From Nitrosopumilus sp. (GTDB taxonomy: Archaea; Thermoproteota; Nitrososphaeria; Nitrososphaerales; Nitrosopumilaceae), in contig OY763927.2 of the NCBI GenBank assembly GCA_963667665.2, forward strand, positions 224,001 through 288,000: a stretch of DNA of 64,000 nt, read 5' to 3'. Below are positions 1 through 64,000 of this stretch, piece by piece. The notes beneath the pieces were generated by a model, which had not been told where the DNA came from, did not search any database, and saw only the letters and a list, made by a program, of their open reading frames with translations. The translations under genes and the position numbers were made by a program. Positions within the stretch are counted from its first letter, which is position 1, and each line of letters starts with the position of its first letter.

Positions 1-1
1 A

Positions 2-163
2 TGCAGAGAAGCTAAAATAGACAAGGAATACATCAATGCCTTTTGTGGTCGCATATCACAAGGTATGCTTGAGCGAAGCTACACAAGCTATTCACCTACT
101 GCATTACGCAAACAATACGACAAAGTAGAATCACTTCTTACATTACCTTTCACTGAAAGCTAA
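2..163 (+). CDS. Tyrosine recombinase/integrase, C-terminal part (5' end outside window)
   Basis: Frame 2 reads CREAKIDKEYINAFCGRISQGMLERSYTSYSPTALRKQYDKVESLLTLPFTES*; the YIxAFCGR...L.R.YT.YS pattern matches the C-terminal catalytic region (Tyr nucleophile) of archaeal integrases. Not in ORF track. Confidence 0.7.
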   Translation, partial: CREAKIDKEYINAFCGRISQGMLERSYTSYSPTALRKQYDKVESLLTLPFTES

Positions 164-417
164 TCACTTTAGTAACCAATCAAATGTGAATGTCCTTAGA
201 TATGTTACTTTAAGAAAAGCTATCAAAAGCTCTTTTTTTCACGCCTGAAAAGCTAAGTGAAAGTAGCTAATGTCATGCCTATTAGCTACTAAGAAGCTAG
301 TTTCTGAAAACTGACATGCACAAACTATACAGTTTAGCTACTTTTTTGAGATTAGCTAAGCTTTTAGCTAAATCTGTTTCTTAGCTGATTTTCATGCCTG
401 AATGTATTGTTTGTTAT

Positions 418-443
418 TGCGTAATCTATAGTAGGACTACGAA
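418..443 (+). other. Putative recombination site type 1, copy 1 (TGCGTAATC-tatagtag-GACTACGAA)
   Basis: Imperfect inverted repeat with 8-nt spacer; near-identical arms recur at 2246 and 4564. Confidence 0.55.
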
Positions 444-522
444 TTAATGGTGTGTTGTTACTGTGAGTGTATTTTGAGAAATTTCAACGACCTTTTTGTA
501 GGATACTTGACATTAAATTAAT

Positions 523-1686
523 TCATTTAGTTTTCATCTCAAATATTTCATTGATATCATATACAATGTTATGTAAAATTGTAGATGATGGACTTAGTAT
601 GATTTGTTGTTCAGTATGAGCCATACTGTTTCTAAGATAATTACCTGCATGATACATTTGAAATTTCCATTTTGGGATACCATTTTCTATAAGCCAATTC
701 ATGATATTTTTCATAGTAAGAGGAAATTTTTTATCATTGACTGTTATGTGTTTTAGTTTCCAACCCTTTTGTCTCATCAATTGACGAACAGAATTTGAGA
801 TATCATGATATGATGGATCTGTGTATTCTTGTAGGATTTCTGAATTATGTTTTATTATGGCTTTATTTCCCAATGATTGAATATATCTTAATTTCATTGC
901 AGATTCATGAGAAAATAATGCTGAGCGAACAGATAAAGTATAAAATTCATATTTAAAATAACAAAACACAAACAAATCTTTTGCTCTTTGAAATTCTTCT
1001 TGTATGGATTTAGGAACATGTGGACTGAATTGCATATCTGATACTATTTCTTGTAATTTTTCTAGTGATAATGAGGTTCTAACATCTGGTACAAGTAGAT
1101 CTATATCTGATAATACTGTATCTGATTTTAATTTGTAACGTAAATTAAAATCTACTTTAACCTCTGTGTCATATTGAGCCATAAAATACTCATTGAAATC
1201 AGTAATAAACAAATGTCTAAAATCATCATAAAATCGTTTAGGATTGTTCTTAATGTTATAACGTGTAAATCTTATTCTAGATGTTCTACTTGGAAAGAAA
1301 CCAGTATATTCAAAATTTATTGTAATATCATCTGCAATTTGATTTGAATCATTTTTATCTATTTTGAAATACTGTACTAGTACGTTTGTTAATTCGTCTT
1401 TATTTGATGAAATTTTTCCAAAATATGTTGTTTGTTTCATTCCCATTTTTTCCAGATCGTAATGAATTAGTTGGATAATATCATCTTCTAGATGAGGATA
1501 TTTTTTATTATCTACACTGATGTCTATTATTCCAACTGGAAACGGTAGTTTGCTTAATCCCGTAAGTATTGTTTGTTCTTTTGGAGTTATTTCATCAGGC
1601 TTTTTACTATAATAGTTTGTAAGATCTTTTTTTGCAAATTCAAAAGAATTTGTAAATAATATATCCCATTCCACTAATTTAACCAA
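523..1686 (-). CDS. Hypothetical protein with C-terminal HEPN-like RxxxxH motif
   Basis: 387-aa ORF; helical C-terminus with LRNSMAH. Confidence 0.55.
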   Translation of the reverse strand: MVKLVEWDILFTNSFEFAKKDLTNYYSKKPDEITPKEQTILTGLSKLPFPVGIIDISVDNKKYPHLEDDIIQLIHYDLEKMGMKQTTYFGKISSNKDELTNVLVQYFKIDKNDSNQIADDITINFEYTGFFPSRTSRIRFTRYNIKNNPKRFYDDFRHLFITDFNEYFMAQYDTEVKVDFNLRYKLKSDTVLSDIDLLVPDVRTSLSLEKLQEIVSDMQFSPHVPKSIQEEFQRAKDLFVFCYFKYEFYTLSVRSALFSHESAMKLRYIQSLGNKAIIKHNSEILQEYTDPSYHDISNSVRQLMRQKGWKLKHITVNDKKFPLTMKNIMNWLIENGIPKWKFQMYHAGNYLRNSMAHTEQQIILSPSSTILHNIVYDINEIFEMKTK

Positions 1687-1766
1687 GAATTAATTGCCTA
1701 TTAATTATGAATGTATTTTAGTAGATTAACACATAATTTTTATTTAAATTTAATAATATATCGGAC

Positions 1767-2165
1767 TTAGATCTTAATGTTATTTTGAATCATATCTAAT
1801 ACAAATTCTGGTTGAATCTCACCATAACTATTTTTTAACTCATTAATAGTATGCCAACCACCAATTTTAGCTACAAAGCCATAATTGTAATCTGTTTTTT
1901 CAAGCCAATAGTGAGCTCCTATATGTCTCAAAGCATGGAATGAATTGTTGTAATAGTATTCTTCTGATTTTTCCAAATGTTTGAATATTTGTCTTAATTG
2001 GTTTCTAAGTTTATCTTCTGCATGCTTGACATTTCCTAAATTAGTCCATATCTTGTCTTGTTTTCTATTTTTATGAGATTTTAAACTTTGTTGTGTATTG
2101 TTTCTTGTAATGTATTTTATCCATTTACCATCTTTAATGTAAGACGTTTTAGAATGTCTAATTTT
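1767..2165 (-). pseudogene. Tyrosine recombinase remnant (catalytic C-terminal third)
   Basis: FHALRH...IGGW...NSYG motifs; the frame stays open upstream to about 2165 and then hits stops with no start codon. Confidence 0.75.
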
Positions 2166-2245
2166 TTATCATGTGTAACTAGAGCCATATTACAACATCT
2201 TAAAATTTTTGATAAAAGTTAGAATGTTTTTCTTAATTCATTAGA

Positions 2246-2271
2246 TTCGTAATCATTATAGAGATTACACA
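2246..2271 (-). other. Putative recombination site type 1, copy 2 (minus strand TGTGTAATC-tctataat-GATTACGAA)
   Basis: Same arms as 418 and 4564, opposite orientation. Confidence 0.55.
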
Positions 2272-2345
2272 ATATCAGTACCTTACAATCCTTAGGATTG
2301 GTAATTATCAATAATGCAAAATACTTAAGTATTTAGAATCAAGGT

Positions 2346-4562
2346 TTGAGATTAATGCAATTATTTGGATTAATTTTAGCCTCAATTACATTATTTTCAA
2401 TAATTGGACTGTCTGAATCATTTGCAGAATTTATTCCCAATCCAAGGCAACAATTAGAATCCGGTATTAACCCTGAAGATATTCAATGTAAAGAGAATCG
2501 TGTACTTGTCATTCGCAGTAATGGTAACCCAGCTTGTGTTACTCAAAAGACAGCAGACAGAACAGGGTGGGAAATTATTAAACCAAGCTTTGATAAAATA
2601 GAAATTCCAACAGATGATGAAAAAATTATTCTACAAAATAAAGTATTAGAAAACAATGAACTCACATTTTCCTCAAATCCAATTGGTTTTGAAATTATGA
2701 CAATTCCTAATGATGAACCCCTCAACATATCAGTTTCACAAATTCAAGAATTTAAAGATGAGTATGTTGAAACTCCTGATTTTGCATCATGTGACAATAA
2801 ACTTTCTACCATAATACTAAATTCCTTTGATTTATCAATTGATTTGCATATTGCTGCTAGTTGGTGGTCTGATTCAGATCATAGAGATACTAATTCAGGC
2901 ATAATCTGTATAATTGAACCCGATAGAAACTTAGACTTAGAATCTAAAGACTCTTTTGATGTAACTGTATGGTCTACATCCGACTCAAATAGAATTAACA
3001 TCACTGTGACAGAAATTAGCGAATCTAGTGGATTATTTGGAGGATTTGTTCCATTTACAAATCAAAAACAATCATTAGAAAACAAACTGAAAGTCGAAAA
3101 AAGCGATACAGTATATGTAAATTATGAAGATGATACATTACCTCAACCATACGGAACAAACGGATTTACAGATAAACTGAATATTACTGGAACATCATCA
3201 ATTGGTTGGAATGTACCAAAATATCAAATAAATTATAATATGGACATTATTGATGAACTGAAAAAAAAATATAGTGTATTTTTTCACGGTGAAGAAAAAA
3301 CTGCCATAGACTATGCACTGTCGCAAAAAATTAAAAATGAAAAACACCTAATTGTGTGTGGTGATGAAGTTAACTCCGACCAACCTTATGATCCATTAGA
3401 TTATCCTTTTGATCTTTTTTCAAGACAATATACTGTGAGAGAGCATCGTCCTGCCCCTCCTCAATTGAACCAGGAATTATACATGGGAGAAAATAAAAAT
3501 TCTCGAGTCATCACAGATATCAAAACAAATTACAATGATCAAAATTTGTATAGTTTAGATCCGAATAGTCTTATTCCAACGTGTCTTCCTATCGGACAAA
3601 CAATAAAATTTATTGTTCATACATCAACAAAACCTAATCTTGATTCTCAACGAGTTGAAGTTATGGATATGATAATTGGACCAAATACTCTGAAAATCTC
3701 CGAAGACAATATTGTTAATGATTTGTATAACGAACATGGAATTAAAATAAAAATTGATACACTTCCATTTTATTTGGATAATGATTATTCACGTTCCAAA
3801 CATTTTATGTCTAATTATGGACCTGTAGCTTATTCTGTTATGACTACCAAAACTCTCACATATTGTGGTTTTGATGAGAAAAATAATCAAGTATGCACAA
3901 CAGGGTTTGGCACATTTAATCTAGGTTCATCTATTACATTTATTGCAGATGGAAAACATATTTCGTTATCCACATATAGATACAATTTAGAAACTTTAAT
4001 TGATATTGCCTCATCCATGAAGAATCTTAATTTCATTCAAACATCAGATTATCTAGATTCTGTAAAATCTAAACCTGAATTGAGAACGTATGGGGGTCTT
4101 TATGGTCATACATTATCTGTAACTCAAAAATGGTCATCCAGTTCAGATACTGAAAATATTGATCAATTAGTAAAACTTCCAAAATATGTTCCAGATGATC
4201 TTGAGCTTGTTGTTGTATATGATCATTCAAAAGATACATGGCAAGATGAACATAATCAAATTCAAACATGGTATGTTACAAAAAATTTCAACGCTTCAAG
4301 TCTTGTTAATGTAATTGAAAATGGAGTAAATATAGTAATTACAGATTCTGTAGAGTATGATGAAGAATTAGTTTCACAATTTGCAAAGGACAAAGATATG
4401 ACTTTAAGTGAGTTTAATGGTCACATGTCATTAATTTATGAAATTGATAATGGTGCCTATTTGTTATTTTATGATGAACAAAGCCAAATTGAATTATATT
4501 CAAAGAAATACAATTTGGATGAACTCATTAAAATTGGAGAATCATTAATTGGATCAAACTAG
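2346..4562 (+). CDS. Secreted protein with N-terminal thaumarchaeal P..Q...G...C...PACV module
   Basis: Signal peptide; PRQQLESGINPEDIQCKENRVLVIRSNGNPACV motif; 738 aa. Confidence 0.7.
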   Translation: MRLMQLFGLILASITLFSIIGLSESFAEFIPNPRQQLESGINPEDIQCKENRVLVIRSNGNPACVTQKTADRTGWEIIKPSFDKIEIPTDDEKIILQNKVLENNELTFSSNPIGFEIMTIPNDEPLNISVSQIQEFKDEYVETPDFASCDNKLSTIILNSFDLSIDLHIAASWWSDSDHRDTNSGIICIIEPDRNLDLESKDSFDVTVWSTSDSNRINITVTEISESSGLFGGFVPFTNQKQSLENKLKVEKSDTVYVNYEDDTLPQPYGTNGFTDKLNITGTSSIGWNVPKYQINYNMDIIDELKKKYSVFFHGEEKTAIDYALSQKIKNEKHLIVCGDEVNSDQPYDPLDYPFDLFSRQYTVREHRPAPPQLNQELYMGENKNSRVITDIKTNYNDQNLYSLDPNSLIPTCLPIGQTIKFIVHTSTKPNLDSQRVEVMDMIIGPNTLKISEDNIVNDLYNEHGIKIKIDTLPFYLDNDYSRSKHFMSNYGPVAYSVMTTKTLTYCGFDEKNNQVCTTGFGTFNLGSSITFIADGKHISLSTYRYNLETLIDIASSMKNLNFIQTSDYLDSVKSKPELRTYGGLYGHTLSVTQKWSSSSDTENIDQLVKLPKYVPDDLELVVVYDHSKDTWQDEHNQIQTWYVTKNFNASSLVNVIENGVNIVITDSVEYDEELVSQFAKDKDMTLSEFNGHMSLIYEIDNGAYLLFYDEQSQIELYSKKYNLDELIKIGESLIGSN

Positions 4563-4563
4563 A

Positions 4564-4589
4564 TGCGTAATCCTATACAAGATTACGAA
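4564..4589 (+). other. Putative recombination site type 1, copy 3 (TGCGTAATC-ctatacaa-GATTACGAA)
   Basis: Starts 1 nt after the stop of 2346..4562; same arms as the other two copies. Confidence 0.55.
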
Positions 4590-4610
4590 AATAACCACTT
4601 GTAGAATATT

Positions 4611-5552
4611 TTAAAAAAATTCGCTTATTTCATGGGTCTTGTTAGTTACTACTTTGATGCCTCCTCCAATCATTTCTGTTTTAACTTTGGTAATTTTCCT
4701 AGCTGAATCTATAATGTTTCCTGCACCTTTACTATTTGTGGCAATAATGATATGATATCCAATTTGGTTTCCTGATTGAAAAACTGGAATGTCGTAAACA
4801 AATTTTTTAAATTTACTAATTTTATTCTTGTAAATTGTCATTAATTCTTCCCCTTTTGTAGTTGATTCCCATGATGAATCACCATAAAATTCTGATAATG
4901 ATTTTCCATAACTATTGTCTAAAGTGCAATTTGATCTATGTCTAGCAACTACATGTGTCATAAATGTAAAAATAACATCTGCAGTATCAATTGTTAGAAC
5001 ACGTTGCATTAAGTCCCATTTGATTTCTTTAAATCCAATAGGATCTATTACGACTAAAAATGCTTTTTTGAATCCATTAAGATCTTCTATAATTTTTACT
5101 GATTCAGAAAATTCTTTTTTTTCAACTGTTATTATTTTTGGACTTATCAAAGTAGACAGTTTTCCGATCCTCTCTTTTAACGTTCTAATTGATTCCATAT
5201 CTTCATCAAATAAGAAATACTTGGAAAATGATTTGTCATTACTTTTTAGGAGACTTACTAATGAACTTCCTGGAAATCTTTCTTCTATGAGCTCAGGTTC
5301 GCTGAATTTGATTAAACCTGAACCACAATGAGTATCTACATAGTAAAATTTATCAAAATATTTCCGAAAAATTGGAACAAATCCTCCTATGCAATAACTA
5401 ATTATCAAAAATTTCTTTATTGACCAGACATCTCCTGGAGATAATTTTAATCCGTCTTTTTTTATAATATCTATTTTTGAAATTAAATTTTCTACTCTAA
5501 TTTTTGCCCATTCGTAAGGATCAAATGACATGCTATTCTCTTTTGAATTCAT
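4611..5552 (-). CDS. tcmP: Three-Cys-motif partner protein (SAM-dependent methyltransferase-like)
   Basis: WSIKK..., YVDTHCGSG, GSSL, IDPIG motifs; adjacent to a DUF5131 gene, the usual pairing. Confidence 0.8.
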   Translation of the reverse strand: MNSKENSMSFDPYEWAKIRVENLISKIDIIKKDGLKLSPGDVWSIKKFLIISYCIGGFVPIFRKYFDKFYYVDTHCGSGLIKFSEPELIEERFPGSSLVSLLKSNDKSFSKYFLFDEDMESIRTLKERIGKLSTLISPKIITVEKKEFSESVKIIEDLNGFKKAFLVVIDPIGFKEIKWDLMQRVLTIDTADVIFTFMTHVVARHRSNCTLDNSYGKSLSEFYGDSSWESTTKGEELMTIYKNKISKFKKFVYDIPVFQSGNQIGYHIIIATNSKGAGNIIDSARKITKVKTEMIGGGIKVVTNKTHEISEFF

Positions 5553-5655
5553 AAACTATTATTAGAATATATTCAAAAAGTTCACCAATGTTTGATTATT
5601 AGTCAACACATCTCTATCTAGCAATGTTTATGATATGGCATGATGGTCAAAATGT

Positions 5656-6495
5656 ATGTCTAATTCTTCGACAATAGAATGGACTGAATCTACGTGGAAC
5701 CCTAGTACTGGATGTAGTAAAGTTTCTCTTGGTTGTAAAAATTGTTATGCTGAAAAAATGTCTAAACGACTTAATTTAATGGGAGTAAAAAAATATAGAA
5801 ATATTTTTAAATTTACTGAACATCCTCAGGATTTAGAACTTCCATTAACATGGAAAAAACCAAAAAAAGTATTTGTTAATAGTATGTCAGATTTATTTCA
5901 TGAAGATTCGCGAATGGAATTTGTTGGAAGTTGTTTCAATACAATGATAAAAGGTGATCATCATGTTTATCAGGTTTTAACTAAACGTCCTGAAACCATG
6001 TCTGATTTTTCACAATTATTTGAAAATTATTTTGGAGATATAATACCTCCACACATTTGGATGGGAACAAGTGTTGAGAATGAGGATTTCAAATGGAGAA
6101 TTGATGCATTAAGACAAGTGAAGTGTTATACAAAATTTCTAAGCATAGAACCTCTTTTAGGTCCAATGGGAAAATTAGATCTAACTGATATTGATTGGGT
6201 AATTGTTGGTGGTGAAAGTGGGTCCAATTTTAGACCTGTTCATAAAGATTGGATTGTAGATGTTGTAAAACAATGTAAAAAACAAAAAGTTGCGGTTTTC
6301 TTTAAGCAATGGGGTGGATTCAGACCTAAATCTGGTGGTAGAAAACTCAATGGAAGAATATATAGCCAATATCCTAAGATCACCAATATTGAGAATATTT
6401 TGAAGGAAGTAGAATATGATGAAAAAGAATTCGCAAAATTCTCAAAAATGAAAATTAAACAAAAAAAATCACCTGTTTTAGAAAAAATAGTTTGA
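5656..6495 (+). CDS. DUF5131 / phage Gp37-Gp68 family protein (radical-SAM-like)
   Basis: IEWTESTWNP.TGC.KVS.GCKNCYA, FVNSMSDLFH, LTKRP, SIEPLL, WVIVGGESG, FFKQWGG. Confidence 0.92.
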   Translation: MSNSSTIEWTESTWNPSTGCSKVSLGCKNCYAEKMSKRLNLMGVKKYRNIFKFTEHPQDLELPLTWKKPKKVFVNSMSDLFHEDSRMEFVGSCFNTMIKGDHHVYQVLTKRPETMSDFSQLFENYFGDIIPPHIWMGTSVENEDFKWRIDALRQVKCYTKFLSIEPLLGPMGKLDLTDIDWVIVGGESGSNFRPVHKDWIVDVVKQCKKQKVAVFFKQWGGFRPKSGGRKLNGRIYSQYPKITNIENILKEVEYDEKEFAKFSKMKIKQKKSPVLEKIV

Positions 6496-6631
6496 AATTT
6501 TATTTCATTATGTGAACTATGCAGAAAGAGGATCATGATGTAAAAGAGATTGATCTATGGTTCACACATACTAAACCTGCAATTTATATCAAATCCAATT
6601 GTCTTCATTTTCATTGCCAAGACAAGTCAGG

Positions 6632-7594
6632 ATGACTAAAAATGGAATCCTGTGTGTGGTTAATGAAAAACGTGTTTACTTGGATCCAAAAAAGACAGAT
6701 GTTACTGGAATTAATTTTGTCTCTCATGCACACTCTGATCATCTCCCATCAAAAAATGGCGGGACTATTTTATCATCACTTGAGACAAACCAAATAGCTA
6801 ATCTTCGTGGATTTAAGATGGAGAATTATGTTGAAACCCTTGAGGGTTTCTCTTTAATTGATAGTGGTCACATTCTTGGTGCAAAAGGATTACTCTTTGA
6901 TGATATCTTCTATACTGGAGATATCTGTACTAGAAAACGTGGATTTCTTCAAGGTGCAAAAATCCCAAAATGTAAAACCTTGATAACTGAATGCACTTTT
7001 GGCTTACCCGAATTTGTTTTTCCTCAAACTGATGAAATCCAAAAACAAGTAAATGAATTAATTTCTGAACTTTATGGAAAAGGTGTACCTGTAATTTTAA
7101 TGGGATATCAATTAGGAAAAGCACAAACTATTACTCAACTTTTTGGTCATTGGGATCCACTTTATTTTCATGATTCTGTCAAAGAGATGAATTTACTCCA
7201 TCAAAAATTAGGAATTCCACTAAAGGATGGAATTGGCCATTCTGAGGCTGAAAAAAATGGTCTATTGAATAAAAAACCTTGGGTGATGGTCGCACCATTA
7301 ATGTCTGCTAAAAACAAATTCATTCAAGATATGAAATTAAAATATGGTGCAGTAACAATAGGATTTAGTGGATGGGCACAATCATCAAGATTCTCTTTTG
7401 GGAGGAGAACTGATTATTCAATTTCAATGAGTGATCATTGTGATTTTAATGAGCTAGTAGATGTGGTAGTACAATCAGGAGCTGAACAAGTTTACACTAT
7501 ACATGGTTTTGTTGATGAATTTGCAAAATATTTAAAAAAAATGGGAATTAATGCACAACCCTTAGTAGAAAATTCTTTAGATGATTTTATTTAG
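6632..7594 (+). CDS. MBL-fold (beta-CASP-like) exonuclease
   Basis: SHAHSDH, GHILG, YTGD, TECTFG, SDHCDF, HG motifs; ATG at 6632 preferred over TTG at 6599. Confidence 0.85.
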   Translation: MTKNGILCVVNEKRVYLDPKKTDVTGINFVSHAHSDHLPSKNGGTILSSLETNQIANLRGFKMENYVETLEGFSLIDSGHILGAKGLLFDDIFYTGDICTRKRGFLQGAKIPKCKTLITECTFGLPEFVFPQTDEIQKQVNELISELYGKGVPVILMGYQLGKAQTITQLFGHWDPLYFHDSVKEMNLLHQKLGIPLKDGIGHSEAEKNGLLNKKPWVMVAPLMSAKNKFIQDMKLKYGAVTIGFSGWAQSSRFSFGRRTDYSISMSDHCDFNELVDVVVQSGAEQVYTIHGFVDEFAKYLKKMGINAQPLVENSLDDFI

Positions 7595-7823
7595 TAAATT
7601 CACTACATTCACAATTTGCAACTAGACATGTTTCTGCGTTTCTAATGTGATCATGGGAGAAATGTTTACATTTTTCATTTTTACATATTCTTCTTTGTGC
7701 TTCTTTTTGTACAACTTTTTGAGCAATTGAATTTGCCTGATCCTTTGTGTATCCTTTTTTATCGATATAGAAATGAACAATTCTATTGTATAGTAAATCT
7801 GGATTGAACTGTTTTTCTAACAT
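7587..7823 (-). CDS. Small hypothetical protein with Cys/His cluster
   Basis: 78 aa; C..C.H..H....C...C.C at the C-terminus. Confidence 0.7.
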   Translation of the reverse strand: MLEKQFNPDLLYNRIVHFYIDKKGYTKDQANSIAQKVVQKEAQRRICKNEKCKHFSHDHIRNAETCLVANCECSEFTK

Positions 7824-7996
7824 TGTTTATCTGGACATAATACATAATCATTCTATTAAAAGATCTTTGTGATTTTTACAAGATTTTGATAATATATAAC
7901 TAAATTTTGTAACTCAATTAATTTTCTTAAGTTGTTATTTATTTTTTTAAATAACACTGTTTTATATCATAATTTAATAATATAAGATGTTATTAC

Positions 7997-8110
7997 ATGG
8001 TAAAAGATGTTGATGAAGAATATCTAAAAAGTACGCAGGAGTTATTCCTTGAACTATTTATGGATACAGACAAGATTCTAAAAAAAATCAAATATCGGAC
8101 ACGAAAATAA
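7997..8110 (+). CDS. Possible small protein (37 aa)
   Basis: MVKDVDEEYLKSTQELFLELFMDTDKILKKIKYRTRK downstream of an AT-rich TATA-like region; below the ORF-track cutoff. Confidence 0.3.
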   Translation: MVKDVDEEYLKSTQELFLELFMDTDKILKKIKYRTRK

Positions 8111-8123
8111 AGAATAAACAATT

Positions 8124-9401
8124 TTAACTCAAAATCACGCCTATATCCATAAGATTTGTGTGAGTAAAATCAGTTACAATACTTGCTTTTTGTTTTTGAA
8201 AGAATCTACCTGAATCACTATTTTTGAGAAACTCTTTCATTGTATCCAAATCAATCCTAATATTTTCTGTAATGGCTCCAGCAAAAACAGAATTTCCATC
8301 TATCCCATCAGTTCCAATTGATGCAATGACTATTTTTTTTAATTTTTGAGTGTTTTTTAAAATTCTTAAAACTAATTCTTGATTTCTTCCCCCCATTCCT
8401 TTTCCAATAACTCTGACTGTTGTCTCTCCACCAAAAATAAGACATGTTTTTTGATTCTCTGAAATGTTTTCAAGAATTTTTGTCACTGCATCTTTAATGT
8501 CTCCAAAAACCTGTATACTGGAAACTTGATATCCTATTTCTTTAGCTTTTTTTTGCATTGCTTCTAAGCAATCATTATTGTTTGCAATAATGTAATTTTC
8601 AATTTTTGCTTTCTTTGGTGTTTCTATGTTTTCTTTTATTTTACCGTTCTCTAAAGTTTGTAAAACTTCATCAGGCATTTTCCATTTTATTTTGTATTTT
8701 TCTATAATTTTTAATGCATCTGCATATGTAGTATCGTCCATGTGTGTTGTTCCTGATGCAATTGATGAAAGATCATCTCCTTCTACATCTGACATTATGA
8801 GGCCTATTCCTTGGCATTTCATATTTTCAACTAATTTACCTCCCTTGATTTTTGATAGATGTTTTCTAATACAATTAAACTCTTGAATTGTTGCACCTGA
8901 TTTTAATAACACAGTTGTAACATGAATTTTATCATCAAGTGTTATTTCATTTGGCATTGCAAGAAGTGATGATCCTCCTCCAGAAACAAGAAAAATTATT
9001 AATTCGTCACTTCGTTTATTTTGGACAAATTTCATTACTTCCTTTGCTGCCTTTACACTTGTCTTGTCTGGTTTTGGGTGCCTAGAATTAAAAATCTGAA
9101 ACTTTTTACCCTTAATTATTGACTTTGAGCCTTTTGGAATTACCACAATTCCACTTTTTATGGGAATTATTGCATTAAGTGTCCTTGTCATTGAATCTCC
9201 AGCTTTCCCAAATGCTACAGAATAGATATTTGAAAATTTTTCAATATTGATTGATTTGCCCCCAATCTTGATTTCATTAGGTGTAACATACTTTGGAATG
9301 ATGTTTTCTGGATTTGCTGCTTGAAGACCTGCTTCTAGAATTTCTAAACACTCCTTTTTCTTATCTGTAGTTGCTAAATCTTTGAAATTTTGTATAATCA
9401 T
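8124..9401 (-). CDS. Glycerate 2-kinase (DUF4147 + MOFRL)
   Basis: GKA, SGGGSSL, RKHLSKIKGG, SDVEGDD, GGETTV, GGRNQE, GTDGIDG, TNLMD motifs. Confidence 0.92.
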   Translation of the reverse strand: MIIQNFKDLATTDKKKECLEILEAGLQAANPENIIPKYVTPNEIKIGGKSINIEKFSNIYSVAFGKAGDSMTRTLNAIIPIKSGIVVIPKGSKSIIKGKKFQIFNSRHPKPDKTSVKAAKEVMKFVQNKRSDELIIFLVSGGGSSLLAMPNEITLDDKIHVTTVLLKSGATIQEFNCIRKHLSKIKGGKLVENMKCQGIGLIMSDVEGDDLSSIASGTTHMDDTTYADALKIIEKYKIKWKMPDEVLQTLENGKIKENIETPKKAKIENYIIANNNDCLEAMQKKAKEIGYQVSSIQVFGDIKDAVTKILENISENQKTCLIFGGETTVRVIGKGMGGRNQELVLRILKNTQKLKKIVIASIGTDGIDGNSVFAGAITENIRIDLDTMKEFLKNSDSGRFFQKQKASIVTDFTHTNLMDIGVILS

Positions 9402-9453
9402 ATTATTTTTTCATAATGTAAGATATAATAATAATCAATAATGTCTTTGACTT

Positions 9454-10398
9454 ATGCACACAATACGCATTCCAAAAGTTATCAACTTTGGAGAAGATGC
9501 ACTTGGTCAAACAGAGTATCCTAAAAATGCCCTTGTTGTCACAACAGTTCCTCCAGCACTTTCTGACAAATGGTTAGGAAAAATGGGAATTAAGGATTAC
9601 ATGTTGTATGATAAAGTAAAACCTGAACCATCAATTAATGATGTCAATACAGTAATTTCAGAATTCAAAGACAAAAAACCATCTGTTCTAATTGGATTAG
9701 GTGGTGGAAGTTCAATGGATGTAGTAAAATATGCTGCCCAGGATTTTGGAGTAGAAAAGATCTTAATTCCAACTACATTTGGAACTGGAGCTGAAATGAC
9801 AACTTATTGTGTTCTAAAATTTGATGGAAAAAAGAAATTGTTACACGAAGACAGATTCTTAGCTGACATGGCTGTAGTTGATTCATATTTTATGGATGGA
9901 ACTCCAGAACAAGTCCTCAAAAATTCTGTTTGTGATGCATGTGCTCAAGCTACTGAGGGCTATGATAGTAAACTTGGTAATGACTTGACTAGAACTCTAT
10001 GTAAACAAGCATTTGAGATTCTTTATGATGCAATAATGAATGACAAACCAGAGAACTATCCATATGGTTCAATGTTATCTGGAATGGGATTTGGAAATTG
10101 CTCTACAACACTTGGACATGCTTTGTCTTATGTATTCTCAAATGAAGATGTACCACATGGTTATTCACTATCTTCTTGTACTACAATTGCACACAAGCAT
10201 AACAAATCAATCTTCTATGATAGATTTAAAGAAGCAATGGAAAAACTTGGTTTTGATAAATTAGAACTCAAAGCTGATGTTTCAGAAGCTGCAGATGTTG
10301 TTATGACTGATAAAGGACATTTGGATCCAAACCCAATTCCAATATCAAAAGATGATGTTGTTAAATGTCTTGAAGGTATCAAAGCAGGTAATTTGTAA
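9454..10398 (+). CDS. Iron-containing alcohol dehydrogenase, probably malonic semialdehyde reductase of the thaumarchaeal HP/HB carbon-fixation cycle
   Basis: GGGSSMD, PTTFGTGAE, GHALS..VPHG; size and context (beside LLM gene and uvrBAC) resemble the Nitrosopumilus maritimus enzyme as recalled, not verified. Confidence 0.8.
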   Translation: MHTIRIPKVINFGEDALGQTEYPKNALVVTTVPPALSDKWLGKMGIKDYMLYDKVKPEPSINDVNTVISEFKDKKPSVLIGLGGGSSMDVVKYAAQDFGVEKILIPTTFGTGAEMTTYCVLKFDGKKKLLHEDRFLADMAVVDSYFMDGTPEQVLKNSVCDACAQATEGYDSKLGNDLTRTLCKQAFEILYDAIMNDKPENYPYGSMLSGMGFGNCSTTLGHALSYVFSNEDVPHGYSLSSCTTIAHKHNKSIFYDRFKEAMEKLGFDKLELKADVSEAADVVMTDKGHLDPNPIPISKDDVVKCLEGIKAGNL

Positions 10399-10492
10399 AA
10401 AATTCAAATTTTTTTTACCTTTCTTCTATTTTCTTGAAAAACTGCGAAATGAGTAGCTAATTAAACTTATTTATCCTAATATTCTGTCGTAA

Positions 10493-11599
10493 TTGTACGT
10501 GACTGAAAAAAAGCTCAAATTTGGTATTCAAAACGGATTAAATGTTGCTAGAGCAGGATATACTGAAGACCAAATTCTAACAGCTTGTATACTTGCCGAT
10601 AAAACAGGTTATGATTCTATTTTCTATATGGACCATACCAATGTTCCACAATGGAAAAAAGCAATAGTTTTGGATCCTTGGGTGATGTTGTCTGCAATTG
10701 CTGCAGTTACACAGAATGTAGAACTAGGAACATGTGTAACTGATGCCATTAGAAGACATCCATCTAACATTGCACTAGCTGCTATTTCTCTTGATAGAGT
10801 TTCAAAAGGTAGAGCTATCCTTGGAATTGGTGCAGGTGAGGCTCAAAACCTAAAAGAATTTTGTATACCATTTGAAAAACCAGTTTCAAAATGGGCCGAA
10901 CAAATTGATGTTATTCATAAACTGTATGAATCAACACCTGATAATGTAGTAAGTTATGACGGAAAATATTACAAACTTGAAGGCGCATGTTTGCAAGCGC
11001 CCCCAATTAGAAAACCACGACCACCAACTTACATGGCAGCTGGTGGTAAACGTACACTAGCATTAACCGGAAAACTTGGTGATGGTTGGCTACCAATTGG
11101 TTATACTCCACTACTCTTTGAAGATCATAAAGCACAAATTGAAAAATCAATGAATGAAAATAATAGAACACAAGAAGAAAAAGACAACTTCCAATTTGCA
11201 CTTGATATTGATGTATATTTTTCTGAAGATGCAGAAGAATCGTGGGCAAAAATGAAAGAAGCAGTTAAAGTAAGTTTATTCAAGCCTGAAATCTTGAGAG
11301 TACATGGATTAAAAGAAATTGAGGGATTTGATTTTGTCAAATATTTTACAGAATATTCAATGTCTGATCAATCTTGGATAATAAAGATGAGAGAAGCTGC
11401 AACTAAGATGCCTGATGATGTTGCTCGTTCTTCAACTGCAATTGGCACTCCTGAAGATGTAATTCCAATATTTGAGCGATTCATGAAAGCTGGTGTTAAT
11501 CACTTTGTAATTAGATTTTGGGGAAAGAACTACTTTGGTTCTATTGACAAATTTGCAACTCATGTAATGCCAAAACTCAGAGAAATAGCCAAACAATAG
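10493..11599 (+). CDS. LLM-class (probably F420-dependent) oxidoreductase
   Basis: MDH, DPWVMLSAIA, LDRVSKGRAILGIGAG, GDGWLP motifs. Confidence 0.9.
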   Translation: MYVTEKKLKFGIQNGLNVARAGYTEDQILTACILADKTGYDSIFYMDHTNVPQWKKAIVLDPWVMLSAIAAVTQNVELGTCVTDAIRRHPSNIALAAISLDRVSKGRAILGIGAGEAQNLKEFCIPFEKPVSKWAEQIDVIHKLYESTPDNVVSYDGKYYKLEGACLQAPPIRKPRPPTYMAAGGKRTLALTGKLGDGWLPIGYTPLLFEDHKAQIEKSMNENNRTQEEKDNFQFALDIDVYFSEDAEESWAKMKEAVKVSLFKPEILRVHGLKEIEGFDFVKYFTEYSMSDQSWIIKMREAATKMPDDVARSSTAIGTPEDVIPIFERFMKAGVNHFVIRFWGKNYFGSIDKFATHVMPKLREIAKQ

Positions 11600-11640
11600 G
11601 GCGTTCTATTCTATTACATACAGAAAATCATTTACTTTAC

Positions 11641-11889
11641 TTGTTTATAGTAGATATGATGGATGACGATATCCCTGAGGCAGTAAAAAAATGTCTTGAT
11701 ATTTTAGAAGAAAATGCTGAAATCTTGACAAATCTTGAATTTGATTTAGAATCTGAGAAAGAAGATGAATTGATTCCAAACATGGAACTTCATCAGCTAT
11801 TTGATTTGACTGAAGATGTTTCTGAATCAGCAAAACTCAAACGTGCAGAATCCAATCTAATGAGAAGACAAACTGAAGATTCTTTTTAA
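11641..11889 (+). CDS. Small acidic hypothetical protein (start probably 11656-11659)
   Basis: ORF with typical codon usage; no recognisable domain. Confidence 0.5.
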   Translation: MFIVDMMDDDIPEAVKKCLDILEENAEILTNLEFDLESEKEDELIPNMELHQLFDLTEDVSESAKLKRAESNLMRRQTEDSF

Positions 11890-11890
11890 T

Positions 11891-12310
11891 TTATGATTTG
11901 TGTGGTCTTCTGTTTTTTGCTTTTGTAAATGATTTAGCTTTTCTTTTGTTTCGTTGTTTTGCTAATCTTTTCCTTGTACGTTCTTTGGATTTTGTTTCAC
12001 CTTGAATGATTTTTGTTTTGCTTCCATCTCTTAGCATAATTTCTTTTCCTTTGAATCTAAATTCTACATCTCTACATTTGATATAGTATTTTTTGAGACA
12101 AAAAAATATTCTATTATTTGTCCCATGCATATCTTTGACTTCTTTTGATTTTTTTAGCTCAGTGATAATATTTCGAAGTAAACCTTTGTCAATATCTGTA
12201 ATTCTATGTAGTTCTCTAAACCAGATGAATCTTGAATTAGAACCCCATTCTTCTAGAATATCTAAAACTTGTTCTGTTGTCTTTTCTTGTTCCATGTCTA
12301 TCTTATGCAT
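11891..12310 (-). CDS. Hypothetical protein, winged-helix-like N-terminus and basic tail
   Basis: FRELHRITDIDKGLLRNIITEL helix-turn-helix pattern; K/R-rich C-terminus. Confidence 0.55.
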   Translation of the reverse strand: MHKIDMEQEKTTEQVLDILEEWGSNSRFIWFRELHRITDIDKGLLRNIITELKKSKEVKDMHGTNNRIFFCLKKYYIKCRDVEFRFKGKEIMLRDGSKTKIIQGETKSKERTRKRLAKQRNKRKAKSFTKAKNRRPHKS

Positions 12311-12634
12311 AAATTGTCTAGCATTATTCCTATATTTTATCAGTTTTCATTAATGGAAAGTTTGAATGATACAAGTCAAGTTTTTGAATGTTCTTCCTTT
12401 TTGATTATTTTTGTAATGATTACCTGTGAGCACAGAATTAAAAAATGAATGCACAGAATTGGAATGCAGAATTTTAGAAATCAAAGCATTGGCAAAAGAA
12501 CTAGATGCCGATAATTAGAATTATTTTTTGATTTAGACAGTTTTCTTCAAGTTTTTGTATGTTTTTTTATTTACTTCCTGTATAATTTTGAGTATTTGTA
12601 CTCTAGATTTATAAAATGATTTTTTATAATTTAG

Positions 12635-13270
12635 ATGTTGCAACTAATTGGAATCTTAAAAATTAATTCATTTGAAAAAATTAAAGATTTTCTTAATCAA
12701 GAACATGTTGGCAGAATTTCAAGCATTGATGAAAATGGGTTTCCTCAAATAATTCCAATGAATTTTGTTTTTCTAAATGATGCAATCTATATCCATTCTC
12801 ATGTCAAAGGTGAAAAATTGAATAATATTTCTCGTAACAACAAAGTAGGTTTTGAAGCAGACAGAGAGCTAGAATTTCTCCCTTCTTATTTTGAGGATCC
12901 ATATAATGCATCTCTAGCAGATACTTTGTACATCAGTGTTGTAATCAAAGGAATTGCTTCTTTTGTTACTGATAGAGAAGAAAAAACACTTGCACTCAAT
13001 GGATTAATGGAAAAATATCAACCTGAGGGGCAATATGACCCAATTAAATCTGATATGCGAGTTTTGGATGCTGTTATTGTGATCAAAATAGTTCCAGAAA
13101 CCATACATGGTAAATACAAAATTGGTCAAGACATGAATCCTGTAGATAGAATGGATTTAGCACAAAAGATTTTGAAAAGAAATTCTCTATCATCAAAACA
13201 AACTTTGAAACTTATGGGTTTTGAAGAAACTGATGATGGTCTAAGAATGGTTGATGAACCTGTATGGTAA
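12635..13270 (+). CDS. Pyridoxamine 5'-phosphate oxidase-like FMN-binding protein
   Basis: VGRISSID..G.P.IIPMNFV, H....GEK, YISVVIKG, GKYKIGQ. Confidence 0.88.
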   Translation: MLQLIGILKINSFEKIKDFLNQEHVGRISSIDENGFPQIIPMNFVFLNDAIYIHSHVKGEKLNNISRNNKVGFEADRELEFLPSYFEDPYNASLADTLYISVVIKGIASFVTDREEKTLALNGLMEKYQPEGQYDPIKSDMRVLDAVIVIKIVPETIHGKYKIGQDMNPVDRMDLAQKILKRNSLSSKQTLKLMGFEETDDGLRMVDEPVW

Positions 13271-13579
13271 TCTTTGTTTGATGTTATTATTTTCTAAAAT
13301 TCTGTTTTACTGAGAATTACTCCTTATTTTGGTATGTTGTGGATCATTTTTTATCACTTGACTGACTATCTTTTTTTAAATCGTCATTGTATTCTTTAAA
13401 ACACTTCATGGAGCAAAACTTTATGTTATCTCCCAAAAATATTTTTCCACAATTAATACAATCCATATCTTCTATACTAAAAAATGATGGAATCTGTTGT
13501 TTAAATTATGATATAATGTCATCTATTGGGTATTTCGATATCCGTTAGCTATAAGTTCAGTTTTTGAGAATCTTATCTA

Positions 13580-15532
13580 TTGGCACAAATATCACAATTT
13601 GAACTAGTATCTGATTTTGAACCTACTGGAGATCAACCACAAGCAATTGATGCACTAGTTGAAGGTGTTAACAAAGGAACAATTCAAACTTTACTTGGTG
13701 TCACAGGAAGTGGTAAGACTTTCTCAGTTGCAAATGTTATCGCCAGGACTGGCAAAAACACTTTGGTAATATCTCATAACAAAACTCTTGCGGCACAGCT
13801 TTATTCAGAATTAAAACAATTTTTTCCAAAAAATAATGTTGGATATTTTGTTTCATACTATGATTACTATCAACCAGAAAGTTATCTTCCTCAAACAGAT
13901 ACCTATATCGAAAAAGATACCCAAATCAACGAGAAAATTGAAAAACTAAGACTAGAGGCAACTGCAATGCTACTTTCAGGAGAGCCTACAATAATTATAT
14001 CGACAGTTTCTTGTATCTATTCTCTTGGTAATCCTAGAGATTGGGATGATTTAGCAATAACAATTAACACTAGTGATAAAATTAGACGAAATGAAATCAT
14101 TCGAAAATTTATTGATGCTAGATATGAAAGAAATGATACAGAGGTTGCACCAGGAAACTTTCGAGTTAAAGGCGATACAATTGATGTTACTCCTGCATAT
14201 TCTGAAGATTTAGTTAGAATTTCTCTATTTGGTGATGAAGTAGAAAAAATTACTATACTTGATCATGTATCGCTAAAAGAAAAGAAAAAAATCTCACAAA
14301 TTAAAATTTTTCCTGCAAAACATTATCTTATTGCAAAAGATGTTAGAGAAAAAGCTGTCAAATCTATAAAAGAAGAATTGAAAAAATGCTTACCTGAATT
14401 AAATGAATTAGAAAATCAAAGACTTGAGATGCGAACAAAATATGATTTAGAGATGATTGAAGAATTAGGTTATTGTTCAGGAATTGAAAATTATTCCAGG
14501 CATTTTGATGGAAGAAAAGCTGGAGAAAAAGCATTTTGTTTGATGGATTTTTTTGGAGATGATTATCTTTTGGTAATTGATGAATCCCACGTATCCCTAC
14601 CACAACTTCATGGAATGTACAAAGGTGATTATTCCCGAAAAAAAGAATTAGTAACTTATGGATTTAGACTTCCAAGTGCATATGACAATCGCCCATTGAA
14701 ATTCGAAGAGTTTGAAGAGTACATTAAAAATACGATATTTGTATCTGCAACTCCTTCTGAATATGAGCGGAAAATATCCTCAAAAATTGCAGAACAACTA
14801 GTCCGACCTACTGGTTTGCTTGATCCAAATGTTGAGATTAGGTCCACTAAAGGCCAACTCGATGATTTAATCCAAGAAATCAACAAAAGAGTGGACAATT
14901 CTGAGCGTGTTTTAGTTACTACATTAACCAAAAGAATGGCCGAAGATTTGGCTGAATATCTATCAAAAAAACAAGTTAGAGTGCGCTACATGCATTCAGA
15001 AATTGATGGGTTGCAAAGAACTGAAATAATCAGGCAATTACGTTTAGGAGAATTCGATGTTCTTGTTGGAATTAATCTTCTACGAGAAGGATTAGATATT
15101 CCTGAAGTCTCATTGGTGGCAATTTTGGATGCTGACAAGGAAGGATTTTTGAGAAACTTTACCAGTCTAATTCAAACATTTGGTCGTGCTTCAAGAAATG
15201 TACATGGAGCTGTGATAATGTATGCTGATAATATTACAAAATCCATGAAAACTGCCATAGATGAAACTAATCGTCGTAGAGAAAAGCAAATGAAATACAA
15301 TCAAGAACATGATATTACCCCTACAACAATAATAAAATCAGTTCCAGAACAAGAAACAATGTTAGATGAATCAAAACTCAAATCAACTTATGATCTTACC
15401 ACTGATATTATTGATTTAGAAGTACAAATGAAAAAATATTCTGAGGATTTAGACTTTGAACGAGCAATAGAATGCCGAGATAGAATAAAAAGACTAGAAA
15501 GGGAGGTTCAATTAAAAAATGCAAGAAAATAA
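13580..15532 (+). CDS. uvrB: Excinuclease ABC subunit B
   Basis: PTGDQPQAI, GVTGSGKT, FVSYYDYYQPE, GINLLREGLD, C-terminal UVR domain. Confidence 0.98.
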   Translation: MAQISQFELVSDFEPTGDQPQAIDALVEGVNKGTIQTLLGVTGSGKTFSVANVIARTGKNTLVISHNKTLAAQLYSELKQFFPKNNVGYFVSYYDYYQPESYLPQTDTYIEKDTQINEKIEKLRLEATAMLLSGEPTIIISTVSCIYSLGNPRDWDDLAITINTSDKIRRNEIIRKFIDARYERNDTEVAPGNFRVKGDTIDVTPAYSEDLVRISLFGDEVEKITILDHVSLKEKKKISQIKIFPAKHYLIAKDVREKAVKSIKEELKKCLPELNELENQRLEMRTKYDLEMIEELGYCSGIENYSRHFDGRKAGEKAFCLMDFFGDDYLLVIDESHVSLPQLHGMYKGDYSRKKELVTYGFRLPSAYDNRPLKFEEFEEYIKNTIFVSATPSEYERKISSKIAEQLVRPTGLLDPNVEIRSTKGQLDDLIQEINKRVDNSERVLVTTLTKRMAEDLAEYLSKKQVRVRYMHSEIDGLQRTEIIRQLRLGEFDVLVGINLLREGLDIPEVSLVAILDADKEGFLRNFTSLIQTFGRASRNVHGAVIMYADNITKSMKTAIDETNRRREKQMKYNQEHDITPTTIIKSVPEQETMLDESKLKSTYDLTTDIIDLEVQMKKYSEDLDFERAIECRDRIKRLEREVQLKNARK

Positions 15533-18338
15533 GCTAAAGATTCGTGGAGCACGACATCATAATCTAAAAAATCTAGATATTGATATTCCAAAAAATAAAC
15601 TAGTTGTCATTAGTGGTTTATCTGGTTCTGGAAAATCAACTTTGGCTTTTGATACTATTTATGCTGAAGGTCAGAGAAGATATGTTGAATCTCTATCTGC
15701 ATATGCACGTCAATTTTTAGAATTGATGGACAAGCCTGATGTTGATTCTATTGAAGGATTATCTCCTGCAATTTCTATTCAACAAAAAACTACTAACAAA
15801 AATCCACGTTCTACTGTAGGTACCACTACTGAAATTTTTGATTACATGAGATTGCTTTTTGCAAGGATTGGAATTCCTTATTGTACAAATTGTAATAGAA
15901 AAATTTCTACCCAATCTATTGAAACAATTTGTGATTCTGTTCTCAAAGATTTTAAAGGAAAAAAAATCCTTATTCTATCTCCAATAATTCAGAGAAAAAA
16001 AGGAACATATGAAAAATTATTTGAACAAATCAAAAAAGATGGATACTCTAGAATACGCCTAAATGGCGAAATTTTGAGCCTAGATGATGAGATTCCTCCA
16101 TTAGACAGGCAAAAATGGCATAATATTGAGATTGTAGTTGATAGAATTAAAACTGAAAAATCTGAAAGATCAAGACTCTTTGAGGCAATTCAAACTGCAA
16201 TTAAAGCATCAAAGGGAGATGTAATGATTGCATTTGAAAAAACAGAAAAAATTTTCTCACAAAACAATGCATGTCCTTATTGTGGATTAACTATAGGTGA
16301 TCTAGAACCTCGAACCTTTTCTTTTAATTCTCCATTTGGAATGTGCAAAACATGTAATGGATTGGGTGTGAAGATGGAGTTTGATTCTGATTTAGTAATT
16401 CCTGATAAAACCAAATCAATTTTAGATGGTGCTATTGTTCCATGGAGTGGACGGTTTTCTTCATTTCGAAGACAAGCATTAAGAGCTGTTGGAAAGAAAT
16501 TTGGTTTTGATTTAATGACTCCAATTGAAAAAATAAAATCAAAACATCTAAAAATTATATTACATGGAACAGATGATTTGATTGATTTTAAATATAGGTC
16601 AAAGTCCGGTGATTCGTCTTGGGAATATACCAATGCATTTGAAGGCGTACTTGCTAACTTACAACGTGTCTTTATGGAGACTGAATCTGAATCAAAACGT
16701 GAGTGGTTAAAGCAATTCATGCGAGATACTCCATGTAATACATGTGATGGAAAAAAACTAAAACCAGAATCACTTGCAGTAAAAATCAACGGCAAAGGAA
16801 TCATAGATGTTTGTGATTTATCCATTGATCACTGTTATGATTTTTTTTCTACATTGAAATTGACTGAAAATGAACAATACATTGCAAGAGATATTCTCAA
16901 AGAGATCAAAGAACGTCTTGAATTTCTAATGAATGTTGGATTAAATTATCTTACATTAAACAGATCAAGTTCCACTTTATCTGGTGGTGAATCCCAACGA
17001 ATCAGATTGGCAACTCAGATTGGGTCTAATCTGACTGGTGTTTTGTATGTCCTTGATGAACCAACCATTGGATTACATCAACGTGATAATGAAAGACTCA
17101 TTAAAACGCTAACAAAGCTACGAAACCTTGGAAATACTGTAATTGTTGTAGAACATGACGAAGAAATTATACGAAATTCGGACTGGCTAATAGATTTAGG
17201 TCCTGGTGCTGGTGTGCATGGAGGAAATATAGTTTTTGAGGGAACAGTAGACAAAATCCTTAATGGACATAAATCAGTTACAGGCGATTACCTAAAAGAT
17301 AAATCTTTGATACATTTGAAAAATAAAATTCGTAATCGTGCTGGCTCATTAATTATTACTAAAGCATCAGAAAATAATCTCAAAGAAATTGATGTTGAAA
17401 TTCCACTAGGTCTTTTTGTAGCTGTAACTGGTGTTTCAGGTTCTGGAAAGTCTACTCTGATTAATGATGTCTTACTTAAAACATTGGAAAATCATTTTTA
17501 CAAATCAAATGTAAGACCAGGAAATCACAAAGAGATTGTTGGTTTAGAAAATATTGATAAAGTAATTGCAATTGATCAATCACCAATTGGTAGAACCCCA
17601 CGTTCAAATCCTGCAACATACATTGGAGCCTTTACTCATATTCGAGAACTTTATTCAAATACTGAATTATCAAAAGAACGTGGATATGCTCCAGGACAAT
17701 TTTCATTTAATGTGGCTGTTGGAAGATGTTTTGCTTGTGATGGTGATGGAGTAAAACAAATTGAAATGCAATTTCTGTCTGATGTATATGTAAAATGTGA
17801 TGAATGTAAAGGAAAAAGATACAACTCTGAAACACTATCTGTCTTATTCAAGGGTAAAAACATCTCCGATATTTTAGATATGACCGTTTATGAGGCACTG
17901 AATTTCTTTGAAAATATTCCATCAATTAAACGAAAATTACAGACAGTTTATGATGTTGGGTTGGGTTATATCAAACTGGGGCAATCATCCACTACATTAT
18001 CTGGTGGTGAAGCTCAAAGAGTAAAACTTGCCTCTGAGTTATCAAAACGAGGTACTGGAAAGACACTCTACATCTTAGATGAGCCTACTACCGGTTTGCA
18101 TTTTGCAGATGTTCAAAAATTATTAGATGTACTTAACAGACTAGTGAATTTGGGAAATACAGTAATAGTAATTGAGCATAACATGGATGTGATCAAGAAT
18201 TCTGATTGGTTGATTGATCTAGGGCCAGAAGGTGGTGATGAAGGAGGCAGAGTTGTATGTACTGGAACCCCACAAGATGTTGCAAAGGCACCAGGAAGCT
18301 ATACTGGAAGATATTTGAAAAAATTATTAAAAAAATGA
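15519..18338 (+). CDS. uvrA: Excinuclease ABC subunit A
   Basis: Two ABC ATPase domains ([21 protein letters not shown]) and zinc fingers. Confidence 0.98.
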
Positions 18339-19921
18339 CTTTTCAGATTTCAAAAATTACAATCCCTACTAATCCTGGAATCTATTTGATGAAAGATTCT
18401 GGTGAAAAAATTATCTATATTGGAAAAGCAAAGAATCTAAAAAATCGCGTTAAATCATATTTTCTCAAAAACCAGAATTACAAGACTCAGAAATTAGTCG
18501 AAAACATTTCAGATATTGAATTTATTTTGACTGATAATGAGAGTGAGGCTTTTCTTTTAGAATCAAATATGATTAAAAAATATCGTCCAAGATTTAATAT
18601 TGAATTAAAAGATCAACAAAGATACACGTATCTTCGAGTCTCTGATGAAAAATATCCGAGACTATTAGTGACAAGAAGAACTAGGGATGGAAAATTTTTA
18701 GGTAAAGGAAAAACTTTTGGCCCTTTCACTCAAGGTAGCTCAAAATTACTCACAATTGGTACATTAAGAAAAGCATTCCAAATTAGAATTTGTAAAACTC
18801 TACCAAAAAAAGTATGTCTAGAATATCATTTAGGAAATTGTGAAGGTCCATGTGAATTCAAAGATGCAGAAGAAAGATACCCAAAACATATTTCTGCATT
18901 AGAAGAAGTCCTAAAAGGTAAAAATCAGACCAAAATTTTTACAAAAAAATTAGAAGAAGAAATGCATCAGGCGGCCAAAATCCAACAATTTGAGCGTGCA
19001 AAAGACATACGGGATACTTTGATTCGACTTGGAAGTCTTCAAACTAAGCAAAACATGGAATATGTTAAAAATTCTGATGAGGAATATTTTGGAATTGGTA
19101 TTAAAGAACAAACTGCCACAGTTATGAATTTTAGAATGATTAATGGAGTGATTAGAGATAGTGATAAATTCTTTTTTGATCTAGTTGGAGATAATTCTTT
19201 TTCAAACTTTCTTTATCAGTATTATTCTACACATAAAATTCCAAAATTTATTCTTGTTAATGTACTTCCTAATAATCAAAAATTATTGGAATCATTACTT
19301 TCAGTGCAATCTGGGTTTACTGTGAAAATCTTGAAACCAAATAAAGGAAAGAAAAGAGATATCATAAATTTAATCTTGAAAAACATCAAATTAATTCATT
19401 CAAAAGGAGGAGAACCTGGACTAGTTGAATTAAAAGAAATTCTAAACCTACCTGAAATTCCTAATGTCATTGAATGTTTTGATATTTCAAATCATGGTGC
19501 AGACTTTGCAGTAGGTTCAATGTCTAGATTTGTAGATGGAAAGCCAAACAAATCAGGATATAGAAAATTCAAAATTAAAACAGTATCTGGACGAGATGAT
19601 TTTGCAATGATTGGAGAAATCATTAAAAGAAGATATTATAGATTACTAGAAGAGCATTCTGAACTCCCTGATTTGATACTAATTGATGGCGGCAAAGGAC
19701 AACTAAATGCAGCTATGAAATCTTTAGAATCTCTTGGATTGAAACTTTCGTGTATTTCTTTAGCCAAAGAAAATGAAGAAGTCTATATTCCAAAAAATAA
19801 AAATCCAATAATAATTCCAAAAAAGCAATCATCTTTGAAAATTTTACAATATGCCCGAGATGAATCCCATAGATTTGGGGTGGCATATAATAGAACCATT
19901 CAAAAAAATCAAATAAAATAA
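18335..19921 (+). CDS. uvrC: Excinuclease ABC subunit C
   Basis: GIY-YIG (PGIY...YIGKAKNL), ECFDIS, IDGGKGQ, RDESHRF; ATG at 18335 overlaps the uvrA stop (ATGA). Confidence 0.96.
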   Translation: MTFQISKITIPTNPGIYLMKDSGEKIIYIGKAKNLKNRVKSYFLKNQNYKTQKLVENISDIEFILTDNESEAFLLESNMIKKYRPRFNIELKDQQRYTYLRVSDEKYPRLLVTRRTRDGKFLGKGKTFGPFTQGSSKLLTIGTLRKAFQIRICKTLPKKVCLEYHLGNCEGPCEFKDAEERYPKHISALEEVLKGKNQTKIFTKKLEEEMHQAAKIQQFERAKDIRDTLIRLGSLQTKQNMEYVKNSDEEYFGIGIKEQTATVMNFRMINGVIRDSDKFFFDLVGDNSFSNFLYQYYSTHKIPKFILVNVLPNNQKLLESLLSVQSGFTVKILKPNKGKKRDIINLILKNIKLIHSKGGEPGLVELKEILNLPEIPNVIECFDISNHGADFAVGSMSRFVDGKPNKSGYRKFKIKTVSGRDDFAMIGEIIKRRYYRLLEEHSELPDLILIDGGKGQLNAAMKSLESLGLKLSCISLAKENEEVYIPKNKNPIIIPKKQSSLKILQYARDESHRFGVAYNRTIQKNQIK

Positions 19922-19943
19922 GAAAAAAGGAAATTTTTTTTGG

Positions 19944-21350
19944 TTAGTTCACTGAAATACTTCCGACCATCCAAGGATGAACCATACAAAAGTAATCGTA
20001 GCTTCCTGCCTCATCAAAGGTGAATGCATATACTGCATCTGCCATGACTAGACTGCTATCAAATACGCCTGATGGGCCATTTGCTGGACTACCACCAGTT
20101 ACTGTATGTGCGGCTGTGTCTACATTCATCCAATGTACTGTGTCTCCAGCATTAATTGAGATGTCTGCTGGTGAGAAACATGAATTAGTTTCTTCACATC
20201 CTGGAACTGAAGTTCCTACTGGCATTTCAACATGTACTGTTGTTGGTCCTTCCATAGTTTCTTCCATCATGACTTCTTCTTCCATCATGACTTCTTCTTC
20301 CATCATGACTTCTTCTTCCATCATGACTTCTTCTTCCATCATGACTTCTTCTTCCATCATGACTTCTTCTTCCATCATGACTTCTTCTTCCATCATGACT
20401 TCTTCTTCCATCATGACTTCTTCTTCAAGTTCTAAAGTTTCTCCTGCAGTTGCACTTACAGAATAACTGACAGTAAATTGGTTTGTATGCATTGTGTGAA
20501 CAGCTAAAGCATTACCTTCGAATTCCCATGAACCCATTGCATTATCTGGATCAACAAATGTCAATTCAAATATTGTTTCACCATCTGGAGTCCAAGTCAT
20601 TGCTGGGTTTTCATCAGCGCTAACTGGTCCTCTAAGTGTCACTAGTTGAATATTTTCAGAAGCAGAGTATGAGAGAATTCCTGAATATACATCACTTGAT
20701 GGTGCAAGTAGTATTGCAATATGATGTGATTCATGACCCATACCTGGATCTGGCATTGACATGGTTGTACCCGTCATTACAGTATCAGACATTCTTTTTT
20801 CTGTATAGTCTATTTTGTAATCAACTGTGAATGGTTCGGTATTCATTGTGTGTACTGCTAAAGCATTTCCGGCAAATTCCCATTTGCCTTTTGCGTTATT
20901 TGGATCAACAAATGTTAATGCAAACTTTGTTTCACCGTCTGGAGTCCAAATTGCTTGTCCTTTGTCTACACCATCTGCTAATGGACCATGTAGTGTGACG
21001 AGTTGAATCTTTTCAGATGCATCATAATTGAGTGTACCTGAATATACTTTGTCACTTGGTGCCAATAGAATTGCTATTTGGTGAGTCTCATGTCCAACAC
21101 CTGGGTCTAACATAGATGTGGCTCTCTCCCAACCTGATTTTATTGGGTTTCCTGCTTTCTCCCTAATTTCTGCAGCCAAATCTGCACCAAAGCCTTCTGA
21201 TGTTTTTGGCTCTGAAGTTTCAGGTGAAACCATTGGAGTAGAGACTGTAGGACCTGCATCTTGGATTGAGCCTCCTGTGGCTATAAATCCTAACGCTATT
21301 GCTACAATTGCCATTGTTAATACAATTGCGGCTTTGTTTATACTTACCAT
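19944..21350 (-). CDS. Secreted blue-copper (plastocyanin/azurin-like) protein with two His-rich repeats and a Met/Glu linker
   Basis: Signal/anchor; C-terminal HTVT...YFCMVHPWM; duplicated PG.GHE.H.IAILLAPS domain. Confidence 0.88.
   Translation of the reverse strand: MVSINKAAIVLTMAIVAIALGFIATGGSIQDAGPTVSTPMVSPETSEPKTSEGFGADLAAEIREKAGNPIKSGWERATSMLDPGVGHETHQIAILLAPSDKVYSGTLNYDASEKIQLVTLHGPLADGVDKGQAIWTPDGETKFALTFVDPNNAKGKWEFAGNALAVHTMNTEPFTVDYKIDYTEKRMSDTVMTGTTMSMPDPGMGHESHHIAILLAPSSDVYSGILSYSASENIQLVTLRGPVSADENPAMTWTPDGETIFELTFVDPDNAMGSWEFEGNALAVHTMHTNQFTVSYSVSATAGETLELEEEVMMEEEVMMEEEVMMEEEVMMEEEVMMEEEVMMEEEVMMEEEVMMEEEVMMEETMEGPTTVHVEMPVGTSVPGCEETNSCFSPADISINAGDTVHWMNVDTAAHTVTGGSPANGPSGVFDSSLVMADAVYAFTFDEAGSYDYFCMVHPWMVGSISVN
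20265..20426. repeat. 18-bp tandem repeat x9 encoding (EEEVMM)9
   Basis: Nine perfect copies of CATCATGACTTCTTCTTC. Confidence 0.97.
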
Positions 21351-22113
21351 AATTGATCTATCACTTACTATATGCTAAATAAATCTAATTGTTCCTATTA
21401 CGTTCATAATTTCAATTTTTCAAGCATTTGGAATTTTGTAATCTGTTTCATTGTTTTTTGGTGTTAATTTTATTTCTGAAATCTTGGGTTTTTGATATTT
21501 TTGAAATATTTACAAAAATTCTAGAAATCAATTGAAAATTTCACATGATCGCTTTAATCGAAGATTAAGTGTTGTCAATGATATTAAACAATTCTTTCTT
21601 TTATGAATCTGGTATGTAATATCGGTGGCATCGCAAATGAGCTGTCACCATGTAACTACTCGTTTTTGGTCTTAAGCTCTTTTGCATTAATATTTTTTCT
21701 GGCGAAAATAGGGGATTATATACAACAGTACACTAGATATCAGGTTTGGTTTCTAGTGTTAAATTGTATGCCAACATGCAGATGATGCCTCAATATGAAA
21801 AAATGCAAAAAAAAAGAAGATGTCATGGATCTAATGATGGTGTGAAGAAATTGTCAGTATCGTTGATTGTATCTAATGCGTTTTGTATTGTTTCATTGAA
21901 GTTAGGCATAGTGTCGAATGCGCATTTTCATCTCCATGACATCGGACGTAAAGAAAAACAGATATTTGTCGTATTTCAGAATGTCGTTGGTAGTCTTTTG
22001 CTGCGTAAAGTCTGTGTGTTGTTAATCCCCATCACCTCCTCATAACCATACTACAAAGTAATACTTTCTCGTTTTAAATATTTGACTAACTGCCGTGGCT
22101 CTGGGTCTGCAAA

Positions 22114-22595
22114 ATGATCCCAGGCGCAACAGAAATAAGTCCAGTGTTCGGGTTGAGTTTGGTAATAAAGAAGCGTCTCAAGGAAACAAAGGATGGGAGA
22201 AAATGGAAATATCTGACGTATGCCACAAATTTGGAACGCCAGTACATAAAACGAACCATCAAAGATATTCCAGAGGAGTACAAAAAGCGATGGCGTATAG
22301 AGAACAACTTCAAATCAGTTGAACAGAACCGCGCCCGCACCGGCAGCCGAAATCATTCGATCAGAGTCTTTATGTTCTTTCTATCTATGACCGTGTGCAA
22401 CCTGTGGTATACGGCAGTGCGAAAAATAAACAATATGATGGAGACCAAGCGGAGACGACGTGTCAAAATAAATATTACAGCTAATGTATTCTTGGCACTG
22501 CTCATTGTATTGGTCAAAAAGATCATAACATCAGTAAACAAAGAATTGAATTATTATCTGCAATGTGTGCGATAGGGGCACATTTTCAACTTCTG
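22114..22595 (+). mobile_element. ISH3-like (DDE_Tnp_1) IS, 3' remnant with terminal IR
   Basis: YATN...YKKRWRIENNFK; ends in GCACATTTTCAACTTCTG; homologous to 53960-54397. Confidence 0.8.
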
Positions 22596-22627
22596 ACATC
22601 CATCCCTGACGGGTCGACGGTCCTACA

Positions 22628-23813
22628 TCACGCCGCGGCTAGTGCATCGTGCACGGCCGCGCAGGCAATCAAGGTGCGCCACGGAGTGCCGTTGATCATG
22701 ATCCCAGCTGCTTTGGCAGAAGTCATCCCGCCCAATCCAAAGTGCGGCTTGATAAAGTTGTGGTGTACAATGAGCAGCTTGAAAAGAGGCGATTCGCGTT
22801 TCTTGATGCCGCGCACACCCTTGAGAACATCTCCGAGTTCGCCATTGAATCGCTCGTGGCCGTTGTTGCTGCAATATTTTTTTGTCCAGTGACAGTCTGC
22901 CACGTGCACTGGACGCGGACCCCGGCATGACCAAAAGATCTTTTTGAACGCTTTGCGGAAAGGACGTAGTCCGTCAGTCACAAACACACTGGGCCTGAAC
23001 CCTGTGGCCAGACGAGCCTTGTCCAGCAGTCCAGTCGCGTCGTAATTCATCTTGCCAGTGGATGTCTCCATGACAGTACGAATCGGGTGGCCGTGTCTAT
23101 GACTGAAAACAGCCAGCACTCTTTACCTGACACCCTCTTGTACTTTTCATCGGCACTCCACCTGTAGCCTGCCGACGGACGCAATGTGGTTGCGTATCGC
23201 TCCACCAGACCCGCGTAGTGCGTGGCCCAGCGCGCAACTGTAGCCGGGTGGACCCGGTTACCACAATTTGCAAACATCAGCGAGATGTTGTTCGGGGAGA
23301 TGCCAAAGCCAAATGCCATCAAACCGAAGATTATCATGGACGGGTCGTGCCTCCTGTGCTCAAAACCAGGCTTGCCAGTAAACCGACGATTGCATTTCCG
23401 GCACTTGAATGTCTGGGTAGGATCCCGGTGCTTGTGGTATCTATTTCCGTTCTTGCAGAATTTGACTGACTTGCAGTTAGGGCACTTGACATCTGGCTTG
23501 TCTAATGTCATCGGCTCGCCTGCATCCGGGACGTTTACCTGGGACACCAAGAGCATCTCCACTGCCACGATGTGCTTGCACCTTGCCCATTCCGATTTAC
23601 ATGGTAGGAACACTTGCAGGTGCAACCATTCTCGCTCAGCGATACCACATATTCTTGCCCCTCAGGTTTCGAGCGTACACCCCACCGCCCACTACCGAGG
23701 CCCTTGATCTGATCCCCTGCAGATAATATCCGGGTCGCTTTGCACTCGATCGATTTCAAGGAAGACGCGTTCTTCTTCCTCCCTGAACCTTTCTTGCCGT
23801 TGTTTCTTTTCAT
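22628..23813 (-). pseudogene. Frameshifted IS6-like DDE transposase with N-terminal SWIM and Zn-ribbon
   Basis: Three overlapping ORFs: CTCKC...CKHIVAV, CPNC...CRKC, WSADEKY, FVTDGL, NNGHERFNG, HNFIKPH. Confidence 0.85.
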
Positions 23814-24222
23814 ACCTAGTATTTGCAGGCAATGTACTTTGGTGACACATGTAAAATTAATCGCACATAGTGATCAAATCTTGTCTGGATTCTGGAGAAC
23901 GTGCAGATCACGCGAGTTTGCTAGAAGAACCGAACCCAACGGTAGAGGCGACCAAGCACTTTTCGTGGTCACAGTGTGTCTTGCCTAACACTTGTTGCTT
24001 TCTCCAACATCGTCCCACCAAAGAAACATGTGTATGTATCATGGGCGTGTCTTGCCTAACACTTGATTGCTTCTTCCAATCTTGGGATGTCGCCTGTCAG
24101 AGTTATGTTTCTTCTGCCTGTCATATTTTCGTCTAGATCGCCATGCGCGTCCGCATTATCTGTTGCTATGATCATGCGGCGGTTACGTAATTTGCCATAT
24201 TCGCATATCGCGTTAGCCAATT

Positions 24223-25193
24223 CTAAATATCTTTGATCGTCTCTGTCCTTGAATGTATTATATAGAAATTAATTCCGCTAGTCATTGACATCCTCTTCCA
24301 TCCATACGGTTGCTCTTTCTGATCCCTTCTGGCATCTTTTTTGCTATGAGGTGCCATCAACGGGGTTTGACCATTCCTGATGTCCAGTGAAAAGTGCGTC
24401 CTTTGCTCGTTGTAAAACTCCATGAATTCCTCTACACTATCAAAGTGCACAAACTCACTTTCAAGCGTTCCAAAGAACCGCTTGAGATTTCCATTGGTCT
24501 GGGGGCGGTATGTCTTGGCAGTTATCGGCACGATGTTGTTGGCAACGTTTCTCTTCAAACGCGGTGAGCATCCGTCGTCTTTTCGGACATCCAAGCTTTC
24601 CTCCTGCAAAGCACTGCCGTTGTCAGAGCATCGGGACAGGTGCATGGTGTACTGGGATATGGCCTGACGCAGCATCGATGCGGCATTCTCAGACGTTGCG
24701 TTCTGGAACACGCTGGCCCCTGTAACGCACCTGGATACATCATCCAAAAACACTATCAGGTTGAGCCTTTTCAGGTGTGAATCCTTTATCAGGTGCCAGT
24801 CCACATGCCACATCGCATTGGAGTACCTGCACGCATACTGCACCTACTTACATTTCCTTGATTTTGCAGGGAATGAGACGATCAGTCAGTTGGACTTTAT
24901 TATCTGGTATATGCGCCGATGACATGTATGGGCCCGAGTTCTTTGCGATCTGTAGCACACATGCAACCCAAAGCGTGTACATCCAGCATCGCTTTTACTT
25001 CTTCAGGTGACAAGATTGACTGGCAGTCCTGGCTTCCTGCAAGTGGCTCTTGCCGTCATCCCTGCACTCCATCCACAACCGCCAGACGTGCCTAGGTAAC
25101 TCCAATCTCCTTTGCCACCGTTCTGGCGTCCTTGCCTTGCTCCAACTGTCAGATGGCGTATCGTGTGGATCTGTCTGTCAGTTTTGGTTTCAT
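24223..25193 (-). pseudogene. IS481-like transposase pseudogene
   Basis: MKPKLTDRSTRY...HTH start with stops and frameshifts; WHVDW, FLDDVSR, SDNGS, PQTNG.L.RF, YNEQR.H. Confidence 0.8.
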
Positions 25194-25539
25194 AGTCTCC
25201 TCTGATTTGTGCAGTCTAAAGTAGTCTGTCAGCACACGCTTGATTACGTTATGGCGACATGATTTCAATACAACACAATTGCAACGTGTATGATCAGGTT
25301 TGCGTCTGAGAATTGACAAAAGCATCTATAAAATTAGGCTGCGATCATTTTAGACTGCATTTATGCGTAAAAAGCATGGCTAATCTGACATGCAAATTCT
25401 ACGCGAGGAGGTTAAGCAATACATACATATATTTAATAACGAAAATTGCAATTGTGAAGATTGATGACTTTTACGCATATATTTTTCAATATTTTGCGCA
25501 CAAATTGTTCTGTACCTCCGACATTATCCTCCGAGGAAG

Positions 25540-28500
25540 ATGACGGTCCTGCCGGCAGCAACGCTGGCAGTCATGCTGGTCATGACGCTTGTGGTAACAG
25601 GTGGTGACGGGGCAGTACTGCACGACGGCGGACCCTGGCAGGTGTCTGCGCCGAGCTTGCAGTCCTACCTGCAGGTCAGCGACACCTGGCCGATTCCGGA
25701 TCCGACTGCATCCGTGCCGCTACCCCGATACGCCTTTGCGCAGGTTTCAGGCAATACGCCCCCGGTGGTGCAGGCAGGAGGCGACCTGACCGTCGGGGAG
25801 GGCAATACTGTCATGCTCTCAGGCTCTGCCACAGATACCGACGGCGATCCCATGACATACATATGGTCGCAGACCGACCCTGTTACCCCTCGCATCACGT
25901 TTGCTGATGCTTCTGCATCTTCCACCACCTTTACGGCGCCCTCTGTCACAGGCGACACCACCTTTACTTTTGTCCTTACCGCACATGACGGCACACAGCC
26001 TGTCACAGACACGCTGAATGTCACCGTAAAGGAGACGGGCGCCGCCTTTATCACCACCTGGGCTGTCAGCGACTCTGACAGGAACATAACCCTTCCAATG
26101 ATGGGCACGTACTCTATCCTGTGGGGTGATGGATCCCACAGCCCGAATGTCAACGACTCCCAGTTTCACTCGTACGATGCCGCCGGAATCTACACCGTCA
26201 CCGTACTGGGTGAGGGCCTTGAGCGCATCCGGCTTTTCGGCGATACTGCAAACGCGCGCCAGCTCATATCGATTGAGCAGTGGGGCGGCACGAAATGGAT
26301 TACCATGGATGCTGCGTTTGACGGGGCGACCAATATGGTGTACCGCGCAACTGACGCGCCGAATCTGTCGGGCGTTACCAGCATGGGTTACATGTTCAAC
26401 GATGCCTCCTCATTTGACGGCGACCTCTCTGACTGGAACGTCTCGTCTGTCACCAACATGGTCTTCATGTTCAACGGTGCCTCCTCCTTTGATCAGCCCC
26501 TAGACTCCTGGAACGTCTCGTCTGTCACCGGCATGACCGGCATGTTCGAAGGCGCCACCTCCTTCAACCAGCCCCTCAACAGATGGAACGTCTCGTCTGT
26601 CACCTTCATGAACGAGATGTTCAACGGTGCCTCCTCCTTTAACAGGCCACTGGGCTCCTGGAACGTCTCGTCTGTCGTCAGCATGAGCGACATGTTCGCT
26701 GGCGTCTCCCGCTTCAACCAGAATCTGGGGACATGGTACATCGTGCCTGCCAGCACCGACTTTGATTCAGGTGCCAGCTCGCTTGATGTCACAATCATAT
26801 CTGCGCAGAACCTGTATCTGAGGGACCAAAATCCGATCTACGGGATGGGATCCGGCGGCAATTCGGACCTGTTTGAGATGCGAGGATCCACCCTTGCGTT
26901 CAGGAGCGCCCCGGATGTGGGTTCCTACACGGCCAACGTGAGGGCATCTGGCAGCGACGTATTTGAGAACGGCAACAACTGGAGGATGCTGGAGATAACA
27001 GTGCACGACATTATCAACAACCCGCCGGTGGTACAGGCCGGAGGCGATCAGACCGTCGGGGAGGGTGATACTGTCATGCTCTCAGGCTCTGCCACGGATC
27101 CCGAAGATAATTCCATAACGTACACATGGTCGCAGACCGGCCCTGTCGCCCCTCGCATCACGTTTGCCAACGCTTCTGCATCCTCCACCACCTTTACGGC
27201 GCCCTCTGTCACAGGCGACACCACCTTTACTTTTGTCCTTACCGCACATGACGGCACGCAGCCTGCCACAGACACGCTGAATGTTACCGTAAAGGAGACG
27301 CGCACCGCCTTTATCACCACCTGGACTACCAGCGACTCTGACAGGGACATAACCCTTCCACTGGAGGGCGCGTACTCCATCCTGTGGGGTGATGGTTCCC
27401 ACAGCCCGGATGTCAGCGGCTCCCAGTCCCACTCGTACAATGCTACCGGAACCTACACCGTCACCGTACTGGGTGAGGGCCTTGAGCGCATCCGGCTTTT
27501 CGGCGATACTCCAAACGCGCGCCAGCTCATATCGATTGAGCAGTGGGGCAGTACGGAATGGACCTCTATGGATCGTGCGTTTTACGGGGCGAAGAACATG
27601 GTGTACCACGCAACTGACGTGCCGAACCTGTCGGGAGTCACCGACATGGGTTCCATGTTCATCAGTAACATTGCCTTCAACGGCGACCTCTCCGACTGGG
27701 ATGTCTCGTCTGTCACCGACATGGCCTACATGTTCTCCAGTGCCGTCGTCTTCAACGGCGACCTCTCTGACTGGGACGTCTCGTCTGTCACCGACATGTC
27801 CAACATGTTCTCCACCGCCGTCGTCTTCAACGGTGACCTCTCCGACTGGGACGTCTCGTCTGTCACCGACATGTCCAACATGTTCTCCACCGCCTTTTCC
27901 TTTAACAGCGACCTCTCAGGCTGGGACGTCTCGTCTGTCACCAACATGAGCCATATGTTCTCCACCGCCTCCTCCTTTAACAGCGACCTCTCAGGCTGGG
28001 ACGTCTCGTCTGTCACCAACATGAACAGTATGTTCTCTAACGCTTCGTTCTTCAGGCAGAATCTGGGTTACTGGTACGTCGTACTGAACAACACCTCCAT
28101 ACGTGCCGATGATACCTCCAACGTAGTTGGAACCATATCTGCGCAAAACCAGGCGCTTGACGATCAAAACCCTACGTACGGCCTCGGCGCGGGCGGTGAC
28201 TCTGACTTCTTTGTGATCACTGGCAGTACCTTGAATCTAAACCCGACTGCCGACTATTCTAACAAGATCTGGTATTCAGTCAGCATCACCTCGACTGGCG
28301 ACTTTGGCACCGGCAACCACCGTGTATATGGTATAACAATATCTGACACAGACACCACGATTTCAGACACTGCCCCAACTGTTACGTCAATCAAGAGATA
28401 TGACCCGGCAGTAGAAAACACCAACAGCCAGACATTGATATATAAAGTGATCTTCAGCGAGGACGTGACGGGAGTAACTGCATCCGACTTTGTCCTGTCT

Positions 28501-31500
28501 CCTAGCAGTACGGGAAGAGTCAGCGGCACCACCCAAGTCACCGGCATCTCAGGCTCCAGCGACACGTACTACGTTACAGTCTCCTCATCTACTGACGGAA
28601 CATACAACCTTGATCTTGTCTCATCAGGCCACGACATTGCAGATGCTGCAAACAACTCGCTGACCAACACGGCTACCACCGGGGCAGACGAAACATACAC
28701 CGTCAGTACCGCAGTTATAGACAACACCAACCCAAGACTTGCATCAATTGAGAGGTCCAGCCCGACATCCCAGAACACGGACAGCCAGTCTCTACTCTAC
28801 AAGGCAACCTTTAGCGAGGATGTCACGGGAGTAACTGCATCCGACTTTGTCCTGTCTCCTAGCAGTACGGGAAGAGTCAGCGGCACCACCCAAGTCACCG
28901 GCATCTCAGGCTCCAGCGACACGTACTACGTTACAGTCTCCTCATCTACTGACGGAACATACAACCTTGATCTTGTCTCATCAGACCACAACATTGTCGA
29001 TGCTGCAAACAACTCGCTGACCAACACGGCTACCACCGGGGCAGACGAAACATACACCGTCAGTACCGCAGTTATAGACAACACCAACCCAAGACTTGCA
29101 TCAATTGAGAGGTCCAGCCCGACATCCCAGAACACGGACAGCCAGTCTCTACTCTACAAGGCAACCTTTAGCGAGGATGTCACGGGAGTAACTGCATCCG
29201 ACTTTGTCCTGTCTCCTAGCAGTACGGGAAGAGTCAGCGGCACCACCCAAGTCACCGGCATCTCAGGCTCCAGCGACACGTACTACGTTACAGTCTCCTC
29301 ATCTACTGACGGAACATACAACCTTGATCTTGTCTCATCAGACCACAACATTGTCGATGCTGCAAACAACTCGCTGACCAACACGGCTACCACCGGTGCA
29401 GACGAAACATACACCGTCAGTACCGCAGTTATAGACAACACCAACCCAAGACTTGCATCAATTGAGAGGTCCAGCCCGACATCCCAGAACACGGACAGCC
29501 AGTCTCTACTCTACAAGGCAACCTTTAGCGAGGATGTCACGGGAGTAACTGCATCTGACTTTGTCCTGTCTCCTAGCAGTACGGGAAGAGTCAGCGGCAC
29601 CACCCAAGTCACCGGCATCTCAGGTTCAGCGACACGTACTACGTTACAGTCTCCTCATCTACTGACGGAACATACAACCTTGATCTTGTCTCATCTGACC
29701 ACAACATTCGATGCTGCAAACAACTCGCTGACCAACACGGCTACCAACAGACCACATACACCGTCAGTACCGCAGTTATAGACAACATTACTTGCATCAA
29801 TTGAGAGGTACAGCCCGGCATCCAAGAATAGACATCTATCTACAAGGCAACCTGATAGGCATGTCAAGTAACACTATCACGACTTTGTCCTGTCTCTAGC
29901 AGTACGGGAAGAGTCAGCACCACAACACCGGCATCTCAGACGACAGCCGTACGCCCCGTTACGCATCAATTCCCATAGGTCCAGCACATTGTCGATGCTG
30001 CAAACAACTCGCTGACCAACACGGCTACCACCGGACCAACACGGCACACGAAACATACACCGTCAGTACCGCAGTTATAGACAACACCAACCCAAGACTT
30101 GCATCAATTGAGAGGTCCAGCCCGACATCCCAGAACACGGACAGCCAGTCTCTACTCTACAAGGCAACCTTTAGCGAGGATGTCACGGGAGTAACTGCAT
30201 CCGACTTTGTCCTGTCTCCTAGCAGTACGGGAAGAGTCAGCGGCACCACCCAAGTCACCGGCATCTCAGGCTCCAGCGACACGTACTACGTTACAGTCTC
30301 CTCATCTACTGACGGAACATACAACCTTGATCTTGTCTCATCAGACCACAACATTGTCGATGCTGCAAACAACTCGCTGACCAACACGGCTACCACCGGG
30401 GCAGACGAAACATACACCGTCAGTACCGCAGTTATAGACAACACCAACCCAAGACTTGCATCAATTGAGCGGTACACTCCTGCAACCGAGAATACGGACA
30501 ACCAGACACTAGTCTACAAGGCAACCTTTAGCGAGGATGTCACGGGAGTAACTGTATCTGACTTTACCTTGTCTTCTGACAGTGCGGGGGGAGAAAGCAC
30601 ATCCACCTCAACTGGACAGTTCACACAGACAAGATCCCCCCACCTTACCATACCTGACCTTGCAACTGTATCTGATACCATCACAGTCCCTGATTCTGGA
30701 ACTGCCACATCCGTCTCAGTTGAAGTAGACATTACGCATAACTACATCGGCGATCTCAAGATAGACATTATTGCCCCTGATGGCACTTCAATAACACTAC
30801 ACGACAATTCTGGCGGCAGCACCGACAACATAGACCAGCCGTACGCCCCGTTATTTGGAAGCATCCCCATCTCAGGTGTCTGGACCCTGCAGATACACGA
30901 CAGGGATGCTCCCGATCCAGGAGTCCTGAACAGCTGGACACTTACCATCAATTACGGCGATACTGCCACAACTCTCAGCTCCGTCACTGACATCTCAGGT
31001 TCAGGTGATGTGTACTATGTGACAGTCTCTGCATTACAGGACGGCACATACAACCTTGATCTTGTCTCATCAGACCACAACATTGTCGATGCTGCAAACA
31101 ACTCGCTGACCAACACGGCTACCACCGGTGCAGACGAAACATACACCGTCAGTACCGCAGTTATAGACAACACCAACCCAAGACTTGCATCAATTGAGCG
31201 GTACAATCCTGCAACCGAGAATACGGACAACCAGACACTAGTCTACAAGGCAACCTTCAGCGAGAATGTCACAGGGGTGGATGTATCTGACTTTATTTTG
31301 TCTCCTGACAGTGCCGGGGGAACAGGCGGCGGTAGCAGCCCTGTTACTGACGTCTCAGGTTCAGGTGATGTGTACTCTGTGACAGTCTTTGCATCAACTA
31401 ATGGGACATACAACCTTGATCTTATCTCATCAGGTCACGGCATCGCAGATACTGCAAGCAACCCGCTGACCGACACGGCTACCACCGGGGCAGACCAGAC

Positions 31501-34500
31501 ATACACCGTCAGTACCGCAGTTATAGACAACACCAACCCAAGACTTGCATCAATTGAGCGGTACAATCCCGCATCCCAAAACACGACCAGCCAGACGCTG
31601 ATCTACAAGGCAACCTTCAGCGAGGATGTCACAGGGGTGGATGTATCTGACTTTACCTTGTCTTCTGACAGTGCGAGGGGAGAAAGCACATCCACCTTAA
31701 CTGGACAGTTCACACAGACAAGATCCCCCCACCTTACCATACCTGACCTTGCAACTGTATCTGATACCATCACAGTCCCTGATTCTGAAACTGCCACATC
31801 CGTCTCAGTTGAAGTAGACATTACGCATAACTACATCGGCGATCTCAAGATAGACATTATTGCCCCTGATGGCACTTCAATAACACTACACGACAATTCT
31901 GGCGGCAGCACCGACAACATAGACCAGCCGTACGCCCCGTTATTTGGAAGCATCCCCATCTCAGGTGTCTGGACCCTGCAGATACACGACAGGGATGCTC
32001 CCGATCCAGGAGTCCTGAACAGCTGGACACTTACCATCAACTACGGCACCACCACCACTGTCAGCCCCGTCACCGGCATCTCAGGCTCCGGCGACACGTA
32101 CTACGTTACAGTCTCCTCATCTACTGACGGAACATACAACCTTGATCTTGTCTCCTCAGGCCACGACATTGTCGATGCTGCAAACAACTCGCTGACCAAC
32201 ACGGCTACCACCGGTGCAGACCAGACATACACCGTCAGTACCGCAGTTATAGATGACACCGCCCCCACACTTGAGTCAATTCAGCGATACACTCCTGCAA
32301 CCGAGAATACGGACAACCAGACACTAGTCTACAAGGCAACCTTCAGCGAGAATGTCACAGGGGTGGATGTATCTGACTTTATTTTGTCTCCTGACAGTGC
32401 CGGGGGAGGGAACACCTCTGCCTCCACCGGACAGTTCACACAGACAAGATCCCCCCACCTTACCATACCTGACCTTGCAACTGTATCTGATACCATCACA
32501 GTCTCCAGTTCTGGAACTGTCGCCTCCGTCTCAGTTGAAGTAGACATTACGCATAACTACATCGGCGATCTCAAGATAGACATTATTGCCCCTGATGGCA
32601 CTTCAATAACACTACACGACAATTCTGGCGGCAGCACCGACAACATAGACCAGCCGTACGCCCCGTTATTTGGAAGCATCCCCATCTCAGGTGTCTGGAC
32701 CCTGCAGATACACGACAGGGATGCTCCCGATCCAGGAGTCCTGAACAGCTGGACACTTACCATCAATTACGGCACCACCACCACTGTCAGCCCCGTCACT
32801 GACATCTCAGGTTCAGGTGATGTGTACTATGTGACAGTCTCTGCCACGCAGGACGGCACATACAACCTTGATCTTGTCTCATCAGACCACAACATTGTCG
32901 ATGCTGCAAACAACTCGCTGACCAACACGGCTACCACCGGTGCAGACCAGACATACACCGTCAGTACCGCAGTTATAGACAACACCAACCCAAGACTTGC
33001 ATCAATTGAGCGGTCCAGCCCGACATCCCAGAACACGGACAGCCAGTCTCTACTCTACAAGGCAACCTTTAGCGAGGATGTCACGGGAGTAACTGCATCC
33101 GACTTTGTCCTGTCTCCTAGCAGTACGGGAAGAGTCAGCGGCACCACCCAAGTCACCGGCATCTCAGGCTCCGGCGACACGTACTACGTTACAGTCTCCT
33201 CATCTACTGACGGAACATACAACCTTGATCTTGTCTCATCAGGCCACAACATTGTCGATGCTGCAAACAACTCGCTGACCAACACGGCTACCACCGGTGC
33301 AGACCAGACATACACCGTCAGTACCGCAGTTATAGACAACACCAACCCAAGACTTGCATCAATTGAGCGGTACACTCCTGCAACCGAGAATACGGACAAC
33401 CAGACACTAGTCTACAAGGCAACCTTTAGCGAGGATGTCACAGGGGTGGATGTATCTGACTTTACCTTGTCTTCTGACAGTGCGGGGGGAGAAAGCACAT
33501 CCACCTCAACTGGACAGTTCACACAGACAAGATCCCCCCACCTTACCATACCTGACCTTGCAACTGTATCTGATACCATCACAGTCTCCAGTTCTGGAAC
33601 TGTCGCCTCCGTCTCAGTTGAAGTAGACATCACGCATAACTACATCGGCGATCTCAAGATAGACATTATTGCCCCTGATGGCACTTCAATAACACTACAC
33701 GACAATTCTGGCGGCAGCACCGACAACATAGACCAGCCGTACGCCCCGTTATTTGGAAGCATCCCCATCTCAGGTGTCTGGACCCTGCAGATACACGACA
33801 GGACTGCTCCCGATCCAGGAGTCCTGAACAGCTGGACACTTACCATCAATTACGGCGATACTGCCACAACTCTCAGCTCCGTCACTGACATCTCAGGTTC
33901 AGGTGATGTGTACTATGTGACAGTCTTTGCATCAACTAATGGGACATACAACCTTGATCTTGTCTCATCAGACCACAACATTGTCGATGCTGCAAACAAC
34001 TCGCTGACCAACACGGCTACCACTGGTGCAGACCAGACATACACCGTCAGTACCGCAGTTATAGATGACACCGCCCCCACACTTGAGTCAATTCAGCGAT
34101 ACACTCCTGCAACCGAGAATACGGACAACCAGACACTAGTCTACAAGGCAACCTTCAGCGAGAATGTCACAGGGGTGGATGTATCTGACTTTATTTTGTC
34201 TCCTGACAGTGCCGGGGGAACAGGCGGCGGTAGCAGCCCTGTTACTGACGTCTCAGGTTCAGGTGATGTGTACTCTGTGACAGTCTTTGCATCAACTAAT
34301 GGGACATACAACCTTGATCTTATCTCATCAGGTCACGGCATCGCAGATACTGCAAGCAACCCGCTGACCGACACGGCTACCACCGGGGCAGACCAGACAT
34401 ACACCGTCAGTACCGCAGTTATAGACACCATCTACCCAAGACTTGCATCAATTGAGCGGTACAATCCCGCATCCCAAAACACGACCAGCCAGACGCTGAT

Positions 34501-37500
34501 CTACAAGGCAACCTTCAGCGAGAATGTCACAGGGGTGGATGCATCTGACTTTATTTTGTCTCCTGACAGCACCTGGGGAGGGAACACCTCTGCCTCCACC
34601 GGACAGTTCACGCATACAAGATCCCCCAACCTTACCATACCTGACCTTGCAACTGTATCTGATACCATCACAGTCTCCAGTTCTGGAACTGTCGCCTCCG
34701 TCTCAGTTGAAGTAGACATTACGCATAACTACATCGGCGATCTCAAGATAGACATTATTGCCCCTGATGGCACTTCAATAACACTACACGACAATTCTGG
34801 CGGCAGCACCGACAACATAGACCAGCCGTACGCCCCGTTATTTGGAAGCATCCCCATCTCAGGTGTCTGGACCCTGCAGATACACGACAGGGATGCTCCC
34901 GATCCAGGAGTCCTGAACAGCTGGACACTTACCATCAATTACGGCACCACCACCACTGTCAGCCCCGTCACTGACATCTCAGGTTCAGGTGATGTGTACT
35001 ATGTGACAGTCTCTGCCACGCAGGACGGCACATACAACCTTGATCTTGTCTCATCAGACCACAACATTGTCGATGCTGCAAACAACTCGCTGACCAACAC
35101 GGCTACCACCGGTGCAGACCAGACATACACCGTCAGTACCGCAGTTATAGACAACACCAACCCAAGACTTGCATCAATTGAGCGGTCCAGCCCGACATCC
35201 CAGAACACGGACAGCCAGTCTCTACTCTACAAGGCAACCTTTAGCGAGGATGTCACGGGAGTAACTGCATCCGACTTTGTCCTGTCTCCTAGCAGTACGG
35301 GAAGAGTCAGCGGCACCACCCAAGTCACCGGCATCTCAGGCTCCGGCGACACGTACTACGTTACAGTCTCCTCATCTACTGACGGAACATACAACCTTGA
35401 TCTTGTCTCCTCAGGCCACAACATTGTCGATGCTGCAAACAACTCGCTGACCAACACGGCTACCACCGGTGCAGACCAGACATACACTGTCAGTACCGCA
35501 GTTATAGACAACACCAACCCAAGACTTGCATCAATTGAGCGGTACACTCCTGCAACCGAGAATACGGACAACCAGACACTAGTCTACAAGGCAACCTTTA
35601 GCGAGGATGTCACAGGGGTGGATGTATCTGACTTTACCTTGTCTTCTGACAGTGCGGGGGGAGAAAGCACATCCACCTCAACTGGACAGTTCACACAGAC
35701 AAGATCCCCCCACCTTACCATACCTGACCTTGCAACTGTATCTGATACCATCACAGTCTCCAGTTCTGGAACTGTCGCCTCCGTCTCAGTTGAAGTAGAC
35801 ATCACGCATAACTACATCGGCGATCTCAAGATAGACATTATTGCCCCTGATGGCACTTCAATAACACTACACGACAATTCTGGCGGCAGCACCGACAACA
35901 TAGACCAGCCGTACGCCCCGTTATTTGGAAGCATCCCCATCTCAGGTGTCTGGACCCTGCAGATACACGACAGGACTGCTCCCGATCCAGGAGTCCTGAA
36001 CAGCTGGACACTTACCATCAATTACGGCGATACTGCCACAACTCTCAGCTCCGTCACTGACATCTCAGGTTCAGGTGATGTGTACTATGTGACAGTCTTT
36101 GCATCAACTAATGGGACATACAACCTTGATCTTGTCTCATCAGACCACAACATTGTCGATGCTGCAAACAACTCGCTGACCAACACGGCTACCACTGGTG
36201 CAGACCAGACATACACCGTCAGTACCGCAGTTATAGATGACACCGCCCCCACACTTGAGTCAATTCAGCGATACACTCCTGCAACCGAGAATACGGACAA
36301 CCAGACACTAGTCTACAAGGCAACCTTCAGCGAGAATGTCACAGGGGTGGATGTATCTGACTTTATTTTGTCTCCTGACAGTGCCGGGGGAACAGGCGGC
36401 GGTAGCAGCCCTGTTACTGACGTCTCAGGTTCAGGTGATGTGTACTCTGTGACAGTCTTTGCATCAACTAATGGGACATACAACCTTGATCTTATCTCAT
36501 CAGGTCACGGCATCGCAGATACTGCAAGCAACCCGCTGACCGACACGGCTACCACCGGGGCAGACCAGACATACACCGTCAGTACCGCAGTTATAGACAC
36601 CATCTACCCAAGACTTGCATCAATTGAGCGGTACAATCCCGCATCCCAAAACACGACCAGCCAGACGCTGATCTACAAGGCAACCTTCAGCGAGAATGTC
36701 ACAGGGGTGGATGCATCTGACTTTATTTTGTCTCCTGACAGCACCTGGGGAGGGAACACCTCTGCCTCCACCGGACAGTTCACGCATACAAGATCCCCCA
36801 ACCTTACCATACCTGACCTTGCAACTGTATCTGATACCATCACAGTCTCCAGTTCTGGAACTGTCGCCTCCGTCTCAGTTGAAGTAGACATTACGCATAA
36901 CTACATCGGCGATCTCAAGATAGACATTATTGCCCCTGATGGCACTTCAATAACACTACACGACAATTCTGGCGGCAGCACCGACAACATAGACCAGCCG
37001 TACGCCCCGTTATTTGGAAGCATCCCCATCTCAGGTGTCTGGACCCTGCAGATACACGACAGGGATGCTCCCGATCCAGGAGTCCTGAACAGCTGGACAC
37101 TTACCATCAATTACGGCACCACCACCACTGTCAGCCCCGTCACTGACATCTCAGGTTCAGGTGATGTGTACTATGTGACAGTCTCTGCCACGCAGGACGG
37201 CACATACAACCTTGATCTTGTCTCATCAGACCACAACATTGTCGATGCTGCAAACAACTCGCTGACCAACACGGCTACCACCGGTGCAGACCAGACATAC
37301 ACCGTCAGTACCGCAGTTATAGACAACACCAACCCAAGACTTGCATCAATTGAGCGGTCCAGCCCGACATCCCAGAACACGGACAGCCAGTCTCTACTCT
37401 ACAAGGCAACCTTTAGCGAGGATGTCACGGGAGTAACTGCATCCGACTTTGTCCTGTCTCCTAGCAGTACGGGAAGAGTCAGCGGCACCACCCAAGTCAC

Positions 37501-40500
37501 CGGCATCTCAGGCTCCGGCGACACGTACTACGTTACAGTCTCCTCATCTACTGACGGAACATACAACCTTGATCTTGTCTCCTCAGGCCACAACATTGTC
37601 GATGCTGCAAACAACTCGCTGACCAACACGGCTACCACCGGTGCAGACCAGACATACACTGTCAGTACCGCAGTTATAGACAACACCAACCCAAGACTTG
37701 CATCAATTGAGCGGTACACTCCTGCAACCGAGAATACGGACAACCAGACACTAGTCTACAAGGCAACCTTTAGCGAGGATGTCACAGGGGTGGATGTATC
37801 TGACTTTACCTTGTCTTCTGACAGTGCGGGGGGAGAAAGCACATCCACCTCAACTGGACAGTTCACACAGACAAGATCCCCCCACCTTACCATACCTGAC
37901 CTTGCAACTGTATCTGATACCATCACAGTCTCCAGTTCTGGAACTGTCGCCTCCGTCTCAGTTGAAGTAGACATCACGCATAACTACATCGGCGATCTCA
38001 AGATAGACATTATTGCCCCTGATGGCACTTCAATAACACTACACGACAATTCTGGCGGCAGCACCGACAACATAGACCAGCCGTACGCCCCGTTATTTGG
38101 AAGCATCCCCATCTCAGGTGTCTGGACCCTGCAGATACACGACAGGACTGCTCCCGATCCAGGAGTCCTGAACAGCTGGACACTTACCATCAATTACGGC
38201 GATACTGCCACAACTCTCAGCTCCGTCACTGACATCTCAGGTTCAGGTGATGTGTACTATGTGACAGTCTTTGCATCAACTAATGGGACATACAACCTTG
38301 ATCTTGTCTCATCAGACCACAACATTGTCGATGCTGCAAACAACTCGCTGACCAACACGGCTACCACTGGTGCAGACCAGACATACACCGTCAGTACCGC
38401 AGTTATAGATGACACCGCCCCCACACTTGAGTCAATTCAGCGATACACTCCTGCAACCGAGAATACGGACAACCAGACACTAGTCTACAAGGCAACCTTC
38501 AGCGAGAATGTCACAGGGGTGGATGTATCTGACTTTATTTTGTCTCCTGACAGTGCCGGGGGAACAGGCGGCGGTAGCAGCCCTGTTACTGACGTCTCAG
38601 GTTCAGGTGATGTGTACTCTGTGACAGTCTTTGCATCAACTAATGGGACATACAACCTTGATCTTATCTCATCAGGTCACGGCATCGCAGATACTGCAAG
38701 CAACCCGCTGACCGACACGGCTACCACCGGGGCAGACCAGACATACACCGTCAGTACCGCAGTTATAGACACCATCTACCCAAGACTTGCATCAATTGAG
38801 CGGTACAATCCCGCATCCCAAAACACGACCAGCCAGACGCTGATCTACAAGGCAACCTTCAGCGAGAATGTCACAGGGGTGGATGCATCTGACTTTATTT
38901 TGTCTCCTGACAGCACCTGGGGAGGGAACACCTCTGCCTCCACCGGACAGTTCACGCATACAAGATCCCCCAACCTTACCATACCTGACCTTGCAACTGT
39001 ATCTGATACCATCACAGTCTCCAGTTCTGGAACTGTCGCCTCCGTCTCAGTTGAAGTAGACATTACGCATAACTACATCGGCGATCTCAAGATAGACATT
39101 ATTGCCCCTGATGGCACTTCAATAACACTACACGACAATTCTGGCGGCAGCACCGACAACATAGACCAGCCGTACGCCCCGTTATTTGGAAGCATCCCCA
39201 TCTCAGGTGTCTGGACCCTGCAGATACACGACAGGGATGCTCCCGATCCAGGAGTCCTGAACAGCTGGACACTTACCATCAATTACGGCACCACCACCAC
39301 TGTCAGCCCCGTCACTGACATCTCAGGTTCAGGTGATGTGTACTATGTGACAGTCTCTGCATTACAGGACGGCACATACAACCTTGATCTTGTCTCATCA
39401 GACCACAACATTGTCGATGCTGCAAACAACTCGCTGACCAACACGGCTACCACCGGTGCAGACCAGACATACACCGTCAGTACCGCAGTTATAGACAACA
39501 CCAACCCAAGACTTGCATCAATTGAGCGGTCCAGCCCGACATCCCAGAACACGGACAGCCAGTCTCTACTCTACAAGGCAACCTTTAGCGAGGATGTCAC
39601 GGGAGTAACTGCATCCGACTTTGTCCTGTCTCCTAGCAGTACGGGAAGAGTCAGCGGCACCACCCAAGTCACCGGCATCTCAGGCTCCGGCGACACGTAC
39701 TACGTTACAGTCTCCTCATCTACTGACGGAACATACAACCTTGATCTTGTCTCCTCAGGCCACAACATTGTCGATGCTGCAAACAACTCGCTGACCAACA
39801 CGGCTACCACCGGTGCAGACCAGACATACACTGTCAGTACCGCAGTTATAGACAACACCAACCCAAGACTTGCATCAATTGAGCGGTACACTCCTGCAAC
39901 CGAGAATACGGACAACCAGACACTAGTCTACAAGGCAACCTTTAGCGAGGATGTCACAGGGGTGGATGTATCTGACTTTACCTTGTCTTCTGACAGTGCG
40001 GGGGGAGAAAGCACATCCACCTCAACTGGACAGTTCACACAGACAAGATCCCCCCACCTTACCATACCTGACCTTGCAACTGTATCTGATACCATCACAG
40101 TCCCTGATTCTGAAACTGCCACATCCGTCTCAGTTGAAGTAGACATCACGCATAACTACATCGGCGATCTCAAGATAGACATTATTGCCCCTGATGGCAC
40201 TTCAATAACACTACACGACAATTCTGGCGGCAGCACCGACAACATAGACCAGCCGTACGCCCCGTTATTTGGAAGCATCCCCATCTCAGGTGTCTGGACC
40301 CTGCAGATACACGACAGGACTGCTCCCGATCCAGGAGTCCTGAACAGCTGGACACTTACCATCAATTACGGCGATACTGCCACAACTCTCAGCTCCGTCA
40401 CTGACATCTCAGGTTCAGGTGATGTGTACTATGTGACAGTCTCTGCATTACAGGACGGCACATACAACCTTGATCTTGTCTCATCAGACCACAACATTGT

Positions 40501-43500
40501 CGATGCTGCAAACAACTCGCTGACCAACACGGCTACCACTGGTGCAGACCAGACATACACCGTCAGTACCGCAGTTATAGACAACACCAACCCAAGACTT
40601 GCATCAATTGAGCGGTACAATCCTGCAACCGAGAATACGGACAACCAGACACTAGTCTACAAGGCAACCTTCAGCGAGAATGTCACAGGGGTGGATGTAT
40701 CTGACTTTATTTTGTCTCCTGACAGTGCCGGGGGAACAGGCGGCGGTAGCAGCCCTGTTACTGACGTCTCAGGTTCAGGTGATGTGTACTCTGTGACAGT
40801 CTTTGCATCAACTAATGGGACATACAACCTTGATCTTATCTCATCAGGTCACGGCATCGCAGATACTGCAAGCAACCCGCTGACCGACACGGCTACCACC
40901 GGGGCAGACCAGACATACACCGTCAGTACCGCAGTTATAGACAACACCAACCCAAGACTTGCATCAATTGAGCGGTACAATCCCGCATCCCAAAACACGA
41001 CCAGCCAGACGCTGATCTACAAGGCAACCTTCAGCGAGAATGTCACAGGGGTGGATGCATCTGACTTTATTTTGTCTCCTGACAGCACCTGGGGAGGGAA
41101 CACCTCTGCCTCCACCGGACAGTTCACGCATACAAGATCCCCCAACCTTACCATACCTGACCTTGCAACTGTATCTGATACCATCACAGTCTCCAGTTCT
41201 GGAACTGTCGCCTCCGTCTCAGTTGAAGTAGACATTACGCATAACTACATCGGCGATCTCAAGATAGACATTATTGCCCCTGATGGCACTTCAATAACAC
41301 TACACGACAATTCTGGCGGCAGCACCGACAACATAGACCAGCCGTACGCCCCGTTATTTGGAAGCATCCCCATCTCAGGTGTCTGGACCCTGCAGATACA
41401 CGACAGGGATGCTCCCGATCCAGGAGTCCTGAACAGCTGGACACTTACCATCAATTACGGCACCACCACCACTGTCAGCCCCGTCACTGACATCTCAGGT
41501 TCAGGTGATGTGTACTATGTGACAGTCTCTGCATTACAGGACGGCACATACAACCTTGATCTTGTCTCATCAGACCACAACATTGTCGATGCTGCAAACA
41601 ACTCGCTGACCAACACGGCTACCACCGGTGCAGACCAGACATACACCGTCAGTACCGCAGTTATAGACAACACCAACCCAAGACTTGCATCAATTGAGCG
41701 GTCCAGCCCGACATCCCAGAACACGGACAGCCAGTCTCTACTCTACAAGGCAACCTTTAGCGAGGATGTCACGGGAGTAACTGCATCCGACTTTGTCCTG
41801 TCTCCTAGCAGTACGGGAAGAGTCAGCGGCACCACCCAAGTCACCGGCATCTCAGGCTCCGGCGACACGTACTACGTTACAGTCTCCTCATCTACTGACG
41901 GAACATACAACCTTGATCTTGTCTCCTCAGGCCACAACATTGTCGATGCTGCAAACAACTCGCTGACCAACACGGCTACCACCGGTGCAGACCAGACATA
42001 CACTGTCAGTACCGCAGTTATAGACAACACCAACCCAAGACTTGCATCAATTGAGCGGTACACTCCTGCAACCGAGAATACGGACAACCAGACACTAGTC
42101 TACAAGGCAACCTTTAGCGAGGATGTCACAGGGGTGGATGTATCTGACTTTACCTTGTCTTCTGACAGTGCGGGGGGAGAAAGCACATCCACCTCAACTG
42201 GACAGTTCACACAGACAAGATCCCCCCACCTTACCATACCTGACCTTGCAACTGTATCTGATACCATCACAGTCCCTGATTCTGAAACTGCCACATCCGT
42301 CTCAGTTGAAGTAGACATCACGCATAACTACATCGGCGATCTCAAGATAGACATTATTGCCCCTGATGGCACTTCAATAACACTACACGACAATTCTGGC
42401 GGCAGCACCGACAACATAGACCAGCCGTACGCCCCGTTATTTGGAAGCATCCCCATCTCAGGTGTCTGGACCCTGCAGATACACGACAGGACTGCTCCCG
42501 ATCCAGGAGTCCTGAACAGCTGGACACTTACCATCAATTACGGCGATACTGCCACAACTCTCAGCTCCGTCACTGACATCTCAGGTTCAGGTGATGTGTA
42601 CTATGTGACAGTCTCTGCATTACAGGACGGCACATACAACCTTGATCTTGTCTCATCAGACCACAACATTGTCGATGCTGCAAACAACTCGCTGACCAAC
42701 ACGGCTACCACTGGTGCAGACCAGACATACACCGTCAGTATCGCAGTTATAGACAACACCAACCCAAGACTTGCATCAATTGAGCGGTACAATCCTGCAA
42801 CCGAGAATACGGACAGCCAGTCTCTACTCTACAAGGCAACCTTTAGCGAGGATGTCACGGGAGTAACTGCATCCGACTTTGTCCTGTCTCCTAGCAGTAC
42901 GGGAAGAGTCAGCGGCACCACCCAAGTCACCGGCATCTCAGGCTCCGGCGACACGTACTACGTTACAGTCTCCTCATCTACTGACGGAACATACAACCTT
43001 GATCTTGTCTCCTCAGGCCACAACATTGTCGATGCTGCAAGCAACCCGCTGACCGACACGGCTACCACCGGGGCAGACCAGACATACACCGTCAGTACCG
43101 CAGTTATAGACAACACCAACCCAAGACTTGCATCAATTGAGCGGTACACTCCTGCAACCGAGAATACGGACAACCAGACACTAGTCTACAAGGCAACCTT
43201 TAGCGAGGATGTCACAGGGGTGGATGTATCTGACTTTACCTTGTCTTCTGACAGTGCGGGGGGAGAAAGCACATCCACCTCAACTGGACAGTTCACACAG
43301 ACAAGATCCCCCCACCTTACCATACCTGACCTTGCAACTGTATCTGATACCATCACAGTCCCTGATTCTGAAACTGCCACATCCGTCTCAGTTGAAGTAG
43401 ACATTACGCATAACTACATCGGCGATCTCAAGATAGACATTATTGCCCCTGATGGCACTTCAATAACACTACACGACAATTCTGGCGGCAGCACCGACAA

Positions 43501-44188
43501 CATAGACCAGCCGTACGCCCCGTTATTTGGAAGCATCCCCATCTCAGGTGTCTGGACCCTGCAGATACACGACAGGACTGCTCCCGATCCAGGAGTCCTG
43601 AACAGCTGGACACTTACCATCAATTACGGCACCACCACCACTGTCAGCCCCGTCACTGACATCTCAGGTTCAGGTGATGTGTACTATGTGACAGTCTCTG
43701 CCACGCAGGACGGCACATACAACCTTGATCTTGTCTCATCAGACCACAACATTGCAGATGCTGCAAACAACTCGCTGACCAACACGGCTACCACTGGTGC
43801 AGACCAGACATACACCGTCAGTACCGCAGTTATAGACAACACCAACCCAAGACTTGCATCAATTGAGAGGTCCAGCCCGACATCCCAAAATACGAACAGC
43901 CAGTTCCTGATCTACAAGGCAACCTTTAGCGAGAACGTTACGGGAGTGACTGAATCTGACTTTACTTTGTCACCTGGCAGCACGGGAAGGGAAAATAACG
44001 GCATCAGTCCGATCATCGGCATCACAGGTTCCGGCGACACATACTACGTGATAGTTTCCTCAACCGTTGACGGGACATACAACCTTGATCTTGTCTCATC
44101 AGGCCACAACATTGCAGATGCTGCAGACAACCCGCTGACCAACACGGTTCCCATCACCGGAATTGATCAGACGTACACAAAGATCTAA
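25540..44188 (+). CDS. Giant secreted surface protein (~6200 aa): PKD/K319-like + DUF285 x2, about 30 Ig-like repeats, 13 proprotein-convertase P-domains; frame broken at ~29630-30050
   Basis: ORFs 25540..29781 and 30569..44188 (open from about 30050) share the same 119-aa repeat across a garbled segment; WDVSSVT.M..MF repeats; [16 protein letters not shown]...GVWTLQI.D....D.G.LNSWTL P-domain motif. Confidence 0.8.
28370..44185 (+). repeat. Coding tandem array: ~357-bp units, ~727-bp units with P-domain, 2172-bp higher-order repeat
   Basis: Near-identical shadow ORFs recur at 33412, 35584, 37756, 39928 and 42100 (period 2172) and at 28569, 28926 and 29283 (period 357). Confidence 0.95.
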
Positions 44189-44244
44189 AACCTTGTATAA
44201 TCGCCTAATATTTTTAACCCCACACGTCCTGTAAGGGGTTATCT

Positions 44245-44266
44245 ATGTCAGAAGTTGAAAATGTGC
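44245..44266. mobile_element. Orphan ISH3-like terminal inverted repeat
   Basis: ATGTCAGAAGTTGAAAATGTGC is the exact reverse complement of 22578-22599. Confidence 0.75.
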
Positions 44267-44449
44267 TCCGTAAATGGATTTTTTGCTCATAATCTCATAA
44301 TCTAATTGACATTATTTTTTGATATACGATGCTAAATGTTGGCTCTGTGTCATTGTCGGTTGAGATCTTCTCCTTGTCTCATTTCGGTTGATTTTTGTAC
44401 AAATTCAGTGCTCTGTTATCCCATGTTTTCAAATGTGTGATTTTCAGTG

Positions 44450-44478
44450 TAAAACATGGAAAAATTGTACGTGTTTTA
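44450..44478 (+). other. Putative recombination site type 2, copy a (TAAAACATGGA-AAAATTG-TACGTGTTTTA)
   Basis: 11-7-11 imperfect palindrome; related copies at 46394, 47028 and 47779. Confidence 0.5.
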
Positions 44479-44520
44479 TGGACTAATGAAATATGAGTGT
44501 TTTTCACTGTGAAGGATAAA

Positions 44521-46332
44521 TTATTCTTTAGAATTTCTATTTATAATATGCTCATCTAATAAATCTACACCCTCATCTACAAAAGTCATAGAATTTCCCT
44601 TGGTGATTTTCTTAATTTTCTTTTTTAATTTATTTGAAATTTGTAATTTTGGTTTTTTCTTATTTGCAGTATAATGATCTTCAATAGACTGCATAAATTT
44701 AGGCAATATGAATAATATCTCATCTGTAGATTCAAACTTTTTTGCGAGAAATGTACCATTAATTAAATAATAACCCAATAAACTAAGCTCATCTGCTGCT
44801 TCTGTTCTATTATTTTTATTAATAGATAACCTTTGATATAAATAATGAAAGAAAAAAACAGGTGAAGAAAAAATATCTGTGACAGTTTCTAAATCATGAA
44901 AATAAACTATCCAAGGAAGAGGATAATTAGTATCAAATATGTTCATTTCATCTAATATTCTAAGATCAGTACTAAAAAATCCTAAACTTTCCAAAGTGAC
45001 ATCAATAAATAAAATTTCATTTTGAAAAGGTTCATACTCTAAAGTTAATAATTTCTTTTCTTTATTGTTATCCCAAAAAATTATTTCCTTTCCAGAAGTT
45101 ATAAAATCATAAGCTTTGGTATTTTGTTCATATGCATTTTCAATAAGATTTTTCAATCTGTCTTTTAACTTACGTCCCCCTTCTAATTTTGTATAGGGTG
45201 GAAAAGAACCCGATTTTCCTTCAACCAAAATAATTTTATTTGCACAAACAATCAAAACATCAATTTCTCCTTCTTTTCCCTCCTCATTCCAATAGTGTAA
45301 ATTTTGATAAACATTTTTTTTAGGAAAAATACGACAAAAATAACTATAAATCTGCTCTTCAACAAATTTTGATTTAGTATTAGTAAACTCATCCCAGATG
45401 GATGATTGATTGTTTCTATCTTCACTTAGTATGTATTCAACTAAGAGGTCTATTCTTTGGATTAAGACATCTGGTCGCGTAATAAAATATCTATTTTCAT
45501 CAATTTTTATAATTGGTTTATAAAAAATGATATTAACTGATGATGAATTAACGAATTCATCAAATTGATCACCAAATGTACAACTAAAACAATCTAAATA
45601 TTTTTGAAAGTGTTGAGGATCAATATCATCAAATATTTCACAAAAATTATTTTTATTGATTATAAGAAAGTGAGGTGCTATTGCATTTAGATATGTATTG
45701 GTATAATTATTAAAACAAGTTTCAAAGGTAAGGTCATTTTCCTTCAAAAATTTTTGATAACTAGGATCATTTTCATTTAATTTTGTAGCTTCTTTATAGT
45801 TCTTAGATAAAGTTTCAAAAGTTTTGTTTGGTTGAAAATTTAAAGATTCATTTAACATTTCTCCATATTCATGTGCTTCTTTTATTGTAAAGCCATATCT
45901 AGTAAGAAAAATATCATTTAATGAATAAAGAACATTTTCAACATAATTCTCTTTTTGATGTTGAAAAATATTTGGATTGTTATCTACAAGCATTTTTTGG
46001 TTTTTAGAAATGAATTCAAGTGAATTTCTGGGTTGACCATTTTTAAACATTAATTCTGCATGAAATGTATCAAAATAATCAATCACTAATTTATAAATTT
46101 CATTAACAATCTCGGGGGTAGGTTTAGGCCCATTCAAATTATTATGTTTTAAAAATAATCCAAGAAGAAATAATGCATATGGGTTTTCACTCATTCTGTT
46201 AGTAGCATCATGAAATGAATAACTTTGTAATAATAATTCGTTTAAAGCGAGTAAAGATAATAATTCAAGATTGCCATACGTTTCTAATTTTTTTTTAATA
46301 ATTTCTAATTTTTTATAAGATTCTAAAACCAT
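44521..46332 (-). CDS. NERD/PD-(D/E)xK nuclease-domain protein, putative defence
   Basis: EE...GEIDVLIV..KIILVEGKS...AYEQ restriction-like motif; very AT-rich. Confidence 0.7.
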   Translation of the reverse strand: MVLESYKKLEIIKKKLETYGNLELLSLLALNELLLQSYSFHDATNRMSENPYALFLLGLFLKHNNLNGPKPTPEIVNEIYKLVIDYFDTFHAELMFKNGQPRNSLEFISKNQKMLVDNNPNIFQHQKENYVENVLYSLNDIFLTRYGFTIKEAHEYGEMLNESLNFQPNKTFETLSKNYKEATKLNENDPSYQKFLKENDLTFETCFNNYTNTYLNAIAPHFLIINKNNFCEIFDDIDPQHFQKYLDCFSCTFGDQFDEFVNSSSVNIIFYKPIIKIDENRYFITRPDVLIQRIDLLVEYILSEDRNNQSSIWDEFTNTKSKFVEEQIYSYFCRIFPKKNVYQNLHYWNEEGKEGEIDVLIVCANKIILVEGKSGSFPPYTKLEGGRKLKDRLKNLIENAYEQNTKAYDFITSGKEIIFWDNNKEKKLLTLEYEPFQNEILFIDVTLESLGFFSTDLRILDEMNIFDTNYPLPWIVYFHDLETVTDIFSSPVFFFHYLYQRLSINKNNRTEAADELSLLGYYLINGTFLAKKFESTDEILFILPKFMQSIEDHYTANKKKPKLQISNKLKKKIKKITKGNSMTFVDEGVDLLDEHIINRNSKE

Positions 46333-46393
46333 TTATTTTTTTACCATATGTTACTTTTAATATTTTACATTCAATACAATCTTTACTGAATCA

Positions 46394-46422
46394 TAAAACA
46401 CAGACATTCATTGCATGTTTTT
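46394..46422 (-). other. Putative recombination site type 2, copy b (TAAAACACAGA-CATTCAT-TGCATGTTTTT)
   Basis: Inverted relative to copy a. Confidence 0.5.
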
Positions 46423-46510
46423 TGTTTAAATCATGAATTAGTTGAAATTTTTGAAATACTTGATAACATAATACCCTTCATTTTTCTAATCTCAAATCAC
46501 AATTATCCTC

Positions 46511-46789
46511 ATGGGATTTATCAAATGTCTAGAATGCGGAGAAGTTTTAGAAAGTAAATCTGTCCATGATTTTGTGAGATGTTCTTGTGAGAATCAAACT
46601 TTCCTTGATGGAGGGGATGAATATGGTCGATATGGAGGCATGGATATGGATAAAATTCAGATAATTGACTCTACTACTATCAATTCATTCATTCAGAGAC
46701 ATTATCCTACATATGATTCAGAAGCAGATGATAGGCCCATACGTGAAGTGTTAGATGAAATCCATAGAAAATTGAAAAAATATACCTGA
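46511..46789 (+). CDS. Small Zn-ribbon protein of a phage-associated family
   Basis: IKCLECGEVLES.SVHDFV.CSC...DGG motif. Confidence 0.7.
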   Translation: MGFIKCLECGEVLESKSVHDFVRCSCENQTFLDGGDEYGRYGGMDMDKIQIIDSTTINSFIQRHYPTYDSEADDRPIREVLDEIHRKLKKYT

Positions 46790-46829
46790 AATGACATGAT
46801 GATAAAAGAAAACTATGATGGAGTAAAAT

Positions 46830-47012
46830 ATGAAGATCTTTCTGGAAAACAATTCCTACATTGTTAATGTAAAAAAATCTCCGGAGGGGGGTTTTATCGG
46901 ACAGTGTGTAGAGTTGTCAGTAGCAATAAGTCAAGGTGAAACAATTCAAGAATTAGAAGCAAACATCAAAGAGGCGATAGTGTTGGTTCTGCAAGAACTT
47001 GTGGACAAATGA
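46830..47012 (+). CDS. HicB-like antitoxin (no HicA partner visible)
   Basis: EGGFIGQCVEL..AISQGETIQELEANIKEAI. Confidence 0.8.
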   Translation: MKIFLENNSYIVNVKKSPEGGFIGQCVELSVAISQGETIQELEANIKEAIVLVLQELVDK

Positions 47013-47027
47013 TTCATGATTTAGACG

Positions 47028-47056
47028 AGAAACATGGGGAGATTGTATGTGTTTTG
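47028..47056 (+). other. Putative recombination site type 2, copy c (AGAAACATGGG-GAGATTG-TATGTGTTTTG)
   Basis: Same orientation as copy a; its flank GATTCAGCAAATATTG resembles the flank of copy b. Confidence 0.45.
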
Positions 47057-47111
47057 ATTCAGCAAATATTGAAGATTAGTTTATAATCGAAGATTTGTTT
47101 AATATAAAATC

Positions 47112-47771
47112 ATGGTAAATTATGCAATACCTGATCATATTACTTTGCAAAAACTAACCACTGTTTTCAAAAAATTATTTGATGCAGATTGTTTGATAGC
47201 TTTTAAAGATAATGAAGAATTTGATAAAATTTTTGAACGTACTAATTCCATAATGAAAATATCCGAAGCAAAGTTTGTGATACTTCAGGATGATGAATTA
47301 TTAGATAACTACAAAAAATTTTGGGCAGGTCATTTTATCAATGAATTTGATATTTATAATGATTTTATGCAACAAGCAGCTTCATACTTACTTAGTATGT
47401 TTGAACACATTAAGAGATTCTTAATGATGTTTTTAGATCTGAAAAAAATGAAACTACGTGAAAAATCCACGTTAGGTACTATTGTAATTGAAATCAGTAA
47501 AAAATGTGGCTATTCTTGGGATTCTTTAAATGATCTATTTGATGTGAATACTAGAAATATTATTGGTCATGATAATTGGTATTACAAAGAAAAAAATTTT
47601 GCTTATAAAGATGAGAATGGTGTAGAAAAAGAAATTACATTGAGTGAACTTGTTGAAAAAATAAAATATGTTACATCATTGAGTAATGCAATTGCTATGG
47701 TATGGCAACCATATATAGTGAAACTTGAAATCGACAGATACAAAGAAAATAAAAGAAATGTCTCAACATGA
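47112..47771 (+). CDS. Helical protein with HEPN-like motif
   Basis: STLG...LFDVNTRNIIGH (RxxxxH). Confidence 0.6.
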   Translation: MVNYAIPDHITLQKLTTVFKKLFDADCLIAFKDNEEFDKIFERTNSIMKISEAKFVILQDDELLDNYKKFWAGHFINEFDIYNDFMQQAASYLLSMFEHIKRFLMMFLDLKKMKLREKSTLGTIVIEISKKCGYSWDSLNDLFDVNTRNIIGHDNWYYKEKNFAYKDENGVEKEITLSELVEKIKYVTSLSNAIAMVWQPYIVKLEIDRYKENKRNVST

Positions 47772-47778
47772 TTGATCA

Positions 47779-47796
47779 TAAAACACGGACAATTGC
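47779..47796 (-). other. Putative recombination site type 2, copy d (half site TAAAACACGGA-CAATTGC)
   Basis: A few nt after the HEPN gene stop; second arm replaced by the 68-bp repeat. Confidence 0.45.
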
Positions 47797-47797
47797 A

Positions 47798-48019
47798 CTA
47801 TTTCAACAAGAATTCCATACAAGATCATGCAAGAGTAGAACACTATGAATCTCTTATGAAAAATCAAGATAATGAGGTAGTTGTCTAGACAACTTTTTTT
47901 CTATTTTGAAAATGGTTACAAATGATAACCATTTTTAGATATTTCATATCTATTTCAACAAAAATCCCATACAAGATCATGCAAGAGTAGAACACTTTAT
48001 GAATCTCTTATGAAAAATC
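47798..48019 (+). repeat. ~68-70-bp direct repeat (47798-47865, 47950-48019) enclosing IS-end hairpin copy 1
   Basis: CTATTTCAACAA...CCATACAAGATCATGCAAGAGTAGAACACT..ATGAATCTCTTATGAAAAATC twice. Confidence 0.9.
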
Positions 48020-48025
48020 TCAATT

Positions 48026-48988
48026 ATGAATCTGGTTTGGGTAGTAATTCCATTAGTTTTGATTGGGATTATTGGAATGCAAGAAGTATCTGCTTGTTCA
48101 TGTGCTATGTCAACAATAGAAGAAGCATTTGAAAATACTGAGGTTGTATTTTCAGGACTTGCAACAAACATTATTCATGTTGATGGTATTTACCATACAA
48201 ATTTTCTTGTTACAGACAAATGGAAGAATATTGAACAAGACATAATTCAAATCAATATATATTCAAATGATGGCACATGTGGTGTTAATTTTAAGATTAA
48301 TAAAAAATATATTATTTTTGCAGGTGAATATTCTGGAGATGATCCAAAAAAATCAGGATTGTATACTAGTGCATGTACTTATACACAATCAGTTGAGCAT
48401 GCAGGAATTAACACATTAAATTTTCTAGAAAATAATAGTATATTTTTTCAATCAGTCATGCCTCCATTAAAACAAATATCTACTGGAATCCATGTTAAAG
48501 ATGTAACTTGCAAAGAAGGATTAGATTTAATTTTCAAATCATCAGATAACTCTCCAGCTTGCGTAAGACCACAAACTGCTGAAAAATTAATACAACGAGG
48601 TTGGACAAACAAAGATGTTACTGATAGTGGATCAGAACCTTTGATTCGTGGAGCTCCAAGTCAACAAGTCAGAATTATTGATTTAGATGGCAACTTTCTA
48701 AATAATGCGATAGTAAATTCTAGTTCTTTTATTACTGTAGATGTAGCAAATCCAAAATCTACAGATCAACAATATCTTATAATTTTTGAAATTCAAAATG
48801 AAGAAAAAATACTAGTTGAACAAATATCTGAAATCGTTACTGTAAAATCAGGAGAATCATTTACACCAAAATTTGAGTGGATTCCTAAGGAAAAAGGAAG
48901 GCATTTGATAACTAATTTCTTCTTAGATGCATCTGATAATTCAACTGCAATATGGCCTCCTTATTCCACTACAATGCTTGTGAAATAA
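48026..48988 (+). CDS. Secreted protein: TIMP/NTR-like N-domain + thaumarchaeal PACV module + Ig-like C-domain
   Basis: Signal peptide then A|CSC...VVFSG...CGVNF...KYIIFA...SACT; PPLKQ..G...C..G...PACV.P.TAEKL..RGW. Confidence 0.7.
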   Translation: MNLVWVVIPLVLIGIIGMQEVSACSCAMSTIEEAFENTEVVFSGLATNIIHVDGIYHTNFLVTDKWKNIEQDIIQINIYSNDGTCGVNFKINKKYIIFAGEYSGDDPKKSGLYTSACTYTQSVEHAGINTLNFLENNSIFFQSVMPPLKQISTGIHVKDVTCKEGLDLIFKSSDNSPACVRPQTAEKLIQRGWTNKDVTDSGSEPLIRGAPSQQVRIIDLDGNFLNNAIVNSSSFITVDVANPKSTDQQYLIIFEIQNEEKILVEQISEIVTVKSGESFTPKFEWIPKEKGRHLITNFFLDASDNSTAIWPPYSTTMLVK

Positions 48989-49030
48989 TTTCAAATTTTC
49001 TATCTGCGTCCATTTTCATCCCTAAAAAGG

Positions 49031-49263
49031 TGGGTGAATCCCCGTGGAGTTGAATCTACATTGTATTTTATTTTGAAAATGGTTACAAATTATAACCATT
49101 TTTAGATATTTCATCTCTATTTCAACAAGAATCTAAATTCATCTTGCCATCTTCATCAGTATTCACTGGAATTTTCATTTCATTTCCAAAAAACTCTGTA
49201 ATGGAGTACTGTTTAGGAATAATTTTCTTACTGGAATTTTGAATCAATGTCTTCCATTTGTCC
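49031..49263 (-). mobile_element. SWIM-IS6 3' remnant (diverged allele) with downstream end
   Basis: Encodes DKWKTLIQNSSKKIIPKQYSITEFFGNEMKIPVNTDEDGKMNLDSC* plus the ~90-bp conserved end. Confidence 0.9.
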
Positions 49264-49596
49264 TGGGTGAATCCCCGTGGAGTTGAATCTACATTGTATT
49301 TTATTTTGAAAATGGTTACTAATTATAACCATTTTTAGATATTTCATATCTATTTCAACAAGACTCTAAATTCATTTTACCATCTTCGTCAGTATTGACT
49401 GGAATTTTGATTTCATTACCAAAAAACTCAGTTATTGAGTACTGTTTAGGCGTGATTTTCCTTTGAGCGTTTTGAATCAATGTCTTCCATTTATCCTCCC
49501 CTAGGATTCGAATCCCTGCAACTTCGGCAGGAGTTTTACCTCCAAGACTAGTATGTGGCCTGAAATAGTTGTGAAACAACTGATATCCTGAAATCA
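49264..49596 (-). mobile_element. SWIM-IS6 3' remnant (last ~80 codons) with downstream end
   Basis: Near-identical to 50471-50802. Confidence 0.9.
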
Positions 49597-49644
49597 TTGA
49601 AGAATTTTTTTTCTTTTTATATTATTAGAATTATTGATTATTCC

Positions 49645-49974
49645 ATGTCTATCTACAAATTATCCTACAGTGAAGTGATAACTGAAATAACCAAAGTGGT
49701 ACCTGGATGGAGTATTACAATCACTCCTAATGACTTTATTGAGAATCCAGAAAAGTATTCACAAATTAAAATTGTTGTAGTTAATGATGAGTTAACCATT
49801 ACTAGAGATGCAGTACTGCCAATCTTACAACCTCAAAAAATTCCATTTCATCTGAACATTATTAAATTGAATGTAGCTAATCTAATTTGTAAATATATAG
49901 AAAAGAATGATTTACAATTATTCCAAGAAATATGTGATCACTTTTCTAAAGTGTATGAGTCGAGATTGAATTAA
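49645..49974 (+). CDS. Hypothetical protein
   Basis: ORF from ATG 49645; no recognisable motif. Confidence 0.5.
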   Translation: MSIYKLSYSEVITEITKVVPGWSITITPNDFIENPEKYSQIKIVVVNDELTITRDAVLPILQPQKIPFHLNIIKLNVANLICKYIEKNDLQLFQEICDHFSKVYESRLN

Positions 49975-49982
49975 CCGAATAA

Positions 49983-50438
49983 ACTGGAAAGTCTTTTCCA
50001 TGTACACTTGGATTTGCTGCAACATATGGTGGTGATGGTGGATTCATTACTGCTGGACATTGCTTTGCATCATTATCTGTAGGTGCAGACGCTAAGCATC
50101 CAGAATCTGGTTCAAAGATAGGTGATTTAGTAGAAGAGCTTTATGGTCCTAACACATACATCTATTGTGACTGTGCATTTGTAGAATCTGATGCTGGTGA
50201 TATTCCAAACGGAGAAACATATGGTATGGCTGACGCATCTAGTGTTGGTAGTACAGTTTGGAATAAAGCAGTAAAATCTTCACAATCCCAAGATGGTATT
50301 GAAACTGGTAATGTAGATGCAACTTATGTGCATCTTTCAACTGGTGACGGTAGATATTGGATCGGAGTTGTAAGAACTGACATGCCTGGTCAGACTGGTG
50401 AATATGTATTCCGTGAATTTGTTGGAGGCCAAGACTAG
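49983..50438 (+). pseudogene. Internal fragment of an S1 (chymotrypsin-like) serine protease
   Basis: CTLGF...GFITAGHC...DCAFV; no start codon, and diverges just before the expected GDSGG. Confidence 0.75.
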
Positions 50439-50560
50439 AGCATGATAATAAAAATATCTGCAATTTTGTTTAGGTGAATCTCCATGAGTTGAACCTACAT
50501 TATATTTTATTTTGAAAATGGTTACTAATGATAACCATTTTTAGATATTTCATATCTATT

Positions 50561-51790
50561 TCAACAAGACTCTAAATTCATTTTACCATCTTCGTCAGTA
50601 TTGACTGGAATTTTGATTTCATTACCAAAAAACTCAGTTATTGAGTACTGTTTAGGCGTGATTTTCCTTTGAGCGTTTTGAATCAATGTCTTCCATTTAT
50701 CCTCCCCTAGGATTCGAATCCCTGCAACTTCGGCAGGAGTTTTACCTCCAAGACTAGTATGTGGTCTAAAATAGTTATGATACAACTGATATCCTGAAAT
50801 CACGACTGAATCCTTCTTTTTTACGCCTCGTGTTGTCTTTTCTTTGTCTCGAAATTCACCGTTTAATCTCTCCATCATGTTGTTGTTGTGATTTCCATCC
50901 AATCGTATAGTGTTGATGTGGATTGGTAATTCATTTCCATACACTCGAAATTCTTTTCTAAATGCTCTGTCATATACTGGAGAACCATCAGTGATGAATA
51001 CTGAAGGTGTACTCTGTGTGATTTCTTTTGCATTTGATAGTAACTTTCTTGCATCATGATGAAATTTTGTATCTGCAAGTTCTTTTGATATCCAGAATCT
51101 TGTCTTGTCATCCATTGACATGAACAAATATCTTTGACGCCCTTTTATTTTTAGAAAAATCTCATCTGCTCTCCAAATTGTTCCAACTTGCGGAACAATT
51201 GTTGCATTGAGGTGTGCTTGTATCATTTGTGTATAGTACGTAACCCATCGTGATACTGAATGGTGTGTAATATCAAGACCTATTAGATTCAAAGATTTTG
51301 CAACTCCCCTAAAGGATAATCCTGAAAAATAAAGATGCATTGCATATGTGATCACTTGAGGTTTGTACTTTCTGTTTTTGAATCCGACATTGTCACAATA
51401 TTTTCTATGACATTCCATACAATCATATTTTTGCTCCTTTCTTCTCTTATTGTATCTCCATCCATACTTTCGAAATTTATCAGAACCACAATACGGACAA
51501 CTGGTCTTGTCTATTTCTGGAATTATCCATGTTGGTTGTTTCATTTCTACGTGTTTGATCAGTCCTCTAAACTCTAATGCGTAGATGTGCTTGCATTTTT
51601 TCTGTTTGTATGAATAATCGTTACAGGTACATCCCCATTCTGATTTTGAAAGATGTACGATATAACCATCATTTGAATTAGTCTGAGACTTTACAAGAAA
51701 TTTTGTTTTGTTGATTCTTTTGATTTGATCTAGTATCCTTTCTGCAATCTTCTGCCCTTTCTGTTTTCTAGCCTCATTATATACTACCAT
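50561..51790 (-). CDS. IS6-like DDE transposase with SWIM and Zn-ribbon domains (intact)
   Basis: CTCND...CKHIYA, CPYC...CMEC, WRADE, FITDG, NNMMERLNG, HNYFRPH. Confidence 0.9.
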   Translation of the reverse strand: MVVYNEARKQKGQKIAERILDQIKRINKTKFLVKSQTNSNDGYIVHLSKSEWGCTCNDYSYKQKKCKHIYALEFRGLIKHVEMKQPTWIIPEIDKTSCPYCGSDKFRKYGWRYNKRRKEQKYDCMECHRKYCDNVGFKNRKYKPQVITYAMHLYFSGLSFRGVAKSLNLIGLDITHHSVSRWVTYYTQMIQAHLNATIVPQVGTIWRADEIFLKIKGRQRYLFMSMDDKTRFWISKELADTKFHHDARKLLSNAKEITQSTPSVFITDGSPVYDRAFRKEFRVYGNELPIHINTIRLDGNHNNNMMERLNGEFRDKEKTTRGVKKKDSVVISGYQLYHNYFRPHTSLGGKTPAEVAGIRILGEDKWKTLIQNAQRKITPKQYSITEFFGNEIKIPVNTDEDGKMNLESC

Positions 51791-51857
51791 AATTGGATTA
51801 TTGCATAATTGCTATTTAACCACAATTATATTTATATGGTATTACCTGTTAGTAATC

Positions 51858-52022
51858 ATGATGGAGTCCAAAAAAACCCCTGCTCGAGTGACTACTTCCC
51901 TTAAACTTGATCGCGAGACCTGGAAAAAAGCCAAGATTGCTGCAATTAACAAGGATGTGGAATTATCAACGCTAATTGATTATGCCATTAACTCTTATCT
52001 TAAAAAGGAACAGGGTAAATGA
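51858..52022 (+). CDS. Ribbon-helix-helix DNA-binding protein
   Basis: RVTTSLKLDRETWKKAKIAAINKDVELSTLIDYAINSYL. Confidence 0.8.
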   Translation: MMESKKTPARVTTSLKLDRETWKKAKIAAINKDVELSTLIDYAINSYLKKEQGK

Positions 52023-52618
52023 GTCAGGCATATGTTGTTAAACGATATAATACAAAACAAATTCTAACTGACAGTTTAAGATTCTGCACAAGACTCTCGA
52101 TTATTTTTACAACTCTTTTCTCATTGTTCATAAGCGCTGCTGTACTGAATGCTGGTACTTTTGTTGTTCCCTTTGACATTTGGGCTCTTTATGTATATGT
52201 CAGTTCAGTTTTCTTGTCTGGAATATGGGTTGTTTTGTTCCCTTCATCAATATTTTTGGCATTATACAATAAATTTGGATTACAAGAAATGGGTATGCAT
52301 TTATCTTGTTATGTAATGGCTCCTTTCTCTCTTTTGAAAAATGAAAAAGATAGACTTGTGAAAGAACGTTCTCTTAAAAATGATTGTGATTTAACTCCTG
52401 AAGAAATTGAACATGATGTAGATGTTGCTCAAATCGTTGCAAAAATAACCAAACTTCTTGTCACTGAATCTCTTCGTTCTACAAAAGCAATTGATGAAAG
52501 TGATGCAGTATTTTCTTCTGAAATACATGACGTTGAATCAAGAGTCAATGATAAAATCAATACTACTGACAAACGAGTTGACGCTTTAGAGGATAAACTA
52601 AATGGTAATGACAAATAA
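52019..52618 (+). CDS. Membrane protein with C-terminal coiled coil
   Basis: Two hydrophobic segments; ATGA overlap with the RHH gene. Confidence 0.65.
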   Translation: MSQAYVVKRYNTKQILTDSLRFCTRLSIIFTTLFSLFISAAVLNAGTFVVPFDIWALYVYVSSVFLSGIWVVLFPSSIFLALYNKFGLQEMGMHLSCYVMAPFSLLKNEKDRLVKERSLKNDCDLTPEEIEHDVDVAQIVAKITKLLVTESLRSTKAIDESDAVFSSEIHDVESRVNDKINTTDKRVDALEDKLNGNDK

Positions 52619-53159
52619 TTTTACCAGTGATATCGATTTACTAAAAAATGCTCTTGTGCTTGCACATGATAATCATGCTTTGCGGGAAAAATCTTTACGA
52701 TTAAATTCCATCACCAAACAAATTTTCTATCATTTGGAAACCCAGCATCTCATACATGACAAATCTTTTCCAAAAAATAACATAATTAAAAAAATGATGC
52801 AAAATATTGATTCCCTTGATGATCAGATATGCTCTCTTGTCATTCACACAATTGATGAGGATATGATAAAACAGGTTAAACCTGGAGTTGCCAGGATGGA
52901 ATTTGCATTATTTGTACATCGTGAAACTGCAAAATTATACAATATGAATAAAGACCTTTTTGATCTATTGGTTGGAGCCGCATATTGGTTTTTACACTAT
53001 TCAAGGCAATACCGAATTCCATTACCTGAGGCTGATGAATTATCAGAATTAATCAAAAATGAAGGATTTTTTGTTAATGGATATCAATCGAAAAGCGACA
53101 CGGAGAAAAATCACACTACAAAGAGACAGAATGTAAATGTTCAAAACTTAACCAGTTAA
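52602..53159 (+). CDS. Hypothetical protein
   Basis: 185-aa ORF overlapping the previous stop. Confidence 0.6.
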   Translation: MVMTNNFTSDIDLLKNALVLAHDNHALREKSLRLNSITKQIFYHLETQHLIHDKSFPKNNIIKKMMQNIDSLDDQICSLVIHTIDEDMIKQVKPGVARMEFALFVHRETAKLYNMNKDLFDLLVGAAYWFLHYSRQYRIPLPEADELSELIKNEGFFVNGYQSKSDTEKNHTTKRQNVNVQNLTS

Positions 53160-53160
53160 C

Positions 53161-54397
53161 ATGTCAAACCAGAAAAACGAACAAGGTTTCCGGGACATCG
53201 TTACGAAAGAAGAATTCAAGGTCTTGTATGACGCGTTGGAAATGTAAATATACCATTTTCAACAAAGTATAACGCCCTGTACGATCTTGAGGATGCCGCT
53301 CTGGTTTTGTTACACATGTGCAAGACAGGATCGACTGCCAACAAGGCCGTGGCAGATCTGTCAGTCATGCTCAAAGATGACAAAAACATCTGCATCCCGA
53401 CAGCTCAGTGGCTCTTAGGGATGATAAGTGCAATAGGTTCAGACAAGATGGACACCCTGTGCAGGCACATGTTAAATAATACGGTCAAGAACGGATTAGG
53501 TCTTGAGAAGAAGACAGGTCACATACTGGCCATAGACAAACACCTGATCCCGTTTACAGGTACAGACAGACACAATGACAGCCTTGTAGTCAGTGGCAAG
53601 CCCAAGGGCGGAACATCCAGGTTTGAGACGTACGCCACAATGCAGGCAGTCACAGAAGAACGGCTGCCTACAATAGCGGTCGTACACGTTACAGAGTATG
53701 TGACCAAGGTCGAATTCGTGCGTAAATTACTCTCAGAGGCGGTCAAACAGGGGTTCAAAAAGCCAGTGCTTTTCATGGATAGGGAGTTTGCCAATGTGGG
53801 GATGATGCGTTTTCTGAACGAGCGCGGTGAGAGATTCCTGATGGCAGTAAGCAAGACGCCTGGAATCAAGAAATCGGTCTTGGAGTTTTGCAATGGCAAA
53901 AGAAAGGCAATATCAAAATATTAGATGAGATCCAATGACGGAACAACATTCAGGGTTTGGCCGGTGATAAAAAAAGCGTCTCAAGGAAAAGAAGAGTAAG
54001 AGAAGATGGGAATATATGATGTATGCCACAAATGTGGAACGCTGGTACATAAAACGCACCATGAAAGATGTTCCTGAAGAATACAAAAAGCGCTGGCGCA
54101 TAGAGAACAACTTCAAACCAGTTGAGCAGATGCGTGCCCGCACCGGCAGCCGAAATCATTCGATCAGAGTCTTTATGTCATTTCTCTCTATGACTGTGTG
54201 CAACCTGTGGTATACGGCAGTACGAAAAATAAACAAGGTGTTAAAGATCAAGTTTGGGCGGCATGTCAAAAAAAATATGACAGCTAATGTATTCCTGATG
54301 TTGCTCATTGTATTGGCCGAGAGAATCGTGAAATCGGCAGCAGGGAATTAGAATGTTATTTGCAGTGTGTGCGATAGGGGTACATTTTGAACTTCTG
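53161..54397 (+). mobile_element. ISH3-like (DDE_Tnp_1) IS pseudogene with right terminal IR
   Basis: AIDKHLIPFTG, MDREF, YKKRWRIENNFK; frameshifts and a premature TAG; ends GTACATTTTGAACTTCTG. Confidence 0.85.
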
Positions 54398-54724
54398 ATA
54401 TCTGCAATACCCTGCAGTCTGCAATGTACATTCTTTTTTTACTTGGATGATATGCCCCTACCGTGTTTCTTTAAAGGCCGTGAAAAGCGACCAATTTGCG
54501 TGATTTCTAAAAAAAAAACAAGCCAAGTGTTTTGTCCAACATCATACACACAAAGTGTACGAAACATTTTGTCCGGTACTAGGCGTCGAGCTGTTCGTAA
54601 GCGTTATGGAAAGCGTGGAGTTGTGCGTCCAAGAGTACGTCAGAGTGTCCGCGGCATCGCCGTCCGTGACGGTTGCATCAAGGTTTACGGTGGAGCCCTC
54701 CCCTACGGTCTGGTCGCCTCCGGC

Positions 54725-57700
54725 CTATACCGCTGGCTGGCCGTTTGCGCTGTCATGTACCGTTATCTCCAGTATTCTCCAGTTGTTGCCGTTCTCAAAT
54801 ACGTCGTTGCCGGATGCCGTCACCTTGACTGTGTAGGAATCTGCATTCGGGGCGCTCTTGAACGCAAGGGTGGAGCCTGTCATCTCAAACAGGTCCGAGT
54901 CGCCGCCGGATCCAATCCCGTAGGTCAGGTTGTGGTTCCCGAGGTACAGGTTCTGTGCCGATACGGTCGTGACAATAAGCGAGTCGCCGCCTGCATCAAA
55001 GTCGGTGCCGGCAGGTACGATGTACCATGTCCCCAAATTCTGGTTGAAGGCGACGGCGTCATAGAACATGTTCCTCATGTATGTGACAGACGAGACGTCC
55101 CAGTCGTCGAGGGACTGGTTGAAGGTGTATGCGCTGTGGAACATACCGTCCATGTCGGTGACAGACGAGACGTCCCAGCCGTCGAGGAGCTGGTTGAAGG
55201 TGACAGCCTCATAGAACATGCTGCCCATGTCGGTGACAGACGAGACGTCCCAGCCTGAGAGGTTGCCGTTGAAGACGTGGGCGCTGGAGAACATACCGTT
55301 CATGGTGGTAACAGACGAGACGTCCCAGCCTGAGAGGTCATCGTTGAAGGCGTGGGCGCCAAAGAACATATATCTCATGGTGATGACAGACGAGACGTCC
55401 CAGCCTGAGAGGTCGCCGTTGAAGGCGTAGGCAGTATAGAACATGCTGCTCATGTCAGTGACAGACGAGACGTCCCAGCCGGAGAGGTCGCCGTTGATGG
55501 CTGTGGCACCGGCGAACATGCGGTTCATGTTAGTGACTCCAGACAGGTTCGGCGCGTCGGTTGCGCGGTACACCATGTTGACCGCCCCGTAAAACGATTC
55601 GTACATGGAGATCCATTTCGTGTCGCCCCACTGCTCAATCGACCTGAGCTGGCGCGCGTTTGCGTTATCGCTGTACAGGTGGATGCGCCCAAGGCCGTCA
55701 CCCAGTACGGTGACGGTGTAGGTTCCGACAGCACCGTACGTATGCGACTGGGAGCCGCCGACATTTGCACTGTAGGTGCCATCACCCCACAGGATGGAGT
55801 ATGCGCCCTTTATTGGGAGGGTTATGCTCCTGTCAGAGTTGCTGGCAGTCCAGGTGGTGATAAAGGCGGTGCCTGTCTCCTTCACGGTGACGTTCAGCGT
55901 GTCTGTGGCAGAATATGTGCCGTCATCTGCGGTAAGTACAAAGGTAAATGTGGTGTCGCCTGTGACCTGGGGCGCCGTAAAGGTGGTAGAAGACGCAGAA
56001 GCGTTGGCAAATGTGATGAGAGGGGCGGCGGCAGGACCTGTCTGCGACCATGTGTACGTTATGGAATCACCGTTGGGATCCGTGGCAGAGCCTGAGAGCC
56101 TGACGGTGTCGCCCTCCCCGACTGTCTGGTCGCCTCCGGCCTGCACCACAGGCGGGCCGCGCACCGTTATCTCCAGCATCCTCCAGTTGTTGCCGTTCTC
56201 AAATACGTTGCTACCGAATGCCGTCACGTTGGCCGTGTAGAAACCCGCATCTTGGGCGCTCCTGAACGCAAGGGTGGAACCTCTCATCTCAAACAGGTCC
56301 GAGTCGCCGCCGGATCCCATCCCGTATGTCGGGTTTTGGCCACTCAGATACGGGTTCTGTGCCGATATGGTCGTGACATCAGGCGAGGTGCCGGCAGGCA
56401 CAATGTACCATGTTCCCAGATTCTGATTGAAGGCGGTGGTGCCATTGAACATGCTACTCATGTCGGTAACAGACGAGACGTTCCAGCCGGAGATATCGCC
56501 GTTGAAGGCACTGGCGCCATTGAACATGCGGCTCATGTCAGTGACTCCTGACAGGTCCGGCGCGTCGGTTGCGCGGTACACCATGTTGACTGCCCCGTCA
56601 AATGCCTCCTCCATGACGGTCCATTTCGTGTCGCCCCACTGCTCAATCGACCTGAGTTGGAGTGCGTTTACAGTATCGTTGCGAAGGTTGACGCTCTCAA
56701 GGCCATCACCCAGTACGGTGACGGTGTAGGTTCCGGCAGCACCGTACGTGTGCGACTGGGAGCCGCTGACATCAGGGCTGTGGGAGCCGTCACCCCACAG
56801 GATGGAGTACGTGCCCATCATTGGGAGGGTTATGCTCCTGTCATAGTTGCTGGCAGTCCAGGTGGTGATAAAGGCGGTGCTCGTCTCCTTCACGGTGATG
56901 CTCAGCGTGTCTGTGGCAGACTGTGTGCCGTCATCTGCGGTAAGTACAAGGGTAAATATAGTGTCGCCTGTGACCGGGGGTGCCGTAAAGGTGGTAGAAG
57001 GCGCAGAAGCGTTGACAAGGCTGATGTCCAGTGTAGAGTCGTGGCTCCACGAGTAGGTGAGATGGTCGCCGTCAGTGTCGGTGGCGTTGCCGTTAAGGCG
57101 GATTTTGGAACCTTCTGGGACGACCTGGGCCGGCCCGGCCTCGACTGACGGCGGGTTGTTAGTCTGCGGAACCACGTCCTCGCCCACGGTTATCTCCACT
57201 ATCCTAGAGTTGCCTACGCCGAAGGAACCGGTTGACTTGATGGTCACGTTGTATTGTCCCTGCGCCACGGTCTGGTCGGCCCTTAAGGCCAGATGGGTCC
57301 CGTTCGCTATCAGGAACTTGTCGCCGTTGGTTGCGGCCCCGTCTATCGTGTATATCGGGTTCTGGTCGTTCAGAATCCAGTTCTGTGCCGCTATTCCTAT
57401 AGAGTCAGTTGAACTGGGCATGGTATCACCATCCAATACGACATACCACGCGCCCAGATTCTGGTTGAAGGATGTGGCTCTGTAGAACATATCGCTCATG
57501 TCAGTCACTCTCGAGACGTCCCAAGAGGAGATGTCGCCGTTGAAAGAGGTGGCGCCACTGAACATGCCGGCCATACGGGTGACTGACGAGACGTCCCAGC
57601 CGGAGATGTTGCCGTTGAAGGAGGAGGCGCTAAGGAACATGTAGATCATCTTGGTCACCTTCGAGACATCCCAAGTCGAGAGATCGCCGTTGAAGGAGGT

Positions 57701-60700
57701 GGCTCTGTAGAACATGGCGGTCATGTCAGTCACTTCCGAGACATCCCAAGCGGAGAGGTTGCCGTTGAAGGAGTGGGCTCTGTCGAACATGGCGCTCATG
57801 TCAGTCACCCCCGAGACGTTCCAGGCAGAGAGGTTGCCGTTGAATCTGCCGGCTTCGTGGAACATGGCGCTCATGTCAGTCACCCCCGAGACGTTCCAGG
57901 CAGATAGGTCGCCGTTGAAGGAGTTGGCGCCGTGGAACATGGCGCTCATGTCAGTCACTTCCGAGACGACCCAGGCAGAGAGGTCGCCGTTGAAGGAGGC
58001 GGCATCGTGGAACATGGCGCTCATGTCAGTCACTTCCGAGACATCCCAGGCAGAGAGGTTGCCGTTGAAGCTGCGGGTTTCGAAGAACATGCTGTCCATG
58101 TCAGTCACTCCAGAGACGTTCCAAGAGGAGAGGTCGCCGTTGAAGGAGGTGGCGCCGTGGAACACGTTGTCCATGTCCGTCACCCTCGAGACGTCCCAAG
58201 CAGAGAGGTTGCCGTTGAAGGAGGTGGTGTCGCGGAACATGCCGCTCATGTCAGTCACACCTGAGACGTTCCAAGAGGAGAGGTCGCCGTCAAAAGATAT
58301 GGCGTTGAAGAACATGTATGTCATGTCGGTGACTCCTGACAGGTCCGGCACGTCAGTTGCGCGGTACACCATGTTTGCAGCCCTGCCAAACGCCCCGTCC
58401 ATAGTGGTCCATTTCGTGTCGCCCCACTGTTCAATCGACCTGAGCTGGCGCGCGTTTGCAGAATCGTCGTACAGGCGGATGTACTCAAGGCCCTCACCCA
58501 GTACTATGACAGTGTAGGTTCCGGCAGCACCGTACGTGTGCGACTGGGAGCCGCCGACATCTGCGCTGTAGGTATCATCACCCCACAGAATGGAGTACGT
58601 GCCCTCCATCGGGAGGGTTATGCTTCTGTCAGAGTCGCTGGCAGTCCAGGTGGTGATAAAGGCGGTGCCCGTCTCCTTCACGGTGACGTTCAGCGTGTCT
58701 GTGGCAGACTGTGTGCCGTCATCTGCGGTAAGTACAAGGGTAAATACAGTGTCGCCTGTGACAGAGGGTGCCGTAAAGGTGGTAGAAGGCGCAGAAGCGT
58801 TGGCAAATGTGATGAGAGGGGTAGTAGGATCAGTCTGCGACCATGTGTACGTTATGGGATCATCGTCGGGATCCATGGCAGAGCCTGAGAGCCTGACGGT
58901 GTCGCTCTCCCCGACGGTCTGGTCATCCCCTGTCTGTACCGCAGGCGGGCCGATGGCCAGCGTGTTAGTGACGGTTTCGGTGACAGTGATGATGACATCG
59001 CCACTCCAGTCCCCGGCGGTGCCGGAGTAGCTGGCTCGCACCTTCACATTGTATGTTTCACCAGCCTCCAAGCCGGTGATGGTGTGGGCGAGATCAGTCG
59101 GGAAGGCGTTGCCGGTAGAGTCGGTCCAGGTAAGGTATGGATCGCCCACCTTGGCCCAGGATATGCGGTAGTTGGCAGGCGCCTCGCTGGGGGCAACCCA
59201 GCTTGCATCTATCGTCCCGGGGGTGGTGCTGGTCAGGATGATCCTGCCTATGTCGCGGGAGCCGAGCGGCTGTTGGGGTGTCTGTTGCGTGACCATGGAC
59301 TCGGCCGAGGGCACGCCGTCGCCTATGGAATTGGTTGCAAAGACTCGCACAGCATATGTCGTGCCGTTGGTTAATCCGGTAATCGTGTGGCTTGTTCCAG
59401 TCGTGGCAGCCTCAGACACGTCAGACGGCACCGTCCAGTCGCCGGAGGCTGCCTTCCACTGGACCGTGTATCCGGTTATGGACGAGCCGCCATCGAAGGC
59501 TGGTGCTTGCCAAGAGACATCCAGGGTGCTGCTGCTGCCCGGCGAGACGCCGATGTTGACGGGGGTACCGGGAACAGCAATCGTGTTGGTGGCAGTCTCG
59601 GCGATTGTGATGGTGACATCGCCACTCCAGTCCCCGGCGGTGCCGGAGTAGCTGGCTCGCACCTTCACATTGTATGTTTCACCAGCCTCCAAGCCGGTGA
59701 TGGTGTGGGCGAGATCAGTCGGGAAGGCGTTGCCGGTAGAGTCGGTCCAGGTAAGGTATGGATCGCCCACCTTGGCCCAGGATATGCGGTAGTTGGCAGG
59801 CGCCTCGCTGGGGATCTCCCATGTAGCATGGATGATTCCAGAGGTGACGCTGCTCAGGGTGATCCTGATTATGTCGCGGGGGCCGTGCGGGTCTGACATG
59901 TTCCACACGACAGTGTTTTTCTGGAATTGGTCTGCGATGGGATCTTGTGAGTCATCGGCGGGGATGTCCAGAATAGAAATAACGACGGCATCAGAACCGG
60001 TGGCGTTATGCTTGTCAGTAACAGTCATCGTGAAAGTGATGGTGGCATTGGATGTCACCTGAGGCACTGTAAACGACACGGACACGGACGAGGGGTTGTC
60101 CAAGGTGATCTCCAAATCAGAGTCGTGGCTCCACAAGTATGTCAGGGCATCACCGTCTGCATCGGAGGCGGTGCCGCTCAGGGTTAGGATGTCACCCTCG
60201 TTGACTGTCTGGTCCTGTCCGGCATCCACTGTAGGTGGGTTGTTGGTAGGTACGTCCTGAATAGTGATGGTTACCTGATCGGTGACATCTGTGTTGGTGC
60301 CATCAGAGACGCTCAGCACAAAGGTGACGGTAACATCCGAGTCGACTGCCGGCGCAGTAAAGGTGGTCAACTGCGAGGTGGCATTCGATACGGTGATGGG
60401 CAGGACAGAGTCGTGGCTCCACAAGTATGTCAGATGGTCGCCCTCAGGGTCTGAGGCAGTACCGCTCAGTGTGACGGCATCACCCTCGTCGACTACCTGG
60501 TCCTGTCCGGCATCCACTGTAGGTGGGTTGTTGGTAGGTACGTCCTGAATAGTGATGGTTACCTGATCGGTGACATCTGTGTTGGTGCCATCAGAGACGC
60601 TCAGCACAAAGGTGACGGTAACATCCGAGTCGACTGCCGGCGCAGTAAAGGTGGTCAACTGCGAGGTGGCATTCGATACGGTGATGGGCAGGACAGAGTC

Positions 60701-63511
60701 GTGGCTCCACAAGTATGTCAGATGGTCGCCCTCAGGGTCTGAGGCAGTACCGCTCAGTGTGACGGCATCACCCTCGTCGACTGTCTGGTCCTGTCCGGCA
60801 TCCACTGTAGGTGGGTTGTTGGTAGGTACGTCCTGAATAGTGATGGTTACCTGATCGGTGACATCTGTGTTGGTGCCATCAGAGACGCTCAGCACAAAGG
60901 TGACGGTAACATCCGAGTCGACTGCCGGCGCAGTAAAGGTGGTCAACTGCGAGGTGGCATTCGATACGGTGATGGGCAGGACAGAGTCGTGGCTCCACAA
61001 GTATGTCAGATGGTCGCCCTCAGGGTCTGAGGCAGTACCGCTCAGTGTGACGGCATCACCCTCGTCGACTGTCTGGTCCTGTCCGGCATCCACTGTAGGT
61101 GGGTTGTTGGTAGGTACGTCCTGAATAGTGATGGTTACCTGATCGGTGACATCTGTGTTGGTGCCATCAGAGACGCTCAGCACAAAGGTGACGGTAACAT
61201 CCGAGTCGACTGCCGGCGCAGTAAAGGTGGTCAACTGCGAGGTGGCATTCGATACGGTGATGGACAGGGCAGAGTCGTGGCTCCACAAGTATGTCAGATG
61301 GTCGCCCTCAGGGTCTGAGGCAGTACCGCTCAGTGTGACGGCATCACCCTCGTCGACTGTCTGGTCCTGTCCGGCATCCACTGTAGGTGGGTTGTTGGTA
61401 GGTACGTCCTGAATAGTGATGGTTACCTGATCGGTGACATCTGTGTTGGTGCCATCAGAGACGCTCAGCACAAAGGTGACGGTAACATCCGAGTCGACTG
61501 CCGGCGCAGTAAAGGTGGTCAACTGCGAGGTGGCATTCGATACGGTGATGGACAGGGCAGAGTCGTGGCTCCACAAGTATGTCAGATGGTCGCCCTCAGG
61601 GTCTGAGGCAGTACCGCTCAGTGTGACGGCATCACCCTCGTCGACTGTCTGGTCCTGTCCGGCATCCACTGTAGGTGGGTTGTTGGTAGGTACGTCCTGA
61701 ATAGTGATGGTTACCTGATCGGTGACATCTGTGTTGGTGCCATCAGAGACGCTCAGCACAAAGGTGACGGTAACATCCGAGTCGACTGCCGGCGCAGTAA
61801 AGGTGGTCAACTGCGAGGTGGCATTCGATACGGTGATGGACAGGGCAGAGTCGTGGCTCCACAAGTATGTCAGATGGTCGCCCTCAGGGTCTGAGGCAGT
61901 ACCGCTCAGTGTGACGGCATCACCCTCGTCGACTACCTGGTCCTGTCCGGCATCCACTGTAGGTGGGTTGTTTGCGCTACTGCGCACCGTTATCTCCAGC
62001 ATCCTCCAGTTGTTGCCGTTCTCAAATATGCTGTTGCCAGATGCCGTCACTTTGACCGTGTAGGAACCCACATCCGGGGTGCTCCTGAACGCAAGGGTGG
62101 ATCCTCTTATCTCAAACAGGTCCGAATTGCCGCCGGTTCCAATCCCGTAGATCGGATTTTGGTCCCTCAGATACGGGTTCTGCGCAGATATGGTTGTGAC
62201 ATCAAGCGAGCTGCCGCTTACATCAAAGTCGGTGCGGGCAGGCACGATGTACCATGTTCCCAGATTCTGGTTGAAGATTGGGGTGCCGATGAACATGCTG
62301 GGCATGGCCGTAACGGACGAGACGTCCCAGCCGGAGAGGTCGCCGTCAAAGGAGAAGGCGCCTAAGAACATGTTGCCCATGTTGGTGACAGACGAGACGT
62401 CCCAGCCGGAGATGTCGCCGTCAAAGGTGGAAGCGAAAAAGAACATACTGTTCATGTTGGTGACAGACGAGACGTCCCAGCCGGAGATGTCGCCGTTGAA
62501 AACAGAGGTGCCCTCGAACGTGTGGTACATGTTGGTGACAGACGAGACGTCCCAGCCAGAGATGTCGCCGTTGAAGGCAGAGGCACCTAAGAACATATAG
62601 GTCATGTGGGTAACAGACGAGACGTCCCAGCCGGAGAGGTTGCCGTCAAAAGAGGCGGTGTTGAAGAACATGTATGTCATGTCGGCGACTCCTGACAGGT
62701 TCGGCGTGTCAGTTGCGTGATACACCATGTTGGCCGCCCTGCCAAAAGCCCCATTCATGGTAGTCCATTTCGTGTCGCCCCACTGCTCAATCGATCTGAG
62801 CTGGCGCGCGTTTGCAGCATCACCGTGCAGGTAAATGTTCTCAAGGCCCTCACCCAGTACGGTGACGGTGTAGATTCCGGCGGCATCGTACGAGTGAAAC
62901 TGGGAGTCGTTGACATTCGGGCTGTGGGATCCATCACCCCACAGGATAGAGTACGTGCCCATCATTGGAAGGGTTATGTTCCTGTCAGAGTCGCTGACAG
63001 CCCAGGTGGTGATAAAGGCGGCGCCCGTCTCCTTTACGGTGACATTCAGCGTGTCTGTGGCAGGCTGTGTGCCGTCATGTGCGGTAAGGACAAAAGTAAA
63101 GGTGGTGTCGCCTGTGACAGAGGGCGCCGTAAAGGTGGTGGAAGATGCAGAAGCATCAGCAAACGTGATGCGAGGGGTAACAGGGCCGGTCTGCGACCAT
63201 ATGTATGTCATGGGATCGCCGTCGGTATCTGTGGCAGAGCCTGAGAGCATGACAGTATTGCCCTCCCCGACGGTCAGGTCGCCTCCTGCCTGCACCACCG
63301 GGGGCGTATTGCTTGAAACCTGCGCAAAGGCGTATCGGGGTAGCGGCACGGATGCAGTCGGATCCGGAATCGGCCAGGTGTCGCTGACCTGCAGGTAGGA
63401 CTGCAAGCTCGGCGCAGACACCTGCCAGGGTCCGCCGTCGTGCAGTGCTGCCCCCCAGCCACCTGTTATCACAAGCATTATGGCCAGTATGACTGCCAGC
63501 ACAAATGTCAT
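54725..63511 (-). CDS. Giant secreted surface protein (2928 aa): PKD/K319-like domains, four DUF285 (BspA-like) blocks, three FN3; C-terminally truncated
   Basis: Signal peptide; WDVSSVT.M..MF repeats; NNPPTVDAGQDQ repeats; W..P...Y...W...LE.G.TY.V.V.A FN3 pattern. Confidence 0.88.
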   Translation of the reverse strand: MTFVLAVILAIMLVITGGWGAALHDGGPWQVSAPSLQSYLQVSDTWPIPDPTASVPLPRYAFAQVSSNTPPVVQAGGDLTVGEGNTVMLSGSATDTDGDPMTYIWSQTGPVTPRITFADASASSTTFTAPSVTGDTTFTFVLTAHDGTQPATDTLNVTVKETGAAFITTWAVSDSDRNITLPMMGTYSILWGDGSHSPNVNDSQFHSYDAAGIYTVTVLGEGLENIYLHGDAANARQLRSIEQWGDTKWTTMNGAFGRAANMVYHATDTPNLSGVADMTYMFFNTASFDGNLSGWDVSSVTHMTYMFLGASAFNGDISGWDVSSVTNMYHTFEGTSVFNGDISGWDVSSVTNMNSMFFFASTFDGDISGWDVSSVTNMGNMFLGAFSFDGDLSGWDVSSVTAMPSMFIGTPIFNQNLGTWYIVPARTDFDVSGSSLDVTTISAQNPYLRDQNPIYGIGTGGNSDLFEIRGSTLAFRSTPDVGSYTVKVTASGNSIFENGNNWRMLEITVRSSANNPPTVDAGQDQVVDEGDAVTLSGTASDPEGDHLTYLWSHDSALSITVSNATSQLTTFTAPAVDSDVTVTFVLSVSDGTNTDVTDQVTITIQDVPTNNPPTVDAGQDQTVDEGDAVTLSGTASDPEGDHLTYLWSHDSALSITVSNATSQLTTFTAPAVDSDVTVTFVLSVSDGTNTDVTDQVTITIQDVPTNNPPTVDAGQDQTVDEGDAVTLSGTASDPEGDHLTYLWSHDSALSITVSNATSQLTTFTAPAVDSDVTVTFVLSVSDGTNTDVTDQVTITIQDVPTNNPPTVDAGQDQTVDEGDAVTLSGTASDPEGDHLTYLWSHDSVLPITVSNATSQLTTFTAPAVDSDVTVTFVLSVSDGTNTDVTDQVTITIQDVPTNNPPTVDAGQDQTVDEGDAVTLSGTASDPEGDHLTYLWSHDSVLPITVSNATSQLTTFTAPAVDSDVTVTFVLSVSDGTNTDVTDQVTITIQDVPTNNPPTVDAGQDQVVDEGDAVTLSGTASDPEGDHLTYLWSHDSVLPITVSNATSQLTTFTAPAVDSDVTVTFVLSVSDGTNTDVTDQVTITIQDVPTNNPPTVDAGQDQTVNEGDILTLSGTASDADGDALTYLWSHDSDLEITLDNPSSVSVSFTVPQVTSNATITFTMTVTDKHNATGSDAVVISILDIPADDSQDPIADQFQKNTVVWNMSDPHGPRDIIRITLSSVTSGIIHATWEIPSEAPANYRISWAKVGDPYLTWTDSTGNAFPTDLAHTITGLEAGETYNVKVRASYSGTAGDWSGDVTITIAETATNTIAVPGTPVNIGVSPGSSSTLDVSWQAPAFDGGSSITGYTVQWKAASGDWTVPSDVSEAATTGTSHTITGLTNGTTYAVRVFATNSIGDGVPSAESMVTQQTPQQPLGSRDIGRIILTSTTPGTIDASWVAPSEAPANYRISWAKVGDPYLTWTDSTGNAFPTDLAHTITGLEAGETYNVKVRASYSGTAGDWSGDVIITVTETVTNTLAIGPPAVQTGDDQTVGESDTVRLSGSAMDPDDDPITYTWSQTDPTTPLITFANASAPSTTFTAPSVTGDTVFTLVLTADDGTQSATDTLNVTVKETGTAFITTWTASDSDRSITLPMEGTYSILWGDDTYSADVGGSQSHTYGAAGTYTVIVLGEGLEYIRLYDDSANARQLRSIEQWGDTKWTTMDGAFGRAANMVYRATDVPDLSGVTDMTYMFFNAISFDGDLSSWNVSGVTDMSGMFRDTTSFNGNLSAWDVSRVTDMDNVFHGATSFNGDLSSWNVSGVTDMDSMFFETRSFNGNLSAWDVSEVTDMSAMFHDAASFNGDLSAWVVSEVTDMSAMFHGANSFNGDLSAWNVSGVTDMSAMFHEAGRFNGNLSAWNVSGVTDMSAMFDRAHSFNGNLSAWDVSEVTDMTAMFYRATSFNGDLSTWDVSKVTKMIYMFLSASSFNGNISGWDVSSVTRMAGMFSGATSFNGDISSWDVSRVTDMSDMFYRATSFNQNLGAWYVVLDGDTMPSSTDSIGIAAQNWILNDQNPIYTIDGAATNGDKFLIANGTHLALRADQTVAQGQYNVTIKSTGSFGVGNSRIVEITVGEDVVPQTNNPPSVEAGPAQVVPEGSKIRLNGNATDTDGDHLTYSWSHDSTLDISLVNASAPSTTFTAPPVTGDTIFTLVLTADDGTQSATDTLSITVKETSTAFITTWTASNYDRSITLPMMGTYSILWGDGSHSPDVSGSQSHTYGAAGTYTVTVLGDGLESVNLRNDTVNALQLRSIEQWGDTKWTVMEEAFDGAVNMVYRATDAPDLSGVTDMSRMFNGASAFNGDISGWNVSSVTDMSSMFNGTTAFNQNLGTWYIVPAGTSPDVTTISAQNPYLSGQNPTYGMGSGGDSDLFEMRGSTLAFRSAQDAGFYTANVTAFGSNVFENGNNWRMLEITVRGPPVVQAGGDQTVGEGDTVRLSGSATDPNGDSITYTWSQTGPAAAPLITFANASASSTTFTAPQVTGDTTFTFVLTADDGTYSATDTLNVTVKETGTAFITTWTASNSDRSITLPIKGAYSILWGDGTYSANVGGSQSHTYGAVGTYTVTVLGDGLGRIHLYSDNANARQLRSIEQWGDTKWISMYESFYGAVNMVYRATDAPNLSGVTNMNRMFAGATAINGDLSGWDVSSVTDMSSMFYTAYAFNGDLSGWDVSSVITMRYMFFGAHAFNDDLSGWDVSSVTTMNGMFSSAHVFNGNLSGWDVSSVTDMGSMFYEAVTFNQLLDGWDVSSVTDMDGMFHSAYTFNQSLDDWDVSSVTYMRNMFYDAVAFNQNLGTWYIVPAGTDFDAGGDSLIVTTVSAQNLYLGNHNLTYGIGSGGDSDLFEMTGSTLAFKSAPNADSYTVKVTASGNDVFENGNNWRILEITVHDSANGQPAV
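60245..61972 (-). repeat. 288-bp (96-aa) tandem repeat x6, PKD/K319-like domain
   Basis: Shadow ORFs at 60282, 60570, 60858, 61146, 61434 and 61722. Confidence 0.95.
62840..63446 (-). repeat. ~607-bp inverted repeat of 25617-26223
   Basis: The proteins are identical from LHDGGPW to VLGEGLE except G/S, D/G and V/A. Confidence 0.93.
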
Positions 63512-64000
63512 ATGGGCCGTCCTTGGAGGTACGCACCATCAGACGATCTTTTTAAAGATTGCCGAAAAATAACACCACAATTATAATCGAAAGTCATCGC
63601 TGTGATTGAATCCGCTAAGTATTTATGTTTAGATATTCAGCAAAATTTGCGCGGTGTCCAACAAATAATATACCTCATATTTAGTGTGAATGCATGCAAA
63701 AAGTATCCATGTGTGCTCTTTTTAAAGGTTTTCTGGATTTTTGTGTGCCTGTGTACGGCATTTGCCAGAGACAATGTTCCGCCAAGAAGACGGTCGAACG
63801 CATATCTGTACAATCTTTGTCACTCAGTACAGCTCTTTACCGGTTCGTTAGGGTTAATCGCAGTTACGCGCCCGAGCGTGAAAACTCAATCTGCATATCT
63901 CGCAAGTCCCTGACCTCAATCTCATGACATTCAGTCACATGGATAATCTGGAAGGCTGAAAACAATTAAACTGTCAGTAAAGATTGGTTAGCCTAGTCGT

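What the first reader, a model, noticed from the sequence alone, without database searches (positions are those of the whole stretch)
2..4589. Integrase-adjacent cassette array delimited by alternating TGCGTAATC-N8-GATTACGAA sites (pdif/integron-like)
Seen: three asymmetric inverted-repeat sites at 418-443 (+), 2246-2271 (-) and 4564-4589 (+), with conserved arms and different 8-nt spacers. All are intergenic and one lies 1 nt from a stop codon. They sit just downstream of a tyrosine-integrase C-terminus and separate unrelated cargo (HEPN-like gene plus integrase remnant | secreted protein | TcmP-DUF5131). Established: tyrosine recombinases act on arm-spacer(6-8)-arm sites, and Acinetobacter pdif modules are bounded by sites of alternating orientation. 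Inference: an archaeal modular cassette system served by this integrase or the host XerA.
Basis: partly seen in the sequence, partly recalled or inferred. Interest (0 to 1): 0.75.

Follow-up and report, generated by a model that had tools for sequence, protein, structure and literature searches.

The report
Recombination-site cassette array in archaeal island
Three 26-base palindromic sites next to an integrase gene belong to a widespread, apparently undescribed family of recombination sites that divide mobile islands of ammonia-oxidising archaea into swappable gene modules, much as integrons do in bacteria.

Summary
The three sites are real, at the stated coordinates, and are the only copies in the 1.89-Mb genome. 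They lie inside a 12.7-kb integrated element flanked by a 12-bp direct repeat. Its empty site is seen in relatives and in the same metagenomes.

The motif TKCGTAATC-N8-GATTACGMA occurs in 42 of 401 Nitrosopumilaceae genomes, against 1 genome for a reversed control. Outside the family it occurs in 1 of 344 genomes of the phylum.

Sites form arrays (median spacing 775 bp) starting 3' of Xer-like integrases of two clades. Homology between loci stops at the sites in 14 same-orientation site pairs. It continues through a site in 1. A metagenome variant joins another left flank to site 3. Spacers fall into recurrent classes: 240 identical pairs against 7.9 expected.

Best reading: a lox/dif-type cassette-exchange platform, integron-like in layout but not an integron. 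No description was found in six literature searches. Recombinase activity remains inferred.

The parts
2..163 (+). C-terminus of Int2, a 308-aa Xer-like tyrosine recombinase. The gene starts upstream of the window at G000 C1:223237.
   Evidence: Pfam Phage_integrase 3.9e-14. Best NCBIfam model is archaeal XerA at 78.6 bits, below its cut-off of 220. Aligns to XerA 5HXY with Arg, Lys, H-x-x-R and Tyr in place.
164..417 (+). Int2-to-site spacer region packed with short TTAGCTA(A)-type repeats and two copies of TTTTCAYGCCTGAA. Possible accessory (arm-type) binding sites.
   Evidence: 11 AGCT in 254 bp against 2.3 per kb genome-wide; repeat families D1-D9. AGCT-type repeat clusters stand in the same place in L043, L039 and L033; in four further loci other short repeats were seen by eye only.
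418..443 (-). Site 1. In family orientation: TTCGTAGTC CTACTATA GATTACGCA.
   Evidence: 34.0 bits. It lies 254 nt after the Int2 stop codon.
523..1686 (-). 387-aa ORF of unknown family (cargo of module 1). The HEPN lead is weak.
   Evidence: No match in Pfam, NCBIfam or PADLOC. Atlas nearest named cluster is RnlA/HEPN_RnaseLS at 0.80.
1767..2195 (-). 5'-truncated, frameshifted C-terminal remnant of a third kind of tyrosine recombinase.
   Evidence: Three-frame translation shows HALRH...GGWH...Y. PF00589 match at 3.3e-5. Not close to Int1 or Int2; a 50%-identical copy lies at G000 C1:343204-343545.
2246..2271 (+). Site 2: TTCGTAATC ATTATAGA GATTACACA.
   Evidence: 29.2 bits.
2346..4562 (+). 738-aa ORF with a hydrophobic N-terminus (read by eye as a signal peptide) and a WING-49 domain (cargo of module 2).
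   Evidence: NCBIfam WING-49 1.7e-15. N-terminal relatives stand in other arrays.
4564..4589 (+). Site 3: TGCGTAATC CTATACAA GATTACGAA. It carries the commonest spacer class.
   Evidence: 36.3 bits. A variant junction lies inside it in runs X1 and X4. A CTATACAA site also stands beside TcmP-DUF5131 in G387.
4611..5552 (-). TcmP (three-Cys-motif partner protein), first gene of the terminal module.
   Evidence: TIGR04474 4.2e-26; PADLOC PDC-M41A 1.2e-13.
5656..6495 (+). DUF5131 protein, partner of TcmP. The pair is a candidate defence pair.
   Evidence: PF07505 2.6e-88; PADLOC PDC-M41B/M30B about 1e-103.
6573..6584 (.). attR: right copy of the 12-bp direct repeat AAACCTGCAATT that bounds the whole 12.7-kb island. 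attL is at G000 C1:217871-217882, outside the window.
   Evidence: Empty site in G307, G394 and G377. Contig joint 3870->16573 of L052 in runs X4, X12 and X14.

Best explanation
The three sites are core-type tyrosine-recombinase sites: two 9-10-bp inverted arms around a 6-8-bp central region, as in loxP, FRT or dif. They divide the cargo end of an integrated plasmid-like element into modules.

The element reads: attL | IS | Int1 | wHTH | P4-type primase | Int2 | repeat-rich region | site 1 | 387-aa gene + integrase remnant | site 2 | 738-aa surface protein | site 3 | TcmP-DUF5131 | attR.

Inferred mechanism:
- An element-encoded Xer-like integrase binds the arms. Here Int2 is the candidate, being the gene that reads into the array.
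- It exchanges strands across the central region, mostly between sites with the same spacer.
- A module can therefore be inserted, excised, inverted or swapped by recombination with a matching site on another element or on a circular intermediate.
- Int1, next to attL, is inferred to integrate the whole island at AAACCTGCAATT.

Shown by computation: the site family, its restriction to islands, its polar linkage to two integrase clades, the arrays, breakpoints at sites, and spacer classes.

Inferred only: binding, cleavage positions, which integrase acts, and the need for spacer identity.
For: 1. Real and specific. There are 3 copies in G000, all within 4.2 kb. The degenerate pattern is in 42 of 401 family genomes and 10 of 27 genera, against 1 genome for the reversed control. 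Outside the family it is in 1 of 344 genomes of the phylum sample, and that one hit has a T-run spacer.

2. Linked to integrases with polarity. Of 26 Int2-like genes in 20 of 401 genomes, 14 have at least one site (18 bits or more) within 1.5 kb 3' of the gene. None has a site in the 1.5 kb 5'. In a quick tree of 34 integrases, 3'-adjacent sites occur in the Int2-like clade (10 of 18) and the Int1-like clade (5 of 11). They occur in 0 of 5 in the third clade, which holds three other G000 integrases.

3. Arrays. There are 68 inter-site intervals with median 775 bp and range 5-4194. 64 of 68 sites lie outside ORFs of 70 aa or more. Cargo is heterogeneous accessory genes: DUF6659, histidine kinases, methyltransferases, an OLD-type ATPase/TOPRIM protein, SIR2_2, NYN, BNR and lectin-like domains.

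4. Breakpoints at sites.
- Among 124 sites there are 14 same-orientation pairs in which one 50-nt flank is at least 80% identical and the other at most 50%. There are 3 such pairs in mixed orientation and 1 true two-sided pair, after dropping rows that are the same place fetched twice.
- One flank (X) is joined to different partners in G106 and G072, and another flank (Y) to three different left flanks.
- Int1-like gene plus first site is conserved at 71% between L037 and L045, ending 1 nt past the site, with unrelated DNA beyond.
- L087 and L088 are 99.7% identical over 1924 bp and part exactly at a site. A 541-bp stretch running from inside one bounding site through the other stands in two contexts in G377 at 98%.

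5. Same backbone, different cargo. G387:C11 has Int1-like, wHTH, primase (81% aa), Int2-like, then other modules, then a CTATACAA site, TcmP and DUF5131 (65% aa).

6. In the window's own population, contigs of runs X1 and X4 join an unrelated left flank and a variant left arm to the spacer, right arm and right flank of site 3. That flank is not in G000.

7. Spacer classes. 117 distinct sites have 53 spacers and 240 identical-spacer pairs, 227 of them with unrelated flanks. The expectation is 7.9, sd 3.2, maximum 23 in 2000 draws. 10 of the 14 one-sided pairs share the spacer.
Against: - No biochemical or read-level proof of recombination exists. The contigs laid show no excision circle or inversion joint at sites 1-3. 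The one variant junction could belong to a co-occurring strain rather than a recent event.
- G000's three spacers all differ, so the model predicts no rearrangement among them. This makes the local array look static.
- Twelve of the 26 Int2-like genes show no site within 1.5 kb, though three of those have under 650 bp of flank.
- Arrays such as L042, L051 and L036 have no Int1/Int2-like integrase gene detected (tblastn with the window's Int1 and Int2) in the DNA fetched.
- Two distant integrase clades share one site consensus, so which enzyme acts is open.
- 4 of the 14 one-sided pairs have different spacers, against a strict like-with-like rule.
- My first idea, that the spacer always travels with one arm, failed a wider count: 2 left-only and 2 right-only cases have unlike spacers.
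- Relatives are kin, so the counts overstate independence.
- The tree is the quick, unfinished search.
Confidence: 0.7

Rival explanations
1. Accretion scars. Each site is an att junction left by serial integration of separate small integrative elements, each once with its own integrase, into one another's att site. There would be no trans-acting cassette system.
For: Module 1 holds the remnant of a third kind of integrase. Passages of PMC6563490 read say that archaeal elements with tyrosine recombinases form arrays by re-using one integration site.
Against: Median spacing is 775 bp and six intervals are 57 bp or less, too small for autonomous elements. Most intervals hold no integrase. The same first site stays fixed beside the integrase while the downstream DNA changes.
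Confidence: 0.12
2. Multimer-resolution or circularisation site of a replicating element, in the manner of Cre/loxP or cer. Only the site next to the integrase is functional, and the further sites are relics of cointegrates between related elements.
For: The element carries a P4-type primase and so probably replicates. One site always sits close 3' of the integrase. G333's element has a single site.
Against: Arrays of up to 6 well-kept sites (28-40 bits) extend kilobases from the integrase, and some have no Int1/Int2-like integrase detected nearby. Distal sites keep consensus arms and recurrent spacer classes, which relics under no selection would lose.
Confidence: 0.1
3. Palindromic protein-binding operator or transcript hairpin/terminator with no role in recombination.
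For: Sites tend to sit at gene 3' ends on both sides: 31 against 18 on one side and 33 against 18 on the other. A 9-bp stem with an 8-nt loop could fold. The element encodes a wHTH protein.
Against: There is no copy outside the island in G000. Homology breakpoints coincide with the sites. The polar link is to integrases, not to the wHTH gene. Close pairs 5-16 bp apart make no sense as terminators.
Confidence: 0.05

Closest known systems
Integrons (IntI, attI, attC cassette arrays), including the archaeal integrons of Ghaly et al. 2022 (PMC9668308; passages read)
   Same: A tyrosine recombinase gene, then a conserved first site, then a variable array of short modules (median 775 bp) separated by recombination sites. 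Arrays without a detected integrase also occur. Cargo is diverse accessory genes.
   Different: The integrases are not IntI: the TIGR02249 model scores 34 and 21 bits against a cut-off of 265. Sites are 26-bp perfect-arm palindromes rather than 57-141-bp attC structures (attC features recalled, not tested against a model). The integrase reads toward the array. Modules sit in both orientations. Spacers form discrete classes.
pdif modules of Acinetobacter plasmids
   Same: Short arm-spacer-arm sites of dif type bound small modules of accessory genes on mobile DNA. Sites occur in both orientations.
   Different: There is no sign that the sites mimic a host dif: no other copy in G000, and 359 of 401 family genomes have none. 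There is no strict alternation. Dedicated element-encoded recombinases sit beside the arrays. The carriers are integrated archaeal elements.
Cre/loxP of phage P1 and FLP/FRT (recalled)
   Same: A simple site with inverted arms and an asymmetric 8-bp spacer, encoded next to its recombinase. A dependence on spacer identity would explain the spacer classes.
   Different: Arms are 9-10 bp rather than 13 bp. There are many sites per element with many natural spacer classes. The closest solved relative of Int2 is XerA 5HXY at E 5e-5, not Cre.
Cryptic integrated elements of Thaumarchaeota (Krupovic et al. 2019, PMC6563490; passages read)
   Same: The 12.7-kb island fits this class: a short direct-repeat att (12 bp), an integrase, a primase-type replication gene and cargo of unknown function.
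   Different: That paper, in the passages read, describes no internal arrays of palindromic sites. It lists integrons among elements not seen in thaumarchaea. Its supplementary tables could not be opened.
Shufflons (Rci and sfx sites; recalled)
   Same: Several sites beside a tyrosine recombinase. Like-spacer sites in inverted pairs, as in L045 and L036, would invert segments.
   Different: Shufflon segments are alternative 3' ends of one gene, and only inversion occurs. Here the modules are whole unrelated genes and differ between genomes.

Membership tests
Integron | Integrase of the IntI subfamily | tested here: not met
   The TIGR02249 integron-integrase model scores 34.0 bits for Int2 and 21.4 bits for Int1 against a cut-off of 265. 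The best model for both is archaeal XerA, also below its cut-off.
Integron | attC-type sites: long imperfect palindromes with conserved R/L boxes (recalled definition) | tested here: not met
   The conserved unit is 26-28 bp with flanks not conserved. No attC model was run.
Integron | Integrase next to a primary site, followed by a variable cassette array | tested here: met
   The integrase, however, reads toward the array and modules lie in both orientations.
pdif / Xer-dependent modules | Sites resemble the host chromosomal dif and are served by host Xer | tested here: not met
   G000 has no further site; the next best score is 19.2 bits. 359 of 401 family genomes have no match. The host dif itself was not identified, so the test is indirect.
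pdif / Xer-dependent modules | Neighbouring sites alternate in orientation | tested here: not met
   Family-consensus orientation is -,+,+ in G000 and mixed in other arrays, for example + - - + - - in L045. Orientation is ambiguous for spacers that lack CTA.
Simple tyrosine-recombinase core site (lox/FRT/dif type) | Two inverted arms around a 6-8-bp central region, with breakpoints of natural recombinants at the site | tested here: met
   Consensus. Breakpoints. Cleavage positions are not testable here.
Simple tyrosine-recombinase core site (lox/FRT/dif type) | Binding and strand exchange by a cognate recombinase | not testable with these tools
   Only linkage is shown, together with catalytic residues of Int2 aligned to XerA.
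Thaumarchaeal cryptic integrated element | Insertion bounded by short direct repeats with an empty site in relatives; integrase present | tested here: met
   12-bp repeat. Empty site in G307, G394 and G377 and as contig joints in runs X4, X12 and X14. Int1 and Int2 annotated.

The most novel reading that the evidence does not exclude
Nitrosopumilaceae carry a natural cassette-exchange system in which the 8-bp spacer acts as an address. Sites recombine mainly with like-spacer sites. A module flanked by two different spacer classes is therefore protected from deletion, yet can be swapped as a unit between elements by double crossover, a natural counterpart of engineered heterospecific-lox cassette exchange. 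Like-spacer inverted pairs would flip segments. The system would have arisen independently of bacterial integrons and would be run by two clades of Xer-like integrases. Pointers are the spacer classes and the finding that 10 of 14 one-sided pairs share a spacer. A further pointer is the same ordered pair CTACTATA(-)/ATTATAGA(+) after Int2 in G000 and in G387:C15, around unrelated DNA.
Probability: 0.3. Interest if true: 0.88.

Novelty: new variant of a known kind. Interest (0 to 1): 0.78.

Why it matters
Ammonia-oxidising archaea are among the most abundant microbes in the sea and in sponges, yet how they exchange accessory genes is poorly known. The survey of their mobile elements read here (PMC6563490, passages) lists integrons among the element types not found in them.

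A site-specific module-exchange platform present in about a tenth of sampled family genomes would explain part of their island variability. Its cargo includes candidate defence genes and surface proteins.

It would also be a second, independent solution to the problem that integrons solve. The compact 26-bp sites with natural spacer classes, and their small recombinases, could serve as orthogonal recombination tools.

Tried and rejected
- Genome-wide operator idea: rejected, because G000 has only 3 copies.
- tRNA-linked att: no tRNA gene in the 20 kb around the island.
- Sites as the island's own att: rejected. The island ends at a 12-bp direct repeat, and no fourth site or half-site pair stands at its left end.
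- Polarity between site and neighbouring gene, as for attC at a gene's 3' end: not found. The bias toward 3' ends is the same on both sides.
- 'The spacer travels with one arm', suggested: not upheld by the wider count.
- IMG/VR scan for the site: 7 contigs with single sites, six of the seven at GC 0.49-0.52, and no Int1/Int2 relatives. These were taken as unrelated.
- Host dif of Nitrosopumilus from the literature: the search gave nothing usable.
- Read laying showed no excision or inversion joints at sites 1-3. Contigs cannot show absence, so this is not counted either way.
- The Atlas look-up for the 387-aa protein gave only a weak HEPN/RnlA lead.
- The careful tree search did not finish in the time allowed, so the quick tree is used.


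Full report
**1. Observation**

The window is G000:C1:224001-288000. Shuffles expect 0.08 matches, and none of 100 reached the 6 strand-matches seen.

A scan of the whole 1.89-Mb genome at up to 3 mismatches finds only these three. So does a weight-matrix scan: they score 29.2-36.3 bits and the next best place scores 19.2.

All three are intergenic. Site 3 begins one base after the stop codon of a 738-aa ORF.

The open frame at 2-163 is the end of a 308-aa tyrosine recombinase, here called Int2. It aligns to XerA (PDB 5HXY) with the catalytic Arg, Lys, H-x-x-R and Tyr in place.

**2. Where the sites sit**

Upstream of the window lie core genes ending with purN. After them come:
- an IS with its transposase in two ORFs;
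- a 359-aa integrase, Int1;
- a wHTH gene on the other strand;
- a P4-type primase;
- Int2.

A 20-kb query against 100 genomes of the genus shows that in G307 and G394 the left flank (up to just past purN) and the right flank (from window 6573) abut with a 15-bp overlap. G377 shows the same empty junction.

The overlap is a 12-bp direct repeat, AAACCTGCAATT. It stands at G000 C1:217871-217882 and at window 6573-6584.

Contigs of public runs that hold this DNA include the precise empty-site joint in X4, X12 and X14. Island depth is about a quarter to two thirds of flank depth.

So the finding lies inside a 12.7-kb integrated element of the kind called cryptic integrated elements in Thaumarchaeota, which have short att repeats (PMC6563490, passages). 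The palindromes are internal to this element and are not its att.

**3. A family of sites**

The degenerate pattern TKYGTAATC-N8-GAYTACRMA occurs in 42 of 401 genomes of the family and in 10 of 27 genera. The same pattern read backwards occurs in 1 genome. Three of the 42 genomes (G077, G092, G093) are unpublished.

In a sample of the phylum the pattern occurs in G000 and 2 of 56 other family genomes. It occurs in 1 of 344 genomes outside the family, and that hit has a T-run spacer.

Only the 26-28 bp are conserved; the flanks are not.

An orientation-seeking alignment of 95 sites gives TKCGTAATC | C-T-A-N-N-N-N-A | GATTACGMA. Frequencies are A at spacer position 8 in 95%, and C, T and A at positions 1-3 in 64%, 83% and 75%. 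The site is therefore asymmetric, and could equally be read as 10-bp arms around 6 bp.

By the family consensus the window's sites read -,+,+.

**4. Arrays beside integrases**

I fetched 20 contexts chosen for site clusters or for lying in complete genomes, not for integrases. Nine of them have an integrase whose 3' end lies within about 0.8 kb of the first site of an array; a tenth (L038) has one 3.2 kb away.

In the reverse direction, 26 Int2-like genes (E at most 1e-25) were found in 20 of 401 genomes. Of these, 14 have at least one site within 1.5 kb downstream, and none has one in the 1.5 kb upstream. One of the 14 is in the unpublished genome G206. Two are near-identical copies in G387. 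Three of the 12 without a site have under 650 bp of flank.

A quick tree of 34 integrases gives three clades:

| Clade | Rows with sites 3' |
|---|---|
| Int2-like | 10 of 18 |
| Int1-like | 5 of 11 |
| Third clade (three other G000 integrases and two from relatives) | 0 of 5 |

G000 itself has 16 PF00589 matches, but sites only after Int2.

The 68 inter-site intervals have a median of 775 bp and a range of 5-4194. 64 of 68 sites lie outside ORFs of 70 aa or more.

I scanned 65 of the 84 ORFs found between sites. The 19 dropped were integrase or pseudogene ORFs, one duplicate, and ORFs under about 75 aa. The cargo is mixed: DUF6659 (4), HxlR (2), histidine kinases (2), methyltransferases (2), BNR (2), an AAA_15/AAA_21 protein, OLD-like TOPRIM, SIR2_2, NYN, a lectin-like domain, P-II and others.

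In the window the cargo is:
- an unassigned 387-aa protein plus the remnant of a third kind of integrase;
- a 738-aa protein with a WING-49 domain;
- beyond site 3, TcmP-DUF5131, which matches the PADLOC candidates PDC-M41/M30.

**5. Breakpoints fall at the sites**

(a) Among 124 sites with 50-nt flanks I dropped rows in which a sub-locus duplicates a larger locus. That leaves 14 same-orientation pairs with one flank at least 80% identical and the other at most 50%. There are 3 such pairs in mixed orientation and 1 pair with both flanks alike, which lies inside a duplicated region. An earlier, smaller count gave 7 one-sided and 0 two-sided pairs.

(b) At base level, one left flank is joined through a site to different right flanks in G106 and G072. 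One right flank is joined to three different left flanks.

(c) The Int1-like gene, about 410 bp of spacer region and the first site (spacer GTATATGA) are conserved between L037 and L045 at 71%. The alignment ends one base past the site and the DNA beyond is unrelated. L035 shows the same.

(d) In G387, two contigs are 99.7% identical over 1924 bp through Int2 and four sites, and part exactly at the outer edge of a site. In G377, a 541-bp stretch running from inside one bounding site through the other stands in two contexts at 98%.

(e) G387:C11 carries the same backbone as G000: Int1-like, wHTH, primase at 81% aa, Int2-like. It also carries the same terminal module: a CTATACAA site, TcmP, and DUF5131 at 65% aa. 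The modules between them are different.

(f) In runs X1 and X4, contigs match the window from the fifth base of site 3 rightwards but carry other DNA to the left, giving a variant left arm. The 30 bases shown of that flank are not in G000.

**6. Spacer classes**

117 distinct sites (24 bits or more; unpublished loci left out) have only 53 spacers. CTATACAA occurs 13 times, CATAGTAA 10, GTATATGA 9 and CTATATCA 8.

There are 240 identical-spacer pairs, 227 of them with unrelated flanks. Drawing from the column frequencies gives 7.9 (sd 3.2, maximum 23 of 2000).

Ten of the 14 one-sided pairs share the spacer. Some arrays hold like-spacer sites as nested inverted pairs, as in L045 and L036. After Int2, G000 and G387:C15 have the same ordered pair CTACTATA(-) and ATTATAGA(+), around unrelated DNA of 1802 and 737 bp.

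These facts fit recombination that prefers matching central regions, as is established for tyrosine recombinases in general (recalled). They do not prove it, and 4 of the 14 pairs have unlike spacers.

**7. Mechanism proposed**

An element-encoded Xer-like integrase binds the arms and exchanges strands across the central region. Partners are mostly like-spacer sites on another element or on a circular intermediate. Modules are gained, lost, flipped or swapped as a result.

The region between the integrase gene and the first site is rich in short repeats. In the window there are 11 AGCT in 254 bp against 2.3 per kb genome-wide. AGCT-type clusters stand in the same place in L043, L039 and L033; in four further loci other short repeats were seen by eye only. 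This region may hold accessory binding sites that make the first site the entry point, as attI is in integrons. That is inference.

Because the window's three spacers differ, I expect no rearrangement among them. The variant junction at site 3 has the form expected from exchange with another CTATACAA site.

Int1 is assigned to island integration by position alone. In other genera Int1-like enzymes sit directly before arrays, so the assignment is uncertain.

**8. Comparison and novelty**

The system works like an integron in layout and like lox/dif in site anatomy, but it fails the membership tests of integrons. The IntI model scores far below its cut-off. The sites are not attC-like. The integrase points into the array. 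Modules lie in both orientations.

It also fails the tests for pdif modules. No dif-like copy was found in the host and there is no alternation.

Six searches of the paper library found no description of such arrays. Passages were read in four papers:
- PMC6563490;
- PMC9668308;
- PMC8371274;
- 10.1101/2020.12.28.424599.

PMC6563490 lists integrons among elements not found in thaumarchaea. PMC9668308 reports archaeal integrons with canonical IntI and attC. Supplementary files could not be opened, and subscription journals are not covered.

**9. Limits**

All evidence is comparative. Relatives are kin, many genomes are fragmented MAGs, orientation is ambiguous for spacers without CTA, the tree is a quick search, and no enzyme activity is shown.

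What is corrected is the orientation, the actor (an element integrase rather than host XerA) and the context (an array inside an integrated element).

Noticed in passing
L001 7936-8932 (G000 C1:217936-218932, just left of the window): An IS with HTH_Tnp_4 and DDE_Tnp_4 in two separate ORFs sits just inside attL. Its depth in the laid contigs is 2-7 times that of the rest of the island, so it is multi-copy.
   Followed up: partly
window about 7861-8124: This is a second variable spot. At this place G377 has an Int1-like N-terminal fragment followed by three sites (L082). Runs X1 and X4 show a loose end at L052 17958.
   Followed up: partly
window 164-417: Dense short repeats (TTAGCTAA, GAAAAGCTA, TTTTCAYGCCTGAA) lie between Int2 and site 1. 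AGCT-type clusters stand in the same place in three other elements; other short repeats were seen by eye in four more.
   Followed up: partly
G000 whole genome: There are 16 matches to the tyrosine-recombinase family PF00589, 11 of them over the cut-off, in a 1.89-Mb genome. Two identical copies lie at C1:1837351 and C1:1847351 on opposite strands.
   Followed up: no
L049 and L050 (G269 C1:4000-23999 and 1375000-1394999): A 12.8-kb stretch is present twice at 99.9% identity in inverted orientation, 1.37 Mb apart. Each copy carries one site with spacer CTTAGGCA.
   Followed up: no
L051 10291-15586 (G234): An array of six sites has variant arms TTCATAATC...GATTATGAA, with no Int1/Int2-like integrase in 20 kb. 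It lies in an 8.8-kb insertion relative to G333. G333 in turn has a 13-kb Int2 element that G234 lacks.
   Followed up: partly
window 2346-4562: The N-terminal part of the 738-aa protein (WING-49 domain) recurs in cargo proteins beside sites in other genomes: L045 6243-8105, L051 12523-13395 and L038 16697-18883.
   Followed up: no
window 1767-2195: The integrase remnant has a 50%-identical relative at G000 C1:343204-343545. It belongs to neither the Int1-like nor the Int2-like clade.
   Followed up: partly

Follow-up and report, generated by a model that had tools for sequence, protein, structure and literature searches.

The window, a stretch of 64 kb from a genome (G000) of the marine ammonia-oxidising archaeon Nitrosopumilus, carries two cassettes that diverge from a central backbone and are bordered by copies of one short bipartite site. 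The first cassette has as its cargo a protein of 603 aa that contains a NERD nuclease-related domain (44521..46332, minus strand; Pfam PF08378, E = 3.9e-5), as the initial annotation had proposed. Its 3'-type (DN) border, site a (44450..44478, plus strand; covariance model score 46.5 bits), reads AGTGT-TAAAACATGGA-AAAATTG-TACGTGTTTTA, is inverted relative to the NERD gene and lies 43 nt past its stop codon. An extra half site, CCCATGTTTTC (44420..44430, minus strand), lies 21 nt outside site a and probably derives from a four-arm junction, of whose mirrored half it would be a remnant. The 5'-type (UP) border, site b (46394..46422, minus strand; 50 bits), is extended by an outer arm TTCATGATTT and a central AAACAA to about 46445. 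Site b and the ATG are separated by 62 nt. A palindromic box, GATTCAGTAAAGATTG...TTGAAT, lies in the leader between them (46333..46393, minus strand), together with a TATA-like stretch rich in A+T.

The backbone includes a 40-nt element (46460..46499, plus strand) that is 100% identical to G000:C1:901838-901877, where the copy sits upstream of a paralogous HicB-like gene; this element is backbone and not cassette. It lies upstream of the gene for a 92-aa zinc-ribbon protein, DUF7695 (46511..46789, plus strand, divergent from site b; PF24749, E = 5e-14). The next gene encodes a 60-aa HicB-like protein (46830..47012, plus strand) whose match to PF15919 exists but is weak (E = 0.0089, under the Pfam cut-off). 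Its stop codon is immediately next to the outer arm of site c, and homology to the HicB-like paralogue at 902 kb stops at 47016, just outside the site. Site c, the 5'-type (UP) border of the second cassette (47013..47056, plus strand; 45.7 bits), comprises the outer arm TTCATGATTT, a central AGACGA and the 29-bp site S (47028-47056). After a leader with GATTCAGCAAATATTGAA and TATA-like boxes (47057..47111, plus strand; 56 nt between site c and the ATG), the cargo gene encodes a 219-aa protein with an R-x4-H motif, RNIIGH (47112..47771, plus strand). The 3' border, site d (47779..47796, minus strand; 16.4 bits), is a half site that retains the right arm (47779-47789) and the spacer (47790-47796), its left arm being replaced by a locally repeated sequence with further copies at about 47950, 49120, 49350 and 50560. 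Re-reading of the window bore out the earlier coordinates, strands and four oriented spacers (AAAATTG, ATGAATG, GAGATTG and GCAATTG), and the flank GATTCAG.AAA.ATTG ascribed to b and c is present after both sites.

The NERD assignment is confirmed, the zinc ribbon belongs to DUF7695 and the HicB-like label is weak. The 219-aa protein had been called HEPN-like, for which the R-x4-H motif is the sole basis: it matched no family in family searches, its Atlas neighbours are unnamed archaeal clusters and its single-sequence fold (pLDDT 46) is unusable. The description of the cargo as defence genes fits a part of the cargo only, as most cargo ORFs match nothing. DUF7695 occurs in 7 of 151 genomes of the genus, three of the nine that bear sites and four without them, and it adjoins a 5' site divergently in G000, G264 and G325. 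An operator of a HicB or RHH regulator is an unlikely role for the sites, considering this distribution, the lack of a DNA-binding domain match (Pfam) in the 60-aa protein and the one further copy of its gene seen in G000, which has no site beside it.

The observation of the sites themselves is confirmed. The pattern AAACATG-N12-GTGTTTT has three exact matches in the 1,891,871-base genome, and all three (sites a, b and c) lie in the window, inside 2.6 kb. With at most one mismatch, the core pattern occurs at 8 places genome-wide, compared to 0 for a reversed control pattern; with at most two mismatches, the window contains 5 matches against a shuffle mean of 1.42, and 1 of 100 shuffles reached 5. 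A profile built from five sites recovered the same five in the genome (E <= 3e-8), followed by d (E = 0.16) and nothing beyond. The covariance model found a, b and c at 46-50 bits, d at 16 bits and no others in the 64-kb window. Pattern, profile and covariance-model searches together give five full sites and one half site in G000, including a second inverted pair, e/f, that is 115 kb off and brackets another HEPN-type gene. The sites belong to one family that is real and conserved, with members placed in inverted orientation on either side of single genes. They are not the 11-7-11 palindromes first described, since the arms measure about 9 bp, the palindrome is mainly formed by the outer AAAACA/TGTTTT and the arm spacing varies.

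We surveyed the anatomy of 33 sites (19 5'-type, 11 3'-type and 3 mirror halves). The repeating unit is a box, AAAACAYG, of alternating orientation; these boxes form the 29-bp site S, and back-to-back copies yield a four-arm palindrome of about 66 bp. Of the 29 sites with two arms, 21 have a distance of 11 nt between AAAACATGG and GTGTTTT, 7 have 10 nt and one has 15 nt. The 5' element of about 90 bp has three alternating AAAACAYG boxes around a central AGACGA. Next come a palindromic box with the pattern GGTTCA-N6-8-TGAA and a leader that is A+T-rich and promoter-like. Downstream of 15 of the 19 5' sites, an ATG-initiated ORF of at least 60 aa starts after 50-97 nt, in 10 of these 15 after 50-62 nt, and two more were found by ORF map. 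Leaders of 5' sites are 62% identical (median, 153 pairs), compared to 57-59% for unrelated flanks. The 3' element is inverted, has a central AGTGT and is often a full four-arm palindrome with terminal T-runs that can form a hairpin; 8 of 11 3' sites lie 6-67 nt beyond the stop of a convergent ORF. The central sequence thus splits into two discrete classes, AGACGA (5') and AGTGT (3'), while the spacers vary among the sites of one genome. Elsewhere, adjacent cassettes share complete four-arm junctions, which separate co-oriented cassettes in three contigs (L129, L067 and L153), in arrays of just one or two cassettes. As single strands, three of the four junctions tested gave good folds (z = -4.4, -2.3 and -3.5), and junctions carry T-runs at their ends on both strands. 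Single sites fold no better than shuffles (z from -1.2 to +1.2) and none of the seven sites with an altered arm base has a compensatory change, indicating that the sequence rather than a hairpin is conserved. This pattern of conservation suggests a protein-binding character of the arms.

By inspection, true sites are present in 9 of the 151 Nitrosopumilus genomes and in 9 metagenome contigs, the latter among 46 pattern-matching metagenome stretches. A scan of one genome per species returned 29 matching stretches, of which only the 5 from Nitrosopumilus-type MAGs were real; neither this nor the metagenome scan found the family outside the genus. The cassettes are mostly single-gene and appear native to Nitrosopumilus. 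Cargo homologues without sites do occur for NERD, where four of the five homologues in the genus are siteless and one, 39% identical and located in G263, has a 3' site, but not for the ApeA-type gene, whose sole homologue is flanked by decayed sites on both sides. Decayed sites were found in G264, G325 and G301.

Comparison between genomes supports the earlier suggestion that modules are shuffled: homologous backbones hold different cargo, and the same cargo with its sites is found in different backbones. Two independent cases represent the former. In G000, G264 and G325 the outer flank is 70-79% identical and the cargo 60-61%, equal to the background of 59%; site b with its outer flank and DUF7695 is conserved in G264 and G325 next to differing cargo. 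In G263 and contig L129, the outer flank is 88% and the cargo 61% identical. Conversely, the cargo of the f/e pair of G000 is 74% identical in G301, where decayed 5' and 3' sites are in place and the outer flank is 61% identical. In each of these three comparisons, homology gives way to unrelated DNA within the sites. Several of the transitions observed lie at or in the spacer, where breakpoints had been expected. Identity between G263 and L129 falls directly after the left arm. In a marine metagenome contig (record 13) cassette 2 is about 95% identical, and the match to site c stops at 47036, where the left arm ends. In G000, site d is broken off where the spacer meets the left arm; its copy in a marine contig runs past 47796 with a complete left arm and outer flank, and G253_D retains left arm and spacer only. 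Marine metagenome contigs also contain a near-copy of site a with 2 differences in 39 nt, spacer included, in other flanks (record 11) and a copy of site c (47016-47057) with 3 differences, spacer included, and unlike flanks on both sides (record 12). A copy of the NERD cargo with 92% DNA identity has other flanks in a cold-seep contig (record 9). Overall, the switch points are scattered over the conserved core between about -12 and +60. None of the contigs compared with the region contained a joint from excision or inversion at a site, although rare forms would not be visible in contigs.

No recombinase gene was found linked to any cassette examined, so that any enzyme would act in trans. This part of the initial annotation agrees with our data. 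Scores for an archaeal XerA equivalog stayed below the cut-off among the G000 proteins (best 83.5 bits, cut-off 220). G000 further lacks an integron integrase (best 38.8 bits, cut-off 265), and searches of this genome for a serine recombinase and Cas1 found none. It does contain 16 tyrosine-recombinase-like frames, all away from the sites; core UvrABC genes intervene between the two nearest frames and the cassettes. The cassette of G252 adjoins a gene for a 447-aa recombinase that has no homologue in G000.

Taken together, the first interpretation is partly supported. In our preferred reading, to which we assign a probability of roughly 40%, the sites are the borders of exchangeable cassettes that would be used by a recombinase acting in trans. 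This putative site-specific enzyme, a dimer or tetramer encoded elsewhere and most plausibly of the tyrosine type, would bind the inverted boxes and exchange strands in or beside the S spacer. The AGACGA and AGTGT classes would make the two ends of one cassette mutually incompatible and each end compatible with the matching end of other cassettes, leading to cassette exchange rather than loss. Each cassette may be transcribed from a promoter in its leader and insulated by the 3' palindrome and the T-runs. Several observations count against this reading. Arm spacings of 10-11 nt (once 15) and differing spacers are unusual for the core site of a tyrosine recombinase, the spread of switch points is also expected from general recombination, and a purely transcriptional role is consistent with both the constant spacing to the start codon and the hairpin with T-runs. 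The decayed sites, the siteless NERD homologues and the lack of a recombinase that is linked to the cassettes or, in G000, of integron, serine, Cas1 or XerA type also weigh against it.

A recombinase-free mechanism resembling the PeSLs of phages is the main rival and accounts for the same data almost as well, though we consider it somewhat less likely. Here, composite terminator-promoter cassettes would be shuffled by general recombination: the 3' palindrome with T-runs would terminate transcription and the 5' boxes with the leader would initiate it, perhaps through a transcription factor binding AAAACAYG or GGTTCA-N-TGAA, while sequences of about 40-90 bp flanking unrelated genes would serve as portable homology by which the gene between them is swapped, deleted or inserted. 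The stereotyped distance between 5' site and start, the second conserved palindromic box and TATA-like boxes after 5' sites, the folding junctions with terminal T-runs, the missing linked recombinase, the scatter of switch points over the whole conserved core and the ORFan-rich cargo in variable regions, as with PeSLs, all agree with it. On the other hand, the isolated 3' sites a and e share the arms and spacer pattern of 5' sites though nothing is transcribed from them, and arm changes are uncompensated and single sites unfolded. A terminator loop would not need the central hexamer that is conserved in two classes. The ends of a cassette are inverted, so that simple recombination between them would invert the gene and not excise it, and the family is confined to 9 of 151 genomes despite a universal host transcription machinery.

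A non-autonomous transposon, akin to a mobile insertion cassette or a large MITE, is an improbable identity for the cassettes; the ends of about 50 bp would then be terminal inverted repeats, and an insertion sequence with the same ends would supply a transposase in trans. Inverted ends do bracket passenger genes without an internal transposase, the ApeA cassette and its sites are in different contexts in G000 and G301, and these islands commonly hold insertion sequences or pieces of them (an IS6-family transposase at 50561-51790 of the window, rve fragments close to each of the three G000 islands and, between the G314 sites, insertion sequences of three types). However, the three cassettes read (G000 b-a, G000 f-e and G252) have no target-site duplication, and outer flanks are conserved between genomes while the inside differs, the opposite of what insertion predicts. 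Neighbouring cassettes meet at a single, shared palindromic junction and do not each have an end of their own, no S-like inverted repeat flanks the intact IS6-family gene, and the profile and model searches of G000, which gave the five sites and d only, revealed no same-ended element with an internal transposase. Still less credible is a mere operator regulon, in which one transcription factor (e.g. DUF7695 or a toxin-antitoxin regulator) would co-regulate defence genes amid ordinary island turnover of cargo: palindromic boxes do lie upstream of genes and DUF7695 beside 5' sites in three genomes, but most 3'-type sites (8 of 11) stand at gene 3' ends, DUF7695 is missing from six of the nine site-bearing genomes and present in four siteless ones, the HicB-like protein has no DNA-binding domain match and the switch to unrelated DNA falls in the sites in all three comparisons.

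As exchangeable cassettes, these elements can be compared with several known systems. The IS231-derived mobile insertion cassettes of Bacillus cereus likewise carry passenger genes between inverted ends and lack a transposase; the Nitrosopumilus cassettes differ in that neither a target-site duplication nor a same-ended parent insertion sequence was found for them and in that their flanks are conserved while the cargo changes. PeSLs (promoter-early stem-loops) of T4-type phages are promoter and stem-loop motifs upstream of ORFans that are shuffled by recombination between the motifs (PMC2839356). The likeness extends to composite motifs just upstream of ORFans in hyperplastic regions, where they bound insertions, deletions and replacements between relatives; PeSLs are phage elements with sigma-70 promoters and variable stems, whereas the host is archaeal here, the arms are conserved in sequence without compensation, the centre falls into two fixed classes and the cassette ends are inverted copies.

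Archaeal integrons are described in PMC9668308. Integron cassettes and CALINs (clusters of attC sites that lack an integrase), including those with species-specific attC families, resemble our elements in several respects. Co-oriented cassettes are separated by imperfectly palindromic junctions, about 66 bp long and able to fold as single strands, and the outer boxes of these junctions mark the cassette borders. The cargo consists mostly of single ORFans and of genes of toxin or defence type and, as in CALINs, no integrase is nearby. The Nitrosopumilus genome has no IntI at all, the cassettes, in arrays of one or two, are each equipped with a 5' element and a putative promoter, and the window cassettes diverge from a central backbone instead of following an attI site. 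The outer boxes AAAACAC and GTGTTTT presumably do not fit the R''/R' consensus of attC either.

The pdif modules of Acinetobacter plasmids are Xer-dependent and bounded by short bipartite sites in alternating inverted orientation, often with toxin-antitoxin or accessory genes. Here too, such sites bound small modules that recur in different contexts and hold no recombinase. The analogy is one of layout only, and the proposed Xer/pdif kinship is not supported: the arms are about 9 bp long with 10-11 nt to the second arm, compared to 11-6-11 with a fixed central region in pdif, and no XerA equivalog scored above cut-off. The elements are chromosomal and archaeal, and their sites fall into one class at gene 5' ends, which carries a promoter-like leader, and another at gene 3' ends. 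In conclusion, these borders look like those of an exchangeable gene cassette of a kind not described before.

The source genome of the window (G000, with main contig C1 and second contig C2) carries a small family of 29-bp sites of inverted AAAACAYG boxes, here called S. Four of them had been proposed in the window by the initial annotation and are confirmed at their positions: site a at 44450-44478 (+), site b at 46394-46422 (-), site c at 47028-47056 (+) and site d at 47779-47796 (-), the last with right arm and spacer only. The inverted, alternating orientation also holds, and it recurs in a second pair, site e (G000:C1:383543, +) and its inverted partner f (G000:C1:384948, -), both one-mismatch matches to the core pattern. 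Inverted site pairs are further present in the related genomes G252, G253, G263 and G314 and in the metagenome contigs L129, L145 and L153. The three exact matches to AAACATG-N12-GTGTTTT in the window are the only three in the whole of G000 (1,891,871 bases, 34% G+C) and lie within 2.6 kb. The motif stands above background, with eight places in G000 at no more than one mismatch and none for the reversed pattern. A profile built from five sites recovered these five in G000 at E <= 3e-8; d followed at E = 0.16 and was the last match. A covariance model of S without structure (R1) found a, b, c and d only in the 64-kb window, and an Rfam search of window 44000-48300 gave no match.

The anatomy of S was derived from an alignment of 33 sites from G000 and other genomes or contigs. 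Its basic unit is the box AAAACAYG in alternating orientation: AAAACATGG is followed by 10-11 nt of the loose pattern AAnAnTTGT and then by GTGTTTT. The spacing from AAAACATGG to GTGTTTT is 11 nt in 21 of the 29 two-armed sites, 10 nt in seven and 15 nt in one. A third, mirrored box lies outside S, and the hexamer between falls into two classes. The 5' sites (19/33) read TTCATGATTT-AGACGA-S and are followed by a conserved leader in which A+T-rich, TATA-like boxes accompany a second palindrome, GGTTCA-N6-8-TGAA. In 15 of these 19 sites an ORF of 60 aa or more with an ATG start begins 50-97 nt past S, and two further ones have an ORF by the ORF map; the distance from S to the ATG is 62 nt at b, 56 nt at c and 60 nt at f. 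The 3' sites (11/33) read (A)TTCCATGATTT-(T)AGTGT-S, have no leader and in 8 of 11 cases lie 6-67 nt past the stop codon of a convergent ORF. Complete four-arm palindromes of about 66 bp, in which the 3' site makes up one half, occur at four places (L129 4994-5054, L067 3764-3836, L153 2676-2745 and L066 5512-5579). The other half in L129, L067 and L153 consists of 5'-site arms and leader facing the opposite way, and no ORF start was found within 160 nt of this 5'-type half.

When folded as single-stranded DNA and compared with shuffled sequences, three of the four tested four-arm junctions gave z = -4.4, -2.3 and -3.5, and the single sites a, b, c and f folded no better than shuffles (z -1.2 to +1.2). 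Changes in the arms are compensated in none of seven sites: AAAATATGG occurs in four with the partner G kept, and GTATTTT in three with the C kept. Conservation is at the level of box sequence, which suits a putative protein-binding site, and not of a hairpin. The core common to unrelated 5' sites spans about -23 to +65, counted from the left arm, and the median identity over 153 pairs is 75% in the core, 62% in the leader and 57-59% in flanks and cargo.

Cassette 1, between b and a, contains the NERD protein previously assigned to it (603 aa, Pfam E = 3.9e-5), and the Zn-ribbon protein encoded in the backbone between b and c is DUF7695 (E = 5e-14). The 60-aa backbone protein named HicB is HicB-like by a weak match (E = 0.0089, below the cut-off). 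The 219-aa cargo of cassette 2, between c and d, contains the R-x4-H motif, the sole basis of its HEPN-like label, and has no family match; nothing named was found for it in PADLOC, NCBIfam and the protein atlas, and its single-sequence fold is unusable (pLDDT 46). The 452-aa ORF bracketed by e and f matches the defence models PDC-S58 (E = 6e-18) and Cas13-ApeA, of HEPN type. Cargo in other genomes and contigs includes a second NERD protein, a broken DAC/DACNG pair, DUF4153 and DUF6338 proteins and a PD-Lambda-5_A fragment (E = 3e-54). Since 24 of 26 cargo or neighbouring ORFs had no match in PADLOC and most of them no Pfam family, the cargo first described as defence genes is partly of defence type and mostly orphan. 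Only one of five NERD homologues found elsewhere in the genus has an adjoining site and the other four have none, which counts against a close coupling of cargo and sites. A paralogous island at G000:C1:901838-905362 is free of S sites and may be useful as a reference for the backbone. It contains a 40-nt upstream element 100% identical to that of the window, a HicB-like gene with 81% DNA identity, a 49-nt copy of the flank of site a (96%) and fragments of rve and KAP-NTPase genes.

Exchange of modules was assessed by the identity of segments, against a background of 57-59%, and both different modules in the same context and the same module in different contexts are seen. The outer flank of site a (window 44339-44476) and the stretch that runs from b via its leader into DUF7695 (46378-46717) are 72-79% identical in G264, where ORFs of 139 aa and 359 aa lie between the two flanks in place of NERD; the same two flanks surround about 0.8 kb of other DNA in G325. 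In the comparison of b with G264 or G325, identity is 70-79% in the outer flank and 60-61% in the cargo. G263 and L129 provide a case independent of these two: they are 83% identical over 200 nt outside the 5' site and 86% over 241 nt beyond the next junction, and the shared flanks enclose a 480-aa ORF in G263 and a 284-aa ORF in L129 (outer flank 88%, cargo 61%). Conversely, a homologue of the ApeA-type gene (75% DNA identity) occurs in genome G301 on a contig other than that of the 23S rRNA gene, and it has a 5' site and a four-arm 3' junction, both decayed, at the expected places. Its outer flank matches contig L121 and not the flank of f (f versus G301: outer flank 61%, cargo 74%).

Metagenome contigs extend these observations. 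The NERD gene recurs on a contig of a cold-seep run at about 92% identity (44556-46376) between flanks unlike those of the window. The cassette of the 219-aa protein recurs at about 95% identity on a contig of a marine run, where the match to c ends at 47036, the end of the left arm, and where the copy of d is complete and continues into the left arm and an outer flank of the TTCATAGTTTAGACGA type. The same run contains a lone copy of c (47016-47057, 3 differences) with both flanks unlike and a copy of a (44440-44478, 2 differences) within a four-arm junction. In G000, d stops at the border of spacer and left arm, where a locally repeated sequence with further copies near 47950, 49120, 49350 and 50560 takes over, and one site of G253 (G253_D) consists of left arm and spacer only. 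Of the breakpoints, which were expected in the spacer, several do fall at or in the spacer of S, but the switch points overall extend from about -12 to +60. Contigs of four public runs were compared, and no joint at any site was found in the two runs that hold the strain; as contigs are blind to rare forms, the absence of such joints says nothing about activity. Overall, these comparisons show that cargo is swapped at the elements.

We favour the explanation that a dedicated, putative recombinase provided in trans swaps cargo at the sites, and we give it a probability of roughly 40%. Such an enzyme would act on the boxes of S, and the two hexamer classes would keep the ends of a cassette heterospecific. 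Several observations point to this explanation: the boxes are conserved as sequence and arranged as for a dimer, two fixed hexamer classes mark the cassette ends in a heterospecific layout that gives exchange and not loss, and several breakpoints lie at or in the spacer. The main rival, which we consider somewhat less probable, is modelled on the promoter-early stem-loop (PeSL) cassettes of T4-type phages. The 3' palindrome with its T-runs and the 5' leader would then form a terminator/promoter pair, and general recombination would shuffle genes between the repeats with no enzyme of their own. In agreement with it are the fixed start-codon distance, the variable spacing of the arms, the spread of switch points and the lack of a detected enzyme. 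Both explanations could hold at once, since a promoter may be part of a recombination site. A transposon-type cassette is improbable: the inverted ends of about 50 bp do resemble those of mobile insertion cassettes and MITEs, but no direct repeat that could be a target-site duplication abuts, by eye, the ends of the three cassettes read (b-a, f-e and that of G252), and no transposase-bearing parent element with these ends was found in G000, where the profile and R1 match the five sites and d only. A pure operator regulon likewise fits poorly and is very improbable, given that DUF7695 is present in only three of the nine site-bearing genomes; with seven of 151 genomes of the genus encoding it, neither DUF7695 nor HicB was retained as a site-binding partner.

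A co-occurring tyrosine recombinase had been proposed. None of the cassettes examined has a recombinase gene inside it or next to it. Serine recombinases and Cas1 are absent from G000, and its best score with the integron integrase IntI (TIGR02249) is 38.8 bits at a cut-off of 265. There are 16 tyrosine-recombinase-like frames in G000; with the archaeal XerA equivalog (NF040815) the best score is 83.5 bits at a cut-off of 220, alongside eleven weaker tyrosine-recombinase frames. The two best XerA-like frames lie at 219-224 kb, 44-49 kb from the cassettes, with core UvrABC genes between. A 447-aa recombinase is encoded beside tRNA-Glu, 1.9 kb from the cassette of G252, and a similar one about 6.5 kb from the sites of G253; both were discarded as the enzyme since G000 has no homologue.

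Within the genus, R1 matches at E <= 0.01 occur in 24 of 151 genomes, and after sequence inspection true sites remain in nine (G000, G252, G253, G263, G264, G314, G325, G328 and G333). Most other weak matches represent a few recurring sequences common to several genomes, which we read as conserved coding stretches: among 18 weak matches inspected, at least 11 are four recurring sequences, each in 2-4 genomes, and only those of G328 and G325 look real. The exact core pattern has a match in 27 of 201 genomes of the family, with a maximum of one per genome outside G000, and most of these are one recurring, probably coding sequence (AAACATGC.GC.GA.TC.GGTGTTTT). A degenerate 5'-site pattern run against one genome per prokaryotic species returned 29 stretches, five of which are MAG records of G252, G253, G263, G264 and G314 ('Nitrosopumilus sp.' or 'Nitrososphaerota archaeon'). 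One 'Nitrososphaeraceae' stretch was unconfirmed by R1, and the remainder come from unrelated organisms in about the number expected by chance. The same pattern found 46 stretches in metagenome contigs, nine of them with at least 26 bits in R1. Two pattern scans of viral contigs yielded three and zero stretches and no true family member; for two of the three, R1 had given a low score or none.

The window cassettes sit among three giant surface-type genes and insertion-sequence debris. A 4539-aa ORF of long near-identical repeats (30569-44188, +) ends 260 nt before site a, and giant DUF285/PKD-repeat proteins of 1413 aa (25540-29781, +) and 2928 aa (54725-63511, -) are encoded on either side. 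The 141-nt intergenic repeat that follows the giant gene at 44200-44340 also occurs at G000:C1:185452 (99%) and 668316 (97%), and a 20-22-nt piece of it at four more places. At 47798-50570, a repeat of about 60-70 nt in 4-5 copies, with a hairpin (AAAATGGTTAC...TAACCATTTT) and CTATTTCAACAAGAATTCC, is interleaved with C-terminal fragments of an IS6-family transposase (49122-49247 and 49355-49597). At site d, one copy of the repeat stands in place of the left arm, and a ACAAGAATTCCATAC stretch of similar kind lies directly beside site e. An intact 409-aa IS6-family copy (DDE_Tnp_IS240 and SWIM) lies at 50561-51790, with no S-like inverted repeat around the gene. The e/f cassette is located about 2.1 kb downstream of the 3' end of the 23S rRNA gene (L213 = G000:C1:381000-388000, 1-440), with a ParE-like toxin and a partner between this gene and site e. 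Homology ends 20-170 nt past the rRNA gene in most genomes of the genus, so the locus is a variable hotspot. The cassette of G333 lies inside a 2.17-kb insert beside tRNA-Leu(tag) (L071 = G333:C1:1564000-1576000, 5902-8070), which is missing from 9 of 11 related loci compared and has imperfect inverted ends of about 30 bp and a possible 6-bp duplication (CACAAA). In G264 and G195, other inserts that include a HicB-like gene start with the same left end. The G333 insert appears to be a small insertion element of a second, separate kind at a hotspot beside a tRNA gene. The comparison with empty sites does not date the S cassette, as the insert's own ends, and not S sites, meet the empty site. 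Contig C2 (6,911 bases) is a 99.1% copy of C1:930937-937890; it was rejected as a plasmid and stems either from redundancy in the assembly or from a recent duplication.

Nitrosopumilus and related organisms rank among the most abundant archaea of the ocean. If the sites recombine, they would give small genomes a new route to sample defence and orphan genes, and the 29-bp S would be a concrete substrate for finding the enzyme. In a group that, to our knowledge, is without a genetic system, a recombinase with two heterospecific site classes would lend itself naturally to use as a tool for cassette exchange. If the elements are instead regulatory cassettes shuffled by general recombination, they would be an archaeal, cellular counterpart of phage PeSLs, the first known to us, and would offer a compact promoter and terminator pair for these organisms. 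Under either explanation, the motif is a practical marker of accessory genes in Nitrosopumilus metagenomes.

In regard to known systems, the available parts of the literature on Nitrosopumilus and Thaumarchaeota hold no description of such sites in the lineage, and those of a catalogue of thaumarchaeal mobile elements neither mention MITEs nor describe site-bounded cassettes (PMC6563490). Cas1 frames are present in 59 of 151 genomes of the genus, and no link between them and the sites was found. Genomes with several casposase-sized frames (about 410-450 aa) include G330, G302 and G231 without an R1 hit and G263 with both; in L129, a 410-aa casposase-sized Cas1 (3647-4879, Pfam E = 3e-58) ends 115 nt from the four-arm junction. 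Casposon ends were rejected as an identity of S: G000 lacks Cas1, the several-casposase genomes G330, G302 and G231 lack sites, and the published family 1 ends differ, those of the N. koreensis casposon being TTCTA with the duplication ATTGATAAAGAGT (PMC8464041, as far as available).

The outer boxes of integron attC sites are RYYYAAC ... GTTRRRY (R''/R'). Those of S are AAAACAC ... GTGTTTT(A/G), in which GTTTTAT has pyrimidines where attC needs purines, and G000 has no IntI, which distinguishes the cassettes from integrons and CALINs. Junctions in L129, L067 and L153 are tandem and co-oriented; the two window cassettes are divergent. The accessible portion of a paper on archaeal integrons makes no mention of Thaumarchaeota, nor does that of its preprint of Nitrososphaer- (PMC9668308). 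Xer/pdif sites are 28 bp long with two 11-bp arms and a 6-bp centre of fixed length. The window sites had been likened to this geometry, which does not apply to S, whose arms are about 9 bp with the second arm at a variable spacing of 10, 11 or 15 nt; only the centre of the junctions (TTCATGATTT-AGACGA-AAAACATGGAA) is roughly 11-6-11. Shared with pdif are the inverted sites bounding modules, the alternating orientation along the array and the occurrence of one module in several contexts and of several modules in one context. The available text of a paper on archaeal dif mentions neither Nitrosopumilus nor Thaumarchaeota (PMC2958812), and what is accessible of this literature gives no dif site for the lineage. 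With pdif as with integrons and CALINs, the layout is alike, but defining features of both systems, such as the fixed 11-6-11 geometry and IntI, are absent. For PeSLs of T4-type phages, gene shuffling by general recombination between repeated motifs is shown in the part of the report available (PMC2839356), and the layout of 5' leader and 3' palindrome fits such a composite of predicted promoter and stem-loop terminator. In conclusion, we tentatively propose that marine ammonia-oxidizing archaea may have a cassette-exchange system of their own, in which self-expressed single-gene cassettes set between two heterospecific classes of a three- or four-box AAAACAYG site would be swapped between genomes by a putative recombinase in trans, supplying defence-type and orphan genes to streamlined genomes in parallel to, and unrelated to, integrons and pdif modules.
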